Counted from the stretch's first letter, positions 1 through 64,000 are shown. The stretch: DNA of 64,000 bases from Rhodothermales bacterium (GCA_022821875.1 JAJECV010000142.1:16869-80868); one strand, 5' to 3'. Notes: a model not told the origin generated them from the sequence alone. Numbers and translations are program-made.

Positions 1-3
1 AAT

Positions 4-2259
4 GTGTTCGCAGGTATGCCGGGGTATCTTATTTCAAGGCCTGATCTGGTCCTTCAAATTGACGAACTGCCCCGTGCATTACGCAAAATTTCCTGGCCTT
101 TTTCGCACGTCATTTTCATGCTGCTGGGAGGGTACTGGCTGGTCTGGTATCTCACGCGTGACACCTTGAATTCGCTGCTGGCTGCATGTGCGTATGCCAT
201 GACCACTTACTTGCCCGTGATTCTGATTGCAGGTCATAATACCAAGTTTGTCGCATTAGCCTTTGCTCCCTGGCTACTGTTGACCTTTGTTCATGCAATA
301 CGGAAACCCGGTATGATCGCAAGCCTCCTGTTTACCATTGCTCTGGCCGTGAACCTCCGGGCAGGGCATGTACAGATCACCTACTACGTAACTTTTCTGA
401 TCCTGATATGGTGGGTTGTACTACTTTTGGAAGCACGAAGGCGTAAGACACTCCCGCAGTTTTTCCAATCTACCGGTCTCCTTGCGGTTGGCTGTGTATT
501 GGCATTACTCATGGTTGCCGAATATTACTGGCCGACGCTTGAATACAAGGAGTACAGTATTCGGGGAGCATCTGCCGGAGGCGGGGAAGGCGGGTTGAGC
601 TGGGAGTATGCAATGCGATGGAGCCAGAGCCCGGGGGAACTCTTAACCCTGCTTATTGCCGATGCCTATGGTGGGTCTACCTATTACTGGGGGCCCAAGC
701 CCTTTACAGGCGGCCCCCATTACACGGGCAGTATTGTACTGGCGCTTGCCGCCGTTGCATTATGGCGAATTCGGTCACGGCTCGTTGCCATACTGGGAAT
801 TGCGGGCGGTCTGATGATCCTGTTTGCATTCGGACGGCATTTTGAAGTGCTGAATCAGATCATGTTCAATTACTTCCCGCTGTTTGATGCTTTCCGGGCC
901 CCGGAGACCTGGCTGATTGCCGTTGCACTCGTTCTGGCGATTCTGGCGGCACTGGGGCTTGCCTACATTGTGCGCCTTGAACCATCTGCCACCGCACAGC
1001 GCATCAAATGGCGTTCTGTATTGATTGTTTTCGGGGCAACGGGCGGCTTGCTGTTACTCTTAGTGGTAACCGGGAATTCGCTGTTCGACTTTCAGAAAGA
1101 GGGTGAACTTCAGCAGGCCGTCGCCTATGTCGCCCAGTCTGCCGGGAGAAATTCATCCGATTCTCAGGTTATTGCCGCTGCAGAACAACTGCTTGACGAA
1201 CAAATCATCCCCCCGCGTAAAGAGTCATTTACAGCGGATGCGCGACGTTCATTTCTGTTTATTTTCCTGGCAGGCCTCATGCTGATTGCGTTTCAACGCA
1301 GAGTATTTCCCGTCTGGATTTTGCAGATAGTTCTGACGATCCTGATCGTTCTTGACCTAGGAGGTGTAGCGAAGAGATACTTGAATACCGACAATCTCAG
1401 TGTGTCAAAATATTCTGCAAACCGTGTCGTAACATTAGATATTGATGAGTATGTACTCCAGAGAGAAGGGCAGTTTCGTGTTCTCTCACTGGAGCGTAAG
1501 GATCAGACTGGACTTGCACGCCCATCATTCCATCATGAATCGTTAGGTGGCTACAGTGCAGCGAAGTTACGCCTATATCAGGATTTTCTGGACAACCTTC
1601 TTTTTGATCGAAGTACTGGAATGCCTAACGAAAATGTACTGGATATGATGAATGTTCGGTATGTGTTTTCCCAGGCTCCCATTGCGGGGGCGCTCAATGT
1701 AGAATATGGCCCTGAATCGGGATTGAGTGTCTATGAGAATCTTGATGTTCTTCCGCGGGCATATTTTGTTGGAGAGGTGGAAGTGATTGAAGACCCAGAT
1801 GATGCAATGCTTCGTCTCCTCAATTCCGACTTTGATCCAGCGCTTCAGGCATTGCTCGCAGCACCCATTGAAGAAGATGTTCACCCTATTGATTCATCCA
1901 GCACTACTCTAGTCAGTCCGGTTGAGTATGGGCCGCGGCGAATCGTCCATGAGGTGGAGACAGATGCACCAAGGCTTCTGGTGATCAGTGAACTATATTA
2001 CCCCGCAGGCTGGACTGCCACGCTTAATGGTGTGCCTGTGCCAATTCATCGCACAAATTATCTGTTGCGTGGGGTCGTCATACCTGCGGGCCGACATACG
2101 CTTGAGATCGTCTTCAACCCCGCCAGTTATGTCTGGGGAAAAAGAATCAGCATGATTTCTACACTGATGGTATACGGCCTCGTATCTTTCCTGTTTGGGC
2201 TAAGTGGTTATCGCTATTTCAGAGGGACTCACAGGGGAGTCCAGACATCATCCATTTAG
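4..2259 (+). CDS. YfhO-family polytopic membrane protein (5' end cut by window edge)
   Basis: The ORF is open to the window start. It has many consecutive hydrophobic helices, then a soluble C-terminal domain and a terminal TM helix. The segment 'WSQSPGELLTLLIADAYGG' resembles the YfhO family. It is adjacent to glycosyltransferases. Confidence 0.55.
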   Translation: MFAGMPGYLISRPDLVLQIDELPRALRKISWPFSHVIFMLLGGYWLVWYLTRDTLNSLLAACAYAMTTYLPVILIAGHNTKFVALAFAPWLLLTFVHAIRKPGMIASLLFTIALAVNLRAGHVQITYYVTFLILIWWVVLLLEARRRKTLPQFFQSTGLLAVGCVLALLMVAEYYWPTLEYKEYSIRGASAGGGEGGLSWEYAMRWSQSPGELLTLLIADAYGGSTYYWGPKPFTGGPHYTGSIVLALAAVALWRIRSRLVAILGIAGGLMILFAFGRHFEVLNQIMFNYFPLFDAFRAPETWLIAVALVLAILAALGLAYIVRLEPSATAQRIKWRSVLIVFGATGGLLLLLVVTGNSLFDFQKEGELQQAVAYVAQSAGRNSSDSQVIAAAEQLLDEQIIPPRKESFTADARRSFLFIFLAGLMLIAFQRRVFPVWILQIVLTILIVLDLGGVAKRYLNTDNLSVSKYSANRVVTLDIDEYVLQREGQFRVLSLERKDQTGLARPSFHHESLGGYSAAKLRLYQDFLDNLLFDRSTGMPNENVLDMMNVRYVFSQAPIAGALNVEYGPESGLSVYENLDVLPRAYFVGEVEVIEDPDDAMLRLLNSDFDPALQALLAAPIEEDVHPIDSSSTTLVSPVEYGPRRIVHEVETDAPRLLVISELYYPAGWTATLNGVPVPIHRTNYLLRGVVIPAGRHTLEIVFNPASYVWGKRISMISTLMVYGLVSFLFGLSGYRYFRGTHRGVQTSSI

Positions 2260-2281
2260 TCGCTGTTACTTTGGAGAAACA

Positions 2282-3583
2282 GTGAAGCGGATACTGTTGA
2301 TTACTTACTATTTTCCTCCATCTGGAGGATCAGGTGTGCAGCGGATGCTTAAGTTTGCACGCTATCTCCCTGATTACGGATGGTTACCTACAGTATTGAC
2401 GGTTGACCCAAAGTTCGCAGCATTCCCATCGGTGGATACCTCTCTTCTTCACGAAGTTTCTCCTGAAATGGAGGTGATCCGTACGCGGGCATGGGATCCA
2501 TTCAGCCTGTATGGGCGCTTTCAAGGGAAGAAGAAGGGGGATGTGGTGGAAGTTGGACATGTCGGTGACAATACAGACAGATTCAAGCGGATTGCCCGGT
2601 GGCTCCGAGGAAATATTTTTCTTCCAGATGCCAGAATCGGGTGGGTTCCTTTTGCATCCAGAGCTGCCCGAAGACTGGTGCAAGGTCAGAATTTTGATGC
2701 AATCATGAGCACGGGACCACCGCATTCAAGCCATTTGGTTGGATTCGCTGCACACAAAGTATCCGGTCTTCCCTGGGTGGTGGATATGCGGGATCCGTGG
2801 GTTGAGATCTACTACAGAGATCAGATGTACGAGGGAAAGATTGCAAAAAAAATCCAGTCCACACTGGAGCGCAGAGTTCTGAGTACGGCCAGTGCGGTAA
2901 TTTCCGTGAGCAAGCATGTCGGAATTGGCCTTAAGCGCCGGGTTGAGATGCAGCGCTACGAGACGATCTCCAATGGATTCGATCCCGCCGATATTTCGAG
3001 GAATCAGACCACGCAAACCAGAAAGGAGGATGTATTCACTCTTGCATATATTGGAACGTACAATCTGCGCAGGCACTCAAATGCACTTGTCGCTGCACTG
3101 CAGCAGTTACAAAAAACTATGCCATTGGAGGTTCACCTCGTAGGAAAAGTAGATGTAGCGGCTCTAAAGAATTATCGTTCGAACGGGATTCCCGTTAAAG
3201 GAGTTGGCTATCTTCCTCATAATGAAGCAGTTGCTTACATGCAGGAGGTGGATGTTCTTTTACTTCCATTGCCACGCGTAGACGGCCATCATGGTGCAGG
3301 AGATGTTTCGGGGAAAGTTTTTGAGTATATGTCGGCTCGCAGACCCATTCTGGCTTTAGGACCCACAGAGGGAGATCTGGCGGATATTCTGAATCAGGTT
3401 CGGGCAGGTCATATCTTTGACTATGAAGACCAAGGGGGAATACTTGGTTTTCTGAAAGATTGTATAGAATCCAGATGTGAGGCTTGGTCAATTAATGACA
3501 AGGCTTTGGCAGAATATGAACGTCCCCGCCTGACAGCCCGGCTTGCTCATCTGCTTGATCAACTCTCTAAATCAGATTCGTGA
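2282..3583 (+). CDS. Glycosyltransferase family 4 (GT-B fold)
   Basis: N-terminus 'KRILLITYYFPPSGGSGVQRM' and C-terminal 'GKVFEYMSARRPILAL' are typical GT4. I moved the start from the track's 2204 to GTG 2282, which lies after the upstream stop (2257-2259) and follows a ggaga. It is a paralogue of 51740-53014. Confidence 0.75.
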   Translation: MKRILLITYYFPPSGGSGVQRMLKFARYLPDYGWLPTVLTVDPKFAAFPSVDTSLLHEVSPEMEVIRTRAWDPFSLYGRFQGKKKGDVVEVGHVGDNTDRFKRIARWLRGNIFLPDARIGWVPFASRAARRLVQGQNFDAIMSTGPPHSSHLVGFAAHKVSGLPWVVDMRDPWVEIYYRDQMYEGKIAKKIQSTLERRVLSTASAVISVSKHVGIGLKRRVEMQRYETISNGFDPADISRNQTTQTRKEDVFTLAYIGTYNLRRHSNALVAALQQLQKTMPLEVHLVGKVDVAALKNYRSNGIPVKGVGYLPHNEAVAYMQEVDVLLLPLPRVDGHHGAGDVSGKVFEYMSARRPILALGPTEGDLADILNQVRAGHIFDYEDQGGILGFLKDCIESRCEAWSINDKALAEYERPRLTARLAHLLDQLSKSDS

Positions 3584-3592
3584 AATAGACGG

Positions 3593-4666
3593 ATGCGTGT
3601 ATGTACACTGGTTGGGGCCCGGCCGCAATTCGTGAAAGCGGCAGCGGTGAGCCCAGCACTCAGGGAAGTTGGAATCAGAGAAACACTGATCCATTCCGGG
3701 CAGCATTACGACAAGTTACTCAGCCAAGTCTTTTTTGACGAGCTTGGAATTCCTACACCCGTTCCAAATCTTCAGGTCGGGTCTGGTTCTCATGCAGTCC
3801 AGACAGGAAAGGTTATGATCCGACTCGATCAGTTTATCCATGAAACGGGGCCGTACGATGCGGTTATTGTTTACGGGGACACAAATACAACCCTTGCCGG
3901 AGCATTGGTCGCCGCAAAAGAAAATATCCCTATCGCACATGTTGAGGCAGGAGTTCGCAGTTTTAATTCGTTGATGCCGGAAGAGATTAATCGGATTCTT
4001 ACCGACCATGTCTCCCAGTGGCTGTTTGCACCGACAGAGACGGCCGTAGAAAATCTGGAGAGGGAGGGATTAAAAAAGAAGACTGTACTTGTTGGAGATG
4101 TCATGTTGGATGCCACACGTATGTTTGCGGATCGTGCAAAAAAACAGTTCCCTCTGAAATCCATTCTCCGCCGTGAATCCGGAGATTATTATCTGGCAAC
4201 CGTGCATCGCCCATCCAATACAGATATTCGGGAAAATCTTCAAAGTATCTTTTCTGCATTCGGGCAGTTAGCACTACCAGTAATCTTGCCGCTTCATCCC
4301 CGAACTAAGGCAGTACTGGGTCACATTACTGTTCCAGATAACGTAGAGATCACCCCGCCGGTCAGTTATCTCACCATGTTAACGCTGACCTCCAATGCTC
4401 GTTGTGTACTGACCGATAGTGGCGGACTCCAGAAAGAGGCCTACTGGTTGGGGGTTCCATGCGTGCTCCTTCGTGAAGAAACGGAGTTCCCCGAAACGCT
4501 CATGAACGGATGGAATACATGCGCTGGTGTGAACCCTCAGTCTATCCTTAATGCTGTGATGCGCGAACCAGCCGGCCCCCAATGTAGATTTGGTCAGGGG
4601 CCGGAGGGGAGGCCTACTCGTATGATTGCGCGTGCACTTTTGGAGGCAAAAAACGACACGACTTAA
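3593..4666 (+). CDS. wecB: UDP-N-acetylglucosamine 2-epimerase (non-hydrolysing)
   Basis: Hallmark segments 'LVGARPQFVKAAAV', 'HVEAGVRSF', 'PEEINR' and 'DSGGLQKEA'. Length 357 aa. Confidence 0.9.
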   Translation: MRVCTLVGARPQFVKAAAVSPALREVGIRETLIHSGQHYDKLLSQVFFDELGIPTPVPNLQVGSGSHAVQTGKVMIRLDQFIHETGPYDAVIVYGDTNTTLAGALVAAKENIPIAHVEAGVRSFNSLMPEEINRILTDHVSQWLFAPTETAVENLEREGLKKKTVLVGDVMLDATRMFADRAKKQFPLKSILRRESGDYYLATVHRPSNTDIRENLQSIFSAFGQLALPVILPLHPRTKAVLGHITVPDNVEITPPVSYLTMLTLTSNARCVLTDSGGLQKEAYWLGVPCVLLREETEFPETLMNGWNTCAGVNPQSILNAVMREPAGPQCRFGQGPEGRPTRMIARALLEAKNDTT

Positions 4667-4730
4667 ATCCGAACCTGTTTACCCCGGAACATTACTGAAC
4701 AAAGAGGCTGGATACGGATCGTACGGCCCC

Positions 4731-5672
4731 TTATCCGGTTTCCATAAAGCGGTCAATCCTTGCTTTAAGTTTGATGGCTTGCTCTATGTGATTTGATTTC
4801 GTCTTGATGGTCTCCAAATCTATATTCTGCAGATTTTTGGAAGAACAGGCTTCAAAATAATCCACCAGTCCACGCAGGCGGCTTTGGTGGTTAATATGAT
4901 TGAGTCCATCGCTTAAAAACAGAACGGGGATTCCCATTGCGGTTGCGGGAAGGGCCGTATGGATTCGTGACGTAATGACTAATTCAGCCGAAGCGACCTG
5001 TCTTATATAGTCTAACGCAATCTGCTTTGAGTCCTGATTTTCAAGGGTATGCCGATCAATGATCTGGGACGCATACGTAATCGGCCGGTTCGTCTTAGAC
5101 AAAATTCGACTTAGTCTCCGGCAGGCAATCTTATAGGCAATATATTTCACCGGGTATTTCAGTAGTTGACGAAGCATCACCACTGGACCTCGTGAGCATA
5201 GGATGATCGGCTTTAAGCGATCAAAAACGCTTGTCACTAAGATGCCTGACGGCTTGGGGGAGGAATTCGGGAACAGATGCGATTTCTGGTAACATAGTGT
5301 TAGACAGCCGGAAAAATAGGCCTTAACACCATGGTTCCTCAGGAGATCTAACGTATAGTTGTCCCGGCAGCCGATGGGTTCGTGCTTTTTGAAATAATCA
5401 ATAGATTCCTTTTTTGTGAACTCCTTTTCAACGGTCGGATTGATATGGAATGAAATGAATAACGGCTCAATTTTATCTGCTGGAGGCCAGTTTTCGGGGT
5501 TTTCCATAAACCAGCCATTGCAGATCAATCGTACCTTAGGGCCTCTGTATTTGTGCAGTTGCTCACGATTGATGGCCACAAATTCCTTTTTCCATACGAA
5601 CTCTATGACGAGTGACTGGACCCAGTCCCCCAGGTTGACTGAACTCGGATAACCTACAATGGCCGTATTCAT
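4731..5672 (-). CDS. Polysaccharide pyruvyl transferase family protein
   Basis: 'VNLGDWVQS' near the N-terminus, 'IGCRDNYTLDLL' in the middle and 'SRIHTALPATAMGIPVLF' near the C-terminus match the PS_pyruv_trans pattern. Confidence 0.6.
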   Translation of the reverse strand: MNTAIVGYPSSVNLGDWVQSLVIEFVWKKEFVAINREQLHKYRGPKVRLICNGWFMENPENWPPADKIEPLFISFHINPTVEKEFTKKESIDYFKKHEPIGCRDNYTLDLLRNHGVKAYFSGCLTLCYQKSHLFPNSSPKPSGILVTSVFDRLKPIILCSRGPVVMLRQLLKYPVKYIAYKIACRRLSRILSKTNRPITYASQIIDRHTLENQDSKQIALDYIRQVASAELVITSRIHTALPATAMGIPVLFLSDGLNHINHQSRLRGLVDYFEACSSKNLQNIDLETIKTKSNHIEQAIKLKARIDRFMETG

Positions 5673-6778
5673 TGTTGTAGTTTCAATAGAGAACTGAATT
5701 TGCTCATCCGATGCTCAGAGGGATATTTTCGGATGATCCGCTCTCTAGCCCGGTGTCCAAGGTCAGGATTCGCATTTCGTATAAAGCTTACCACCGGTTC
5801 CAGGTTTTTTGGGTTTTTGATCAGATGTCCTGCATTTCCGATTGCATCAGGGATACCAAAAATAGGCCGTCCAATCGGAATGCACCCGCAAAGCATTGCT
5901 TCACACAAGACATTCGGGAGCCCTTCAATGATAGATCCCTGAAAATAGAAACTGCTATCCTGATATTCGTCCAGCAGCACATCCTGACCTACGGGTTCCC
6001 GAATAGATAAATTGTCTAACCGTGGAATAGACACGATCTCCCTAAGTTTAGAGGAAAGCCCGATGATCTTGAAATTGTAATCCGGCATCAATTGCGCCAA
6101 TTCAATAAACAGGGGAATTCCTTTTCTCCGAAAAACTTCCTCGTTTCTGATGATTCCAACGGTCAGGACGGTTGGAGATTTTTTTCTTGCCGGTCGCGTC
6201 CAGAAGGTTGCATCGTATCCGGTTGGCATTTCTTTAATGGGGGTCTTGAGTTCAGGAATAAAGAGAAGGATCCCGGATTCAATATTGTTGCCGGATTGAT
6301 TCGTTACAGGGCAGCCATCTCGAAGGCTTTTATGCACTACCCAAATCAGGTCTGCTGCTTTATAATTGAATCTGCCGATAACCTGTCGGATATTCTTCCG
6401 GGAAAACAGGCCATGATAGTTTTTGTAATTCATGGCATCATAGCCGCCTACGATGATTAAGCTGGGAATTTTCAGGACTTTTGACAGTATGATGGGCAGT
6501 AGCGCGTGATAATCATTAAACCAACTTATGGTGGCCCTTGCATTTAGTCCATGGAAAAGGATAATTGCAAACTCTCTCACCCTGTTCAGGGCAAAAGAAA
6601 GCAGATTTTTCCTGGGTGGTGAAAAGATCGTCACCACTTGGCATCCCATACCTCTGAGCAAAGCAAGATCTTTTTCTACAAAAGAACTCTTGGTGCTGAA
6701 CACGACGATAACTGTGGGAGACCTGCCTGATTTCGGGGCACTAACTGTTTGTAGGGTACGACTGGAACTCATTCGCAA
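5669..6778 (-). CDS. Glycosyltransferase family 4
   Basis: C-terminal 'EGLPNVLCEAMLCGCIPIG' is typical of GT4/GT1 retaining transferases. There is a 4-nt overlap with the downstream pyruvyl transferase gene. Confidence 0.7.
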   Translation of the reverse strand: MRMSSSRTLQTVSAPKSGRSPTVIVVFSTKSSFVEKDLALLRGMGCQVVTIFSPPRKNLLSFALNRVREFAIILFHGLNARATISWFNDYHALLPIILSKVLKIPSLIIVGGYDAMNYKNYHGLFSRKNIRQVIGRFNYKAADLIWVVHKSLRDGCPVTNQSGNNIESGILLFIPELKTPIKEMPTGYDATFWTRPARKKSPTVLTVGIIRNEEVFRRKGIPLFIELAQLMPDYNFKIIGLSSKLREIVSIPRLDNLSIREPVGQDVLLDEYQDSSFYFQGSIIEGLPNVLCEAMLCGCIPIGRPIFGIPDAIGNAGHLIKNPKNLEPVVSFIRNANPDLGHRARERIIRKYPSEHRMSKFSSLLKLQQ

Positions 6779-6904
6779 CTTGCTTCTCCTGAAGGGGATA
6801 CAGGCATTCCTGGGAATTATCTATATTAGGTTCAATAAACGTAGAGATATAATGAGGAATGATGAATTCAGGTCAGTCAGCCTACATTGAACGATTTACA
6901 TCTG

Positions 6905-6922
6905 CATGATGAATTCATCATG
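6905..6922. promoter_or_regulatory. Perfect 18-bp palindrome catgatgaattcatcatg (possible operator)
   Basis: Verified by hand as self-complementary. The 12-mer atgatgaattca recurs at 6859-6870. It lies in the divergent intergenic region between GT4 (minus strand, start 6778) and 7047 (plus strand). Confidence 0.3.
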
Positions 6923-7021
6923 TGTTCCATGAACGGTCATGTCATATTGATCTTAATCCTGATTGACAGCATTCCAATGGTAGTCCTCAGCGACTCAAAC
7001 CCATTTAACGCAGAATTCAGA

Positions 7022-7040
7022 ATCAACGTTCAACGTTGAT
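7022..7040. promoter_or_regulatory. Palindrome atcaacgtt-c-aacgttgat (9-bp arms), 7 nt upstream of the ATG at 7047
   Basis: Arms verified as reverse complements. Its position overlaps the expected ribosome-binding region. Confidence 0.3.
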
Positions 7041-7046
7041 AGCTAA

Positions 7047-8087
7047 ATGCTGGACAAATTAGAAAAACTGTGGCACGGCATCCGGTGGACGGTTCTTGGC
7101 CGCCAGTTGACTCTGGGGGAGCAGGAAAAGTCTTCCGGTGCCCGGCGGCGAGCGATGTTCTTCAGTTTACTGGCATCGCTCATGATCTGGCTGATGCTCA
7201 GCCTGTCGGAGAATTATTATCTGCCGGTAGAATATAGAACCTGTGCAGCACTGACCGAGGATATTTCGCCTTCCTGTGTTTCGGGGATCGATGAGGATTC
7301 CGTGTTAGCGCAGCCGCTGCCGGGGTCCATTCGAGCAACCCTGTATGGTCCAGGAATTAATCTGCTGGTTCAGCGTTTTCGTGCACGCTACTGGAATAGT
7401 CCAATCACCTTTGACTCGGATCAGCCGATAGTGGATGCACAGTTACTGCTTCGGATCCCCGAAGAAGTAAGCATTGAAAGTATCATACCCGAGAGTGTCA
7501 GCTTTCAGAAAGAAGCACGAAGTGAACTTCGGCTCCCAATTGAATCACGGGTCCAGTTTGTATCCAGGCCGCCACATTTTTTTATCGGTGAGCCGCAATT
7601 TGATCCAGATAGTGTGTGGGTTTCAGGCCCCGTATCGGTCATAGATCAACTGCTGGCATGGCCGACAAAGTCAGACACGATTGTGGGAGTCGGCGATAGC
7701 GTTCATTATCAGGTTGATCTGCTGGATTCTCTCGCTGGACTGGTAAGTTTAAGGACGAAAACAACCACCGTTTCCCGACTTTCCCCGTCATTCACAGAAG
7801 GGCAGAAAGAACAGGTACGGGTAGAGATTGAGGGCATTCCGAACGCAAACAGTGTCGTTCAGCTGGCCCCCGAGTCTGTAACGATCACCTATCAAGTCCC
7901 CCTGACCCAATTCCTTGAAGCGGAGCAATCAGAACTGATCCGGGCCGTGATCTCCTACTCTGAGATCTATGACGACACCACCGGGCGCGTGAAGCCAACC
8001 GTAGAATATCCAGACGAATTTATGCTACGCCAAGTCTCCGTTTCGCCGGGGCGGCTCCGATATTTTATCAATATCGGATCTCAGTAA
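7047..8087 (+). CDS. YbbR-like domain protein with N-terminal membrane anchor
   Basis: One TM helix ('MFFSLLASLMIWLMLSL') followed by repeated beta-rich modules with 'P.SV.VSGP.SVIDQL'-type segments, as in YbbR/CdaR repeats. Confidence 0.4.
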   Translation: MLDKLEKLWHGIRWTVLGRQLTLGEQEKSSGARRRAMFFSLLASLMIWLMLSLSENYYLPVEYRTCAALTEDISPSCVSGIDEDSVLAQPLPGSIRATLYGPGINLLVQRFRARYWNSPITFDSDQPIVDAQLLLRIPEEVSIESIIPESVSFQKEARSELRLPIESRVQFVSRPPHFFIGEPQFDPDSVWVSGPVSVIDQLLAWPTKSDTIVGVGDSVHYQVDLLDSLAGLVSLRTKTTTVSRLSPSFTEGQKEQVRVEIEGIPNANSVVQLAPESVTITYQVPLTQFLEAEQSELIRAVISYSEIYDDTTGRVKPTVEYPDEFMLRQVSVSPGRLRYFINIGSQ

Positions 8088-8153
8088 CCTGACGATCCGG
8101 CAACATTGAAGCGGGGGCATGGTTCAATGGGCCGATCCTGACAACTGCGAACA

Positions 8154-8810
8154 ATGGCATGGCCACTGTGGCCCAAAAGTAAGGTTGAATACCACAGTAC
8201 TCCGCAGGGGATTCTCACTGAGTCGGGGATCTGGTACAGAACGACCCTAGACCTTTTGAACGAATATGCAGGCGCACTTTTCGAGCGTGAGCCACTTGAG
8301 TTACATCTCGCCCGATCAGATACCTGGATCCGCTCTCCTCATACACTGTCGATCTGGATACTTGCATTCGGGATCATGGTCTATCAGCCCTGGAAACTAG
8401 CGATTGTCATTCCCGTTTTCTTTCTTGTCTGGCAGATTCTGTCCCCGGCATTGGTTACCCGGAGCATGTCCTTTTTATTGAGAGTACTGGATGCCGTATT
8501 GCTTCAGGCGATTCTCTATGCAGCGACGATGTCCGTATTAGCCATGTCCGGCCGGTATGGGGCCGTTACAGTCGGAATAATGGGATTTATCTGCTTTCGA
8601 TGGGGAATCCTGACCTATTTGACGCGCCCCATTGTCGTCCGCTGCTGGAAAGCAATGTATAAACTTCCCGTACCGGATCATATATTGCGGGCGTTTATGA
8701 TTCGGAGTGCATTAAAATGTGGGATCAATCTTGCCGGCTTTGAGGAAATTGAACAGAGTGTTATTGAGAATATGTTTCGGAAGAAGACATCTGGAAGAAG
8801 GAATTCGTAG
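8154..8810 (+). CDS. Hypothetical integral membrane protein
   Basis: About four hydrophobic helices. Its stop codon directly abuts the menF ATG (tag|atg). No family recognised. Confidence 0.4.
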   Translation: MAWPLWPKSKVEYHSTPQGILTESGIWYRTTLDLLNEYAGALFEREPLELHLARSDTWIRSPHTLSIWILAFGIMVYQPWKLAIVIPVFFLVWQILSPALVTRSMSFLLRVLDAVLLQAILYAATMSVLAMSGRYGAVTVGIMGFICFRWGILTYLTRPIVVRCWKAMYKLPVPDHILRAFMIRSALKCGINLAGFEEIEQSVIENMFRKKTSGRRNS

Positions 8811-10208
8811 ATGATAAATCATGTGCATGGCAATTCAGTTGATGAATTGCGAACAGGGGTAAGGCACTTACTTGAAAGGTCAAACCATGTACCACCAACA
8901 GGGATCGCCAGTGTTTCAGTGGAACTGGATGGGGTAAGTCCGCTGGACTGGTTGATGAGCCGGCCTCAGGGGATGCGTATTTATTGGTCGGGAAGGGATT
9001 ATGGAATTGAAGTCGCGGCGTTTGGCGAGGCAGACTGTCATTATTGCTCCTCGGCCACAGATCTGCACGAACTTCGTAGTGGTCTGAGAACCATGCTGAC
9101 AGGCTGTGAGCACGGGGTACGTTATTACGGGGGAATTCGATTTGATCTGAATCAGTCGGATGAGCAGCAATGGTCATCTTTTGGTGCCTGGCGATTTGTA
9201 CTCCCGCGATTTGAGGTTCGCAGGAACGTAAAAGGCACCCTACTGCGATGTAATCTTGTACTTCCGAATGATCAGGCACAAATAGGCTTGATTCTTGAGC
9301 AAGTGGATGGATTGCATGATTCCGCCCGGAAAACAAACCCCTATTCACAGCCGCTCCGTCATTGTTTTCGCCCGGATTTTGAGGATTGGGGATTGATGGT
9401 GAATAGCGCCCTGCAGGCGTTCAGCGACACGCCATTGGATAAGGTAGTTCTGGCACGGGAGGTTTCGGCAGATTTTTCAGACTCAATTGACCCGGGATCC
9501 ATTATCCAGGCCCTGAAAAAGATCTCCCCCAATTGTTTTCATTTTCTTTTTGAGCCCGCGGTGGGCGAAGCATTTTTGGGGGCATCACCGGAACGGTTAT
9601 TCAGGCGGGAAGGGCGATCCATTGAGAGCGAGGCAGTGGCAGGCACCCGCCCGCGCGGCACATCGGATGTCGATGACACAAGAATGGTTGAGGAATTATT
9701 TCGGAGTGCAAAAGAGCAGCGGGAACATGAGTTTGTCCGAATCAGCTTACAGGAAGAAATCACCTCCCTGGCTGCACACGTAACGATGGATACCCTTCCA
9801 TCCATTATGCGTCTGGCTTCAGAGATTCACTTAGTCTCCCGGCTGCGTGCAATCATGCGGCAGGAGTATACCAGTCTGGACGTATTGCAGGCACTACACC
9901 CATCTCCTGCAGTCGGGGGGTACCCATCTGAACAGGCACTGGATCTAATTCGCAGGGAAGAACCCTTTGACCGGGGATGGTATGCGGGGCCGGTGGGCTG
10001 GCTGGGCGTGAATGAAGCCGAGTTCGCCGTTGCAATCCGTTCCGGGCTTGTGTCTGGATCCACAATCCGACTCTATTCAGGTGCAGGAATCGTCCGGGGA
10101 TCTACACCTCTGGAGGAATGGGATGAAATCGGACACAAGATCGGTGATCTGGCGCAGGTGTTAGGGTTGTATGCTTCTGCCGTTCAGACAGAATTCCAGT
10201 ATGCATGA
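8811..10208 (+). CDS. menF: Isochorismate synthase
   Basis: Chorismate-binding C-terminal motifs 'HPSPAVGGYP', 'RGWYAGPVGW' and 'AIRS'. It sits in the men gene context. Confidence 0.85.
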   Translation: MINHVHGNSVDELRTGVRHLLERSNHVPPTGIASVSVELDGVSPLDWLMSRPQGMRIYWSGRDYGIEVAAFGEADCHYCSSATDLHELRSGLRTMLTGCEHGVRYYGGIRFDLNQSDEQQWSSFGAWRFVLPRFEVRRNVKGTLLRCNLVLPNDQAQIGLILEQVDGLHDSARKTNPYSQPLRHCFRPDFEDWGLMVNSALQAFSDTPLDKVVLAREVSADFSDSIDPGSIIQALKKISPNCFHFLFEPAVGEAFLGASPERLFRREGRSIESEAVAGTRPRGTSDVDDTRMVEELFRSAKEQREHEFVRISLQEEITSLAAHVTMDTLPSIMRLASEIHLVSRLRAIMRQEYTSLDVLQALHPSPAVGGYPSEQALDLIRREEPFDRGWYAGPVGWLGVNEAEFAVAIRSGLVSGSTIRLYSGAGIVRGSTPLEEWDEIGHKIGDLAQVLGLYASAVQTEFQYA

Positions 10209-11953
10209 GTCAGAGTAATGCGGAGCGAGCACGCCTGATCATTGGGGAGTTCGTGAATTGTGGTATTGAGCAGTTCATTATTGCTTCGGGGTTTCGCAGT
10301 GCGCCGCTTGCCTTGGCCGCAGCCAGTTATCCATCTGCTCAGATAAAGGTCCATTTTGACGAACGGGGCAGTGCCTTCTTTGCACTGGGATACGGCCGGG
10401 CAGCCCGCAAACCGTGTGTCTGGGTTACCACCTCGGGGACTGCAGTGGCGAACGGCCTTCCTGCCGTGATCGAAGCTGCAATGGATGAAGTGCCCATGAT
10501 TTGTCTCACCGCAGACCGGCCTCCTGAACTTCGTGATACCGGTGCGAACCAGACGATTGACCAGATTCATATTTTTGGCCGTTACCCCAAATGGTTCGCA
10601 GACCTTCCTGCTCCCGGCGAAGAGCAGGATGAGTCCTTTATTCGCACAACCATTGATTATGCGGTGCACCGGTCACAGAACGGCCCCGTCCATCTGAATT
10701 GTATGTTCCGGGAACCGTTACTGGAGAAGAATGACCAAACCCATTCAATCCCGGCAATCCCATGGCCGGATATAGGGGATCCTCAGACTCGCTATCAAAC
10801 CACCGTTAAATCCACCGTTGATTTAGACGATGAGTTATTAGAGAAAATATCCGGTGCTCGACGTGGCTTGATTGTATCTGGGAGATTGCAAACAATGGAC
10901 GAGGCAAAAGCTATCCATGGACTGGCCGATTATTTAGGATGGCCTTTGGTGGCAGATATTTGTGCTCCCGTCCATACTGCAGAGAATTTTATTAATTCCT
11001 CCGACCTGATTGTACGCAGCAAATTATTTGCAGAGAAGTATTCTCCTGATCTAATCCTGCATGCTGGGGGCCCGTTGGTGTCCAGAGAGTTGCAGCATTA
11101 TTTAGCCAACTCCCCCGCAAAAACGTATGTGCTGGTTGCCCCGTCAGACAGCAGAATTGATCCATGCCATGTTGTAACAGATCGCATTCACGCAACCATT
11201 GCAGGTTTTTGTGATGCTCTGCTGATAGATCTACCTTCCAGCACCCGGACGGACACGGAATGGCTGAAGGTGTGGAACCGTATCTATCCGCTGGTCCATC
11301 GCGGGATTTATGACGAGATGACGGAAGACCTCTCGGAGCCAATGCTGGTGTTACTGCTTGGCAATCTCTTGAGGCGTATGAACTGGGGATTCGCGGCCAG
11401 CAGTATGCCGATCCGAGACTTACAGATGTTCTTTTATCGGAGTAAAGATTCTCCACGTTTTTTTGCGAATCGTGGCGCTAGCGGTATTGATGGCACACTT
11501 GCGACGGCGGCGGGAATCGCCCAGGTACAGACGGGTCGCGGAGTGGTTCTGTTAGGAGATTTGGCTATGCTGCATGACCTGAATTCCTTGAGTCTTCTTC
11601 GAGAGTGTGATGTTGTCATCATTGTGATTAACAACAATGGAGGCGGTATCTTTCATATGCTTCCGATTGCGCTGGAGCAGGAAGCGTTTGAAAAAGTACT
11701 GGGGACTCCTCATGACATGGATTTTCGGCGGGTTGCCGAGCAGTTTCGGATTCCCTATTCTCTGGTAAATTCCTGTGACCAATTTCGGGAGATTTGGTGG
11801 TCACTGAAGCCTAAATCAGGCCCATATCTGATTGAAGTACAAACAGATCGCACACAGAATGCCGAATTACATAACAAACTCTATCGTCTCAGCATCGAAA
11901 CCGTTGAGGAAGTGATCCAGAAACTTGAGACGGAGGATCATCCCAGATCGTAA
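10205..11953 (+). CDS. menD: 2-succinyl-5-enolpyruvyl-6-hydroxy-3-cyclohexene-1-carboxylate (SEPHCHC) synthase
   Basis: ThDP-enzyme layout with 'GASGIDG' and 'LLGDLAMLHDLNSL...NNNGGGIF'. There is a 4-nt overlap with menF. Confidence 0.9.
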   Translation: MSQSNAERARLIIGEFVNCGIEQFIIASGFRSAPLALAAASYPSAQIKVHFDERGSAFFALGYGRAARKPCVWVTTSGTAVANGLPAVIEAAMDEVPMICLTADRPPELRDTGANQTIDQIHIFGRYPKWFADLPAPGEEQDESFIRTTIDYAVHRSQNGPVHLNCMFREPLLEKNDQTHSIPAIPWPDIGDPQTRYQTTVKSTVDLDDELLEKISGARRGLIVSGRLQTMDEAKAIHGLADYLGWPLVADICAPVHTAENFINSSDLIVRSKLFAEKYSPDLILHAGGPLVSRELQHYLANSPAKTYVLVAPSDSRIDPCHVVTDRIHATIAGFCDALLIDLPSSTRTDTEWLKVWNRIYPLVHRGIYDEMTEDLSEPMLVLLLGNLLRRMNWGFAASSMPIRDLQMFFYRSKDSPRFFANRGASGIDGTLATAAGIAQVQTGRGVVLLGDLAMLHDLNSLSLLRECDVVIIVINNNGGGIFHMLPIALEQEAFEKVLGTPHDMDFRRVAEQFRIPYSLVNSCDQFREIWWSLKPKSGPYLIEVQTDRTQNAELHNKLYRLSIETVEEVIQKLETEDHPRS

Positions 11954-12020
11954 CCGAAGTTCCTGCATTCCAGTGAATTAAAAATGCCCTTGATCTCCAT
12001 GCACCCCGCGCGTCCCGGTC

Positions 12021-12050
12021 GGGCACTTCCTTCACCAAAAAGGAGTGCCC
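12021..12050 (+). terminator. Hairpin after menD (gggcact(t)cc / ggagtgccc), no clear U-tract
   Basis: Stem of 9 bp with a one-base bulge and an 11-nt loop, read by hand. Weak as an intrinsic terminator. Confidence 0.25.
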
Positions 12051-12075
12051 CGCCTTGCGGGTACCCTGCTAAAAC

Positions 12076-15000
12076 GTGAACAGTTGGAAAGCATCCATGT
12101 CTGATGGCGTAGACAAGCCTCTCCGTATTGCAGTTGCGCATCTGTTTACTACCGGAAGGAACACAAAGAGAGATGCAATCGTGCATCTTGCCTGCAAATG
12201 GCATGAACAAGGCGCAAACCCGCAGGAGAAAGACTGGATTGTAAATCCTGAACGGAAGATAACGCGGCGTGTCTACCGTCATACGGGGATCAGTACAAAA
12301 GAGTCTGCGGGAAAGCCGGTATGGCATGAGGTTCGTGGAGAGGTACGGTCGTTTCTGGATGAGGTGAATGTCCTTTTTGTCTTTGATTCCAACGCAGAAA
12401 GGTGGTTCCGTGATGTAGTCTATGAGGGCATTGCTCCGCCGGATATCGTTGACTTATTGGAGGCGTACAAATTTTTCCTGCCGGAGAAATCGCCTCCATA
12501 TTCAGACCTCGCAATCGTGGATATAGATTCTTCAATTCCCCAACACAGCGGCGCTCGGAAGTTGAACAGAGTGTTGTCTGGAATGTCCAGAATGCTGGAA
12601 GCGGTACTTGAAGTCATCCTGAAGCCTGAAAAGATTCCGAATGGATTTCGCACCCCAAAGTCCCATTATCCAGTCTATAACCTGCTGGACTGGTCGCTTG
12701 CCATTGAAGGAGCATCGCCCGCATTCAAGGCATTACAGAGAGTTGCCGCTCAAGCTGCCAGAATTCGGTGGGAAGCAGATCAGATGGAGGGGGCTTCCTA
12801 TCGTACTCCCGTGAAAATGGACAATGAAGAATTGTTACTGTTCATTGAACATTGGAGACCATCCAATTTAATTCGAGAGGATCGCAAGCCCTATAATGAG
12901 GATTTCATGGCAGGCGAAATACCGGAGCGGTATTCGAGGGATAAGAGCACCAGATCTCTTATTCAAGTACTTGAATTCATCCTGAAGTCTCCGGGAACCG
13001 AACCTCAGGATGCGGGGCGAGTCAAGCATAATTTAGATGCGATAAAATCTCAATGTAAGGAACTGCAGGAGTATATTTTTAGCACTTTGCGACAGGTATA
13101 TTGGATTGCAGAAGTCAAGAAGTCACCGAGTCATTCCGCTCGCTACAATGAAAAATATGAGGACATTTGTTCCGCATATTATGAATTGATCGACTGTTTG
13201 AAAAACTTTGAATCCTTATTCTTGCGGCTTGAATTAAATGAACTGTCACAACTGCCGCCAATCATTGTCAATGATGAGCACCTAGACCTCGTATCTAAAT
13301 GGAGCAAAGCATCTGATCGAATAGGAAAACTGCAACGTTCCCTGTTGAGGACAAGGAAGAAATTCCCGAAACCTGGCAAATCACTTCCAGATCAGGCAGT
13401 TCTCCGTATGGTGAAGCGGGTATTTAAGGATATGGGGACATTAAATCAAGAATACTTCGCATCGGATGATTCTATTCAAGATGGGTACCTTGAACTGGGA
13501 TTTAACATGCTGTATTCTGACAAACGCTTCAAGGAACGGCCAGAACAGAGATGGTATGCCGAGTTTATCAGCAAGGCTATAAATTTTGGCAATCAATATG
13601 TTGCGGAAGCCCGAACAGGGACAGGAAAAACACTTGGATACCTCATTCCTGCATGTGAGCATTCACGTATCAATAAGAGTCGACAGGTGATCGTGGCGAC
13701 GGCTACGATCAACCTGATGGATCAGATTCTAACCAAAGAATGGCGAACCCTGACTTCACCCCGAGGATCTCCGTATCGTGGACTGAAAATTGCAACGCTC
13801 AAGGGGAAGCGGAATTATCTGTGCGTAACGCCGCTAAAGAAACTCTTTAGCGATCTGAATTCAGACAAACATGATGACTCCGATCAGGGAGACGACAGTT
13901 TTTATGGAGATGATAGACTTGCCTGGCTCTACCTGTTCCAGATTCTCACCCGCAAGAATGGTCATTGGGATAGTGCAACTGAGTTTTATAGAAGGTATTC
14001 CCGAATCGCAAAGGAGTATCCCGTGGATGCAGAGACCACATGCAAGCCTAAACTATGCAAGATGGGCAAAGATTGTATTTACCCCCAGGCCGTTCGGCGT
14101 GCTCAATATGCCAATGTAGTAATCACCAATCACCACAAACTGGCGAATCTTGATGATGAAATCAGAAAACGTGCATCTGTCTGTATCATTGATGAGTCCG
14201 ACCAGTTTCCAGACAATTTACGATCAGCCCTGAGCGAAAGCATTACGAGAGAAGATGTATGGGATTTTCTTCGTAGAGTAGCCGGAACAAAAAAACGCCG
14301 TGGCTTTGTACAGTTATTATGGGAGAAACTTAAAGAAGAGGTGGAGCAGGGTAAATTCAAAAAAAAGAACGCAGATGGCTTATTCCGAAGCCTTAGAGAA
14401 ATTGAACAATCGTGTAATCAAATATTTTTTCGGCTCAGGGACGTAACGTTCGTAGGGGAAGATCAGTATGCAAAGCGATGGAAGGACTTGGGCCAAAGAC
14501 AGCAAAATATGCTTCAGGACATGTTAGATGACTTGGGGAGGCATCTGAACATGATTGAGCAGGAGATCAAGAAAATTTTAGACTCTGATCGGTACCGCCA
14601 AACCCAGGATCTATCTCGGAATCTATCGTCGGAAAAAGATCGCTTGCTTCAATACCGTTATGAAGTTATAGGACTCTTGGATTCAATGGAGGCAATCCTG
14701 CCTTCCATCTACAACGAAGACGGGCAGTTTATCGTTACCTATCAGCAATCTCAATTTAACTGGACGCTGGCCAAAATGCCATTCAATATTGGCGATCAGG
14801 CGCGTGATTTGGTAAAAGGCTTTGAGACCACCATCTTTACATCGGCAACTCTCTACGTAGATCAGGTTACGGATTTATTTGTCTTGGAACTGTTTGATGA
14901 TTTCACTTCTGAGTCTCCGTTTACGGCGGAAACGCGGATTTCGACTCCGTTTGAATACTCTAAACAGGTTGGTGGAGCCGTAACATCGTTCATTCCATGC

Positions 15001-15690
15001 TATAAATATGGTGCCTCCAATAGAGAATGGGGGCGGCAAGTAATAGAGACTATCGCCCTGTTGTCTATCGCTCTGGATGGGCGGACACTGGTGCTGTTTA
15101 CAGGCTGGGAGAAAATGCCCTGGATGTATCAACACATCCGGGCTATGCTGAAAAAATACGATATTCCGGTTCTGCTACAAGACAAAACGGGAAGCAGCGA
15201 AACAGTCATTGAGGAGTTTGACGGGTTGGAGGAGAGTGTGCTTTTGGGAACCGGTCGGTTCTGGACGGGGGTCAATTTTCCCGGGCCAACTCTAAGCCAG
15301 CTCATAATTGTACGACTGCCCAATGCTGCCTTAGGAGATCCGCTTGTGAGAGAACGTGAAGAGAGATGGTCACAAGATAAATTCTGGGGTTTCTGGTATT
15401 CTCAAAATACCCGGCGTAAGTTAAACCAGGGGTTTGGGCGTCTTATAAGGAAAAAAGAGGATCGGGGACTTTTTGTGCTTCTGGACAGGCGCATACTTTG
15501 TCACCAGCACATGAAGCGCCATCGAAGCGCTATCCCCGTAGAACTGAACAGCCAATTCAAGTCTCCCGTGGAACTTGCGACTTGGGGAATCAAGAGATTG
15601 GGACTTTCCCCTGAACTGAAAGAACGGGAGATCAATCTGGAGCAGGTTTATCAGGAAATCCAAGATGCATCCGAATCCATTCAAATTTGA
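12076..15690 (+). CDS. DinG/XPD-family (Rad3-like) Fe-S helicase with degenerate N-terminal DnaQ-like domain
   Basis: Walker A 'AEARTGTGKTLGYLIPA', a DEAH-type box 'CIIDESDQF', four Cys in the Fe-S position ('NYLC', 'TTC', 'KLC', 'KDC') and C-terminal 'GTGRFWTGVNFPG' plus 'QGFGRLIRK'. The start may instead be ATG 12097. Confidence 0.8.
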   Translation: MNSWKASMSDGVDKPLRIAVAHLFTTGRNTKRDAIVHLACKWHEQGANPQEKDWIVNPERKITRRVYRHTGISTKESAGKPVWHEVRGEVRSFLDEVNVLFVFDSNAERWFRDVVYEGIAPPDIVDLLEAYKFFLPEKSPPYSDLAIVDIDSSIPQHSGARKLNRVLSGMSRMLEAVLEVILKPEKIPNGFRTPKSHYPVYNLLDWSLAIEGASPAFKALQRVAAQAARIRWEADQMEGASYRTPVKMDNEELLLFIEHWRPSNLIREDRKPYNEDFMAGEIPERYSRDKSTRSLIQVLEFILKSPGTEPQDAGRVKHNLDAIKSQCKELQEYIFSTLRQVYWIAEVKKSPSHSARYNEKYEDICSAYYELIDCLKNFESLFLRLELNELSQLPPIIVNDEHLDLVSKWSKASDRIGKLQRSLLRTRKKFPKPGKSLPDQAVLRMVKRVFKDMGTLNQEYFASDDSIQDGYLELGFNMLYSDKRFKERPEQRWYAEFISKAINFGNQYVAEARTGTGKTLGYLIPACEHSRINKSRQVIVATATINLMDQILTKEWRTLTSPRGSPYRGLKIATLKGKRNYLCVTPLKKLFSDLNSDKHDDSDQGDDSFYGDDRLAWLYLFQILTRKNGHWDSATEFYRRYSRIAKEYPVDAETTCKPKLCKMGKDCIYPQAVRRAQYANVVITNHHKLANLDDEIRKRASVCIIDESDQFPDNLRSALSESITREDVWDFLRRVAGTKKRRGFVQLLWEKLKEEVEQGKFKKKNADGLFRSLREIEQSCNQIFFRLRDVTFVGEDQYAKRWKDLGQRQQNMLQDMLDDLGRHLNMIEQEIKKILDSDRYRQTQDLSRNLSSEKDRLLQYRYEVIGLLDSMEAILPSIYNEDGQFIVTYQQSQFNWTLAKMPFNIGDQARDLVKGFETTIFTSATLYVDQVTDLFVLELFDDFTSESPFTAETRISTPFEYSKQVGGAVTSFIPCYKYGASNREWGRQVIETIALLSIALDGRTLVLFTGWEKMPWMYQHIRAMLKKYDIPVLLQDKTGSSETVIEEFDGLEESVLLGTGRFWTGVNFPGPTLSQLIIVRLPNAALGDPLVREREERWSQDKFWGFWYSQNTRRKLNQGFGRLIRKKEDRGLFVLLDRRILCHQHMKRHRSAIPVELNSQFKSPVELATWGIKRLGLSPELKEREINLEQVYQEIQDASESIQI

Positions 15691-15891
15691 TCTTACATCT
15701 ATGGCGTGTCATGAATCCATGTTCGGCAGGCATTGCAGGGGGGCTGCGTATGCCGAAACCAATCCCATGATCGTCCATGAACTGGAGACAATCAAACGGA
15801 ACCATATACGGCTTTTTGAGCCTTCTGCGTGTCACTGAAACTCAAACAGCATGCATACACTGATTACGAATTAAATCTGACTTACTTGAAT

Positions 15892-16776
15892 ATGTCTGAC
15901 AGAAAACACCACTTTACCTACCGCCCGACCGTTGAGGGGCCCATCAAATGGGAGAGTGGCGGCAAATACACGGATATCCGGTATGAAACAGGAATTCCAG
16001 ATACGGAAACCGCAGGGATCGCAAAAGTGACGATCAATCGTCCTGAAGTGCGTAACGCGTTTCGTCCGCTGACGGTGGCCGAGATGCAGGATGCCTTTGC
16101 AAAGGCGCGTGATGATGCATCCATTGGGGTTATCATTTTGACGGGAGAAGGGCCGGATGCCTTTTGTTCCGGTGGAGATCAGCGCATTCGCGGGGATCAC
16201 GGATACACAGAGGAAGGCTCGGGAACCCAGCGCTTAAATGTCCTCGATCTGCAGAGACAGATCCGAACCTGCCCCAAGCCCGTGATCGCCATGGTGGCGG
16301 GATGGGCGGTCGGCGGCGGACATGTACTGCATGTCATCTGTGATCTAACCATTGCCGCAGATAATGCCAAATTTATGCAGACCGGCCCGAAGGTGGGCTC
16401 GTTTGATGGCGGATATGGAGCAAGTTATCTCGCCCGGCATGTAGGTCAGAAAAAAGCCAGAGAGATCTGGTTCCTGTGCCGCCCCTACAATGCGGCGGAA
16501 GCCCTGGATATGGGACTCGTAAATACGGTCGTAAAACTGGATGATCTGGAACGTACCACGGTTCAGTGGTGCAGAGAAATTCTGATGAACTCCAATATTG
16601 CCATCCGGATGCTGAAGGCTGGATTCAATGCGGATTGCGATGGACAGGCAGGGTTGCAGGAATTGGCAGGGCATGCAACCATGTTGTTTTACATGACTGA
16701 GGAAGGACAGGAGGGGAAAAATGCATATCTGAGTAAACGCCCGCCAAACTTTGACAAGGACGGGTACAAGCCATGA
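15892..16776 (+). CDS. menB: 1,4-dihydroxy-2-naphthoyl-CoA synthase
   Basis: Crotonase-fold motifs 'FCSGGDQ' and '[13 protein letters not shown]', with C-terminal '[17 protein letters not shown]'. I placed the start at ATG 15892 rather than the track's GTG 15829. Confidence 0.9.
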
Positions 16777-17657
16777 GTGGAAACCGTGTTCATGCATGGG
16801 TTTTAGCGTCCCGCCCGAAAACGCTACCCGTTGCAGTTGCCCCCATCCTGATAGGGTCCGCAATGGCCTGGGATGATGGAGGCTTTCATTTTGGTGCTGC
16901 CTTGATTGCAGTGGCCTGTGCGCTTCTGATCACGATTGGAACGAACCTGTGCAACGACTACGCTGATTTTATCAGCGGTGCAGATACAGAGGATCGAAAA
17001 GGTCCTACACGCGTCACACAGGCCGGTTTAATTGCTCCCGGTCCTGTTAAGGCGGCAACCATTCTGGTATTCTCCCTTGCAACAGCCTTGGGAATGTATC
17101 TGGTTGATCGGGGAGGATGGGGCGTTCTTATTATTGGTCTTGCGTCAATTGTGGCAGGCATCCTTTATACGGCCGGCCCCTGGCCGTACGGCTACAAAGG
17201 CCTCGGAGATGTATTTGTCCTGATTTTCTTTGGCCCGGTGGCCGTTGCAGGAACCTATTATGTCCAGACGCTTGAACTTACTTCAACGGTGATCATTGCC
17301 GGCTTTGCCCCCGGTTTATTATCTGTGGCAATCCTGACCGTCAATAATATCCGTGATATAGAGGAAGACCGGAAAGTAAATAAAAAAACATTGGTGGTTC
17401 GGTTTGGGCGTAAATTCGGCATCGGCCTATGGCTCGGCTGTGTCATGATTGCCGCCTTGCTGCCGCTGGAATTTGTTCGCGCTACGGGTGATCATGTATG
17501 GGCGGGGATGACCGTCTTAATTTTAATTCCGGCCATGAGCATACTGCATAAGCTCGTTACCATTCACGATTCTGCTCTGCTGAATCCACTTCTCGGACAG
17601 ACGGCACTTTTGCTTCTTGTGCATAGTGTAATCTTTGCATTGGGTTGGGGAATATGA
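16773..17657 (+). CDS. menA: 1,4-dihydroxy-2-naphthoate polyprenyltransferase
   Basis: UbiA-family Asp-rich motifs '[11 protein letters not shown]' and '[10 protein letters not shown]', with about eight TM helices. There is a 4-nt overlap with menB. Confidence 0.85.
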
Positions 17658-17710
17658 CCTCATCCCATAGACCATTTGAAAATCCAGATGGATAAAGTCG
17701 CGAATTTTTT

Positions 17711-18228
17711 ATGGCAAATCAAATAAACAGAACGCTGGAGAGGCGATTTGCTAACTCGCTCCATTTTTTGCAGACTGCATCTCCTCCACCGGCACGAATT
17801 CTTGACCTGGGGACTCCAAATGAACTCGGCAGACGGATGCAGGCTGCAGGATACGAAGTCACAAATACGGAAGGCGATCTGGAACAGATTACGACTCCTT
17901 TGGGGAAGGAGGCGGATCTGTAACCGCATTTGAAATACTGGAGCATCTGGTTTCGCCTTCCAATGTTTTGCGTTCAATCCAGGCCCCCAGACTGGTTGCG
18001 ACCGTGCCCCTCCGTTTGTGGTTTGCTTCCGCGTATTGCAACCCATTGGACCCATGGGACCGGCATTTTCATGAATTTGAAGACTGGCAGTTTGACTGGC
18101 TCCTGGAGCATGCCGGCTGGAAAATTATCCGTACCGAAAAATGGACAAGTTATGGAGCCTGTAACGGACTTCGCCCGCTTCTTCGCCGATTTACACCTCG
18201 TTACTACGCGGTTGAAGCCATCCGGTGA
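17711..18228 (+). pseudogene. Small class I SAM-dependent methyltransferase split by a 1-nt frameshift near 17920
   Basis: The N-terminal part ('ARILDLG...GYEV...EADL*') stops at 17921-17923. The C-terminal part ('VTAFEILEHLVSP...') continues in the -1 frame from 17920. Restoring one G (ctg gta) gives a continuous protein of about 172 aa. Confidence 0.55.
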
Positions 18229-18264
18229 TCCATTCAGTTACCCCACAAATGGTAATGACGGTGA

Positions 18265-19287
18265 TCAGAGTGCACGCAGAACGGATAAGTTCAGATCAGA
18301 TTTCTTGATCATACGTCTACCCGATAGCAGTTCCGGACGATTCAATGGGAGCGGATCATTGAGTACATCGTGTTCAAATACATTATAGGTATCCAGACCG
18401 TGTGCTTCATCGGGAATGGTTTTCGCTAATTCAACTAGCCCCAGCATTCCGACACCGGATTCATGGGACGAACTGATGATACATCGAATCTGATCAGACT
18501 GCGCCTGACGAATTGTTTCAACGGTTCCGGTGATCCCTCCTGAAAGGGTGGGTTTCAGAACATAAACATCTGCAAGTTGCCGGTATTGTTCTGCTCCAGG
18601 TTCTCGAAGAGTTTCATCTAGGGCCAAGGGAATATGACTGGATCGGGCAAACGCTGCAAGGTCAGCCGGATCCTTCAGCGGTTCTTCAATATAGCCGATG
18701 GACAGGTTACGTGTACGCTCAAGGAATATCTTGGCAACTTTGAGTGTCCATGTCCGGTTTGCGTCAATACGGATCTCCAGATCGGGATGTTCTCGACAAA
18801 CCGAATGTACAAATGCAAGGTCATCGTCCAGTGCCCGCCTTCCAACCTTAATCTTTACAGCTTGGTATCCCTGGAGCGCAATCATGGGCAGGGCATTTTT
18901 GTAACTTTGCTCGTTCAATAATCTGCAACAGGTGACCGGTAACGCTTCAGTTGCTGCCTGATTTCTTACGGCCGCCTTCAGGTTAAATTGAGCAAGTTCA
19001 AATCCAAACTGAACGGAAGGAAAGAGATTGGAGATGTCAAAATCAGTGGACGCTGCCGGGATATCTGGAAGCGATTTTGCGAGGCTGATTGCCTGGGACT
19101 GCACTTCCAGGATTGATTCCCGGCTGAATCCTGGAAGTGGTGCAATATCTCCCCAGCCTTCATCCGTTCCACTCTGAAGGCAAACTAGTATCCCATTCCG
19201 ATATGAATAGAACTGACTGGCCAGTTCAAGGGAACGAGTCAGCGGCAATTGATATCGATAGAGTCTGACCGAATCAATGATTCTCAT
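18265..19287 (-). CDS. menC: o-succinylbenzoate synthase (enolase superfamily)
   Basis: 'VKIKVGR', 'IRIDANRTW', 'YIEEP' and 'ALDET' are metal-ligand and catalytic segments of the MenC/muconate-lactonizing-enzyme (MLE) subgroup. It sits in the men context. Confidence 0.75.
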   Translation of the reverse strand: MRIIDSVRLYRYQLPLTRSLELASQFYSYRNGILVCLQSGTDEGWGDIAPLPGFSRESILEVQSQAISLAKSLPDIPAASTDFDISNLFPSVQFGFELAQFNLKAAVRNQAATEALPVTCCRLLNEQSYKNALPMIALQGYQAVKIKVGRRALDDDLAFVHSVCREHPDLEIRIDANRTWTLKVAKIFLERTRNLSIGYIEEPLKDPADLAAFARSSHIPLALDETLREPGAEQYRQLADVYVLKPTLSGGITGTVETIRQAQSDQIRCIISSSHESGVGMLGLVELAKTIPDEAHGLDTYNVFEHDVLNDPLPLNRPELLSGRRMIKKSDLNLSVLRAL

Positions 19288-19489
19288 TTTGAAAAATTCC
19301 TGGCTTGGGATACATCCATGTCTGATTTCGGTTTCCCTTCGACCAACGATTACTTTATCCGGCGGGGATAGCCGGTGAACCTAGTATATGCTGCCTGGGG
19401 AGATTAGTGTACATCCATGATGGCGGTACAGTTTAATCTGGCTGCAAACGGAACATCGGGCATTTCTGCTTGTATAGACTCGTATTGGG

Positions 19490-19732
19490 GTGTTGCGATT
19501 GTGTAACTTTGATATCTCCAATCATGGTAACGGAGTCAAATTTGGATCTGGAATGAAACCACCAATAGTAAGAGTATCTAACCAACTGTATGATGGATGC
19601 CCAAGTAGTCATCATGCAGTCTTCGGTGTAGCAGTACATCCAGGGGTAAATGGTCACAGCGTGAACGATACAATGGTGGAAGATTTGCTCTGCCACCAAA
19701 TGCGGGAAGATAAGACAAGAACATACCAGTAA
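19490..19732 (+). CDS. Hypothetical small protein (80 aa, GTG start; or 59 aa from ATG 19553)
   Basis: It ends 4 nt before the next ATG (19737). Its composition is more ordinary than that of the overlapping minus-strand ORF 19433-19750, which is very W/C/M/H/Y-rich. Confidence 0.3.
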   Translation: MLRLCNFDISNHGNGVKFGSGMKPPIVRVSNQLYDGCPSSHHAVFGVAVHPGVNGHSVNDTMVEDLLCHQMREDKTRTYQ

Positions 19733-19736
19733 ACGA

Positions 19737-20066
19737 ATGAAACGCATCATTCACTACCATATTGACATTGTTAACTATAAAACGGGAGCTCGTGCTTGGC
19801 TTGTACGTTTGGATGATGCCAGAGATGATGCAGAGGTAGTAGCTGATGTGAGTAGCGTTATACGGGAAATCCATGCAGGTGACCACGATGAGGAGTTAAG
19901 GCGGACTTCGGTGGTTGAAGAGGGACAAAATCTGACCGAATTAGATATCAGGGTAAATGCACTGGATAATTGGGATACGTTGATTGCGTCGGTTCCAATC
20001 AATGACAACGGAATAAGCCCTAGATACAGGTATGAAACTGCAAGCGTTAAGGTGACTGACGAATGA
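19737..20066 (+). CDS. Hypothetical acidic protein (109 aa)
   Basis: Clean ATG ORF with plausible soluble-protein composition (D/E-rich). Second ORF of the same-strand cassette. Confidence 0.5.
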   Translation: MKRIIHYHIDIVNYKTGARAWLVRLDDARDDAEVVADVSSVIREIHAGDHDEELRRTSVVEEGQNLTELDIRVNALDNWDTLIASVPINDNGISPRYRYETASVKVTDE

Positions 20067-20100
20067 TCTTGGAACAACGGAGATTTTGACGGAATCGACT

Positions 20101-20391
20101 ATGTCAGAACATCAAGCGCATCGGACAAGAGAGCGAGTAGGTAAAATCTCGATATCTGCATTAAATGAGCGGAATCCTATCATACGCTTTTTTGATTCAA
20201 TGAGAAATACGCTGCACTGTATGCGAATAGAATGGCAAACGCTGGTAGTGATTTGCCACAAAGCTGACTTATGGATGATACTTTCGGGCTGCGGTGACCG
20301 ATGCACTTTTATACAAGCACACCGGCCGATCAGTGTGAGATGTATCGCAGTCCTTGGTGCTTCATTATCTTCAAACTACTCAAGGCCATGA
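20101..20391 (+). CDS. Hypothetical protein (96 aa; Cys/His-containing), coding status uncertain
   Basis: Its TGA stop (20389-20391) overlaps the ATG (20388-20390) of the next ORF as ATGA. No motif recognised. Confidence 0.25.
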   Translation: MSEHQAHRTRERVGKISISALNERNPIIRFFDSMRNTLHCMRIEWQTLVVICHKADLWMILSGCGDRCTFIQAHRPISVRCIAVLGASLSSNYSRP

Positions 20392-20648
20392 AAACTATCT
20401 CTCCAGTTCGTATCGCTAAAATAGAAGATACCGGCAGGAAGATTATTCTTGATGATAACTCCGAGTGGGAGGTTTATTTTGATGATATTCCGACATTAAA
20501 CAAATGGTTTCCCCCTAACTGGGTTATTGTATGGCGGCGAGATCAGCTTGACCCTTGGAAGTGGGGAACCCAAGCTCTCTATCCTTATGTAACGATCATA
20601 GAATATCTTGATTCAGGCAGAAAGGTGGGAGTGAAGCAGATAAAATAA
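20388..20648 (+). CDS. Hypothetical Trp-rich small protein (86 aa)
   Basis: 'KWFPPNWVIVWRRDQLDPWKWG'. It has AT-rich third codon positions like the FRG gene and sits 25 nt upstream of the FRG gene. The track's longer 20301 start gives an implausible N-terminus. Confidence 0.5.
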   Translation: MKTISPVRIAKIEDTGRKIILDDNSEWEVYFDDIPTLNKWFPPNWVIVWRRDQLDPWKWGTQALYPYVTIIEYLDSGRKVGVKQIK

Positions 20649-20673
20649 TTATTTTCCTTTTCTATAAAATAAA

Positions 20674-21540
20674 ATGATTAAGGAAATAAATTTCAAGAAT
20701 TCAGATTCTTTATGGAATAAAATAACCAATTTTCAAAAAACATCTGATTCTAATAATGAATTAATTTATAGAGGACATTCAAGTTCTAATTGGGATCTTT
20801 TGCCAACTGTCTTGCGTCGCGAATCAATCCTTCAATTAAAGGAAGTTAACGGAAATTCCATTAATTGTGAGCACTTAGTATCAAAAGAATTTAAGCTACT
20901 ACAAGATTTCATACATAGTTGCGATCAAACAGGTATTACTGTCCCAAATGACTCTGTGATGTTTCGTAGGGAAAACCTTACGCAGTTAAGTTTGGAGAAA
21001 TATATTGAACAGCCCGAAAAATGGCCCAATGAGAAATTACTAGAAACGATGGCTATGGCTAGACTCCATAGTCTTCCCACGAGACTTCTTGATTGGACAA
21101 AAAATCCCTATATCGCCGTGTATTTCGCTGCTAGTCAGGCATTAAGGGGAAGGCGAAATTGGCATGAAAAGCAGAAGCTCTCCATACTTGTATTCAATAA
21201 AGGATTGTCAACTAATAATGAATTCGGTCCGATAAAAGTACTTCGTATACGTGGTGCTATTTCCCAGAATATTGTTGCTCAACAAGGTCTTTTCACAGTT
21301 CACCCGATACTTGAAAAAAGAGGCGAACCCTTAAGTATCAGAAGTTTAGAGAATTATCTACCTGATAATATATCAATTCAGAAACTAACTGTACCAATAA
21401 GAGAATCCGTAGGCTTATATAAACTGTGCAATCAATTTGGCTTTAACGCAGCAAAATTATATCCCGGCACAGACGGTGCCAGTAGGTCTGTCATTGAAAA
21501 TCAATTGTACACCCTTGCCAGCCGAGGGAGAGAAGAATAA
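20674..21540 (+). CDS. FRG domain-containing protein
   Basis: 'LIYRGHSSSNWDLLPTVLRR' (the F/Y-R-G motif), 'ARLHSLPTRLLDWTKNPYIAVYFA' and 'NIVAQQGLFTVHP' match the conserved blocks of the FRG domain (Pfam PF08867, from memory). Confidence 0.85.
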   Translation: MIKEINFKNSDSLWNKITNFQKTSDSNNELIYRGHSSSNWDLLPTVLRRESILQLKEVNGNSINCEHLVSKEFKLLQDFIHSCDQTGITVPNDSVMFRRENLTQLSLEKYIEQPEKWPNEKLLETMAMARLHSLPTRLLDWTKNPYIAVYFAASQALRGRRNWHEKQKLSILVFNKGLSTNNEFGPIKVLRIRGAISQNIVAQQGLFTVHPILEKRGEPLSIRSLENYLPDNISIQKLTVPIRESVGLYKLCNQFGFNAAKLYPGTDGASRSVIENQLYTLASRGREE

Positions 21541-21738
21541 ATATTTATGCAGATTATGTACTTCGGCACATTAAAAACATAAAATTAAGCAGTGGCTTAC
21601 TGTCCGTCATGTCTGCGGAGCATTCAATCTCCAAGATAACAGTACGATTTGATAAGGCTCACCACTGAGTACTGTGCGTCTTTGTTACACTTCGAACCGA
21701 TAAAAGAGTCTGACGTTTTCTAATTGAGCAGCGAATAC

Positions 21739-23010
21739 ATGTCTAACCATTCTCCGTTCGGCGTGGGGATTTGTCTCAGAACCAATTGGCAGAGCGTTGG
21801 GATCATTCTGGAGTGCATCCGGAAAGAAATGCCCGCGTGCATATTAAGCTGGCAGTGGCCGGGGGCTCTGGTGGATGAGGCGTTGAGCAGGTTGGGGATT
21901 GAGAGCGTTATCACGACAAGAAAAGATCTCAAGACTAGGCAGATCCATCCAGACTCCTGTGAGAGCAGTCGCATAGATTACCGGAAGGTCCTTCAGGGAT
22001 CGGATAAAATTGCGACCATCCTGCATACATCAGGCACCTCTAATGAGCCCAAAGCCGTGGTGCATACGCTGGACAATCATCTTGCAAGTGCCCGGAATGC
22101 CTGTCTGAAACTGAATCTGAACCGCAAGGATCGATGGCTGTTACGTCTTCCTCTGTGGCATGTATCCGGTATGAGTATCGTCTTCCGATGTCTGATGTCT
22201 GGTGCTAACGTCGTGATTCCTGACCCGGAAATGCCACTCATCAAGGCATTGCACACTCACAGGATCACCCATGTATCCATGGTTGCCGCCCAGCTTATTC
22301 AGGTTATGGATCAGCCGCCCCCCGCAAGTATGCGTGCTGCCATCGTAGGAGGCGGCCCGACCCCTCCGCCTGTTCTGGAACAGGCGCTGAGAACCGGCTG
22401 GCCGGTTCGGACGACCTACGGCATGACCGAAACGAGTTCCATGGTGACGCTCAGTGATGAAAAATTCCCCCCTGACTCCGCAGGACCGGCGATTCAGGGG
22501 CATGAACTTAAGATTGCCGAAGATGGCACCATCCTTGTCCGAAGTTCGGCGGTCTGTCTGGGATACTTACGTGAAGGCAGTCTGCAAAGCGCGACCGATG
22601 ACGAAGACTGGCTTCATACCGGAGATCTGGGCCGATTCGGTCCAACCGGAGAACTCTATGTTCTAGGGCGCAAGGACAACATGTTTATTTCGGGTGGGGA
22701 AAATATCAGCCCTGAAGAAATTGAACAGACACTGCACCGCCTCCCTGAAGTGCAGGAAGCCATTGTGGTCCCGGTGCCTGATCCGAAATTTGGTCAGCGT
22801 CCAATCGCCTTTATCCGTGGGGATGCCGACTTTGAACGCCTCCCGCATGTGCTTGCGCAATATCTCCCGAAGTTCAAGATTCCAGTCGTTTACCCCTGGC
22901 CGACAGAGATCCCTTCAACGTCTGTTAAGCGGAATCGCAAAGCATTCGCGAATTTGGCAGTTCGGCTCCAAAAGAGGCAGTCTCCCATACCGGGCGGATC
23001 GTTATTTTGA
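21739..23010 (+). CDS. menE: o-succinylbenzoate-CoA ligase (short adenylate-forming enzyme)
   Basis: 'ILHTSGTSNEPKAVVHT', 'TYGMTETSS', 'HTGDLG', 'GRKDNMFISGGENISPEEIE' and 'VKRNRK'. The start is ATG 21739, or TTG 21724 in the track. Confidence 0.8.
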   Translation: MSNHSPFGVGICLRTNWQSVGIILECIRKEMPACILSWQWPGALVDEALSRLGIESVITTRKDLKTRQIHPDSCESSRIDYRKVLQGSDKIATILHTSGTSNEPKAVVHTLDNHLASARNACLKLNLNRKDRWLLRLPLWHVSGMSIVFRCLMSGANVVIPDPEMPLIKALHTHRITHVSMVAAQLIQVMDQPPPASMRAAIVGGGPTPPPVLEQALRTGWPVRTTYGMTETSSMVTLSDEKFPPDSAGPAIQGHELKIAEDGTILVRSSAVCLGYLREGSLQSATDDEDWLHTGDLGRFGPTGELYVLGRKDNMFISGGENISPEEIEQTLHRLPEVQEAIVVPVPDPKFGQRPIAFIRGDADFERLPHVLAQYLPKFKIPVVYPWPTEIPSTSVKRNRKAFANLAVRLQKRQSPIPGGSLF

Positions 23011-23141
23011 CGGGAACCTCAGGATATTCCATCTTCTTGTATGTCATACAATCACGAATAAGCAGCAATCCGGCCTGTCCGACTCTGCGAAAGGACGGAA
23101 ATCGCCCCTTTGCCATTCCCCGCTATCTGATCCGGCGGCTT

Positions 23142-25136
23142 ATGGACTGCCTGTGCTGTGTATCCGGTTAACGGCGATACAGGTTCATGCGCAGGATAGG
23201 GAAGTGCGCGTAAGCGGAGAATTCTCTCAGCCGCGTATTCAGGCGCAGACGGCAAACTCCAAACCAAGCAGCAGCATCGGTGTATCTAGACACGGTGCAC
23301 AGGTCGTTGCATCCGAAGCAGGTTCGCTGGCATTGGTGAGCCTTTATAATTTTTCCGGAGGCACCGCCTGGTTTGATCACTCTGGACGGCTCCAGAAGCC
23401 GGTCTCACAGTGGTATGGGATCGTATTGAATGAGCAGGGTCATGTTCTCTCAATTGATCTGAGCGGCAATGGACTGGCTGGGTTCATTCCACCCGGAATA
23501 TGGATAATGGATAAGATGGAAATCCTGGATCTCTCGGAGAACCAATTGGATTTTCTGAGCACCGCGTCCATCGCCAACCTGACCTCACTGAAAGAATTGA
23601 TTCTTTGGGGAACCGGCTCTCCGGCCCAATTCCTCCCGATCTAGGACAAATGCCTGCACTGGAAAAACTGTCCCTCTTCCAGAACCGGTTAAGCGGGCAG
23701 ATTCCTCCGGAATTAGGGGCAATGAAGACACTGAAGCAACTGTACCTTGATTTCAACGGGCTGGAGGGCAGGATCCCTGCTGAATCAGGAGAGATTCCAG
23801 GGCTCACGGAATTGTTTCTGGATGCAAATAACCTGACCGGGAGACTCCCGGTGAAACTGACGCAGTTACGCTCCCTCGTCTCACTTTTTGCCGGGTTTAA
23901 TCATCTGGTCGGCCCGGTTCCGGCAGAGTTGACAGCAATGCCAGCACTGGAGAATTTGTCTTTTGAGGGGAATCAAGATACCGGCGATATCCCGGCGGAA
24001 CTTGTCATGGCCGGTAATCTGACCGAATTACATCTCGAACATAATCGTCTCACGGGTCCCATCCCGGAAGGGTTTGGTCAATTGTTTTTGCTGACTATCC
24101 TGGATTTAGAGGGAAATCAGCTGACGGGAAGCCTGCCTGCAGATATAGGAGACAGCCGAAAGATGCGATACCTGAATCTCTCCCGTAATCAACTCAAAGG
24201 ACCGGTCAATTCACTGCCGTGCACATTAGATGAGCTCCATTTGCGCCAGAATCAACTGACCGGCACGTTTTCCGCTGTCGTTGCCCCCCTCACATCGCTC
24301 CACAAAATTGATCTTCGGGAAAATTCCTTTGCGGGAACCCTTGAAGGTGTGTACAGCCATCAGAGACTGGTTGAGATTCGGCTGAGCAATAACCGGTTTA
24401 CCGGCGCATTTTCACCCGCGCACAGGACGATGTACTATCTGGAGCATCTGGATATTGCCAGTAACAAACTCCATGAAATCAGGCAGTTCACAGAATGGGA
24501 ATTTTGGGATACGATCCAGGTTTCGGGGAATCAGTTTGACTTTACATATCTGCTGCCGAATGCCGCACTGATCATCGCGGCCTATTTTCGTATGCCCCGC
24601 AGGACTCTCTATTCACCCAGATAACAGGAAATGGAACCGAAAGAATGTTCAGCGCAGCTGATTCGGCGGCTGGAAATACCTACCAGTGGTATCGAAACGG
24701 AAACGCCCTGGATGGCGCAAATTCAGCCTCCGTGCGTATCAACATCCGTGAACCCATTGCGGAGTATTACTGTGAGATAACCAACGATATGCTGCCAAGT
24801 CTGACGCTCACCGGCACGGTCAAGTCAGCCGATGCCATCTCTACAGATATCGATCATTTGCCGGAGAAAATCGAACGGATCACCGTTGGTCAGAGTTCCC
24901 CCAACCCTTTTCAAACAGAAACCGTCATCCCGATCATAATGCATAACCCTGGCCGGCTAAAAATTTCGATCTGCGATGTGACGGGCCGGGAGACATTCAC
25001 GCTCATTCAGCGTATCATGAGCGTGGGTGAGCATGTCATACCGGTTCCCGCCGCCGGACTCACTTCGGGAATTTATCGCTATGTAGTTGATGTCGGGGGA
25101 GACCAGATTGTGCATTCCATGGTGCTCATCCAATAG
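23142..25136 (+). pseudogene. Leucine-rich-repeat surface protein with Ig-like module and T9SS C-terminal sorting domain, split into 3-4 frames
   Basis: There are 24-residue plant-type LRRs ('L..L.L..N.L.G.IP..LG'). The frame breaks at the G4 run 23607-23610 ('LKELILWG|NRLSGPIP') and at the T4 run 24585-24588 ('AAYF|SYAPQDS'). The last fragment carries 'NTYQWYRNG' and a T9SS tail ('SSPNPFQTETVIPI...GIYRYVV'). A possible signal peptide 'MDCLCCVSG' lies in yet another frame (23142-23171). Confidence 0.7.
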
Positions 25137-25189
25137 CCTAAATGACTTTCAGAAGAATCCATTGATCCATTCCAGACTAACTTGATCTC

Positions 25190-26806
25190 ATGTTCTCAAG
25201 ACGATCTTTTTTGAAATTATCCAGCGGGGGGCTGCTGGCATTGTCCCAATTTCATCGTGAATGGGAGGCGGACATTGCGATCATCGGGGGTGGCACCGGG
25301 GGATGCGCGGCGGCACTGGCCGCGCTGAAAATGAATCAAACCGTGATTCTCACCGAAGAGACCGACTGGATTGGCGGTCAGTTCACGCAGCAGGGAGTCC
25401 CGCCGGATGAGCATCAGTGGATTGAAGAACATGGTGCGAATGCAAGCTATCTCGCCTTTCGCAGCGAAATACGAAACTACTACCAAAGGCATTACCCTTT
25501 GCGCAACCCTGGTGCAGAACTTCTCAATCCAGGCACCTGCGGGGTTTCGAGACTCTGCCACGAACCCCGGGCCGCACTTGCGATCCTGAACCACTGGTTT
25601 GCGCCTTATTTAAGCAGCGGACAACTCCGAATCATGCTCAATACCCGGCCCGTTTCCGCAGAAGTCTCCGGCGACCGGATTCAGGCAGTTCATGTATCGC
25701 CCATGGCGGGGGTCATCCGGGCAAAGTATTTTATTGACGCAACAGAGGATGGGCTGCTGCTTGAACTCTCGCAGACGGAATACGTGACGGGAGCCGAGCC
25801 GGATACGGGCGAACTGCATGCATCTCCGCGGCCCGGTCTCCAGAATATGCAGGCTCCGACATGGTGCTTTGCGATGGATTACCGGCCGGGGGAAGATCAT
25901 ACCATTGAGCGGCCCGCTTCCTACGGGTACTGGCGGGATTATATCCCTCCAATTGATCCTCCATGGCCGGGAAAACTCTTCAGTCTGACCTACAGCCATC
26001 CCATTACACTGGAGCCGAGGACGGCATCGTTTGATCCCCGTCCAGGAGCCGTCACCGAACATTTCAATCTATGGGTCTATCGAAGACTCATTGATCCGGC
26101 ATTATTCCCGTCTGGTACCTACGCAGGGGGAATCTCTCTGGTGAACTGGCCTCAGAATGATTATATCGAAGGCAATCTCTTTGGTACACCGGACAGCGAC
26201 CTGCACCGGCAGGCCGCACATGATCTCAGTCTGTCATTCTTTTATTGGCTTCAGACGGAGGTTCCCCGGGAGGATGGGGGGCAGGGCTGGCCGGGACTCC
26301 GGTTACGGGGAGATGTGATGGGAACAACGGATGGGCTTGCCAAAGCACCCTACCTGCGGGAATCCCGAAGGATTTATGCCGAGTTCACCGTCGCCGAGGA
26401 TCATGTGGGAGCAGAAGCCAGAGAGGGGAGCAGTCGGGCAGAATCCTTTCATGACTCCATCGGAGTGGGAAGTTATCGGATAGATCTACATCCGTCCACC
26501 GGAGGAGATAACTATATTGATGTCGCCTCGCTGCCCTTTGAGATTCCACTGGGCGCATTAATTCCGGTTCGTATGGAAAACCTGCTGCCGGCAGCAAAAA
26601 ATATCGGTGCGACGCATATAACCGGTGGATGCTACCGCCTCCATCCGGTTGAGTGGGGAATTGGGGAAGCCGCGGGTGCCCTTGCGGCCTGGTCGATTTC
26701 ACAATCCACCACGCCCAGAGCAGTGCGTACCCGTCATTTGAGTGAGTTCCAGGACTTACTGGCCGGTCAGGGGGTGCAGCTTCGGTGGCCCGAATCCATC
26801 TACTAA
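25190..26806 (+). CDS. FAD-dependent oxidoreductase with twin-arginine (Tat) signal
   Basis: 'MFSRRSFLKLSSGG' is Tat-like and 'IIGGGTGGCAAALAALK' is a dinucleotide-binding fold. The stop lies 4 nt before the next gene. Confidence 0.7.
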   Translation: MFSRRSFLKLSSGGLLALSQFHREWEADIAIIGGGTGGCAAALAALKMNQTVILTEETDWIGGQFTQQGVPPDEHQWIEEHGANASYLAFRSEIRNYYQRHYPLRNPGAELLNPGTCGVSRLCHEPRAALAILNHWFAPYLSSGQLRIMLNTRPVSAEVSGDRIQAVHVSPMAGVIRAKYFIDATEDGLLLELSQTEYVTGAEPDTGELHASPRPGLQNMQAPTWCFAMDYRPGEDHTIERPASYGYWRDYIPPIDPPWPGKLFSLTYSHPITLEPRTASFDPRPGAVTEHFNLWVYRRLIDPALFPSGTYAGGISLVNWPQNDYIEGNLFGTPDSDLHRQAAHDLSLSFFYWLQTEVPREDGGQGWPGLRLRGDVMGTTDGLAKAPYLRESRRIYAEFTVAEDHVGAEAREGSSRAESFHDSIGVGSYRIDLHPSTGGDNYIDVASLPFEIPLGALIPVRMENLLPAAKNIGATHITGGCYRLHPVEWGIGEAAGALAAWSISQSTTPRAVRTRHLSEFQDLLAGQGVQLRWPESIY

Positions 26807-26810
26807 AGGC

Positions 26811-29480
26811 ATGGCGCGTCTGCGTACCCGCTATATACGATTGCCAAAACAGCAGCGACGGCTGGTCGCGGTGCTGTTGGGGGGCTTTGCAGTTCTCCTG
26901 GTGAACAGCCTGTTCCTGTATCTGGTAGAGGGATCCACGGCGCTGCTCTATATGAGCAATGTGCTCCTGCATATTGGTCTGGGAACGCTGTTTGTGCTTC
27001 CCTCCGCGGTATTCCTGATACTGCACCTGTCCAAGATGCCCCTGCGCAGTAACTGGAAGGCCACTCTGGCAGGAACCGTTACCGGCACGTCGCTCGTTAT
27101 GCTTCTGTCCAGCGGATTTGGTCTGGTCTTTCTGGGCTCAACCTGGGCGGGCGGTGCACTCTTGTATGTTCATGTGATTTCTGTCGTCTCGTCTATCTTT
27201 GGATTTTTAATCCATATTTCCCTGAAAGAAGGGATCCGGTACCGATTCCTTGAATGGGGGCAGGCATTTCGTTCCGGGGGGATCCATCTATGGCGTCATC
27301 CACTGTCGATGACCCTGGCCGTTGGACTGGCGGTGACGTTTCTGGTGGGGCTGGTGCCCTGGTTACAGGGCAGTGGTTCCATCTACGTGGAAGAAACCGG
27401 CGAGAACCCCTTGGCCGCGTCCCAGGCAATCCTGGCCCATGAGGAATACCTGAGTGATGAGGATTTAGGGCGGTCGGAGTCCTGTGGACAGGCAGGATGC
27501 CATCCAGATGTGGTGGCGCAATGGGAGGCATCCGTGCACCGGTTCTCATCTTTCAATAACCCCTACTATCTAAAGAGTATTGAAGCACTCATTGAGCGGG
27601 GCGGCAATGATCCTGCTCGGTGGTGTGCGTCATGCCATGATCCACTGGTTCTCTTTACGGGGCGGTTAACGGACGAGCAGATTCTGGATTTTGAGCATCC
27701 GACCTCGCAGGCGGGGATTACCTGTTTTTCCTGTCATGCAATTGAGGCACTGAGAGATGTGAGGGGCAATGGCCGATATGTGATTTCTTCGCCGGATGAG
27801 TATCCGTTTGCCCGGGCTGAAGATGATACCCGCCGGTGGATTCATAATACGCTGGTCCGTGCAAATCCGGGCCCGCACCGGGAGGCAATGCTGAAGCCGG
27901 TCCATCAGACCATGGAATTTTGCGGCACCTGTCATAAGGTCGGCCTGCCCCCTGAAGTCAATAATTACCGATGGAAACGCGGGCAGAATGAATATGATGC
28001 CTGGCAAAGCAGTGGCACAAGCGGGAACACCGTTCGTTCTTTTTACCTGCCGGAAGCACCGCTTTCCTGCATTGACTGCCATATGCCGAGAGTACGTTCA
28101 GAGGATCAGGGGGGCCTGGACGGATTCATTCGCAGTCATACGTTTGCGGCAGCAAATACAGCGATCCCTTCCATTAAGGGATATCCCGATCAGGTTGAAG
28201 AGGTGCAGGAAGTGCTCCAGTCATCTGCATCGGTGGACATTTTTTCGGTGACGGTAGATGGCCGGGGCTATGGTCCGGATGAAGTGATACCGCCCCTGCG
28301 GGCAGGTGCAGAGGTGGAGGTGAGTGTCGTGGTACGCAATCGACGTGTCGGGCATTTGCTTCCCGGAGGGACGAATGACTCCAATGAGATGTGGCTGGAG
28401 TTTGCCGCAAAGGATTCATCCGGGCGCAGGATCCTCATCTCCGGTGACCTGGATGCAGAAGGGCAGGTCGATTCCACCGCCCATTTCTGGGGAGCCGTAC
28501 AGGTGGATCGTGCCAGCCAGCCCATTAACCGGCGGAATGCTCAGGACTGGATTGCAACCGTCTATGCCCATATGATTGGGCCGGGTACCGCGCATACGGT
28601 ACACTATGGGTTCCGCGTACCGCCTGGCACCATGGTCCATACGCTGTCAGCCCGGTTGTATCACCGCAAGTTCAAGTGGTACTTCCATAACTGGACATTC
28701 CGGGGCCGCGTGGCCCCCGGACAACCGGATTCTCTTGCACGCAAAGAGGTAGACCTGCGAAAGTGGGATCTGGGACCCGGTAAAGCACCCGAAATCCCGA
28801 TTACGCTCATGGCCTCCGCCAGGCGGTCAGAAGGCGTGCAGCCCGATACAACCTATGCCGCCTGGGAACGCTGGAATGATTATGGGATCGGACTATTTCT
28901 TGAAGGCGATACGCGCGGGGCACTCGAAGCATTTGGAGAGGTTTCCGTAATTGCTCCTGAAAGCCCGGAAGGGCCCATCAATCTGGCTCGGGTATATCTT
29001 GCGGAGGGCAGCCTGGAAGCGGCAGAAGCCCAGCTTAGGGCAGCCGAAATGCGTGCGCCCGGCTACCTCAAGACCGCGTATTTCCGGGGAGAGGTGCTGC
29101 GGGGATATGGGGAATATGATGCGGCCATTGCAGAATGGCTGAAGGTGTATGAGACCTATCCAGATGACCGCGTACTGCTGCTTGCCATCGCCCGCATGCA
29201 CTACCTGATGGAACGGTATGAAGAGGCGCTCACATGGGTTGATCAGGTACTGAACATTGATCCGGAAGATCTGGGAGGCTTGTACAACCGGATGCTCACG
29301 CTCGGCGCACTGCAGCGGACCGAAGAACTGCAGGAAGCACAGAGATTGTATGAATTCCATAAAGAAGATGAGACTGCACTTGCGGTCACCGGTCCCTACA
29401 AACAACGTCACCCGTCAGACAACATGAAAGCACAGCCCATTCACCGGCACCGCTTACGGCCCGCCGGCTATCAGCCCTGA
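26811..29480 (+). CDS. Membrane-anchored multihaem c-type cytochrome with C-terminal TPR repeats
   Basis: About five N-terminal TM helices. Four CXXCH motifs (CASCH, CFSCH, CGTCH, CIDCH) plus 'CGQAGCH' (CX4CH). The C-terminal ~250 aa are TPR-like. I placed the start at ATG 26811 rather than the track's 26742. Confidence 0.7.
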   Translation: MARLRTRYIRLPKQQRRLVAVLLGGFAVLLVNSLFLYLVEGSTALLYMSNVLLHIGLGTLFVLPSAVFLILHLSKMPLRSNWKATLAGTVTGTSLVMLLSSGFGLVFLGSTWAGGALLYVHVISVVSSIFGFLIHISLKEGIRYRFLEWGQAFRSGGIHLWRHPLSMTLAVGLAVTFLVGLVPWLQGSGSIYVEETGENPLAASQAILAHEEYLSDEDLGRSESCGQAGCHPDVVAQWEASVHRFSSFNNPYYLKSIEALIERGGNDPARWCASCHDPLVLFTGRLTDEQILDFEHPTSQAGITCFSCHAIEALRDVRGNGRYVISSPDEYPFARAEDDTRRWIHNTLVRANPGPHREAMLKPVHQTMEFCGTCHKVGLPPEVNNYRWKRGQNEYDAWQSSGTSGNTVRSFYLPEAPLSCIDCHMPRVRSEDQGGLDGFIRSHTFAAANTAIPSIKGYPDQVEEVQEVLQSSASVDIFSVTVDGRGYGPDEVIPPLRAGAEVEVSVVVRNRRVGHLLPGGTNDSNEMWLEFAAKDSSGRRILISGDLDAEGQVDSTAHFWGAVQVDRASQPINRRNAQDWIATVYAHMIGPGTAHTVHYGFRVPPGTMVHTLSARLYHRKFKWYFHNWTFRGRVAPGQPDSLARKEVDLRKWDLGPGKAPEIPITLMASARRSEGVQPDTTYAAWERWNDYGIGLFLEGDTRGALEAFGEVSVIAPESPEGPINLARVYLAEGSLEAAEAQLRAAEMRAPGYLKTAYFRGEVLRGYGEYDAAIAEWLKVYETYPDDRVLLLAIARMHYLMERYEEALTWVDQVLNIDPEDLGGLYNRMLTLGALQRTEELQEAQRLYEFHKEDETALAVTGPYKQRHPSDNMKAQPIHRHRLRPAGYQP

Positions 29481-30769
29481 TTCGGGGCGGAAAATTCATC
29501 GTACTGCTCCCGCCGAATATCAATCCCGCATTGGCTGAGCTTGGATTCCAGTTTCTCGTATCCCCGGTCTAAGTGATAGATCCGGCCGACATGTGTAGTC
29601 CCGCTGGCCACCAATCCAGCGAGGACTAGCGATACGCTTGCACGCAGATCCGTACTCATCACGCGTGCACCGGTCAACCGGGCACCTCCGCTGACGGTGA
29701 CCTGATTTCCATTTACGGAGGCCTGCAGCCCCATGCGGGCCAGTTCAGGAATGTGATTGAACCGATCTCCATACACCTGATCGGTGACGGTGGCTTTGCC
29801 GTGTGCACAGGCCAGAAGCACCGTCCACTGTGCCTGCAGGTCTGTCGGGAATCCGGGATAGATTGCCGTGGTAATGGATACAGGGTTTACGGCTTCCGGC
29901 GGCGTTACGATCACCGAACCATTTTCAACGACATATTCAGCCCCGGTTTTTTGGAATGCATCCAGAAAATCATCTCCCAGATGGTCAGGCCGTGTGTGGG
30001 TCAGATGTACGGGTTCGCCCGGTGTACCGGCGATTGCGGCAGCAATCATAAAGGTCCCCAGTTCAATACGATCCGGGCAGTTACTGTAGTCAACGGCCTG
30101 CAATTCTCGAATTCCCTCCACCTCAATCGTCCGTGTTCCGATGCCGCTTAGTTTTGCTCCCATAGCCTGGAGCATTTCACAAAAGACGATCACATCCGGC
30201 TCAATGGCCGCATTCTCAATGCGACTGCCGCCGCTCCCCACGCTGGCCGCCAGAAGCAGGTTGACGGTTGCACCGACGCTGGAGGGATCGAACCGATAGG
30301 ATCCGCCCGGCAGGCCCCCGTGCGGGAGTCTGGCGACCACATACCCTTCATCCAGATCAATGGCAGCCCCCAGCGCCTTCAATCCTTCTAGATGCAGATT
30401 CACCGGGCGGGGCCCCCAGGCACATCCCCCCGGCAGGGAGACGCGTGCCTGTCCACAGCGACCAAGGAGCGCCCCCAGCATGTAGAAAGATGCCCGCATT
30501 TTCTTGACCAGTTCATACGGTGCCTCGGGGAAGCCGATCCGGCTTGCGTCAATCTGGAGGCCGCGGCCTTTACGTTCCACCGAAGCACCCGTAATCCGAA
30601 GCACATGAGAAAAGGTGGTAATGTCACGCAGATGCGGGATATGGTCCAGATGCGTGACTCCGTGAGGCAGAATTGCAGCAGCCATGAGCGGCAATGCAGC
30701 ATTCTTGGACGCGCTGACAGGGAGCGTACCGCAAAGCGGCGGTCCCCCGTGAATGACAAGTTTTTCCAT
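29471..30769 (-). CDS. murA: UDP-N-acetylglucosamine 1-carboxyvinyltransferase
   Basis: 'MEKLVIHGGPPLCGTLPVSASKNAALPLMAAAIL' and full-length EPSP-synthase-fold similarity. Length 432 aa. Confidence 0.9.
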   Translation of the reverse strand: MEKLVIHGGPPLCGTLPVSASKNAALPLMAAAILPHGVTHLDHIPHLRDITTFSHVLRITGASVERKGRGLQIDASRIGFPEAPYELVKKMRASFYMLGALLGRCGQARVSLPGGCAWGPRPVNLHLEGLKALGAAIDLDEGYVVARLPHGGLPGGSYRFDPSSVGATVNLLLAASVGSGGSRIENAAIEPDVIVFCEMLQAMGAKLSGIGTRTIEVEGIRELQAVDYSNCPDRIELGTFMIAAAIAGTPGEPVHLTHTRPDHLGDDFLDAFQKTGAEYVVENGSVIVTPPEAVNPVSITTAIYPGFPTDLQAQWTVLLACAHGKATVTDQVYGDRFNHIPELARMGLQASVNGNQVTVSGGARLTGARVMSTDLRASVSLVLAGLVASGTTHVGRIYHLDRGYEKLESKLSQCGIDIRREQYDEFSAPNQG

Positions 30770-31233
30770 GATCAGTCAGAATTTTTCGTACGGCAATATC
30801 CTGGGTGGAGATACGCCGTCTTGAATTAAATTATACGCTCAGAATGTCCAGTGAAATTACCGTTCCGGAGAGATTCGTAACGTCTTCATGGGATATTTCC
30901 ATGTGCACATCCGTTACAGTCCGTATCGGGGAGCTGGTTCCGATATCGGTATTCATTCCAAATTCTCCCGTTCAACGCTGTTCAAAGCAATTGAGTGCAC
31001 ATTCGGGTGGCATTTTATTAAAGTCGGATACGATGGCATTTGAATCGAATTCCCGGTTCACCGTAAAATGGGGAATGACCACCCGGCCGGGTAGAGGAAA
31101 TTCGCTGGATGAACCTGAAATTTAATCAATCAATCGGCACGGACCCGTGCAGACATTTCCCGGATGGAACAAAGATGTTGAGATCCGATGGGGACGCATT
31201 TTGTAACAGGCTCATGGAGCAACTGATCCAACG

Positions 31234-32415
31234 ATGAAGCGAAGTGATTCCAAACCTGCGCCCGTCTATATGGATTATGCGGCGACTACCCCCCTGGATC
31301 CCGCGGTCATGGCCGCGATGCAGCCGTATTATACGCACAATTTTGGCAATGCATCCTCGGTACATTCTCTTGGCAGATCTGTGCGAGGCGCCATTGAGGA
31401 GAGCCGTGAGAGGATTGCCGCATATCTCCATGCAAAACCGGAAGAAATTATCTTCACCAGCGGGGCCACCGAAGCGAATAACCTCGCATGCAATCTGTTG
31501 GGAGCACAAGAACACCTGATCACATCAAGTATTGAACATAAAGCGGTCCTGGAACCGGTGAAAGTACTGGAGGCCTGTGGAGTTCAGGTAACCCGTCTGG
31601 TGCCTGATCTAGAAACAGGATCCCTGACGCGGTGCCAGATTGCTGATGCCGTCGGCCCGGATACGCGCATGATCTCGGTCATGTATGTGAATAACGAAAC
31701 CGGTGCGGTGACACCGCTGGAAGAGATTTCCACGCTCCGTGATGAGCATGACCTCCTTCTGCATACCGATGCAGCACAGGCGGCAGCATGGCTTCCGCTC
31801 AATGTGGATCAACTCGGAGTGGACCTGATGTCCCTTTCGGCCCACAAGATGTATGGCCCCAAAGGGGCGGGGCTCCTCTATGTCCGGGACCGTGTGCAAC
31901 TCATCCCGCAGATTCTTGGCGGCTCACAGGAGCGGGGGCGCAGAGGGGGGACTGAAAATGTTGCCGCCGTGATTGGAATGGCAGCGGCCATGGGCCTGAT
32001 TGAAAAAAACAGGGATACACATGCAGCTCGCATCCGGCAACTCCGGCAGGATCTGCAGGCACAGCTGCTTGCTGCAATTGGAGATCAGCTGGTCATCAGC
32101 ACACCGACCAATGCCGCGCCTCACATCCTCAGTGTTGCATTCAAGCCGGCAAATGGACATCCAATGGACGGGGAGATGCTGCTTCTGAACATGGATTTAG
32201 AAGGTGTTTATGCCTCTGCCGGTTCTGCCTGTACCAGCGGGGCAATTACCCCGAGCCATGTCCTGCTTGAATTGGGGATCCCTGAAGTTACTGCCCGTGC
32301 ATCATTACGGCTGTCACTTGGCCGTCCAACCGGTGCAGAGGACATCCGCAGGACCGTGGATTGTATCGATAAGGTGGTAAGACACATGCAGGCACGGAGA
32401 CAGCATGAAGGGTAA
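31234..32415 (+). CDS. Cysteine desulfurase (class V aminotransferase, IscS/NifS-like)
   Basis: 'YMDYAATTP', the PLP-lysine segment 'SAHKMYGPKG' and the active-site 'SAGSACTSG'. Confidence 0.85.
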   Translation: MKRSDSKPAPVYMDYAATTPLDPAVMAAMQPYYTHNFGNASSVHSLGRSVRGAIEESRERIAAYLHAKPEEIIFTSGATEANNLACNLLGAQEHLITSSIEHKAVLEPVKVLEACGVQVTRLVPDLETGSLTRCQIADAVGPDTRMISVMYVNNETGAVTPLEEISTLRDEHDLLLHTDAAQAAAWLPLNVDQLGVDLMSLSAHKMYGPKGAGLLYVRDRVQLIPQILGGSQERGRRGGTENVAAVIGMAAAMGLIEKNRDTHAARIRQLRQDLQAQLLAAIGDQLVISTPTNAAPHILSVAFKPANGHPMDGEMLLLNMDLEGVYASAGSACTSGAITPSHVLLELGIPEVTARASLRLSLGRPTGAEDIRRTVDCIDKVVRHMQARRQHEG

Positions 32416-33058
32416 GGCGCTGATTGTCTTTGCCCGATCTCCCCGTTCCGGTCCGGTAAAATCCAGGCTGACCAAACTGATTTCGGGGGAAGAGGCAACC
32501 GAACTCTATCAGATGTTTCTGATGGATAGTCTGGAGCAGTATGCATCTCTGAATGTAGCAGTGCGTCTCTATATGTCGGATGGCATCCCTCCCGATGTGC
32601 CTGTTTGCGGGGCAACGCTCCATCAACAGCGCGGAAACGGACTCGGGCCGCGTATGCAGCATGCTTTCCGGGAGACCGCCGAAGCGGGATACCGGCAAAT
32701 GGTCATCATCGGAACGGATCATCCGACCCTGCCGGATACATTTCTTTATGATGCGTTTCAGGCATTATCCAGTCCGCCGGCGGTGTGCATTGGTCCTGCA
32801 GAGGACGGGGGGTATTATCTTTTAGGGATGAATCCACTGATTGACGGCTTATTTAACGGGATGACCTACAGCCGGCCGGACGTTTTTGAGAAGACCTTGA
32901 TGCGGATGTATCAATCCGGGGCGAACGTCGTTCAACTGCCGAAGTGGTACGATGTAGATACACCGGATGACTTGCGCCGGCTGGCTTCAGAAGAAGAAAC
33001 CGTGCCCGTGAATACGCTGAATATCCTAAAGCAGTTAAAAGCAAAATACGACATCTAA
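32405..33058 (+). CDS. DUF2064 / TIGR04282-type glycosyltransferase-like protein
   Basis: N-terminus 'ALIVFARSPRSGPVKSRL' and mid-region 'IIGTDHP...GPAEDGGYYLLG', as in the DUF2064 family. Confidence 0.65.
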   Translation: MKGKALIVFARSPRSGPVKSRLTKLISGEEATELYQMFLMDSLEQYASLNVAVRLYMSDGIPPDVPVCGATLHQQRGNGLGPRMQHAFRETAEAGYRQMVIIGTDHPTLPDTFLYDAFQALSSPPAVCIGPAEDGGYYLLGMNPLIDGLFNGMTYSRPDVFEKTLMRMYQSGANVVQLPKWYDVDTPDDLRRLASEEETVPVNTLNILKQLKAKYDI

Positions 33059-33117
33059 GTGCTTGACGGCTTAAGTGCAGATGCAGCAATCTAAAAATAA
33101 AAGATCCGCTCTGATCC

Positions 33118-34047
33118 GTGAATCATTCGCATAATCATACGGTTAGCGTTTTTGGATCCGCCTCATTATCTAATCTGGGGCCGGGCTTTGACACGCTGGG
33201 GCTGTGCATCAAGGGGATCGGAGATATCATTGATGCACGGTTTTCCGCGGAGCCGGGAATCACGATCACCTCCGAGGCCCCCATTCCTCTGGAAGCCAAA
33301 AACAATACGGCAGGCCGTGCAGCGCATCTGGTGATGACCAAAGCTGCGGATAAGCGGGGACTGCATCTGCATATCAAAAAAGGGATCCCGATTGGATCGG
33401 GCATCGGGGGATCGGCGGCCAGTGCTTCCGCAGGCGCATGGGCGGCAAACCTTCTTTTAGGCAGGCCATTTACTAAAAATGAACTGGCGTATGAGGTGCT
33501 GGAGGCGGAGCGCCTCGCCAGCGGTGGAACGCTTCATGGAGATAATGCCCTGCCGTCCCTGCTGGGAGGACTCATCCTGACATCTCCCGTCAAACCGCTG
33601 GACTACCGGCGTATCGAATTAACAAGCCCCATGCATCTGGTGGTTGTCCTGCCGAAAAGAACGATCCTCACAGCAGATGCACGAACGATCCTGCCCCGGG
33701 TGGTGCCAAGGCTGGAGGCCGTGCATAATGCGAGTGATCTGGCATTTATGCTGCATTCGTTAATGACGGGAGACTGGGATACCCTTGCCCCCTACATGAT
33801 GCGGGACCGTATCGTAGAGCCGGCGCGGGCAAGCCTGGTTCCCTGCTATACGAAGGTGCGTAAAGCCGCACTGGATGCCGGCGCATGCGCGGTGGCATTA
33901 ACCGGATCCGGACCTGCGATGTTTGCGATTATGAAAGATGCCGAGTCGGGATCCGCAATCTGCAGTGCAATGGTGAACGCGGCGGGAGAGGGCGCAAAAG
34001 GGATCGTTACGCAGGCAGATATGCATGGTGTCCGACCATGCAGCTGA
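33118..34047 (+). CDS. thrB: Homoserine kinase (GHMP family)
   Basis: 'NLGPGFDTLG' and the GHMP motif 'PIGSGIGGSAASASAG'. GTG start. It is followed by thrC. Confidence 0.85.
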   Translation: MNHSHNHTVSVFGSASLSNLGPGFDTLGLCIKGIGDIIDARFSAEPGITITSEAPIPLEAKNNTAGRAAHLVMTKAADKRGLHLHIKKGIPIGSGIGGSAASASAGAWAANLLLGRPFTKNELAYEVLEAERLASGGTLHGDNALPSLLGGLILTSPVKPLDYRRIELTSPMHLVVVLPKRTILTADARTILPRVVPRLEAVHNASDLAFMLHSLMTGDWDTLAPYMMRDRIVEPARASLVPCYTKVRKAALDAGACAVALTGSGPAMFAIMKDAESGSAICSAMVNAAGEGAKGIVTQADMHGVRPCS

Positions 34048-34051
34048 ACAC

Positions 34052-35302
34052 ATGAGATACCTAAGTACGCGGGGGAACGTACAGGCCGTTGACTTTTCGA
34101 CGGCCTTATTGCAGGGGCTGGCCCCTGATGGCGGACTCTATGTTCCGGAAAAACTCCCGGCAATTGAGCCGCAGACATGGAAATCCGCAACAGATTTTCC
34201 GGCGATGGCAGCCCGGATACTCACGCCATGGCTGGCCCATGAAATTCCTGATAGGATACTGGCATCGGTACTTGATCAGGCACTTAATTTTCCTGTCCCT
34301 CTGATCAAAGTGGGCCGTGCATGGGTTCTGGAACTCTTTCACGGCCCGACCCTTTCGTTCAAGGATTTTGGTGCACGTACGATGTCACGTCTCATGAATC
34401 ACTTCGTCAAGGAGGATCCGCTTACGATACTGGTCGCCACCTCGGGGGATACCGGAAGTGCGGTGGCAGACGGCTTTGGGAATCTTCCGAATCTGCGGGT
34501 CGCGGTGCTGTACCCGAAAGGCCAGGTCAGTGCAACCCAGGAGAAACAACTCATTGTACGACGCAGGGGAGTACGCGCCTTTGCGGTCAGTGGCACCTTT
34601 GACGACTGTCAGGCAATGGTCAAGGCACTTCTTGTTTGCCCCGGCAGGCTGCGCCTGTCTGCCGCAAACTCCATCAATGTAGGGCGCCTTTTGCCTCAAA
34701 TGCTCTACTATTACTGGGCGTTTGCCCAGGGGCAGTGGGATGCGGCAGATGTATGTGTTCCCTGTGGCAACCTTGGAAATCTGACGGCAGGGGTACTTGC
34801 TTCGCTTTGCGGGCTTCCGGTACGTAAATTCGTGGCTGCCCATAATGCAAATGATGGATATCCAAAATTCCTGGCCGGGCACAGGGATGCGTTTGGGGAA
34901 TCTATCCGAACCTTGTCGAATGCGATGGATGTAGGCCGGCCGAGTAACTTTGAGCGCCTCAAATTTTTATTGCCCGAAGATAAGATGCGCTGCAGAATTC
35001 AAGGCAGTTCATGTTCGGATGAGAATACGCTGACCTCCATCCGGCGCGTCTACGAGGAAACCGGCTATATGGCGGACCCGCATACCGCGGTGGCACTTGC
35101 CGCTGCAGGGGATCAGACGGATCCGGTGGTCGTTCTGTCAACGGCGCATCCTGCTAAATTTCCAGATACCGTGAAGCTTGCATTAGGGCATGCTCCCCGT
35201 TCCGTCCCTGCATTGACGGGGCTGGAGTCCATGCCGATTCGGGTTCAATCCCTTGAACCAACACCGGATGCACTCCGTTTGAGTCTGGAATCCTGGAATT
35301 AA
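34052..35302 (+). CDS. thrC: Threonine synthase
   Basis: 'MRYLSTRG', 'GLAPDGGLYVPE' and the PLP-lysine segment 'TLSFKDFG'. I placed the start at ATG 34052, after the thrB stop. Confidence 0.85.
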   Translation: MRYLSTRGNVQAVDFSTALLQGLAPDGGLYVPEKLPAIEPQTWKSATDFPAMAARILTPWLAHEIPDRILASVLDQALNFPVPLIKVGRAWVLELFHGPTLSFKDFGARTMSRLMNHFVKEDPLTILVATSGDTGSAVADGFGNLPNLRVAVLYPKGQVSATQEKQLIVRRRGVRAFAVSGTFDDCQAMVKALLVCPGRLRLSAANSINVGRLLPQMLYYYWAFAQGQWDAADVCVPCGNLGNLTAGVLASLCGLPVRKFVAAHNANDGYPKFLAGHRDAFGESIRTLSNAMDVGRPSNFERLKFLLPEDKMRCRIQGSSCSDENTLTSIRRVYEETGYMADPHTAVALAAAGDQTDPVVVLSTAHPAKFPDTVKLALGHAPRSVPALTGLESMPIRVQSLEPTPDALRLSLESWN

Positions 35303-35306
35303 CGGA

Positions 35307-36008
35307 ATGCCCCCTTTTGCTCCATCGGACTGGCCGCGAAATGAATTGCGAGAGGCAGCAGAAGTGCTTTGGCGCTGGCATTATGCCGTGCGGGCCGGTG
35401 CACCGTCGCAGATCCAACGCAATCGTGCCCACCGTGTGTGCGAGAAGTTCAAGTTACCGGTTCATCTGGTGGATGCGCAGTTTCGTGAGGACGGATTTCC
35501 TGTGATCCGGGCCATGACCGATCTTTTTGATTATGGGGACCGCCTGGCAGGCAGTCATGCACTGCTTTTGGCCAAGTTGGCGGGATATACTGCAAACTGG
35601 ATTGAGGATCCAGTCCGGCAGTTTGGGCGGGCCGTCTTTCTGACACGCTCCCTTTGCCTGCTCAAAGAGGACCTTCAGTCAGGACGGCATTTTATCCCGC
35701 TGGATGGACTACACAATAAGCGTGTGGCCCATGCAGATCTGATGCACGGGCGGCTTTCCGATGGACTTCGGTCCGTATTATGGAAACAGATCGTTTATGC
35801 GAGAGATGCCTATGCTTCATGCAGAGCACTAAACCATGACCTCAGTGGATGGTGCAGACGACGGTTCCGGATTTACTGGGCAGGCGGGCTCCACCTCCTG
35901 GCACGTATTGAATCACGAAAGTTTGATGTCTGGTCAAAGCCGGTCAAACTTACCTTGCTACACAAAACACGCATATATTTAAGGGCCCATACAGGGAAAA
36001 CAATTTGA
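35307..36008 (+). CDS. Short squalene/phytoene-synthase-like protein (divergent)
   Basis: 'LLKEDLQSGRHFIPLD' resembles the '(D)xxED..GR.YLP' region and 'RAMTDLFDYGD' may be a degenerate first Asp-rich motif. It is only 233 aa. Weak call. Confidence 0.35.
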   Translation: MPPFAPSDWPRNELREAAEVLWRWHYAVRAGAPSQIQRNRAHRVCEKFKLPVHLVDAQFREDGFPVIRAMTDLFDYGDRLAGSHALLLAKLAGYTANWIEDPVRQFGRAVFLTRSLCLLKEDLQSGRHFIPLDGLHNKRVAHADLMHGRLSDGLRSVLWKQIVYARDAYASCRALNHDLSGWCRRRFRIYWAGGLHLLARIESRKFDVWSKPVKLTLLHKTRIYLRAHTGKTI

Positions 36009-37006
36009 TGACAGTCTATAAGGATGCAGGTGTGGATATACAGGCGGCGGATGAGGCGCTAAAGCGCTTGAAGCCACTCATCCGCTCAACGCACACTCCC
36101 GGAGTAATCCGGGATGTCGGGGCGTTTGGCGGATTCTTTCAACTCGACATTTCCGTGTACCGGCAGCCCATACTGGTTTCCTCCATTGACGGGGTGGGGA
36201 CAAAGGTGAAGGTGGCGGTCAAAGCAGGGGTGCATGATACGGTGGGGGAAGATTTGGTGAATCATTGCATCAACGATATTGCGGTGTGCGGGGCAGAGCC
36301 GATGTATTTTCTTGATTATTTTGCGGCGGGGGAATTATCTGCTGAAATTTTGGAGGCCGTGGTTAAGGGGATGGTCCGGGGATGCAAACATGCCGGTATC
36401 GCCTTGATTGGAGGTGAGACAGCGGAGATGCCCGACTTGTACTCGCTCACCGACTACGATCTGGCGGGGGTCATCGTAGGCCTGGTGGACAAGGAGGCAA
36501 TCATCGACGGGAGCAGGATTCAGAAGGGGGACCAGCTCTGGGGGATCCCCTCCTCCGGGCTTCATACCAACGGCTATTCCCTTGCACGCAAGGTGCTCCT
36601 GGGAACCCTGTCAGGATACCGGCTGGACGAACGGCCCCAGGAACTGGACGGAAAAAGTATTCAGGAAGAATTATTGAGCATCCACAGGTGTTATCTACAT
36701 TTGATCCGTGATCTGAAAGAGGATGCACATGCCTTTGTTCATGTGACCGGCGGCGGCATTGAGGGCAACACACGTCGCCTGCTTCCCGATGGACTCCAGA
36801 TTCGGGTGGATTATGAAAATTGGGAGCGTCCGCCTGTCTTCAGACTTATTCAGAAGCGGGGGGCAGTTCCCGAAGACGACATGCGGGAGACCTTTAACCT
36901 GGGAATTGGGTTGATTGTGATTGCGCCTCCATCGGCCGAAAAGGAGATCCGGCAGATTGCAGCGGTGCATCATGAGAGGATCATCGCAGTGGGAACCGTA
37001 TATTAG
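36005..37006 (+). CDS. purM: Phosphoribosylformylglycinamidine cyclo-ligase (AIR synthetase)
   Basis: 'SIDGVGTKVK', 'DLVNHCINDI' and 'LIGGETAEMP'. Confidence 0.9.
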   Translation: MMTVYKDAGVDIQAADEALKRLKPLIRSTHTPGVIRDVGAFGGFFQLDISVYRQPILVSSIDGVGTKVKVAVKAGVHDTVGEDLVNHCINDIAVCGAEPMYFLDYFAAGELSAEILEAVVKGMVRGCKHAGIALIGGETAEMPDLYSLTDYDLAGVIVGLVDKEAIIDGSRIQKGDQLWGIPSSGLHTNGYSLARKVLLGTLSGYRLDERPQELDGKSIQEELLSIHRCYLHLIRDLKEDAHAFVHVTGGGIEGNTRRLLPDGLQIRVDYENWERPPVFRLIQKRGAVPEDDMRETFNLGIGLIVIAPPSAEKEIRQIAAVHHERIIAVGTVY

Positions 37007-37020
37007 TTCATATCTTAACT

Positions 37021-37062
37021 TACGGTTACAGTGCTGTAACCGCCGTAAATATTTGATTTTTC
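37021..37062 (+). terminator. Rho-independent terminator after purM
   Basis: ttacggttacag-tg-ctgtaacc(gcc)gtaa forms a 12-bp stem with a 3-nt bulge, followed by tatttgattttt. Confidence 0.65.
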
Positions 37063-37746
37063 ATGGGATCGCTTACTCTGATCTTGTTACTGAGTTATTT
37101 TGCGGGATCCATTCCCGGCAGTGTATGGGTGGGACAATTGCTCTACGGGGTGGATGTGCGCAGGCATGGAAGCCTGAATGCAGGGGCAACGAATGTCTTC
37201 CGGGTGCTGGGCTGGAAAGCAGGCATCCTGTCAACCGTTGTTGATGTCGGGAAGGGGTTGTTGGCCGCCGGTGTGATTGCGACCATCCGTATTGATGAAC
37301 TTCCGTCAGGATTCGCATTCTGGCAGGTGGAATCGGTCATTCGCCTGTTGGCTGGAATCGCGGCGATCGTTGGCCATATGCTACCGGTCTGGGCCCGTTT
37401 TCAAGGCGGCAAAGGGGTCAACACCGCCGCGGGGGTTCTATTTGCAATTACCCCGAAGACGATGTGGATTGTGATCGGAATTTTCATGCTGGTGCTGTTC
37501 GGATCAAGGTATGTGTCTCTGGCAAGTATGATTGCAGCATTGACGTTCCCGGCGACCGTGGCCATCCGAATGTTTGTTTTTGATATTGAGGCACTGGACC
37601 GGAGTCTGCTCTTATTTGGCAGTATCTTCGCACTTGCCATTGTTTATGCGCACCGGAGCAATATCCAGCGACTTCTTGCCGGCACGGAGAGTAAGGTGCA
37701 GAATTTCCGGCTGGCCCATGGCATGCGCGGGCGGGGTGAATTGTAG
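37063..37746 (+). CDS. plsY: Glycerol-3-phosphate acyltransferase PlsY
   Basis: 'GSIPGSVWVG', 'GSLNAGATNVFRVLG' and 'FQGGKGV'. Confidence 0.9.
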   Translation: MGSLTLILLLSYFAGSIPGSVWVGQLLYGVDVRRHGSLNAGATNVFRVLGWKAGILSTVVDVGKGLLAAGVIATIRIDELPSGFAFWQVESVIRLLAGIAAIVGHMLPVWARFQGGKGVNTAAGVLFAITPKTMWIVIGIFMLVLFGSRYVSLASMIAALTFPATVAIRMFVFDIEALDRSLLLFGSIFALAIVYAHRSNIQRLLAGTESKVQNFRLAHGMRGRGEL

Positions 37747-37760
37747 CCGCAACTAGTTGC

Positions 37761-38780
37761 ATGCCGCGTGCAATCTCTGTTTTTGGTGCGGGCAGCTGGG
37801 GCACCGCGCTGTCGGTGAGCCTGTCTGGCGGGGGACACGCAGTTACACTCTGGGCACGGAGACAGGAGTTGGCGAGTGCGATTCAGCGTGAGGGGGGCAA
37901 CCCCGAATATCTGCCGGAAATCTCTGTTCCGGCATCGATAACTGCAACCTCGGATCTTGCATTCGCGGCGCAGCGGGCAGATTGCTGGGTAATTGCAACG
38001 CCATCCCATGCCGTGCGCAGGATTGCGACCGATCTGCGCCCCTTCTGTAATCCAGAGACTTTGCTGATTTCGGTTGCCAAGGGGATTGAGTCCGGGACGG
38101 GACAGACGACCACCGCGGTGCTCTCCGATGTTGTCAGCCCGCCTGTTCCCCGGGGGAATCTGGTAGCGCTGTACGGGCCGAGCCATGCCGAAGAAGTTGG
38201 CACCCGGAAACCAACTGCCCTGGTTGCTGCATCCACCGATATGCGGCAGGCCGAAACAGTGCAGGAAATTTTTATGACGGACCGACTCAGGATTTACGTG
38301 AACAGTGATGTGAGGGGAGTTGAGATTGGGGGAAGTGTAAAAAATATCATGGCAATTGCATCGGGAATCAGTGACGGGGTGGGCTATGGAGATAATGCCA
38401 GAGCGGCGCTCATCACCCGGGGAATTGCGGAGATCCAGCGTCTGGGAAACGCACTGGGGGCCAACCCCCAGACCTTTACCGGTTTGACCGGTCTGGGCGA
38501 TCTGGTCGTTACGTGTACCAGTCGACACAGTCGGAATCGTGATCTTGGAGAAAAAATCGGGCGTGGAGCAAATCTCGCTGAGGTGACAAACTCCATGAGC
38601 ATGGTCGCCGAAGGGGTCAAGACTACCGAAGCGGTACACCGGATGGCACGGCACCTCGGCATTGAGATGCCGATCACAGCGGCGGTATACGGGATTCTTT
38701 TTGAGGGGAAGCGGCCCCGTGATATGGTTCAACAGTTAATGACACGATCCGCAAAACAAGAAGAGTGGCTGCAGGTTTAG
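37761..38780 (+). CDS. gpsA: NAD(P)H-dependent glycerol-3-phosphate dehydrogenase
   Basis: 'VFGAGSWGTAL', 'NPEYLP', 'GSVKNIMAIASG' and 'RNRDLGEKIG'. Confidence 0.9.
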   Translation: MPRAISVFGAGSWGTALSVSLSGGGHAVTLWARRQELASAIQREGGNPEYLPEISVPASITATSDLAFAAQRADCWVIATPSHAVRRIATDLRPFCNPETLLISVAKGIESGTGQTTTAVLSDVVSPPVPRGNLVALYGPSHAEEVGTRKPTALVAASTDMRQAETVQEIFMTDRLRIYVNSDVRGVEIGGSVKNIMAIASGISDGVGYGDNARAALITRGIAEIQRLGNALGANPQTFTGLTGLGDLVVTCTSRHSRNRDLGEKIGRGANLAEVTNSMSMVAEGVKTTEAVHRMARHLGIEMPITAAVYGILFEGKRPRDMVQQLMTRSAKQEEWLQV

Positions 38781-38895
38781 GAACCCGGATGCGTACAAAT
38801 ACACCTGTGCCTGCTTCCAGTTGACACCCTATTTGTTGTGATACGTATCATTTGGAGTGGTGCGCAGCGGGGGATTGGGAATTGTTTGTTCTCCG

Positions 38896-38912
38896 TTGAA
38901 TCATTGATTCAA
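38896..38912. promoter_or_regulatory. Palindrome ttgaatca-t-tgattcaa, 18 nt upstream of the AlbA_2/wHTH gene
   Basis: The 8-bp arms were verified as reverse complements. It is a candidate autoregulatory operator. Confidence 0.3.
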
Positions 38913-38929
38913 AACAGTGACTCGCAGCC

Positions 38930-39604
38930 ATGACCAAGACACATCTGGAGCGAATTGTGGCAGAGGGCGAGGGGCTTCTGCTTGAATTTAAGCATCGCCT
39001 GCCCGATAGTGAGCGGATTGCCCGCGAAGTGACGGCACTCGCAAACACCAGCGGGGGGGATCTGTTAATCGGGGTGACCGATAACGGGCATCTGAGCGGG
39101 GTGAAGGATCCTGAAGAGGAAATGTATGCACTCCGCCATGCACTTGCGGAGCACTGTACGCCCGAGATCAATCTGAGCTCAGAGTATATCAAGATCAGTC
39201 GAACCCGTACGGTGGTCGTGATCCGGATTCCGGTCAGCGAGGTCCGTCCCCACTATGTTCAGGATCCTTCAACCCGTCAGAGATCCGTCTTTGTTCGATA
39301 TCAGGATATGTGCATTGCGGCGAGCCGTGAAGCGCAAAAATTGATGCGGCGGCCGGATACCGAGAATGTATTGATCCAGCTTGGCGAGAAAGAGCGTCTG
39401 CTCTTCAAGCTCCTTGAAGAAAAGGGCAGGGTAACGGTCTCCCGTTTTGCACGGTGTGCCAACATCCATCCCGGCCGGGCATCCCGCATGGTGGTCCGGA
39501 TGACAAGAGCGGGAGTTCTTGTTCATCATATTGATTTACACGAAGATTATTTCACCGCGGGGAAAGCGCTGCAGTCCGCCCCCCAGATATCGCCTCATCC
39601 ATGA
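38930..39604 (+). CDS. AlbA_2 (Schlafen-type 'divergent AAA') domain protein with C-terminal winged-helix
   Basis: 'EGEGLLLEFKHRLPD...ALANTSGGDLLIGVTDNGHLSGV' matches the AlbA_2 pattern. The C-terminus 'RLLFKLLEEKGRVTVSRFA...ASRMVVRMTRAGVL' is wHTH-like. Confidence 0.6.
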   Translation: MTKTHLERIVAEGEGLLLEFKHRLPDSERIAREVTALANTSGGDLLIGVTDNGHLSGVKDPEEEMYALRHALAEHCTPEINLSSEYIKISRTRTVVVIRIPVSEVRPHYVQDPSTRQRSVFVRYQDMCIAASREAQKLMRRPDTENVLIQLGEKERLLFKLLEEKGRVTVSRFARCANIHPGRASRMVVRMTRAGVLVHHIDLHEDYFTAGKALQSAPQISPHP

Positions 39605-40084
39605 GTATTCAGTATCTCTGTCGGGATCGGCTGATTTGAAAGATATCTCCAAAGTGGATTCCACCGAAATTAAAAATCAACGGTGTCACCATTGATCAAG
39701 AAAAATACCGGTTGCGATTTGGTATCGGGCCATTGTATGATCTCCAGGTTTTCACGGGTTGGATCTGAGAAATAACGTCGCTCAGCCTGCCTTCCTGGAA
39801 CATCGCATCCATTCCACCGTATAGGCGGCTATCCTTCATGGAACAAAGTCAGATACTCTGAATAGACATGACCTTCTTCGGTAACCGGACGAAGCAGAAT
39901 TTCAAATACAGTTCGTGGAACTTTAAGCGCAATATAGGAGTTAAGTGAGTCCGAACGCTTATATTGACTGCGCTTTGGATCGTAACAGTAGATGAGGTTT
40001 GAGCGGTTCGTACCCCGAAGCGATGCCATCTCTAGATTGGGGAGCATCTTTCTTGTAGCAACAAAATCATCAAATAGAACAATC

Positions 40085-43000
40085 ATGCTTAAAAACATAC
40101 TCAGAATCTATGTGTGTAGTTTCTGTATCTCGCTGGCATCTATTGTGTCGGCAGATCAGGTCGTACATGCTCAGGATCATTCTGTCCAGGGTACAGTGGT
40201 CTCTGCGGTAGACAACTCGCCATTGCCCGGTGCCTCGGTCGTAGAGACGGGCACCTTGAATGGCACCGCTGCCGATGTGGATGGGTCATTTTCGCTGGAA
40301 GTATCCAGTCCGGACGCATCTCTCTCGGTCACTTTCATCGGCTTTGTAAGCCAGACCATTGCCATAGAGGGCCGGGATGAAATTACCATTGCTCTGGAAG
40401 AAGATACCGGCCTTTTAGAGGAGGTTGTTGTGACGGCGGGCGGCATTGAGCGAAGGGAGCGTGCAGTTGGATACTCGGTTACAGAGGTTGGCGGTGAGGA
40501 TCTGCGTGAGGTGCGTGAAAACAATGTTGCGAACGCATTGTCGGGTAAAGTTGCCGGTGTCATTGTGACGAAACCTGCCACAGGGCCGGCAGGCTCCAGC
40601 CGTGTAATCATACGCGGGGCCTCTTCGCTTGGCGAAGACAGTCAGCCGCTTTATGTGGTGGACGGTGTCCCCATTGACAACACCACCCAGGGGAGTGCCG
40701 GTATGTGGGGCGGCAGTGACGGCGGGGACGGCATCGGTTCCATTAACCCCGATGACATCGAAAAGATGACGGTCTTGAAGGGCCCGTCGGCGGCGGCACT
40801 CTACGGGACCCGTGCCAAAAACGGCGTGATTCTCATTACGACCAAAAAAGCATCCCCCGGCATGGGCCTAGGGATTGAGTTTTCCAGTAATACCACGTTT
40901 GAAAACGTTCTGGTCAACACGGACTGGCAGACCGAATATGGTCAGGGAAGCCGCGGAGCCAAGCCTACTTCGGCGGAAGAGGCCCTCTCAACTGCGGACG
41001 ATTCCTGGGGGCCCAAACTAGATGGTGCACCGACGATCAGCTGGGATGGCAGTGAGCAGCCGTACAGTCTGGCTTCCGATCCGGTTACGTCCTTTTACAA
41101 TACCGGCCTGACCAGTACCAACAGTTTGGCCCTGACGACCGCAAATGAAGCCAGTTCACTGCGGATCGGGTTCTCGCATTTACAAAATGAAGGGATCAGC
41201 CCCAATTCGGGACTGGAGCGTACGACACTTTCTGTGCGGGGAACTTCACAGTTTGGTGAACGCCTGAGCGCAGATGCAAAAGTCAATCTGATACGGGAAT
41301 TTGTGGTAAATCGGCCGAGACTGAGTGACTCACCGGGGAATGCAAACTATTCGGTCTATCAGCTGGCCCGGAATGTAGATGTGGAATCCCTGCGGTGCCC
41401 GCCGGAAGACGCAAACTGTACCGAACTGGGAACAGATGTAGACGGCACAGAATTGCATCGGGGACTGTTTGGGAATACGTTCCAGCAGAACCCCTACTGG
41501 GCCGCCCATCAGTACAAGAATCAGGACAAAGATTTTCGTGTACTCGGATTTGTGTCACTGTCCTATAAGTTTGCAGACGGGATCAATCTCAGAGGCCGCT
41601 TTGGCGGCGATACCTATGATATCCGCCGTACAGGGCTCACCCCCTGGGGGACGGCATATCAGCGAAACGGCTCTCAATCCGAGCGAAATATTGAAGTCAC
41701 CGAGATCAATACCGATTTTCTCTTAACGATTGATCGCAGCTTGACCAGTTCCATTGGACTCCAGGCGACCGCGGGAGGAAATATCCTCTACCGTCAAAGT
41801 GAAAACCTGACACTCTCAGGTGGAGGGGGGTACAGTGTACCGGGGCTGGAAGTGGTGACCAACCAGAACACCCGATCCCATGGCTACGGCTTCAGCGAGA
41901 AGCAGATTAACTCGCTGTACGGATCCGCTGAGTTGGCTTATAACGATTTCTTCTATCTCACGCTGACCGCACGGAATGACTGGTCGTCCACGCTTCCGAT
42001 AGAAAACAACAGTTATTTCTATCCATCCATCAGCGGCAGCCTGGTTTTGACGGATGCCCTGGAACTTCCTGGCTGGGTCAGTTTTGCAAAACTTCGCGCC
42101 TCGTGGGCGCAAGTCGGCGGAGATACGAACCCCTATCAACTTGCGCTCACCTACGGACTCAGTGGAAGTCACCTTGGACAGCCACGCGGAAACATTGCAC
42201 AGGGAAGCATCCCTCTGGCAGATCTTAAGCCTTCCCAGACGGTCGGGATTGAAGGCGGCTTTGATATACGCTTTATTGAGAATCGTTTTGGAATTGACTT
42301 TACGTACTACACCGAAACGGCTACCGACCAGATTCTGTCTACCACCATCTCGAATGCATCAGGATTTGGGAGCCAGGTGATTAATGCGGGCGAAATTTCC
42401 AATCAGGGAGTTGAACTGCTGATCACCACAACCCCGGTTCGCATGGGAGACTGGCGGTGGAATTTGGATTTGAACCTGTCGCGCAACCAGAATGAGGTGG
42501 TTGAACTGGTGGAAGGTCAGACTTCTCTGGTGCTTGCAGAAAGTCGGCACAGAGGAAATTATGTGACCGCAGATGTAGGCGAACCCTACGGTTCGATCAA
42601 GGGGCGAAAATATCTTCGCCAGAATGTACCCACCGGGGAAGATGCCTCGGATTGTGATGCAACCGGCCCCATCGTACATGATGCAGACGGACTCCCGATG
42701 CGGACCACGGATCTGTGTGTCCTGGGAAATGGCTCTCCCGACCTGAGTGGTGGTATTCGGAGTTCATTACGTTGGCGGAATCTTACCCTGAACCTGCTTT
42801 TTGATATGCGCTTTGGTGGTGACCTGTTCTCGGTGACCAACAGTGCAGGTTACAGCAATGGACTCCACAAGAACACCCTTCAGGGCCGTGATGTCGGCTA
42901 TATTGTCGGGGATGGTGTCACCGCAGATGGATCGGCAAATACCGTCCAGGTTGACCCGCAGGATTACTTCCAGAGGATTGGCGGAGGAACGATTGGGGAA

Positions 43001-43261
43001 GAATTCATCTATGATGCAAGTTTTGTAAAGCTTCGGGAGATGATGGTCAGTTATAATCTGCCAGCCCGTTTATTTGCTCGCACTCCAATCAAATATGCTT
43101 CCGTTTCTCTGGTGGCCAGAAATCTCTGGCTGATCCACAGCAACGTAGACAATCTTGATCCGGAATCCCTGTACAACAGTACAAATCGCGGTATTGGACT
43201 AGAGCATTCAGGGGTGCCGCAGACACGAAGCATTGGCATTAACCTCAATGTCCGTCTGTAG
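40085..43261 (+). CDS. SusC/RagA-family TonB-linked outer membrane protein
   Basis: Signal peptide, a CarboxypepD_reg-like segment ('VQGTVVSAVDNSPLPGASVVETGT..DGSFSL'), a plug ('IIRGASSL', 'PLYVVDGVPI') and a long beta-barrel. I placed the start at ATG 40085. Confidence 0.9.
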   Translation: MLKNILRIYVCSFCISLASIVSADQVVHAQDHSVQGTVVSAVDNSPLPGASVVETGTLNGTAADVDGSFSLEVSSPDASLSVTFIGFVSQTIAIEGRDEITIALEEDTGLLEEVVVTAGGIERRERAVGYSVTEVGGEDLREVRENNVANALSGKVAGVIVTKPATGPAGSSRVIIRGASSLGEDSQPLYVVDGVPIDNTTQGSAGMWGGSDGGDGIGSINPDDIEKMTVLKGPSAAALYGTRAKNGVILITTKKASPGMGLGIEFSSNTTFENVLVNTDWQTEYGQGSRGAKPTSAEEALSTADDSWGPKLDGAPTISWDGSEQPYSLASDPVTSFYNTGLTSTNSLALTTANEASSLRIGFSHLQNEGISPNSGLERTTLSVRGTSQFGERLSADAKVNLIREFVVNRPRLSDSPGNANYSVYQLARNVDVESLRCPPEDANCTELGTDVDGTELHRGLFGNTFQQNPYWAAHQYKNQDKDFRVLGFVSLSYKFADGINLRGRFGGDTYDIRRTGLTPWGTAYQRNGSQSERNIEVTEINTDFLLTIDRSLTSSIGLQATAGGNILYRQSENLTLSGGGGYSVPGLEVVTNQNTRSHGYGFSEKQINSLYGSAELAYNDFFYLTLTARNDWSSTLPIENNSYFYPSISGSLVLTDALELPGWVSFAKLRASWAQVGGDTNPYQLALTYGLSGSHLGQPRGNIAQGSIPLADLKPSQTVGIEGGFDIRFIENRFGIDFTYYTETATDQILSTTISNASGFGSQVINAGEISNQGVELLITTTPVRMGDWRWNLDLNLSRNQNEVVELVEGQTSLVLAESRHRGNYVTADVGEPYGSIKGRKYLRQNVPTGEDASDCDATGPIVHDADGLPMRTTDLCVLGNGSPDLSGGIRSSLRWRNLTLNLLFDMRFGGDLFSVTNSAGYSNGLHKNTLQGRDVGYIVGDGVTADGSANTVQVDPQDYFQRIGGGTIGEEFIYDASFVKLREMMVSYNLPARLFARTPIKYASVSLVARNLWLIHSNVDNLDPESLYNSTNRGIGLEHSGVPQTRSIGINLNVRL

Positions 43262-43290
43262 CATCTAATCACTTGAAAAACTCGAATACA

Positions 43291-44817
43291 ATGACTAAAT
43301 TGAATAAACTCTCTATAGCGACGGCCTTGTGTTTGTCTCTCCTGCTTGCCTCCTGTGATTCAGGTTTTGAAGAGATGAATGTCAATCCGACGCAGGCCGA
43401 TCAGATTGATCCTAATTTTAAGCTGACCAATATCCAGGTTCGGATTAGTGGTGAGCGGTACGAGAATTGGCGGACCAACCTGATCTACAGTTCCACGATG
43501 ATTCAGCATTTTGCGGCCTTACCGGGCTATTGGTCAGGGGACAAGTACTTTTACAATCCATCCTATTCCTCCGCAATGTGGGACCGGTATTATTCCAACC
43601 TTGCACGGAATGTGGAGGACCTTCTCGTACAGACCGCCGAAGACCCGGAAATGGTTAACATGCATCATATCACGCAGATCCTCCGCGTGGTCATGTATCA
43701 TCGGCTGACCGATCTCCATGGAGACATTCCATATTCGGAAGCAGGGAAGGGATTCACGGAAGGAATTACCCAGCCCAAGTATGATGCGCAGTCCACGATC
43801 TATCCAGACATGTTGCAAAAGCTTGAAGCGGCAGCAACAGCACTGAGTGGTAGCAGTCCATCGTTTGGCAGCGGGGATCTGATGTATCAGGGCGATGTAG
43901 AGAAGTGGAAAAAGTTTGCGAACTCCCTGATGTTGCGGCTGGGTATGCGTCTAGTCAAGATAGATCCCGGTGCGGCACAAAGCTGGGTCCAGAAAGCCAT
44001 TGCCGGTGGAACCTTTGAGAGTAATGATGACATTGCCTATGTTCCTCATAACGACCCGTCCGGCTGGAGAAATGGCAACGGGCAGGTGTTCACCTCCGAT
44101 GGTAACCCGCGGATCAGCGAAACATTTGCCAACTGGATGGTTGCCCATGATGATCCCAGACTGTATGTCTATGCTCAAAGCCCGGTGGCGGGTTCTGCGC
44201 CGATTGGGCTCCCGAATGGGAAAACTGCCGGTGGATCCGATGCGGATCATGGCATTGAAAATCACTCCACCTGGGTGGATTGTGATTCCGGTGTGACACC
44301 CTGCGGGATGGATGTGTATCTGGTTCCCAATGATGTGATCAAGGGAGAGGACGATCCGATGTTCTTTATGACCTACGCCGAAGTGGAACTTCTGAAAGCC
44401 GAGGCGGCAGTGCGCGGCTGGTACAGTGGAGATGCTGCAATGCATTATGCGAACGGGGTTCGCGCCGCCATGGAATATCTTGCAATGTACGGCGATGCAG
44501 CGATGATTGCGGGTACAGATATTGACGCTTATCTGGAGGCGAATCCTTATGATCCTGCACAAGGCATGAAGATGATTAACGAGCAGTTCTGGGCGGCCGT
44601 GGTCTTGAATGAGTACGAAGCGTACGCAAACTGGCGGCGAACCGGCTATCCCGAACTTACACCGACCAATTATCCTGGGAATGTAACCGGGGGTACGATT
44701 CCTCGCCGTTTACGCTACCGGGCGAATGAAGCAGTCGCGAATCCGCAAAATTACTCTGCAGCTGTGAATGCGCAGGGAGCAGATGAGTTAACCACGCGCA
44801 TGTGGTGGGATAAATAA
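43291..44817 (+). CDS. SusD/RagB-family lipoprotein
   Basis: Lipobox 'LLLASCDSG'. It lies immediately downstream of the susC-like gene and has TPR-like helical composition with C-terminal 'WRRTGYPEL' and 'RMWWDK'. Confidence 0.8.
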   Translation: MTKLNKLSIATALCLSLLLASCDSGFEEMNVNPTQADQIDPNFKLTNIQVRISGERYENWRTNLIYSSTMIQHFAALPGYWSGDKYFYNPSYSSAMWDRYYSNLARNVEDLLVQTAEDPEMVNMHHITQILRVVMYHRLTDLHGDIPYSEAGKGFTEGITQPKYDAQSTIYPDMLQKLEAAATALSGSSPSFGSGDLMYQGDVEKWKKFANSLMLRLGMRLVKIDPGAAQSWVQKAIAGGTFESNDDIAYVPHNDPSGWRNGNGQVFTSDGNPRISETFANWMVAHDDPRLYVYAQSPVAGSAPIGLPNGKTAGGSDADHGIENHSTWVDCDSGVTPCGMDVYLVPNDVIKGEDDPMFFMTYAEVELLKAEAAVRGWYSGDAAMHYANGVRAAMEYLAMYGDAAMIAGTDIDAYLEANPYDPAQGMKMINEQFWAAVVLNEYEAYANWRRTGYPELTPTNYPGNVTGGTIPRRLRYRANEAVANPQNYSAAVNAQGADELTTRMWWDK

Positions 44818-44836
44818 TTGATCTCTGCTTACTCAC

Positions 44837-44880
44837 AAAACGGGGGCATTCGCAAACGCGGATGCCCCCGTTTTATTTTA
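44837..44880. terminator. Bidirectional rho-independent terminator between convergent genes
   Basis: aaaacgggggcat...atgcccccgtttt forms a 13-bp perfect stem, extendable through cgc/gcg. T-runs are present on both strands. Confidence 0.8.
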
Positions 44881-44942
44881 TGCCGGGTACAGGATGCGCG
44901 AACTTACGCATCTAAGTGAACCCCGAACCCGGCGATCTGACG

Positions 44943-46649
44943 TTACTCTGCATAGTCGAAATCCAGCGATCTGGATCTTGTTCTGCCGGAAACCTGATCC
45001 GTGACGGTCAAGGTGAGTGTGAGCGGTCCTGGCCTGTTCCATTGTCCAATATCAACCACCATAAATTCACGAACCGTCGCCGCATCGCCCGTATAGTCGA
45101 AAGAGGCCGTAATCGGATCTGCACCCTCACTGCTGAGCGTATATTGAACCGTATAGCGGGTCTGATCCATCTCGTTGAAACGCAGGAAGTAGATTTCAAA
45201 GTACAGGGCAAGCGGGGTATCGGGGCCGATCTCACGCTCGACATAGGGGACTGCGCTATCGAAAGTATCTGCAGATTTTAATCGGAGCGGCTTCAGGTCG
45301 CTGACCTCCAGCGAGGTGCCGTCTCCGTTTAGCGTCTTCAGTGTATCCAGATCCGCAACTCCAATCGCCCAGGCAGCTCCGGGCTGCGGAGGGATCGAAT
45401 CAGGAATCGTCCAGTGCAGTGACCACTGCATAGTGATTGGAGATGCGGAGTACTCCTTCGTGATCCAGGAATAAATTCGTTGCTCTGACTTGGCACCCTG
45501 TGGCAGATGATAGCGTCGGACCTGGATATTCTGCGGTTCAAATGCGGGCCCTCGCGTGGTGAAGCCGACACTTAAGATATAATCCGGAGATTCATGCTGC
45601 TCCAATTGCCGCATGTGGCGGATCATGCGACGGCTCGGGCGAACGGCCGCCGCATCAATGCTCCAGTACATCTCTAACCGCGTCGTGCCGTCCCGTTCTA
45701 AAAAGCGGCTGAATCGTAACGGGGGACGAAGTTCGATGGCGTTGCCATACGCCTTGGTTGTGCTGCGCGGGACGGTTTTTGCACGGCTCAGCTGATGCTG
45801 ATCGTCTCTTGTTCCGGCATCCTGGATCGCTTTCTGTGAGAATTCGTAGGGACGCAGGGGGGAGGATGTTGCGAGTGTGTTATAACTGGTGACCGCGTCA
45901 TAGACGGTACCATAGTGCGGATGCTCCAGCGCTAACTGAGCAAACACATCCTCAATCCAGAGAAGAAGAAGTCCAACCCTCCGCCGGGTTCCGCGAAGAT
46001 TTGGCGGAATTAACGATTCGGAGGTATCAATACGATAGGGTCTTCTGCGGGACATCTGCACAAACAGATAGTGGGCATCATCGTGAATATTACGGTAGAC
46101 CCACATCTCATTTCGCGGAAGGCGATACTGAAGTGGCAAAACCTGAAGGTTGGGATCTTTCAGCGTAATCACCTGCTGGCGCCAGGGCTGCCCGAAGCGT
46201 ACAAATATCCGGCCGCGATCATCTACGCCCAATGAATCTCTTCGGTAGGAGTAGTTCTGCTGTGCATGGTAAATTCGATATAAATGCTCTTCCAATCGTT
46301 CATTATCGTAGGTAGCAGGTAACGGATCCTGGCGATGCCACCAGCTGACAATGATTTCTGCATCCTCACGGGTGCCCTGATCGGTGAGGAGTAAACGGGC
46401 CGATTGATGGGCCGCGGATTCCTCCGGCGTAATCAGTAGAATCCAGCGCAGATGCCACGCCATTTTTTCCGGATCGCCGACATTGGGATCGGCTGCCTGC
46501 TTCAGCCACTCAAGATAGGACTGTGTCGCTTCCGGGTAGGAAGCGACCTCTTCTTCAGTAAAAATTCGAGCAATTTCGGCTTCCTGTGCCCAAATCGGGG
46601 ATAGGACCAGACATGGAAGCCAGAAGATGGAAAAAAAACGCCTCATCAT
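44943..46649 (-). CDS. GWxTD domain-containing secreted protein
   Basis: Signal peptide 'MMRRFFSIFWLPCLVLSPIWAQE'. 'LGVDDRGRIFVRFGQP...NEMWVY' resembles the GWxTD signature. Confidence 0.55.
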   Translation of the reverse strand: MMRRFFSIFWLPCLVLSPIWAQEAEIARIFTEEEVASYPEATQSYLEWLKQAADPNVGDPEKMAWHLRWILLITPEESAAHQSARLLLTDQGTREDAEIIVSWWHRQDPLPATYDNERLEEHLYRIYHAQQNYSYRRDSLGVDDRGRIFVRFGQPWRQQVITLKDPNLQVLPLQYRLPRNEMWVYRNIHDDAHYLFVQMSRRRPYRIDTSESLIPPNLRGTRRRVGLLLLWIEDVFAQLALEHPHYGTVYDAVTSYNTLATSSPLRPYEFSQKAIQDAGTRDDQHQLSRAKTVPRSTTKAYGNAIELRPPLRFSRFLERDGTTRLEMYWSIDAAAVRPSRRMIRHMRQLEQHESPDYILSVGFTTRGPAFEPQNIQVRRYHLPQGAKSEQRIYSWITKEYSASPITMQWSLHWTIPDSIPPQPGAAWAIGVADLDTLKTLNGDGTSLEVSDLKPLRLKSADTFDSAVPYVEREIGPDTPLALYFEIYFLRFNEMDQTRYTVQYTLSSEGADPITASFDYTGDAATVREFMVVDIGQWNRPGPLTLTLTVTDQVSGRTRSRSLDFDYAE

Positions 46650-46688
46650 CGTTGAATATATCTGGGGATCCCGGAAAATGATACGTAC

Positions 46689-49600
46689 ATGCTGATCGGT
46701 CGTTGGCTCTGCATCGGAACTGGTTTAGGTTTGATCGTCCTCGCAGGCTGCATGCGGGAGCGTCCGCTCTTCACGCGGATGGAGCAAACGGGTATATCCT
46801 TTGAGAACCGAATTGTTGAACAGGATGCATTTAATGTGCTGGAGTATGAATACTTTTATAACGGGGCCGGGGTTGCAGCAGGCGACCTGAATAATGATGG
46901 GCGGGTGGACCTCTATTTCACTGCCAACATGGCTCCGGACCGTCTCTATCTGAATCGCGGCAACTGGTCATTTGAAGACATTACCGAACAGGCCGGAATC
47001 ATCCATGCGCCCACCTGGACGACAGGGGTGACCATGGTGGATGTGAATGGAGACGGCTTCCTTGATCTTTACGTGTGCCGGAGCGGGAATGTAACCACAG
47101 ACCGCCGCCGGAATTCCCTCTATATCAATCAGGGCGACCTGACCTTTAAGGATGAAGCCGCCGCCTATGGCCTCGATGATGTTGCCTATTCCAATCATGC
47201 TGCATTCTTTGACTATGATCAGGATGGCGATCTGGATATGTATCTGTTGAATCATTCCATTCGCCGATATTCTCATTTTGTTGTGGACCTCATGCGTGCA
47301 CGGCGTGACTCATTGGCAGGCGACAAGCTTTTCCGCAATGACAGTGGAAGGTTCGTGGATGTGAGTGAGGAAGCGGGAATCATCGGGAATCCCCTGAGTT
47401 ACGGTCTGAGCGTGGTGGTGAGTGATCTCAACGGGGATTTATGGCCGGATCTCTACATATCCAATGACTACATTGAGGATGACTATCTCTATATCAACCG
47501 GCAGGATGGTACCTTCAGTGAATCTATCCGATCCTATCTGACACATACCCCGTATGCTTCCATGGGGGCAGATATTGCAGATATCAATAATGATCTGCAA
47601 CCGGACATTTATGTGCTGGATATGCTTGCTGAAGATAATTACCGGCAGAAAGTGCTTAAAGGTCCGGAGGATTACCGATTCTATCAAGGCTTGCGGGAGG
47701 ATGGTTTTCATGAGCAGTACATGCGGAACATGCTCCACCTGCGAAGGGGCCCCGACTTTATAGAGATTGGACAACTGGCGGGAGTATCGAACACGGACTG
47801 GAGTTGGGCGGCGCTCGTTTCTGATCTGAACCGGGACCGCATGAAGGATTTAATCGTGACGAACGGATATCTGAGGGACTATACCGATTTAGATTTTCTG
47901 TCTACGACACTCCCCAATGCCTCCCGGGAGGCGGAAATGCTTGGAGAGGCGGTATCCGGTCTGGAAATGGTGCAGGCCATGCCCTCTACCCGAATTCCAA
48001 ATTATGTATTTCAAGGGCGGGACGGGATACGATTCCAGAATATGACCGAGGCCTGGGGCCTTGAACTCCCCACGCATTCCAATGGAATGACACTGGCGGA
48101 TTTGGATGGAGATCTGGATCTGGATCTGGTCATTAGCAACCTCAATCAGGAGGCGCTGCTCTATCGGAATCAGGCTGTGGAGCAGGGTAGGGGAAGTGCA
48201 CTTCGAATCATACTGGAGGGGCCCTCAGGCAATCCGTATGGAATTGGAGCAAAAGCCATTCTTCATGGCGCGGGGCAATCCATCATGCAGGAGGCTTTTT
48301 TTGTCCGCGGCTATCTCTCATCTCTGGAACCGGCTCTCTTTTTTGGAACCGGAGACTGGGAGGAGGTTGATGTGGAGATTTATTGGCCGGACGGCGAATT
48401 TCAACGGCTGGAGGGGATTCCTACGGGGCAGACGATTCAGGTGAAGTACAGTGAGGCGACCCTGGTTGAGGGGGCAGAGCCCCCTTCTGCGGAAGGATTT
48501 CTTAAAATTGATTTATCTTCGCAGATCCGCTATCAGCATCGGGAGGATGCCTATTCGGAATGGGATCAGCAGCCGCTGCTGCCCCGTGATCTGGCGCGGG
48601 AAGGTCCGGCCGTTGCCAGCGGAGATCTGAACGGGGATGGTCTCACGGATATCTTTATCGGCGGGGCAAGGGGACAGCCGGGGGCATTATTTCTTCAACA
48701 GCTTGATCGTACCTATACAGCGGTGATGCTCCCCGCACTGGAGGAGCATGCAGATTATGAGGATACCGATGCGGTATTACTGGATTTTTCGGGAGATGGA
48801 CTGCTGGATCTTTATGTAGCAAGCGGGACAGGGCCGATCAGTGATGACTGGCAGGATCGTCTCTATCTCAATACAGGCTTTGGCGGCCTAGTGCATGCCC
48901 CGGACATGCTGCCGCCAATGCAAACGGTGACCGGCAGCATTGCTCCCTATGATCTGGATGCAGATGGAGATATGGATCTCTTTATTGGTGGGCTCTATCT
49001 CCCCGGCCAATTTGGGATGTCTCCTCGCAGTTATCTGTTAGAGAATACGCCGAATGGTTTTGTGGATCGGACCGTAGAGTGGGGGCCTGGTTTAGCATAT
49101 CCCGGCATGATCCGCACTGCGGTTTGGGCAGATATAACCGGAGATGCCCAAATGGAACTGTTTATTGCAGGGCATTGGATGCCGATCCAGATGTATTGTC
49201 GAAGTGATTCAGGCGTTATGGAGAATTGCAGTGACGAACTGGGGTTTACTGGCTCCGAAGGGTTTTGGAATCAGGTGATCCCGGCCGATTTGGATGCAGA
49301 TGGCGACCTTGATCTGATTGCCGGGAATCAAGGCCTCAATACACAAATCCAGATCTCTGCTCAGACTCCATCAACACTATATGCAGGAGATTTTGATGAT
49401 TCTGGCACCTGGGATATTCTATACAGTGGCTTTGTTAAAGGGTTGGATGTCCCGGTTCCCTCGCGGGATCAGATAGTGCGGCAGTTACCGGATCTACGAA
49501 TCCATTTCCCGAAGTACGCTGACTATGCTGCTGCAACGACAGAGGAAGTGATGGCAGAATATGACCCGCCCGATATTGTGCTTAAAGCCGAACAGGGTTC

Positions 49601-49946
49601 TTCCATGATCTTTGAATTCACAGACGAAGATGTCTTTGAACCGAAGCCACTTCCTCTGACTGCACAGTTTTCAGTCATTCAGGACGCACTTACGCTGGAC
49701 ATCAATGACGACGGGCATCTTGACCTCCTCCTTGTGGGCAATGACTATGCAAATCGTGCAGAAGAGGGCCGCCTGAGCAGCGGGCGGGGAATATTACTGT
49801 TTGGAGATGGAGAACTGGGCTTTGTGGATCATGAACATGATGAATTCTGGATACGTTCAGACATGCGTCGTATTCTTCAGATTGATCACCGTATTATTGT
49901 GGTCAATAACAATGATGAACTGAATATTTTTCGGACCATTCAATGA
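46689..49946 (+). CDS. FG-GAP/VCBS-repeat lipoprotein with ASPIC/UnbV domain (CRTAC1 family)
   Basis: Lipobox 'LIVLAGC'. There are many 'D.N.DG..D.' calcium-binding FG-GAP repeats ('DLNNDGRVDLYF', 'DVNGDGFLDLYV') and a mid-region 'GIGAKAILHG...RGYLSS' UnbV-like segment. Confidence 0.8.
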   Translation: MLIGRWLCIGTGLGLIVLAGCMRERPLFTRMEQTGISFENRIVEQDAFNVLEYEYFYNGAGVAAGDLNNDGRVDLYFTANMAPDRLYLNRGNWSFEDITEQAGIIHAPTWTTGVTMVDVNGDGFLDLYVCRSGNVTTDRRRNSLYINQGDLTFKDEAAAYGLDDVAYSNHAAFFDYDQDGDLDMYLLNHSIRRYSHFVVDLMRARRDSLAGDKLFRNDSGRFVDVSEEAGIIGNPLSYGLSVVVSDLNGDLWPDLYISNDYIEDDYLYINRQDGTFSESIRSYLTHTPYASMGADIADINNDLQPDIYVLDMLAEDNYRQKVLKGPEDYRFYQGLREDGFHEQYMRNMLHLRRGPDFIEIGQLAGVSNTDWSWAALVSDLNRDRMKDLIVTNGYLRDYTDLDFLSTTLPNASREAEMLGEAVSGLEMVQAMPSTRIPNYVFQGRDGIRFQNMTEAWGLELPTHSNGMTLADLDGDLDLDLVISNLNQEALLYRNQAVEQGRGSALRIILEGPSGNPYGIGAKAILHGAGQSIMQEAFFVRGYLSSLEPALFFGTGDWEEVDVEIYWPDGEFQRLEGIPTGQTIQVKYSEATLVEGAEPPSAEGFLKIDLSSQIRYQHREDAYSEWDQQPLLPRDLAREGPAVASGDLNGDGLTDIFIGGARGQPGALFLQQLDRTYTAVMLPALEEHADYEDTDAVLLDFSGDGLLDLYVASGTGPISDDWQDRLYLNTGFGGLVHAPDMLPPMQTVTGSIAPYDLDADGDMDLFIGGLYLPGQFGMSPRSYLLENTPNGFVDRTVEWGPGLAYPGMIRTAVWADITGDAQMELFIAGHWMPIQMYCRSDSGVMENCSDELGFTGSEGFWNQVIPADLDADGDLDLIAGNQGLNTQIQISAQTPSTLYAGDFDDSGTWDILYSGFVKGLDVPVPSRDQIVRQLPDLRIHFPKYADYAAATTEEVMAEYDPPDIVLKAEQGSSMIFEFTDEDVFEPKPLPLTAQFSVIQDALTLDINDDGHLDLLLVGNDYANRAEEGRLSSGRGILLFGDGELGFVDHEHDEFWIRSDMRRILQIDHRIIVVNNNDELNIFRTIQ

Positions 49947-50007
49947 AGCGGCAACCGGCGGAAGATCCGCTCGCAGGCGATCTCAATTTTAAATGACCGG
50001 ATTTGTG

Positions 50008-50646
50008 ATGTGTGGACGTATAGCACAATGCTTTGATGTAGAAAAGGTCAGGAAGTCGTTTGACATTCGCAGAGAAACCGAATCTATTGAATGGGCGACA
50101 CCTTCCTATAATATCGCACCTGGAAGTAAAATTCATGCATTTCAACTCAATGAGCATCAGGACAAATCATGGATCTTACTTACATGGGGGATGCGACCTG
50201 CCTGGGCGAAGATGAAGCGTCCGGTCATCAATGCACGGGCGGAAACTGTAACCCAAAAACCGATGTTTCGGGATGCCTTTCAAACCCGCCGCAGTCTGAT
50301 TCCGGTTACCGCCTACTATGAATGGCGGATCACGCCTCGTGGAAAACAGCCCTACTGTATACGAAACAAAAACGGGCTGCCGCTCTTGCTCGCAGGCCTG
50401 TATACCGAGAATGAATGTGTTATTCTGACACAGGATGCACAGGAAGACATTTCTTTTATCCATGACCGTATGCCGGTGGTAGTGGTTCCAGAAAAAATAG
50501 ATGCCTATCTGAGAGAAGCATCTACCGCCCGCAAGGTCATCAGAAACGGGGATCATCTGGATCTGGATGTCTATCCGGTCACGAAAGAAGTGGGCCATGC
50601 AGGCTTTAATCATCCAACCTGCTTAAAGCCAGTTGATCATGTGTAG
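50008..50646 (+). CDS. SOS response-associated peptidase (SRAP/YedK family)
   Basis: 'MCGRIAQ' provides the obligatory Cys2, so I moved the start to ATG 50008. Also 'WGMRPAW', 'NARAET' and 'AYYEW'. Confidence 0.85.
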   Translation: MCGRIAQCFDVEKVRKSFDIRRETESIEWATPSYNIAPGSKIHAFQLNEHQDKSWILLTWGMRPAWAKMKRPVINARAETVTQKPMFRDAFQTRRSLIPVTAYYEWRITPRGKQPYCIRNKNGLPLLLAGLYTENECVILTQDAQEDISFIHDRMPVVVVPEKIDAYLREASTARKVIRNGDHLDLDVYPVTKEVGHAGFNHPTCLKPVDHV

Positions 50647-51730
50647 TTCTGCATCCCGTGTTGGAGTTCAAGGCAGCTGGATTCAGGAAATCTTGAAATC
50701 AGAACAGGCCACAGGGATTCTGATTATGCATCTGCCCCATGTCCGGTGGGCGTGCGGGTTTACCGGATCCAATGGATTTCTGCTTGTAAAAGAAGAACGG
50801 CTGCATCTGTTCACGGATCGCCGGTACGAAACGCAGGCAACCCTGGAAGTCCATGGCGCACAGATTCATATTGGCTCCGATAATCTGGTTGACCTTGTCA
50901 GAAATGAGGGGCTGGTTTTGGCAACGGACCGGCTGCTGATCCAGCCGCAGTGCATGACCGTTGCAGACCTCTACCGCTGGGAAGCTGCATTCCCCGGCAT
51001 ATCGCTGATTCCGAGGAAGAATTTACTGAATCGTAGTGTTGCAGTAAAATCAGAAGAAGCAATTGCAAAGATGCGGCAGGCACAGTCGATTTCGGATGCT
51101 GTATTTCATGATATTATTCCACACATAACCCTGGGCATCCGGGAAATTGAGCTGGCCGCCCTGATTGATTATGAGCACCGGCTCCGCGGAGCATCCGGAA
51201 TGGCATTTGAAACCATTGTCGCTTTCGGCGCAAACAGTGCACTCCCGCATGCCCGTCCAGGCAACCGGGCATTAGGTACGGATGAACCTGTGCTTTTAGA
51301 TTTTGGATGTAGTTTTGACGGATATACCTCAGACATGACACGGACGCTCCATTGCGGAGAGCCCCCCAGTACAGAGTTTCGGGCAGTTTATGAAGCCGTT
51401 CAGGAAGCACAGGAGCGGGCAGTGAGTGTGACACACACAGGGATGGATGCATCTGCCGTTGATCACGCGGCCCGTTCCAATTTGGTTACTGCCGGATTGG
51501 GTGATTTTTTCAGTCACAGTACGGGGCATGGTATTGGTTTAGAGGTTCATGAATGGCCGCGCATTTCGGCGAATTCATCGGCGATCTTAGAAAAAGGGCA
51601 GACCATTACCATTGAACCGGGGGTTTATCTGCCAGGCAGATTTGGAGTTCGGATTGAGGATACAGTGCTGATTGGTGCATCTGCGTGTGAGCGATTATCA
51701 CATATTGAGCGAGATCTGATCATTGTCTGA
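50639..51730 (+). CDS. M24-family Xaa-Pro aminopeptidase
   Basis: Creatinase-like N-domain ('WACGFTGSNGFLLV'). Metal ligands are present in 'LDFGCSFDGYTSDMTRT', 'HSTGHGIGLEVHE' and 'TIEPG...RIED'. Confidence 0.85.
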   Translation: MCSSASRVGVQGSWIQEILKSEQATGILIMHLPHVRWACGFTGSNGFLLVKEERLHLFTDRRYETQATLEVHGAQIHIGSDNLVDLVRNEGLVLATDRLLIQPQCMTVADLYRWEAAFPGISLIPRKNLLNRSVAVKSEEAIAKMRQAQSISDAVFHDIIPHITLGIREIELAALIDYEHRLRGASGMAFETIVAFGANSALPHARPGNRALGTDEPVLLDFGCSFDGYTSDMTRTLHCGEPPSTEFRAVYEAVQEAQERAVSVTHTGMDASAVDHAARSNLVTAGLGDFFSHSTGHGIGLEVHEWPRISANSSAILEKGQTITIEPGVYLPGRFGVRIEDTVLIGASACERLSHIERDLIIV

Positions 51731-51739
51731 GTATATTGG

Positions 51740-53014
51740 ATGCGGCGTATATTGGTTGTGGCATATTACTTCCCTCCACTTGGTCTGAGCGGGGTGCAGC
51801 GGATTGCGGGATTTATCCGCCATTTACCGAAGTATGGATGGCAGCCGACGGTCATAACGGCGAAACCCAGAGGGTACTTTGCGCATGATGAATCGCTGTG
51901 GACTCCGATTGAAGAGGCAGGCATTAAGGTCATTCGCACCCGGAGTCTTGATCCAACCCGACTGTTTCGTCGGGGTGCAACGGTACGTTTACCGAGAGAA
52001 ACAAATCGGCAAACGCTGGCTTACATCAGTAACTGGCTTTTTATCCCTGACAATAAACTGGGTTGGATGCCATTTGCCGTACATGCAGGATTACGTCAGG
52101 CGGCGATGCAGCGTTTTGATGCTGTCTTTTCCAGTGCGCCACCGTATACGGGGCATCTGGTCGGGAGGACCTTATCCAGGCGGCTGCGGCTTCCTCTGAT
52201 CGTTGATTTCCGTGATGACTGGGTTGGAAATCCAAGGCATCTGTATCCCACCGCACTCCACCGGAGACTACATATTCAGAAGGAGAGGCAGGTTTTAGCG
52301 CAATCCTCTGCAATCACTGCCATCAATCGCCCAATCCTGGATGCGTTAAATGAGAGACATCCGGATCTTCAAAGGAGGATGGAAGTGATTCCGCATGGAT
52401 TTGACCGGCAGCAGTCTGCAGTGCAGGCATCCGTTGATTCCGAAACGAAGTTGAAGGTTGTCTATACCGGTGTTTTTTATGATGCGCAGACCCCCGAGTA
52501 TTTTTTAAGGGGACTTAGCGAATTTTTAACCAGAACCCCCAGAATGCGAGCCAAAATTTCCGCCATTTTTGCCGGCCTCGTTCCAAGTGGATTTATGGAA
52601 TTGGTGCGGACCCTGAAATTACTTGATGTCGTTCAATATGTGGGGTATTTGCAGCATTCAAGCGTTGTTGAATTGCAACGGGAAGCGGATGTATTATGGA
52701 TGACGATTGGCACCAGGCCCGGTGCATCCGGCATCTCAACGGGGAAATTATTTGAGTACATGGGGACGGGAAAACCGATTCTGGCTCTGATTCCATCGGG
52801 AACGGCGCGTCAGACGTTGCTCCGTTACGGGGCGGCATACATCGCCGGGCCGGAGAGTAATGTTGAGATTCTACGAGTGCTCACCCAAGTAGCCAGCGAT
52901 TGGGAGAAACAAAACTTTCCCAATCCGGACGAGTCATTTGTATCTATGTTCAGTCGTGCCCGTCTAACCGAGAAGTTAGCTGGAGTATTTGACTCCGTCA
53001 TTGAAACGCTATAG
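51740..53014 (+). CDS. Glycosyltransferase family 4 (paralogue of 2282-3583)
   Basis: 'RRILVVAYYFPPLGLSGVQRIAGFIRHLPKYGWQPTVIT' parallels 'KRILLITYYFPPSGGSGVQRMLKFARYLPDYGWLPTVLT'. Also 'GKLFEYMGTGKPILAL'. Confidence 0.75.
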   Translation: MRRILVVAYYFPPLGLSGVQRIAGFIRHLPKYGWQPTVITAKPRGYFAHDESLWTPIEEAGIKVIRTRSLDPTRLFRRGATVRLPRETNRQTLAYISNWLFIPDNKLGWMPFAVHAGLRQAAMQRFDAVFSSAPPYTGHLVGRTLSRRLRLPLIVDFRDDWVGNPRHLYPTALHRRLHIQKERQVLAQSSAITAINRPILDALNERHPDLQRRMEVIPHGFDRQQSAVQASVDSETKLKVVYTGVFYDAQTPEYFLRGLSEFLTRTPRMRAKISAIFAGLVPSGFMELVRTLKLLDVVQYVGYLQHSSVVELQREADVLWMTIGTRPGASGISTGKLFEYMGTGKPILALIPSGTARQTLLRYGAAYIAGPESNVEILRVLTQVASDWEKQNFPNPDESFVSMFSRARLTEKLAGVFDSVIETL

Positions 53015-53027
53015 GGCAGGGGGGATT

Positions 53028-53435
53028 ATGCATCAGAAAAAACTTGAACTTCATTTATCGTCCACCTTCAAGGATCTGGATGATGCCGTAGAGACATTGC
53101 AGGATTTTATTCCGACACTGGACTTAGACGATGATTTAGCTTACCGGGTCATCTTGCTGGCGAGTGAGGCGCTGACCAACGCAATGGAGCATGGAAATCA
53201 GTGGAATCAAACGAAAAAGGCAATTCTTCGCCTAGTGAAGGAGGAGAATCAAGTTGAATTGACGGTGACCGATGAGGGCGACGGGATTTACTGGACACAG
53301 CGGAATCCACTGACCGAGGCGAACCGGATGGCCGATCATGGAAGGGGGCAGTATTTTATGCAGACCATGGCCGATGAGGTTCATGTGGAAGACCATGGCC
53401 GCGGGCTGCGTCTGGTCTTTTACTGCCAGACATAG
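53028..53435 (+). CDS. RsbW/SpoIIAB-like anti-sigma regulatory kinase (HATPase_c_2)
   Basis: 'ASEALTNAMEHGN' (N-box), 'VTDEGDG' (G1) and 'GRGQYFM'. I placed the start at ATG 53028. Confidence 0.7.
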   Translation: MHQKKLELHLSSTFKDLDDAVETLQDFIPTLDLDDDLAYRVILLASEALTNAMEHGNQWNQTKKAILRLVKEENQVELTVTDEGDGIYWTQRNPLTEANRMADHGRGQYFMQTMADEVHVEDHGRGLRLVFYCQT

Positions 53436-53461
53436 CAGCCCGCAGGCAGCCACAAAGATGA

Positions 53462-56400
53462 TTACTTGAGCAGTACCATTGCTTTGGCTCCGATCAGTTC
53501 CCCGTTCGCCTCCATCCGGTAGATATACTGTCCACTCGCCATTGCCGAGGCATCCCACTGAACCTGATGGGTTCCGCCGGTATAGGGCTGGTCGGTCAGG
53601 GTCGCTATTTTGCGTCCAAGCATGTCAAATACCGTCACTCGGATATGACTTTCGGCTGCGACCCTGAAACTGACGGTCGTACTCGGATTAAACGGATTTG
53701 GATAATTACTCAGAAGTTCAAAGGCATCCGGGATCTCGCGGTCACCGTGTTCTGCATCCGCCTGCATCTGGTCGAGATTCAAAGTCCATATTCCGCGTCC
53801 ATGTGTGGCAAGAACAATTTCATCCTCAACAATGCGGATCCGCCATACGCTGACCGCAGGTAATCCGCTGTCCAGATAGGCCCAGGTCTCGCCATGGTCA
53901 CGGGATTCAAAGATCCCCATGTCCGTTGCGGCCCAGATGACCCACGGGGTTTTGGGGAGGACTTCGATATCCCACACTCTGGCATCAGGGAATCCATTGG
54001 TACTCTCACAGTTGACGGCTCCTCGAAAGCCTGAAAGATCTTCCCAGGTCTCTCCCATATCCACGGTCCGAACCACTTTTGGCTCGCATGGTACGGCAAA
54101 TGTGACATACGCCGTAGCACGCGCAGAGGGATGGGTTGCCAGTCCAGAAAACTGCACAGTCGGTGTAAAGCCAGGACCCGATATCGGCCGGATCTTTATT
54201 GCATCCTCCACCCCGATTCCAGAGATGCGACTCCGGGCATTTTCGGATACATGAAGTGTACCTTGAGCGAATTCTTCCGTGAGTGTGTATCCTGCCCAGA
54301 CAACATTAGGATCAGCAAGTGAAACGCGCACCTTCCCGTCGCCGTTTTCTACTCCCCATATTGCCGCATCAGACGGCTTGATTGCATGCCAGTTCCTTCC
54401 GAATTCAAGGGAACGAAGCAGGCCGTCTTTTGGAGAGATAGAAAAGACTATATCTTTTGATGCGGGGGTCCATCCAATAGAGGTGACAAATTGCCCCGTA
54501 AAATTATCAATCGTGCGATCAGAAGTCCAGTCCATACCGTTGTTAAACGAGCGTGCGATCCTGTTATACTGGGTTGATGCCATCAGGGAATCATTCCCTT
54601 TCCAGATCACATCAAATCCATCACCGGAAAGTGTTGGTTCATTCGACCACCCACGAGAACCAGTCGGATCCAAGTCAGAAATAAAAACGCCGTTATCCTG
54701 TGTTCCCCCCAGATATCTTGCGAATCTTGGATGCTTCACTGCATCGTAAAATTGTGTTGTACTGTATCCGTTCGTATTACTCTTGACGATTAGATCTGTC
54801 TCGTACCATGTCGCTCCGCCGTCCGGTGAATAGGCAGCCCCGCCGTCATTCACATTCAAAATCATGAATTCATTCCCGCTTTGATCAATTGGAATAATCG
54901 TAAACCCATGGTGATCTACATGGACAAGAGTATTTTCCCACAGTTCTGTAGTTCTACCATATTCGTTTATAATGGCAAAGTCTATATCCAATATTGCTTC
55001 TGGAGGAGAGTCAGGATCCCATTGCACATCTGAACCTCTGGCACGTAAGGGCCAGAAAAAATACATGAATCCCTTGGTGAAGCCTCCTTTCTGTGTGTAC
55101 CCTGGGTGGGGGACGGAATCATAATCGTATTTGGAAATAAAAATATACTCCCTGCTGTGTGTATTCCCTGGTCCATCAAAATTTGAATGAATGAGGCTCC
55201 ATTCGCCGTCCCGTCCCTGATCCCGGAATGAAACCATAAGCTGCCGGTTATTGTCTGTATCCCAAACCTGGAACGGCACCTCAACATAATCCGCATAATT
55301 ATAGTCTGCAAAAGCAACTCCTGCGCTCCCGTTTCCGTCTCGCCCGCCATTTGGATCTACTGTGAAACGATGTGCCATCTGGGTAAGCCCGGGGCCAAAA
55401 CGAACCTCAACGGATGTCATTTCGCTGAGCGCCATATCATGGGCTTTACCTTCATCAACCAGGAGATAACCCATATCCAATCTTCCATTGGAAGCGTTTG
55501 CTGCAAAATTTTGGAAGCGCAGAAATGGAATGTCATCATAATTGAAGCGGAGGATACGTCCCCTCTGAAATCCTTCACTGTCATTGGTCCACATTTTCCA
55601 TCGAACGATTCCACCGACATAGATCGTGTCGGGGGAAAATGGATGAACTGCAATTGTGTTGTCATACCATCCCTGATTAGCGAGAAAAGCCTTCTCGGCG
55701 GGTTCTGCATTACTGGAAAATTCTATGTGACTCCAAGTATTTCCATTATCCTCGGAGCGATAGATGTCTGAGATTGGATACGTAGAGCCAGCTCCATCTG
55801 ATTCTACCCGATCCCCTCCAATACCTTCAACCGAAGCCCAGATCACCTCCGGCCGGGATGGGGAAATCGCCAGTTCAATGCGGCCTGCTCTGTATATAAA
55901 ATCAGTGAAGGAATCTTGCCATGTTTTTCCACCGTCGATTGATTTAAGGATTGAAGTTCCCCGAACCGATGCAAACTGAGTGTTAAAATTATTTGGATTA
56001 ACTTTCAGATCTTGCACAGGCAGGCCATAAGCGTCATAGACCTTTGCAAAAGATCGCCCACCGTCATGGGTTCGGAATATTGCACCGTTGGTTACCACAA
56101 CGACGATGTCAGGGTTGTCTGGATGTACTGCAAGCCGGTTAATAAAACGCCAGTCTTCATCATCACCTACAGAGGATGCATCCAGATGAGTCCACGTTTC
56201 TCCTTTATTGATGGTCTTAAATATCCCGACTCCGGAGGCGGCATCAAAATTAAAGAATCCTTCTCCCGTTCCGAAGTACATTACACTGGGATTGCTTTGG
56301 GAGATATCCAGTGTGGTCGCCGCAAGGCTGGGCAGATCGTCGGTTAGCGGGGTCCATTCAATCTGTGGCAGTCCTCCGAAAGACATCGAGCGCCTGGCTC

Positions 56401-56836
56401 TCCATACACCCCCGCCGACGGAAGCAACGTACCATGTGTCTCTAGAAGGGTCATCAGGATCCAATACGATTGCGCGACTTCTTCCACCTACATTCCCTGG
56501 GCCGCGCTCAATCCAGTTTAACGGGGTTGCAGTTCGACCGTTTTTCGCATTCGACTCAACGGCTTTTTGAAATTCCCGTATTTTGTGGCCGGGCGGATAG
56601 GGAGCATATCCATTATTGACTCCCTCAACTGCTGCAAAATACTCTGCGAATTTGTCAGGATACCCAAATGGATCTTTGATGAGCCTGGATTTTTCGGATC
56701 CAGAAGTAGAGTTCAGCGGAGGAGGTATTGCGGGCAGCAATAAATTTCCGACCGAAAACATGATCATGACCAGCGCCGCCAGAATGAAAAAAGATGTTTC
56801 TCTGTATAAAACTGATACCCGGCGTGATTTTTTCAT
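53462..56836 (-). CDS. BNR/Asp-box beta-propeller protein (sortilin/VPS10- or GH74-like) with T9SS C-terminal sorting domain, copy 1
   Basis: N-terminal anchor and about 9 Asp-box-like motifs ('SIDGGKTWQ', 'SEDNGNTWS', 'SPDGGATWY', 'SRDHGETWA'...). C-terminus 'NYPNPFNPSTTVSFRV...SGQYIYRMEANG'. Confidence 0.8.
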   Translation of the reverse strand: MKKSRRVSVLYRETSFFILAALVMIMFSVGNLLLPAIPPPLNSTSGSEKSRLIKDPFGYPDKFAEYFAAVEGVNNGYAPYPPGHKIREFQKAVESNAKNGRTATPLNWIERGPGNVGGRSRAIVLDPDDPSRDTWYVASVGGGVWRARRSMSFGGLPQIEWTPLTDDLPSLAATTLDISQSNPSVMYFGTGEGFFNFDAASGVGIFKTINKGETWTHLDASSVGDDEDWRFINRLAVHPDNPDIVVVVTNGAIFRTHDGGRSFAKVYDAYGLPVQDLKVNPNNFNTQFASVRGTSILKSIDGGKTWQDSFTDFIYRAGRIELAISPSRPEVIWASVEGIGGDRVESDGAGSTYPISDIYRSEDNGNTWSHIEFSSNAEPAEKAFLANQGWYDNTIAVHPFSPDTIYVGGIVRWKMWTNDSEGFQRGRILRFNYDDIPFLRFQNFAANASNGRLDMGYLLVDEGKAHDMALSEMTSVEVRFGPGLTQMAHRFTVDPNGGRDGNGSAGVAFADYNYADYVEVPFQVWDTDNNRQLMVSFRDQGRDGEWSLIHSNFDGPGNTHSREYIFISKYDYDSVPHPGYTQKGGFTKGFMYFFWPLRARGSDVQWDPDSPPEAILDIDFAIINEYGRTTELWENTLVHVDHHGFTIIPIDQSGNEFMILNVNDGGAAYSPDGGATWYETDLIVKSNTNGYSTTQFYDAVKHPRFARYLGGTQDNGVFISDLDPTGSRGWSNEPTLSGDGFDVIWKGNDSLMASTQYNRIARSFNNGMDWTSDRTIDNFTGQFVTSIGWTPASKDIVFSISPKDGLLRSLEFGRNWHAIKPSDAAIWGVENGDGKVRVSLADPNVVWAGYTLTEEFAQGTLHVSENARSRISGIGVEDAIKIRPISGPGFTPTVQFSGLATHPSARATAYVTFAVPCEPKVVRTVDMGETWEDLSGFRGAVNCESTNGFPDARVWDIEVLPKTPWVIWAATDMGIFESRDHGETWAYLDSGLPAVSVWRIRIVEDEIVLATHGRGIWTLNLDQMQADAEHGDREIPDAFELLSNYPNPFNPSTTVSFRVAAESHIRVTVFDMLGRKIATLTDQPYTGGTHQVQWDASAMASGQYIYRMEANGELIGAKAMVLLK

Positions 56837-56890
56837 AGAATCATTGCAATAATGAAAGAGAGTTTGTGTAAAGTTACAGAAGGCAAAGGC

Positions 56891-56931
56891 GGCAGGCTAT
56901 GTCTGGTTCGTATCATCAGACATAGCCTGCC
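56891..56931 (-). terminator. Perfect 15-bp-stem hairpin between the two paralogues
   Basis: ggcaggctatgtctg-(11 nt)-cagacatagcctgcc. It lies downstream of the stop of 56949-60398 on the minus strand. Only a weak U-tract follows. Confidence 0.35.
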
Positions 56932-56948
56932 GTAACCGATAAGGGCAG

Positions 56949-59900
56949 TTACTTGAGCAGCAGCATTGCTTTGGCCCCGACCAGTTTCCCGTTTGCCTCC
57001 ATTCGGTAGATATATTGTCCGCTCGCCATTTCTGAGGCATCCCACTGAACCTGATGGGTTCCGCCGGTATAGGGCTGATCCGTCAGGGTTGCCACTTTAC
57101 GTCCGAGCATATCGAAGACGCTCACGCGGATATGACTTTCGGCTGCCACCCTGAAACTGACGGTGGTGCTCGGGTTAAATGGATTCGGATAATTACTTAG
57201 AAGCTCAAAAGAATCCGGGAGTTCACTGGCGGTATTTGTTCTATCCGTCTTCTGCACCTGGTTGAGATTTAGTGCCCATATCCCGCGACCGTGCGTAGCG
57301 AGAACAACTTCGTCCCCAACAATACGGATGCGCCATACGCTGACAGCAGGCAGTCCGCTATCCAGATAGGCCCAGGTTTCACCATCGTCACGTGATTCAA
57401 AAATCCCCATGTCGGTTGCTGCCCAAATGACCTGGGGGGTGTCAGGAAAGACTTCAATATCCCATACCTTGGCATCCGGAAATCCATTGGTGCTTTCACA
57501 GTTGGCGGTGCCCCTGAAGCCTGAAAGGTCTTCCCAGGTATCTCCCATGTCTGTTGTTCGGACTACTTTTGGCAGACATGGAACTGCAAACGTGACGTAA
57601 GCCGTCGCACGCTCAAGGGGATGGGTGGCTAATCCCGAAAAGGGTGCAATTGGCGTAAAGTTGGGCGTGGAGACGGGGCGAATTTCTATTGTCCCTCCCC
57701 CTTCTGCAGCATCTTCCCGCCCGTCCAGATAAGGCCAGGTACGGTTAAGGAAGACAGTGACTGCTCCCTCAACCCCTGAGGTAGATGTGGAGATGCTGTT
57801 CCGTGCAGTTTCGGATACATGAAGTGTGATGCCGCCTCCTGCTCTGGTGAGTCGATACCCTGCCCAGACGACATTCGGGTCTGCAAGCGAAACGCGTACT
57901 TTTCCACCATTGCCGCCTCCCCATGCTGCGATATTGGGCGGTTTAACGGCATGCCAGTTATCTCCGAATTCAAGGGATCGCAACAGGCCATCCTCGGGGG
58001 ATATTGAAAAGACGACATCCTTTGATGCCGGTGTCCATCCAATTGAGGTGAGAAATTGCCCTTCGAAATCAAGAATCGTCTGATCAAAACGAAACTCCCC
58101 ACCGCGAAATGACTGTCCGATCAGATTGCCCTGCGCTGATGCCATCAATGAATCATTTCCCTTCCAGATTACATCAAATCCATCTCCTCCAAGCACTTCT
58201 TCATCCTGCCATCCACCACGGTCACTGGGGTTTAAGTTAGAAAGCCAGGTACCATTATCCTGCGTTCCTCCCAAATATCTTGCGATGCGTGGATGTTTGG
58301 TGGCATCATAAAATTGTGCGGTACTGTACCCTGCTGTCTCGTCTGCCTGCCACCAGTTCTCTCCGCTGTCAAGTGAATAAGCTACCCCTCCGTCATTCAC
58401 ATTCAGAATACGAAATTCATTCGTACTTTGATTGATGGGCACAATCGTAAACCCGTGGTGATCTACATGCACATCGCCATTTTCCCACAGTTTCGTAGTG
58501 CGGTATCGTCCCTCTAATGTAGAAAAGTCTATATCTAAAATTCCAGGTTGCGGAGCATCAGGATCCCAGGCTACATCTGAAGCTGCATTAAGAACCGGCC
58601 AGAAAAAATACATTAAGCCCTTGGTGAATCCCCCTTGCTCTGTGTACTCGGAGCGGGAGGCGGAGGCATCATAGTCATATTTGGAAATAAAAATATACTC
58701 TCTGCTATGTGTATCTCCAGGCCCATCCGTATTCGGAAGAATAGGGCTCCATTCACCGTCCCGTGCCTGATCCCGGAATGAGACCATCAATTGTCGATTA
58801 TTATCGGTATCCCAAACCTGAAAGGGTACCTCAGCATAATCCGCATAGAGATAGTCTCCAAGAGCAATTCCTGCACCTCCATCCCCATTTCTGCCGCCAT
58901 TCGGATCTACTGTATAGCGATGTGCCATCTGGGTAAGCCCGGGGCCAAATCGAACTTCAACGGAGGTCATTTCCTCGACCGTGATGTCCTGCGCCTCACC
59001 ATCTTCGACCAGACGATAACCTGCATCCAATCGTCCCCCTGCAAAAGAGGCCCCGAAACTTATAAAGTCAAGAAATGGAGCATTGCTATAAAAGCGGGAC
59101 GGGCCCTCTATTTCAAACGTTCTATCGCTATCAACCCATGCTTTCCACCGGAATACACCACCGACATAAACCGTGTCTGATGAAAAAGGATGAACTGCGA
59201 TGGAATTATCAAACCATCCCTGATTTCCGAGGAACGTTTTTTCGGTGGATGCGGCGTTGCTGGAAAATTCAAGAAGTTGCCAGGTATTCCCGTTATCCAG
59301 CGAGCGGTAGAGATCGTCGATCGGTGCTGGTCGATTGTACAGATCTAAATCTTGCCGATTGCCGCCGGCACCTTCAACGGATGCCCAGATGACCTCCGGC
59401 TGGGATGGAGAAATGGCCAATTCAATACGGGCTGCTCCATGTACAAAACTAGAGAATGAATTTTGCCATGTTTTTCCACCGTCGGTTGATTTAAGAATCG
59501 AAAATCCTCCAACCGATGCGAACTGGATGTTAAAATCGTTGGGGTTTACTTTCAGGTCCTGCACGCGTAATCTGCCTACATCATGGACTTTTGTAAAGGA
59601 TCGTCCTCCATCCTCTGTCCGGAATATTGCACCGTTGGTTACAGCAACGACAATATCTGGATTGTCTGGATGTACGGCAAGTCGATTTATATAGCGCCAG
59701 TCCCTATCATTGGTTACGGCAGATGCTGTCAAGTGAGTCCAGGTTTCCCCCTTATCGGTGGTTTTGAATATTCCGATTCCAGAGGCGGCATCCACATTGA
59801 AAAATCCTTCTCCCGTCCCGAAGTACATCACATTCGGGTTATTTCGAGATAGATCCAGCGTGGTTGCTGCGAGACTGGGCAAATCGTCGGTTAGCGGAGT

Positions 59901-60398
59901 CCATTCAACCCTTTGCAGTCCGAATGATACCGAGCGCTTGGCGCGCCATACGCCCCCGCCGACGGAGGCAACATACCATGTATCATGGGAAGGATCGTCT
60001 GGATCCAGTATGATTGCCCGGCTTCTTCCGCCCACATTTCCCGGTCCACGCTCGATCCAGTTTAACGGGGTTGCAGTGCGACCGTTTTTTGCATTCACCG
60101 CAACGGCTTTTTGGAATTCCCGCATCTTGTGTCCCGGCGGATAGGGGGCATACCCGTCATTCAGTCCCTCAACCGCCGCAAAGTACTCCGCAAATTTGTC
60201 GGGATATCCAAACGGATCTTTGATATATCTGGATTTTTCAGATCTTGAAGCAGGCTCGGTTGGGGGAGTGGTTGCGGGGAGCAATAAAACTCCAACCGAT
60301 AGTATAACAAGCAATAACGCTGCTATACTGATAAAGGAGGCTTCTCCTTTCAAAACTGCTCTCAGATGTGTTATTTTCATGAGATTGATGGAATGCAA
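56949..60398 (-). CDS. BNR/Asp-box beta-propeller protein with T9SS C-terminal sorting domain, copy 2
   Basis: Collinear with copy 1, with long identical peptide stretches at both ends. It has an extra ~30-aa insertion ('...GAVTVFLNRTWPYLDGREDAAEGGG...'). Confidence 0.8.
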   Translation of the reverse strand: MHSINLMKITHLRAVLKGEASFISIAALLLVILSVGVLLLPATTPPTEPASRSEKSRYIKDPFGYPDKFAEYFAAVEGLNDGYAPYPPGHKMREFQKAVAVNAKNGRTATPLNWIERGPGNVGGRSRAIILDPDDPSHDTWYVASVGGGVWRAKRSVSFGLQRVEWTPLTDDLPSLAATTLDLSRNNPNVMYFGTGEGFFNVDAASGIGIFKTTDKGETWTHLTASAVTNDRDWRYINRLAVHPDNPDIVVAVTNGAIFRTEDGGRSFTKVHDVGRLRVQDLKVNPNDFNIQFASVGGFSILKSTDGGKTWQNSFSSFVHGAARIELAISPSQPEVIWASVEGAGGNRQDLDLYNRPAPIDDLYRSLDNGNTWQLLEFSSNAASTEKTFLGNQGWFDNSIAVHPFSSDTVYVGGVFRWKAWVDSDRTFEIEGPSRFYSNAPFLDFISFGASFAGGRLDAGYRLVEDGEAQDITVEEMTSVEVRFGPGLTQMAHRYTVDPNGGRNGDGGAGIALGDYLYADYAEVPFQVWDTDNNRQLMVSFRDQARDGEWSPILPNTDGPGDTHSREYIFISKYDYDASASRSEYTEQGGFTKGLMYFFWPVLNAASDVAWDPDAPQPGILDIDFSTLEGRYRTTKLWENGDVHVDHHGFTIVPINQSTNEFRILNVNDGGVAYSLDSGENWWQADETAGYSTAQFYDATKHPRIARYLGGTQDNGTWLSNLNPSDRGGWQDEEVLGGDGFDVIWKGNDSLMASAQGNLIGQSFRGGEFRFDQTILDFEGQFLTSIGWTPASKDVVFSISPEDGLLRSLEFGDNWHAVKPPNIAAWGGGNGGKVRVSLADPNVVWAGYRLTRAGGGITLHVSETARNSISTSTSGVEGAVTVFLNRTWPYLDGREDAAEGGGTIEIRPVSTPNFTPIAPFSGLATHPLERATAYVTFAVPCLPKVVRTTDMGDTWEDLSGFRGTANCESTNGFPDAKVWDIEVFPDTPQVIWAATDMGIFESRDDGETWAYLDSGLPAVSVWRIRIVGDEVVLATHGRGIWALNLNQVQKTDRTNTASELPDSFELLSNYPNPFNPSTTVSFRVAAESHIRVSVFDMLGRKVATLTDQPYTGGTHQVQWDASEMASGQYIYRMEANGKLVGAKAMLLLK

Positions 60399-60434
60399 AG
60401 GTGATTGTAGGAGTAAATCATATAAAAAATTCCG

Positions 60435-60465
60435 AAATGGATTCTAATTTCGTTAGAATCCATTT
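60435..60465. promoter_or_regulatory. Perfect 13-bp inverted repeat aaatggattctaa-tttcg-ttagaatccattt in a divergent intergenic region
   Basis: Arms verified as exact reverse complements. Both flanking genes (60398 minus strand, 60540 plus strand) are transcribed away from it. Confidence 0.35.
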
Positions 60466-60539
60466 TGCTGATGAATCAATAGGATCGGCGACGACTGTAC
60501 AGTAACAACAGCCTTGCCTGCACTAAGATAAGACAATCA

Positions 60540-62450
60540 ATGAAATTTTCTTGGCATTCAAGCTTTTTAGGGCAATGGATCTGCCAAGTCGGATTATGTG
60601 CTTCGATTTTTGCGTTGGGCCTTATCGGTGTTGATCGTATGCACCTCTCCCTCGTGTTTGGTTTAGTGGTCTGCGGCAGTATGTGCTGGATACTGTGCTG
60701 GCGCATGGGAAAATTTTCCATCAAAATCATCCTTGTGTATGCTATTCTGTTCCGGCTATCTCTCCTTGGGCTTCCTCCTTCTCTTTCGGATGATGCCTAT
60801 CGATATGTGTGGGATGGCCTGATTCAGCATGAAGGGGTTAATCCGTATAAATTTGCTCCGGAAGAGGTTCCTCTTGAGGACATTCAGCAAGACCTCACAT
60901 TTGAGCGTCTGAATTCAAAAACCTTTATCAGCGTCTATCCACCCTTTTCGCAGTTAATTTTCCGGGCAGGGACTACATGGCATGAGCCCGATGGGTTTCT
61001 GAGTTACTATCTCGTCAAGGGGGGATTGATTCTGGCTGAACTGATTGCGGTCTTCATGCTTGCCCGGCTTGTATCAGCAGGCTTTGTTCTTTTATATGCA
61101 TGGAATCCCGTTGTCATTCTGGAAACAGCAGGTCAGGCACATACCGAGTCACTCCTTCTTCTGGCATTGATTTCGGTGATTTATCTGGCACGGAATCAGC
61201 AGGGTAGATGGGCCTCTGTTTTTCTTGCAATCGGAGGTTGGGTCAAATTATTTCCTTTCCTTTTCTTCCCCTATTTGTGGAGGCGCTGCGGCTGGAATGC
61301 TGTCTGGCCGGGAGCGATCACTGCAATTGTACTTGCCCTTCCATTTGCGGCACCCTATGTTCTCGGTAACGTTTCGGGGTCGCTTGACCTGTATGCCCGG
61401 TTTTTTGAATTTAACTCTGGTCTTTATTACAGCCTCAAGGCTGTCATGCAGGGGCTTACAGGGGAGGACTGGAGTAAACAACTGGGGCCTTTTTTACGAT
61501 TAATCTTTCTTTGCAGCCTTCCGGTTTTGTATCTCCTGGATCGGGTGCAACACTGGTCTTTTGCCCAGGCAATGCTCATTACAACCGGCTGCTATCTTTT
61601 CCTGACAACAACCGTTCATCCATGGTACTTATTGGTTCCGTTGTTTTTGACCGCAGGTATACAGGCTTACGGATGGCATTGGATTTGGCTTGGAATGTGG
61701 AGTGCGGCAACCTATCTCCTGTATGTGGGCGGGCCATATTGGACATTTGTCATTATTGGCTGGGCAGGATGGGGGATTATTGGAATGCTTCAATATGCTC
61801 CGAAATGGCTCCAGAGTCTGATGCGTGCAAGGGCCTATAAAAAATTCAAGAAAATCCAACCCTTCTTCCCGCAGGACAGCAGTACAAAGACCGTTCTGGA
61901 CCTAGGCTGTGCAGAGGGATATGTGGGGGAATATATTCAGAAAGAACTGGGAGCAAGTATTTTGCTTGCGGATATTGTTTTTATGAATCAAACCGACCTT
62001 CCCTATGTACGACTAAAGCAGGAATATTTGCCGTGGCCATCAAAGCATTTTGATGTCGTACTTCTCTACTGTGTACTGCATCATTCAAAGGATACAGAAC
62101 TGTTGCTCCGTGAGGTGCTTCGCGTCTGTCGGGGCAGGGTCATTGTAGCGGAATCCGTTTATACAACATCATTTCAACGAGCCCTCCTCAAGATGGCAGA
62201 TCAACTGGCGAACCGGTTACGCTCATTTGGGAAGATGAATACACAGGAAGAGTATTTGCACTTCCGAACTTCAAAGCAGTGGCGTAAACTATTTCTGGCA
62301 AATAACGCAAATATACTTGCGGAATTTGAATCTGGGGCAATTCCGTTTACCACCGCCGGATTCGTTCTTCAACCTGGTCCAATACCAGAAAAATCTACGA
62401 CGGCTTATGTCCGTGGCGGAAATGCATCCTCTAACGCGGCCTCTCCATGA
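60540..62450 (+). CDS. GT-C-fold membrane glycosyltransferase (DUF2029/GT87-like) fused to a class I SAM methyltransferase domain
   Basis: 'PPSLSDDAYRYVWDGLIQHEGVNPY' plus about 10 TM helices. The C-terminal ~190 aa carry 'VLDLGCAEGYVG' and 'FDVVLLYCVLHH'. The start codon is uncertain. Confidence 0.6.
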   Translation: MKFSWHSSFLGQWICQVGLCASIFALGLIGVDRMHLSLVFGLVVCGSMCWILCWRMGKFSIKIILVYAILFRLSLLGLPPSLSDDAYRYVWDGLIQHEGVNPYKFAPEEVPLEDIQQDLTFERLNSKTFISVYPPFSQLIFRAGTTWHEPDGFLSYYLVKGGLILAELIAVFMLARLVSAGFVLLYAWNPVVILETAGQAHTESLLLLALISVIYLARNQQGRWASVFLAIGGWVKLFPFLFFPYLWRRCGWNAVWPGAITAIVLALPFAAPYVLGNVSGSLDLYARFFEFNSGLYYSLKAVMQGLTGEDWSKQLGPFLRLIFLCSLPVLYLLDRVQHWSFAQAMLITTGCYLFLTTTVHPWYLLVPLFLTAGIQAYGWHWIWLGMWSAATYLLYVGGPYWTFVIIGWAGWGIIGMLQYAPKWLQSLMRARAYKKFKKIQPFFPQDSSTKTVLDLGCAEGYVGEYIQKELGASILLADIVFMNQTDLPYVRLKQEYLPWPSKHFDVVLLYCVLHHSKDTELLLREVLRVCRGRVIVAESVYTTSFQRALLKMADQLANRLRSFGKMNTQEEYLHFRTSKQWRKLFLANNANILAEFESGAIPFTTAGFVLQPGPIPEKSTTAYVRGGNASSNAASP

Positions 62451-62463
62451 GACAGAGTTATTA

Positions 62464-63465
62464 TCAAGGCAGCCTCAGGACATTTTCCAATAACTCGTCT
62501 ACCGGCGTTTGCGCACAAATGCGGCGATAGGCTTTATAGCGGCGAAGCCAGGTCAGTTGCCGTTTGGCGTAGCGCCGGCTGTTTCGTTTGATGAGTTCAA
62601 CCATACGGTCCCGGTTATAGAGGCCGTCAAGGTATGCCATTGGTTCCTGATAGCCAATTGATTTCAGTGCACTCAATGATGGATCCAGGTTCAGATCCCG
62701 AATCCGCCGGTTTTCCTCAATAAGGCCTAATTTCAGCATTCCGTCTACGCGTTGTTCGATGCGTTCGTAGAGGGTCGGGCGTTCCAGAGTAAGTACGGTA
62801 ACCGAAAATTTATGAGACAACGGGAGCGATCTGCCATGAAATTCTGACAGGGGAGTACCGGTTAATTCATAAACCTCCAGTGCACGAACCAGTCGGGAGG
62901 TTTTTGTGGGATCCATCGAGCTGGCTGACGGGGGATCTATTTTCGCCAGTTCTTTATGGAGGGCTTCTTTTCCAAGTTTCTCCAGTCGTTTTTCAATATC
63001 TGCCCGTACGGCAGGATCGGAGGGAACAGTCGGAGACAGGCCATGCACCAGTGCATGCAGGTAGAGTGTAGCGCCTCCGACCACAATTGGAACATGACCG
63101 CGTTCGAAAATCTCATTAATGCGCAGGGAGGCCTGACTGGCAAACAAACCTGCAGAATACGGTTCCCCAAGATTTAGTTCGTCAATGAAATGGTGCGGGG
63201 CCTGTGCCAGTTCATCGGCGCTCGGTTTTGCGGATCCAATGGTAAGTTCCCGGTAGATCTGCCGACTGTCCACGGAAACAATCTCTCCGCCCAGGGCCTG
63301 TGCGAGTCTCAAGCCCAGGGCCGTCTTACCGGTTGCGGTAGGCCCCGTAATGACATGGATCGGGGAAGTAACTGGCCTAATAGGTGGGGTAACTTGCGTC
63401 AATTTCCTTACTCCATGCCAGCGTCCCTCCACGGAGATTTTTCGTATTTGTGAGGCCCGCCGCAC
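62464..63465 (-). CDS. miaA: tRNA dimethylallyltransferase
   Basis: 'ITGPTATGKTALG', 'VSVDSRQIYREL.IGSAKP' and 'GGATLYLHAL'. The ATG at 63465 overlaps the rhodanese gene by 89 nt. An in-frame TTG at 63402 is an alternative start. Confidence 0.88.
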   Translation of the reverse strand: MRRASQIRKISVEGRWHGVRKLTQVTPPIRPVTSPIHVITGPTATGKTALGLRLAQALGGEIVSVDSRQIYRELTIGSAKPSADELAQAPHHFIDELNLGEPYSAGLFASQASLRINEIFERGHVPIVVGGATLYLHALVHGLSPTVPSDPAVRADIEKRLEKLGKEALHKELAKIDPPSASSMDPTKTSRLVRALEVYELTGTPLSEFHGRSLPLSHKFSVTVLTLERPTLYERIEQRVDGMLKLGLIEENRRIRDLNLDPSLSALKSIGYQEPMAYLDGLYNRDRMVELIKRNSRRYAKRQLTWLRRYKAYRRICAQTPVDELLENVLRLP

Positions 63466-63724
63466 GCAGGAATCTTACCGCCTGGGCGGATCTTCCTCCT
63501 GAGCGGCAGTGAACAACGATCATATCGTCTTCGCGGTGTGGCTCAAGTTCATCCATCCGATCCGAGAGCTGGTTCAGGGGGATCAGGTGACCGCCTAGAT
63601 TTACGATCTCATACTCCGATTCCTCCCGAACATCAAGGAGGAATGGTTGCTCGTCACTGTCCATAAATTGTTTTAGTTCCTGAACCGTGATTTCAGGAAC
63701 ATGATCTTGGGATAATCCAGCCAT
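63377..63724 (-). CDS. Rhodanese-like sulfurtransferase domain protein
   Basis: Active-site loop 'VHCRSGGRSAQA' and 'LRGGTLAWSKE'. Confidence 0.85.
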   Translation of the reverse strand: MAGLSQDHVPEITVQELKQFMDSDEQPFLLDVREESEYEIVNLGGHLIPLNQLSDRMDELEPHREDDMIVVHCRSGGRSAQAVRFLRAAGLTNTKNLRGGTLAWSKEIDASYPTY

Positions 63725-64000
63725 TTAAGGTCGTTTGTTACGAAGAAATTAGAATGAATTACACTGAGACGCTCAGGCCGTCGACTGGTTCATTTCATAG
63801 TTCCCTTCACGTTGGGTTCGGGTAGCATGTCTCTTACAATATAACAGGGGGTGCAAAAGGCTGGCTGTTGAGATGGACCAAAGCACCTTGATGGCTTTTT
63901 AAGGCATAAAATGCAGTTTTCCCCTCTATGCCGTAATTTATGGCTGTTTTCTCTTTCGTGCGCAACGAAGGGTGACATGTATAGAAAAGGGGGACCCTAC

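Follow-up and report, generated by a model that had tools for sequence, protein, structure and literature searches.

The window analysed here is a 64,000-nucleotide stretch from a Rhodothermales bacterium (GCA_022821875.1 JAJECV010000142.1:16869-80868), in which the divergent genes menC and menE are separated by 2,451 bp (Table 1). Both flanks, read in the preliminary description as a minus-strand menC and a plus-strand menE about 2.4 kb apart, are confirmed by profile matches. The menC product matches Pfam MenC_N and MR_MLE_C as well as NCBIfam TIGR01927 (192.6 bits, cut-off 130.55), and the menE product matches Pfam AMP-binding and TIGR01923 (330.7 bits, cut-off 330.15). Gene callers place the menE start at the ATG at 21739, giving a protein of 423 aa, and menC was found in every relative compared.

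Gene content of the menC-menE gap

Two independent gene callers recognise only three genes within the gap: o109, then o86 after 321 nt of non-coding DNA, and the FRG gene 25 nt further on. When compared in the annotated frame to the cassette of the relative L004, which is about 90% identical, dN/dS is 0.21 for o109, 0.19 for o86 and 0.23 for FRG, with values of approximately 1 in the other frames; all three genes are under purifying selection. Hence, of the operon of five ORFs proposed initially, these three stand, while the ORFs at 19490-19732 and 20101-20391 are not genes. The former, o80, is uncalled, finds no family match in Pfam, NCBIfam, PADLOC or PHROGs, and is ruled out by a stop that interrupts its frame at codon 3 in L004; a minus-strand ORF overlapping it (19433-19750) has two stops in L004. 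The latter, o101, is ruled out by a dN/dS of 0.59 over 20101-20387, an even spread of substitutions over codon positions (16/14/16) and the lack of a gene call, in what is the most diverged stretch relative to L004 (84% nucleotide identity). In the second cassette of the relative L005, about 200 nt of spacer DNA lie in the equivalent place. As neither ORF has a coding signal, the ATGA overlap at 20388 and the 4-nt gap preceding 19737, originally taken as signs of tight coupling, each join a real gene to a non-gene.

Table 1 Features of the menC-menE locus (positions in the window)
Feature	Position	Strand	Role or basis
menC (o-succinylbenzoate synthase)	18265..19287	-	Left flank of the hotspot, conserved
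menC-proximal intergenic/leader DNA, including the doubtful ORF o80 (19490-19732)	19288..19736		No family match, uncalled
o109, acidic 109-aa protein, accessory cassette member	19737..20066	+	dN/dS, gene callers
Non-coding spacer of 321 nt (covers the formerly proposed ORF 20101-20391)	20067..20387		dN/dS, uncalled
o86, Trp-rich 86-aa small beta-barrel protein, conserved FRG partner	20388..20648	+	dN/dS, linkage, AF2
FRG-domain protein, 288 aa, presumed effector, PADLOC PDC-S15 type	20674..21540	+	PF08867, PDC-S15
menE-proximal intergenic DNA	21541..21738		Indel-rich compared to L004
menE (o-succinylbenzoate-CoA ligase)	21739..23010	+	Right flank, conserved

The non-coding parts of the gap yielded few signals. 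We considered whether the gap, and the 321-nt spacer in particular, contains a structured RNA, and rejected this, as an Rfam search of the gap including the spacer gave no match at an E-value of 1 or better and the fold test of the spacer returned a z-score of -0.02. Promoter and terminator scans of the gap gave counts at or below shuffled expectation, with no convincing terminator in 21541-21738, and the TAnnTTTG motif of Bacteroidota type is present in three places, among them 19504, which is statistically not meaningful. The menE-proximal DNA (21541-21738) aligns to L004 with 76 gap columns and to no other relative.

The coding signal also bears on whether the cassette has a current function at all. 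It might be in decay, or an artefact of assembly or annotation; two spurious ORFs among five, a frameshifted gene nearby in the window and the metagenomic origin of the assembly would be in line with this. We nevertheless judge this very improbable, considering the dN/dS of about 0.2 in three genes, the identical sequence assembled in independent records (ENA, Logan), the related cassettes in complete contigs of 3.7-4 Mb and the presence of every invariant residue in FRG (see below).

Foreign composition and a variable site

The menC-menE insert is AT-rich and compositionally deviant, and the foreign look that had been noted from a few lines of sequence is borne out by windowed GC. Across 34 long ORFs of the window, taken as background, the mean GC is 0.520 (sd 0.035, minimum 0.449) and the mean GC3 0.530 (minimum 0.431). 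FRG has a GC of 0.367, which puts it some 4.4 sd lower than this mean, and a GC3 of 0.304; o86 and o109 have GC values of 0.410 and 0.445, respectively, and the sliding GC profile agrees. In nearly every other host examined, o86 and FRG likewise have a GC below the rest of the locus, the exception being the FRG gene of L051 (0.525 compared to 0.525).

Comparison of nine or so genomes reveals that the menC-menE gap is a variable accessory hotspot in this Rhodothermales lineage, with a gap size ranging from 0.25 to 6.3 kb. An empty site, which the preliminary description had suggested looking for, is found in L006 with menC and menE 253 bp apart, and three further relatives carry different cargo. 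The gap of L008 holds an intact 672-aa GmrSD_N protein (PADLOC HEC-05, E = 2e-40), that of L007 a GmrSD gene of the same kind split by an ISL3 element, and that of L009 a different GmrSD gene (PADLOC Orf5, E = 1e-123) interrupted by two IS elements. The Pfam domains GmrSD_N and GmrSD_C are found in these occupants, GmrSD being a type IV restriction system. FRG cassettes 55-88% identical to that of the window are located at the same site in L037, L004 and L005, the last with two in tandem. The same flanks consequently enclose variable cargo and an empty state, the other occupants being recognised defence genes.

Identity to the relatives varies in a mosaic fashion along the locus. At window positions 19500-20400 the identity to L005 is 99-100%, compared to 91-96% in the flanks, and L004 differs more from the window in the cassette (84-92% identical) than in its flanks (93-98%). 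Alignment of the menC-proximal DNA to L007 and to the empty L006 site extends over the first 60-150 nt or so only, and divergence from that empty site in the intergenic DNA is too great for the insertion boundaries to be placed exactly. As stated from the outset, there are no signs of mobility: no ORF of the gap encodes an integrase, a transposase or any recombinase domain, the 64-kb window has no tRNA, and flanking direct or inverted (att-like) repeats are limited to short imperfect matches at chance level. A self-mobile element, i.e. an integrative element, transposon or prophage, was rejected on these grounds.

The location within the men cluster is the sole support for a role of the cassette genes in menaquinone metabolism or its regulation. 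The comparative data already contradict such a role, as L006 has nothing at the site and L007-L009 have other cargo there, the o86-FRG pair is also found in unrelated contexts away from men genes, and the composition of the cassette is foreign; we consider it exceedingly improbable.

The FRG protein

The FRG product matches Pfam PF08867 with 62.1 bits (cut-off 25, E = 9.8e-17, residues 29-156), which verifies the original family assignment; the accompanying statement that the domain has no established function, on the other hand, overlooks its listing as PDC-S15 and its predicted relation to the ADP-ribosyltransferase (ART) superfamily. Fourteen PDC-S15 models of PADLOC match the protein, the best being PDLC04938 (E = 2e-31, residues 15-276 on profile positions 50-269 of 276), and phrog_4962 of PHROGs matches at E = 3e-58. 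PDC-S15 is one of 145 PADLOC defence candidates, has a single-gene definition and was nominated for being embedded in BREX, DISARM or RM systems (bioRxiv 10.1101/2024.01.29.577857). According to PMC9503650, from the Aravind group, Frg is a predicted antiviral effector of the ART superfamily and a possible NADase, a proposal that, as cited there, originates with Burroughs and Aravind 2020. Searching the available literature, we found no report of an FRG protein assayed for activity or defence.

An alignment of 52 homologues contains 19 invariant columns, all present in the window protein. R33 and G34 of the motif Y32-R33-G34 ('LIYRGHSS') are invariant, and Y32 is nearly so. Ten invariant residues are polar (R33, R48, E72, D84, R98, T136, R137, D140, S197 and Q203), a pattern that would fit an enzyme, and R33, S197 and Q203 together with E72, D84 and D140 represent candidates, judging from conservation, for the catalytic ART triad of R/H - S/Y - E type. 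The AF2 model is of high confidence (pLDDT 92, pTM 0.88), and a Foldseek search of it against PDB folds gave no significant match (best E 0.11 with a query TM of 0.20, query TM at most 0.21 overall). Among the weak, non-significant matches, ART toxins, including TreX, TreTu, pertussis S1, PltA, ParT and NatT, are over-represented, at ranks 1-3, 9, 14, 17, 23, 36 and 47 of the 50 listed. ART superfamily membership is a prediction taken from PMC9503650. A profile search against PDB sequences produced no accepted match; the similarity to 'FtbL' (PDB 9j1k_L; GSISxNVVAQQG motif, E = 0.038) was dismissed as chance since this protein is a component of a tail-like bacteriocin.

Relatives of FRG are numerous. 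More than 493 came from a metagenome scan and 213 from stretches in prophages and viral contigs, and clusters at an E-value of 1e-3 or better number 268. The P2-like Salmonella phage SEN8 carries a homologue, gp17 (38% identity), which stands alone and in antisense orientation between gpS and gpV, and the FRG gene of L051 lies beside a HEPN_AbiU2 gene and an integrase.

o86 is a conserved partner of FRG

The statement that the products upstream of FRG match no named family holds for o109 and o86, neither of which has a match in Pfam, NCBIfam, PADLOC or PHROG. The acidic o109 (pI 4.8, net charge -9) is without a match in the phage collection too, or anywhere beyond three near relatives. Four copies are known, those of the window, L004 (86% identity) and, twice, L005 (100% and 62%), each upstream of o86-FRG. 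For o86, the null result extends to significant matches among PDB sequences, PDB folds, BFVD folds and plasmids. Its AF2 model (pLDDT 91) has six strands and one helix, with weak similarity only to OB folds such as IF1 (E 0.39 or worse), and no known DNA-binding or antitoxin domain or fold was recognised by sequence or fold search.

The linkage between o86 and FRG was previously unrecognised and is the new point of this analysis. In eight cassettes (the window, L004, L005b, L037, L040, L041, L050 and L051), o86 is positioned directly 5' of FRG in the same order and on the same strand, with a gap of 23-33 nt, 25 nt here, or a 4-nt overlap. These cassettes span at least six unrelated flanking contexts, which answers in the affirmative the earlier suggestion that the 86-aa ORF be sought upstream of other FRG genes. 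Among FRG genes at 45% identity or more, o86 is present in 8 of the 10 contexts inspected, and divergence in one protein parallels that in the other (Mantel r = 0.90, p = 0.0002). The o86 family comprises 11 clusters among 1.84 billion representatives, and all 11, examined or mapped, are found beside FRG or FRG remnants and essentially nowhere else. In L041, o86 is duplicated in tandem, and in L051 it forms a tandem fusion.

More distant FRG genes are partnerless. In the scans of metagenomes and viral contigs, all 160 loci, none above 39% identity, are without o86, as are the genes of Aeromonas and Pseudomonas syringae, altogether about 165 loci. Furthermore, the FRG of L038 nests in the o86-linked clade and retains every invariant residue without an accompanying o86; from L038 and the distant loci it follows that o86 is not universally needed to tolerate FRG. 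FRG may accordingly operate alone, as in the single-gene definition of PDC-S15, with o86 and o109 as hitch-hikers or as regulatory elements, for example a leader for FRG transcription or translation in one clade. The partnerless loci, among them prophage SEN8 and the Aeromonas and Pseudomonas genes, and the apparently intact FRG of L038 agree with this, as does the persistence of o86 orphans, which may indicate an FRG-independent function. Yet strict adjacency, fixed spacing and co-divergence over at least six contexts are hard to reconcile with a lack of functional coupling. The near-exclusive occurrence of the o86 family beside FRG or its remnants also speaks against it. We therefore regard a solitary FRG as unlikely.

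The order of loss is informative as well. Next to o86, FRG remnants of about 40 (L005a), 46 (L007a), 28 (L007b), 10 (L008) and 48 codons (L047-49) remain, representing at least five independent FRG deletions that spared o86; o86 is intact in all of these loci but L008, where only the C-terminal 68 aa or so are detectable. The survival of o86 beyond FRG is the asymmetry that toxin-antitoxin logic predicts. Selection need not be the whole reason for the retention, part of which could stem from the places at which incoming cargo recombines.

Such an asymmetry would also be expected of a selfish toxin-antitoxin addiction module that persists because its loss is penalised, and that plays no role in phage defence. 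The architecture, a small gene upstream of a larger predicted enzyme, the 'antitoxin' copies kept after decay of the 'toxin' and the association with IS elements and an integrase are all compatible with addiction. However, the frequency of FRG deletion (five events) suggests that any addiction is weak, relatives have bona fide restriction-type defence genes at this site, and PDC-S15 was nominated from BREX, DISARM or RM contexts (bioRxiv 10.1101/2024.01.29.577857). A purely selfish module hence appears quite unlikely, with the reservation that many toxin-antitoxin systems also defend, so that the two readings overlap.

Proposed function of the cassette

We propose, with moderate confidence, that the cassette is a horizontally acquired, toxin-antitoxin-like conflict module, a two- or three-gene variant of PDC-S15 at a recombination-prone hotspot. 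That o86 is conserved, co-diverges with FRG and survives its deletion suggests that FRG is toxic in one clade or more and has to be restrained there. In the menC-menE gap, the cassette would be built around the two-gene module o86-FRG, with FRG as effector. As an ART-superfamily enzyme, as predicted in PMC9503650, FRG would act on NAD+, either as an NADase or through ADP-ribosylation. o86, presumably co-transcribed from its position just upstream as the cognate partner, is most likely an antitoxin-like neutraliser or regulator that would keep FRG silent until a trigger is encountered, e.g. phage infection. o109 is probably a lineage-restricted accessory gene that travels with the pair. Cassette turnover likely occurs by homologous recombination through the men flanks and replacement by other defence cargo, in a cassette with no mobility genes of its own.

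The accessory conflict or defence module postulated in the preliminary description gains in substance from the foreign composition, the variable site and the conserved o86-FRG pair, while the defence function itself is something we infer. It is possible, if unlikely, that o86-FRG instead constitutes a two-component NAD+-directed abortive-infection system, in which o86 senses a phage product or otherwise links FRG activation to infection, and o109 serves as a further modulator. If o86 were such a sensor, it would provide the first mechanistic handle on the orphan FRG/PDC-S15 family, and represent a new antitoxin or sensor fold.

In the toxin-antitoxin-like reading that we favour, the o86 proteins are a new family of small beta-barrels that may serve as antitoxins or regulators. 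FRG is widespread, a catalogued defence candidate and, according to PMC9503650, predicted to use NAD+, and the partnership with o86 makes this annotation experimentally tractable. The menC-menE site, unsurprising in kind, is a clean natural defence hotspot inside a biosynthetic cluster of an uncultured lineage, useful for the study of cassette turnover.

Comparison with known systems

The possibility raised at the start, that the cassette matches an already described system, applies in part: FRG matches PDC-S15 and the effector of the ART superfamily predicted by the Aravind group, while o86 and o109 are in no database searched. In common with PDC-S15 of PADLOC, FRG matches the models over most of its length and, as other PDC candidates do, has defence genes and mobile DNA in its surroundings. 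By definition, however, PDC-S15 is a lone gene, whereas the FRG described here and its subclade at about 47% identity or more have o86 upstream, with o109 as a third gene in this lineage, and both are absent from PADLOC, Pfam, NCBIfam and PHROGs. The phage FRG genes (phrog_4962, SEN8 gp17) are homologous across the whole of FRG and take accessory, moron-like positions, but have neither o86 nor o109, and the phrog_4962 profile has about 170 extra N-terminal positions compared to the FRG studied here.

In its variable occupancy, mosaic identity pattern and lack of integrase and att repeats, the site resembles defence hotspots or islets between core genes; it differs in being placed inside a menaquinone biosynthetic cluster of an uncultured Rhodothermales lineage and in its small gaps. 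At the level of the genes, o86-FRG displays an arrangement typical of type II toxin-antitoxin systems, a small first gene closely linked to the one downstream of it. The similarity extends to ART toxin-antitoxin and NADase systems (ParT-ParS, the RES-Xre pairs NatT-NatR and MbcT-MbcA, and DarT-DarG), with which o86-FRG shares a small gene immediately upstream of an enzyme that, according to PMC9503650, is predicted to belong to the ART superfamily and to use NAD+, and an upstream gene that outlives the enzyme gene in degenerate loci. In contrast, none of their toxins matches FRG significantly in sequence or fold, FRG is often partnerless, and the beta-barrel of o86 is unlike the helix-turn-helix of Xre and ParS or the macrodomain antitoxins.

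Results

A three-gene cassette between menC and menE

The divergent menC and menE genes, both confirmed by Pfam and NCBIfam, are separated by 2,451 bp in this uncultured Rhodothermales bacterium, whose nearest genomes are Rhodothermales MAGs and whose contig is common to ENA and Logan assemblies. In the gap, independent gene callers recognize just three ORFs, encoding a 109-aa acidic protein (o109), an 86-aa tryptophan-rich protein (o86) and a 288-aa FRG-domain protein (FRG), in the order o109, a 321-nt spacer, o86, a 25-nt gap and FRG. Measured against the cassette copy of the relative L004, at about 90% nucleotide identity, dN/dS is low in each annotated frame (see table) and close to 1 in the two alternative frames. 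The five-ORF operon of the preliminary description is thus reduced to three genes. ORF 20101-20391 is rejected, as segment 20101-20387, the most diverged cassette piece (84% identity), shows a dN/dS of 0.59 with substitutions spread 16/14/16 over codon positions, and no gene caller supports it. ORF 19490-19732, equally lacking gene-caller support, is interrupted by a stop at its third codon in L004, where an overlapping minus-strand ORF carries two stops. The spacer has no Rfam match and no excess of RNA structure (z = -0.02).

Features of the window and of compared loci, with base composition and support
Locus	Feature	Position	Strand	GC	GC3	Support
Window	DinG-like helicase gene	12076-15690	plus	0.46		Pfam, PADLOC
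Window	methyltransferase-like gene, two frames	17711-17923; 17968-18228	plus
Window	menC	18265-19287	minus			Pfam, NCBIfam
Window	o109	19737-20066	plus	0.445	0.409	gene callers; dN/dS 0.21
Window	o86	20388-20648	plus	0.410	0.402	gene callers; dN/dS 0.19
Window	FRG	20674-21540	plus	0.367	0.304	gene callers; dN/dS 0.23
Window	menE	21739-23010	plus			Pfam, NCBIfam
Window	LRR genes	23605-24624 and neighbours
Window	34 long ORFs (background)			0.520 ± 0.035 (min 0.449)	0.530 (min 0.431)
L005	tandem cassettes	6621-9553	minus
L008	menC-menA insertions	11094-15443
L038	140-aa gene	6880-7302
L050	94-aa gene	4236-4520
SEN8, NC_047753.1	FRG-domain gene	10986-11921	antisense

The deviant composition first noticed in a few lines is borne out by full computation, per gene and as a sliding GC profile over the window. 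Mobility features had not been seen, in agreement with the lack of any tRNA in the window and of recombinase domains (Pfam) or meaningful flanking repeats in the gap.

A variable hotspot in the men cluster

Relatives were found via MenC, the window's proteins were mapped onto them and the gaps then read, so that the comparative anatomy of cassette and site is observed directly. The suggested empty site exists in L006, where menC and menE lie 253 bp apart. L004 shares the window's cassette at 86-88% protein identity, L005 has two cassettes in tandem, and the 3.76-Mb contig L037 has o86-FRG only (48% and 55% identity, respectively). In L008 the gap holds an intact 672-aa GmrSD-family gene and an o86 remnant. 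L007 has a gene of this type interrupted by an ISL3 element, with one o86 copy on each side, and L009 a GmrSD gene of a different kind, broken by two IS elements. Matches to Pfam GmrSD_N and GmrSD_C and to PADLOC HEC-05 (E = 2e-40) and Orf5 (E = 1e-123) identify these occupants as type IV restriction-like defence genes. The menC-menE site is a variable hotspot. Despite their position, a role of the cassette genes in menaquinone metabolism is contradicted by the empty site and by o86-FRG pairs in unrelated contexts, and its probability is close to negligible.

Compared with L005, window 19500-20400 is 99-100% identical and its flanks 91-96%; compared with L004, divergence is higher in the cassette than in its flanks. 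The stretch of about 900 bp shared with L005 spans o109 and the spacer and resembles a tract of recent recombination or gene conversion. Because the identity profiles are mosaic, cargo was most likely exchanged by turnover via the conserved flanks, which would explain the absence of a visible mobility gene. The first L005 cassette consists of an o109-spacer-o86 nearly identical to that of the window with FRG cut after codon 40, followed by a diverged o109'-o86'-FRG' (62%, 50% and 57% identity, respectively), suggesting that cassettes stack when one inserts into the 5' portion of an FRG gene already in place.

Further genes interrupt the cluster. The DinG-like helicase (1204 aa, N-terminal DEDDh/RNase_T exonuclease domain; Pfam Helicase_C_2, DEAD and RNase_T; PADLOC typeIV_DinG, E = 8e-87) separates menD from menB in the window, L004 and L005 alone, and menD abuts menB in L006-L009 and L037; the gene is a second insertion into the men cluster. 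L008 harbors two ISL3-type transposases and a 369-aa DUF4268/NucS-like gene (PADLOC PDC-S11, E = 2e-159) from menC to menA, hence several men-cluster gaps collect defence candidates and IS elements. Between menA and menC, a methyltransferase-like gene (172 aa) is one intact ORF in L004, L005, L006, L007, L009 and L037; the split in the window copy reflects either pseudogenization by a frameshift or a misassembly. Directly 3' of menE, leucine-rich-repeat (LRR) proteins are kept in relatives with varying length and copy number, the L037 counterpart being a 689-aa LRR/Por_Secre_tail protein.

o86 as a partner of FRG

Only 11 o86-family clusters emerged when 1.84 billion representative proteins were searched in full with HMMER. 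Wherever context is visible (window, L004, L005b, L037, L040, L041, L050, L051), o86 immediately precedes a co-oriented FRG, 23-33 nt away or overlapping it. In L040 the pair is flanked by DUF5131 and MatE genes; in the IS-rich L041 region two tandem o86 copies occur, the second of which shares 4 nt with the start of FRG; in L051 a fused tandem o86 (200 aa) adjoins a HEPN_AbiU2 gene and an integrase. Over eight cassettes, pairwise o86 identities correlate strongly with those of FRG (Mantel r = 0.90, p = 0.0002), implying inheritance as a unit. Present in 8 of 10 contexts examined at FRG identities of about 47% and above, o86 is, as judged from gene neighborhoods, a conserved FRG partner in one clade.

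That FRG acts alone, with o86 just a leader or regulator, is an unlikely reading given this pairing. L042 is an FRG without o86 branching at the clade base; L038, located in a region disrupted by IS21, likewise has no o86 though its FRG is nested within the clade. Neither o86 nor o109 occurs at FRG loci of 39% identity or less (0/160), or beside the FRG genes of Aeromonas and Pseudomonas syringae. Small genes immediately follow FRG in L038 (140 aa, 9-nt gap) and L050 (94 aa, 11-nt gap).

The expected conservation of both small ORFs upstream of FRG held for o86 only, as o109 is known only from the window, L004 and both L005 cassettes. There, o109 (pI 4.8, net charge -9; under purifying selection) always precedes o86-FRG across a non-coding spacer of 200-320 nt, and travels with the pair in this lineage.

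The o86 protein (six tryptophans, pI 7.9) is modeled confidently by AF2 as a small beta-barrel of six strands and one helix (pLDDT 91). Its sequence matches nothing in Pfam, NCBIfam, PADLOC, PHROGs, PDB sequences or plasmids, and its fold nothing significant in PDB and BFVD, the best hits being OB-type barrels such as IF1 (E >= 0.39); o86 is not a recognizable DNA-binding antitoxin.

Each orphan o86 precedes a 5' remnant of FRG, differing in length between loci: about 10 codons in L008, with o86 detectable only as its C-terminal ~68 aa, and, next to intact o86, about 28 in L007b, 40 in L005a, about 46 with internal stops in L007a and 48 in L047-49. At least five independent events thus removed the FRG body and spared o86. 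Such decay is expected of a toxin-antitoxin pair, as the toxin can go first and the antitoxin cannot; the retention bias could, however, partly reflect where incoming cargo recombines. A purely selfish toxin-antitoxin module accommodates the decay, is set against the defence genes sharing the site, and strikes us as rather improbable. That the window's cassette is itself a functionless remnant is very improbable, considering its dN/dS values.

The FRG protein

FRG exceeds the Pfam FRG threshold, in line with the preliminary description, which saw nothing beyond that family; yet it also matches 14 models of PDC-S15, a single-gene PADLOC phage defence candidate (best E = 2e-31), and phrog_4962 (E = 3e-58), whose profile has about 170 additional N-terminal positions. 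PDC systems comprise 145 candidates nominated by embedding in BREX, DISARM or type I RM loci (bioRxiv 10.1101/2024.01.29.577857). A literature search for experimental work on FRG found no study.

The confident AlphaFold2 model, from 52 homologues (pLDDT 92, pTM 0.88), has no significant PDB fold match (best E = 0.11). Published work counts Frg among the ART-superfamily proteins predicted to be antiviral effectors, with NADase activity as one possibility (PMC9503650). ADP-ribosyltransferase (ART) toxins recur among the best weak hits (TreX, TreTu, pertussis S1, PltA, ParT, NatT), and a profile search of PDB sequences found nothing; this ART placement is therefore compatible with the data but not independently established. 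R33 and G34, both in the YRG motif, are among 19 invariant alignment columns, 10 of which are polar; this fits an enzyme.

The family is large and mobile, with >493 relatives in a metagenome scan and 213 in viral contigs. In the P2-like temperate Salmonella phage SEN8, a 38% identical FRG-domain gene without companion lies antisense between gpS-like and gpV-like genes, a classic moron position.

Discussion

We propose, as the probable reading though with modest confidence, that the cassette is a conflict module gained by horizontal transfer. In it, FRG would serve as an NAD+-directed effector of the ART superfamily, o86 as its co-transcribed neutralizer or regulator and o109 as a lineage-specific accessory gene, the module residing in a defence hotspot where cargo may be swapped via flanking homology. 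In this model the NAD+ chemistry, the toxicity of FRG, its neutralization and any anti-phage effect are inferred. The o86-FRG pairing and asymmetric decay offer a simple experimental route into the widespread FRG domain.

As FRG belongs to a catalogued candidate family, the finding is not categorically new. New are a well-resolved hotspot inside the men cluster and a two- or three-gene PDC-S15 variant, which differs from the single-gene form in its added partners, o109 and the previously undescribed o86 family. The pair resembles toxin-antitoxin systems in losing the toxin-like FRG before the antitoxin-like o86, and the pattern at menC-menE is one that specialists would anticipate for a defence islet.
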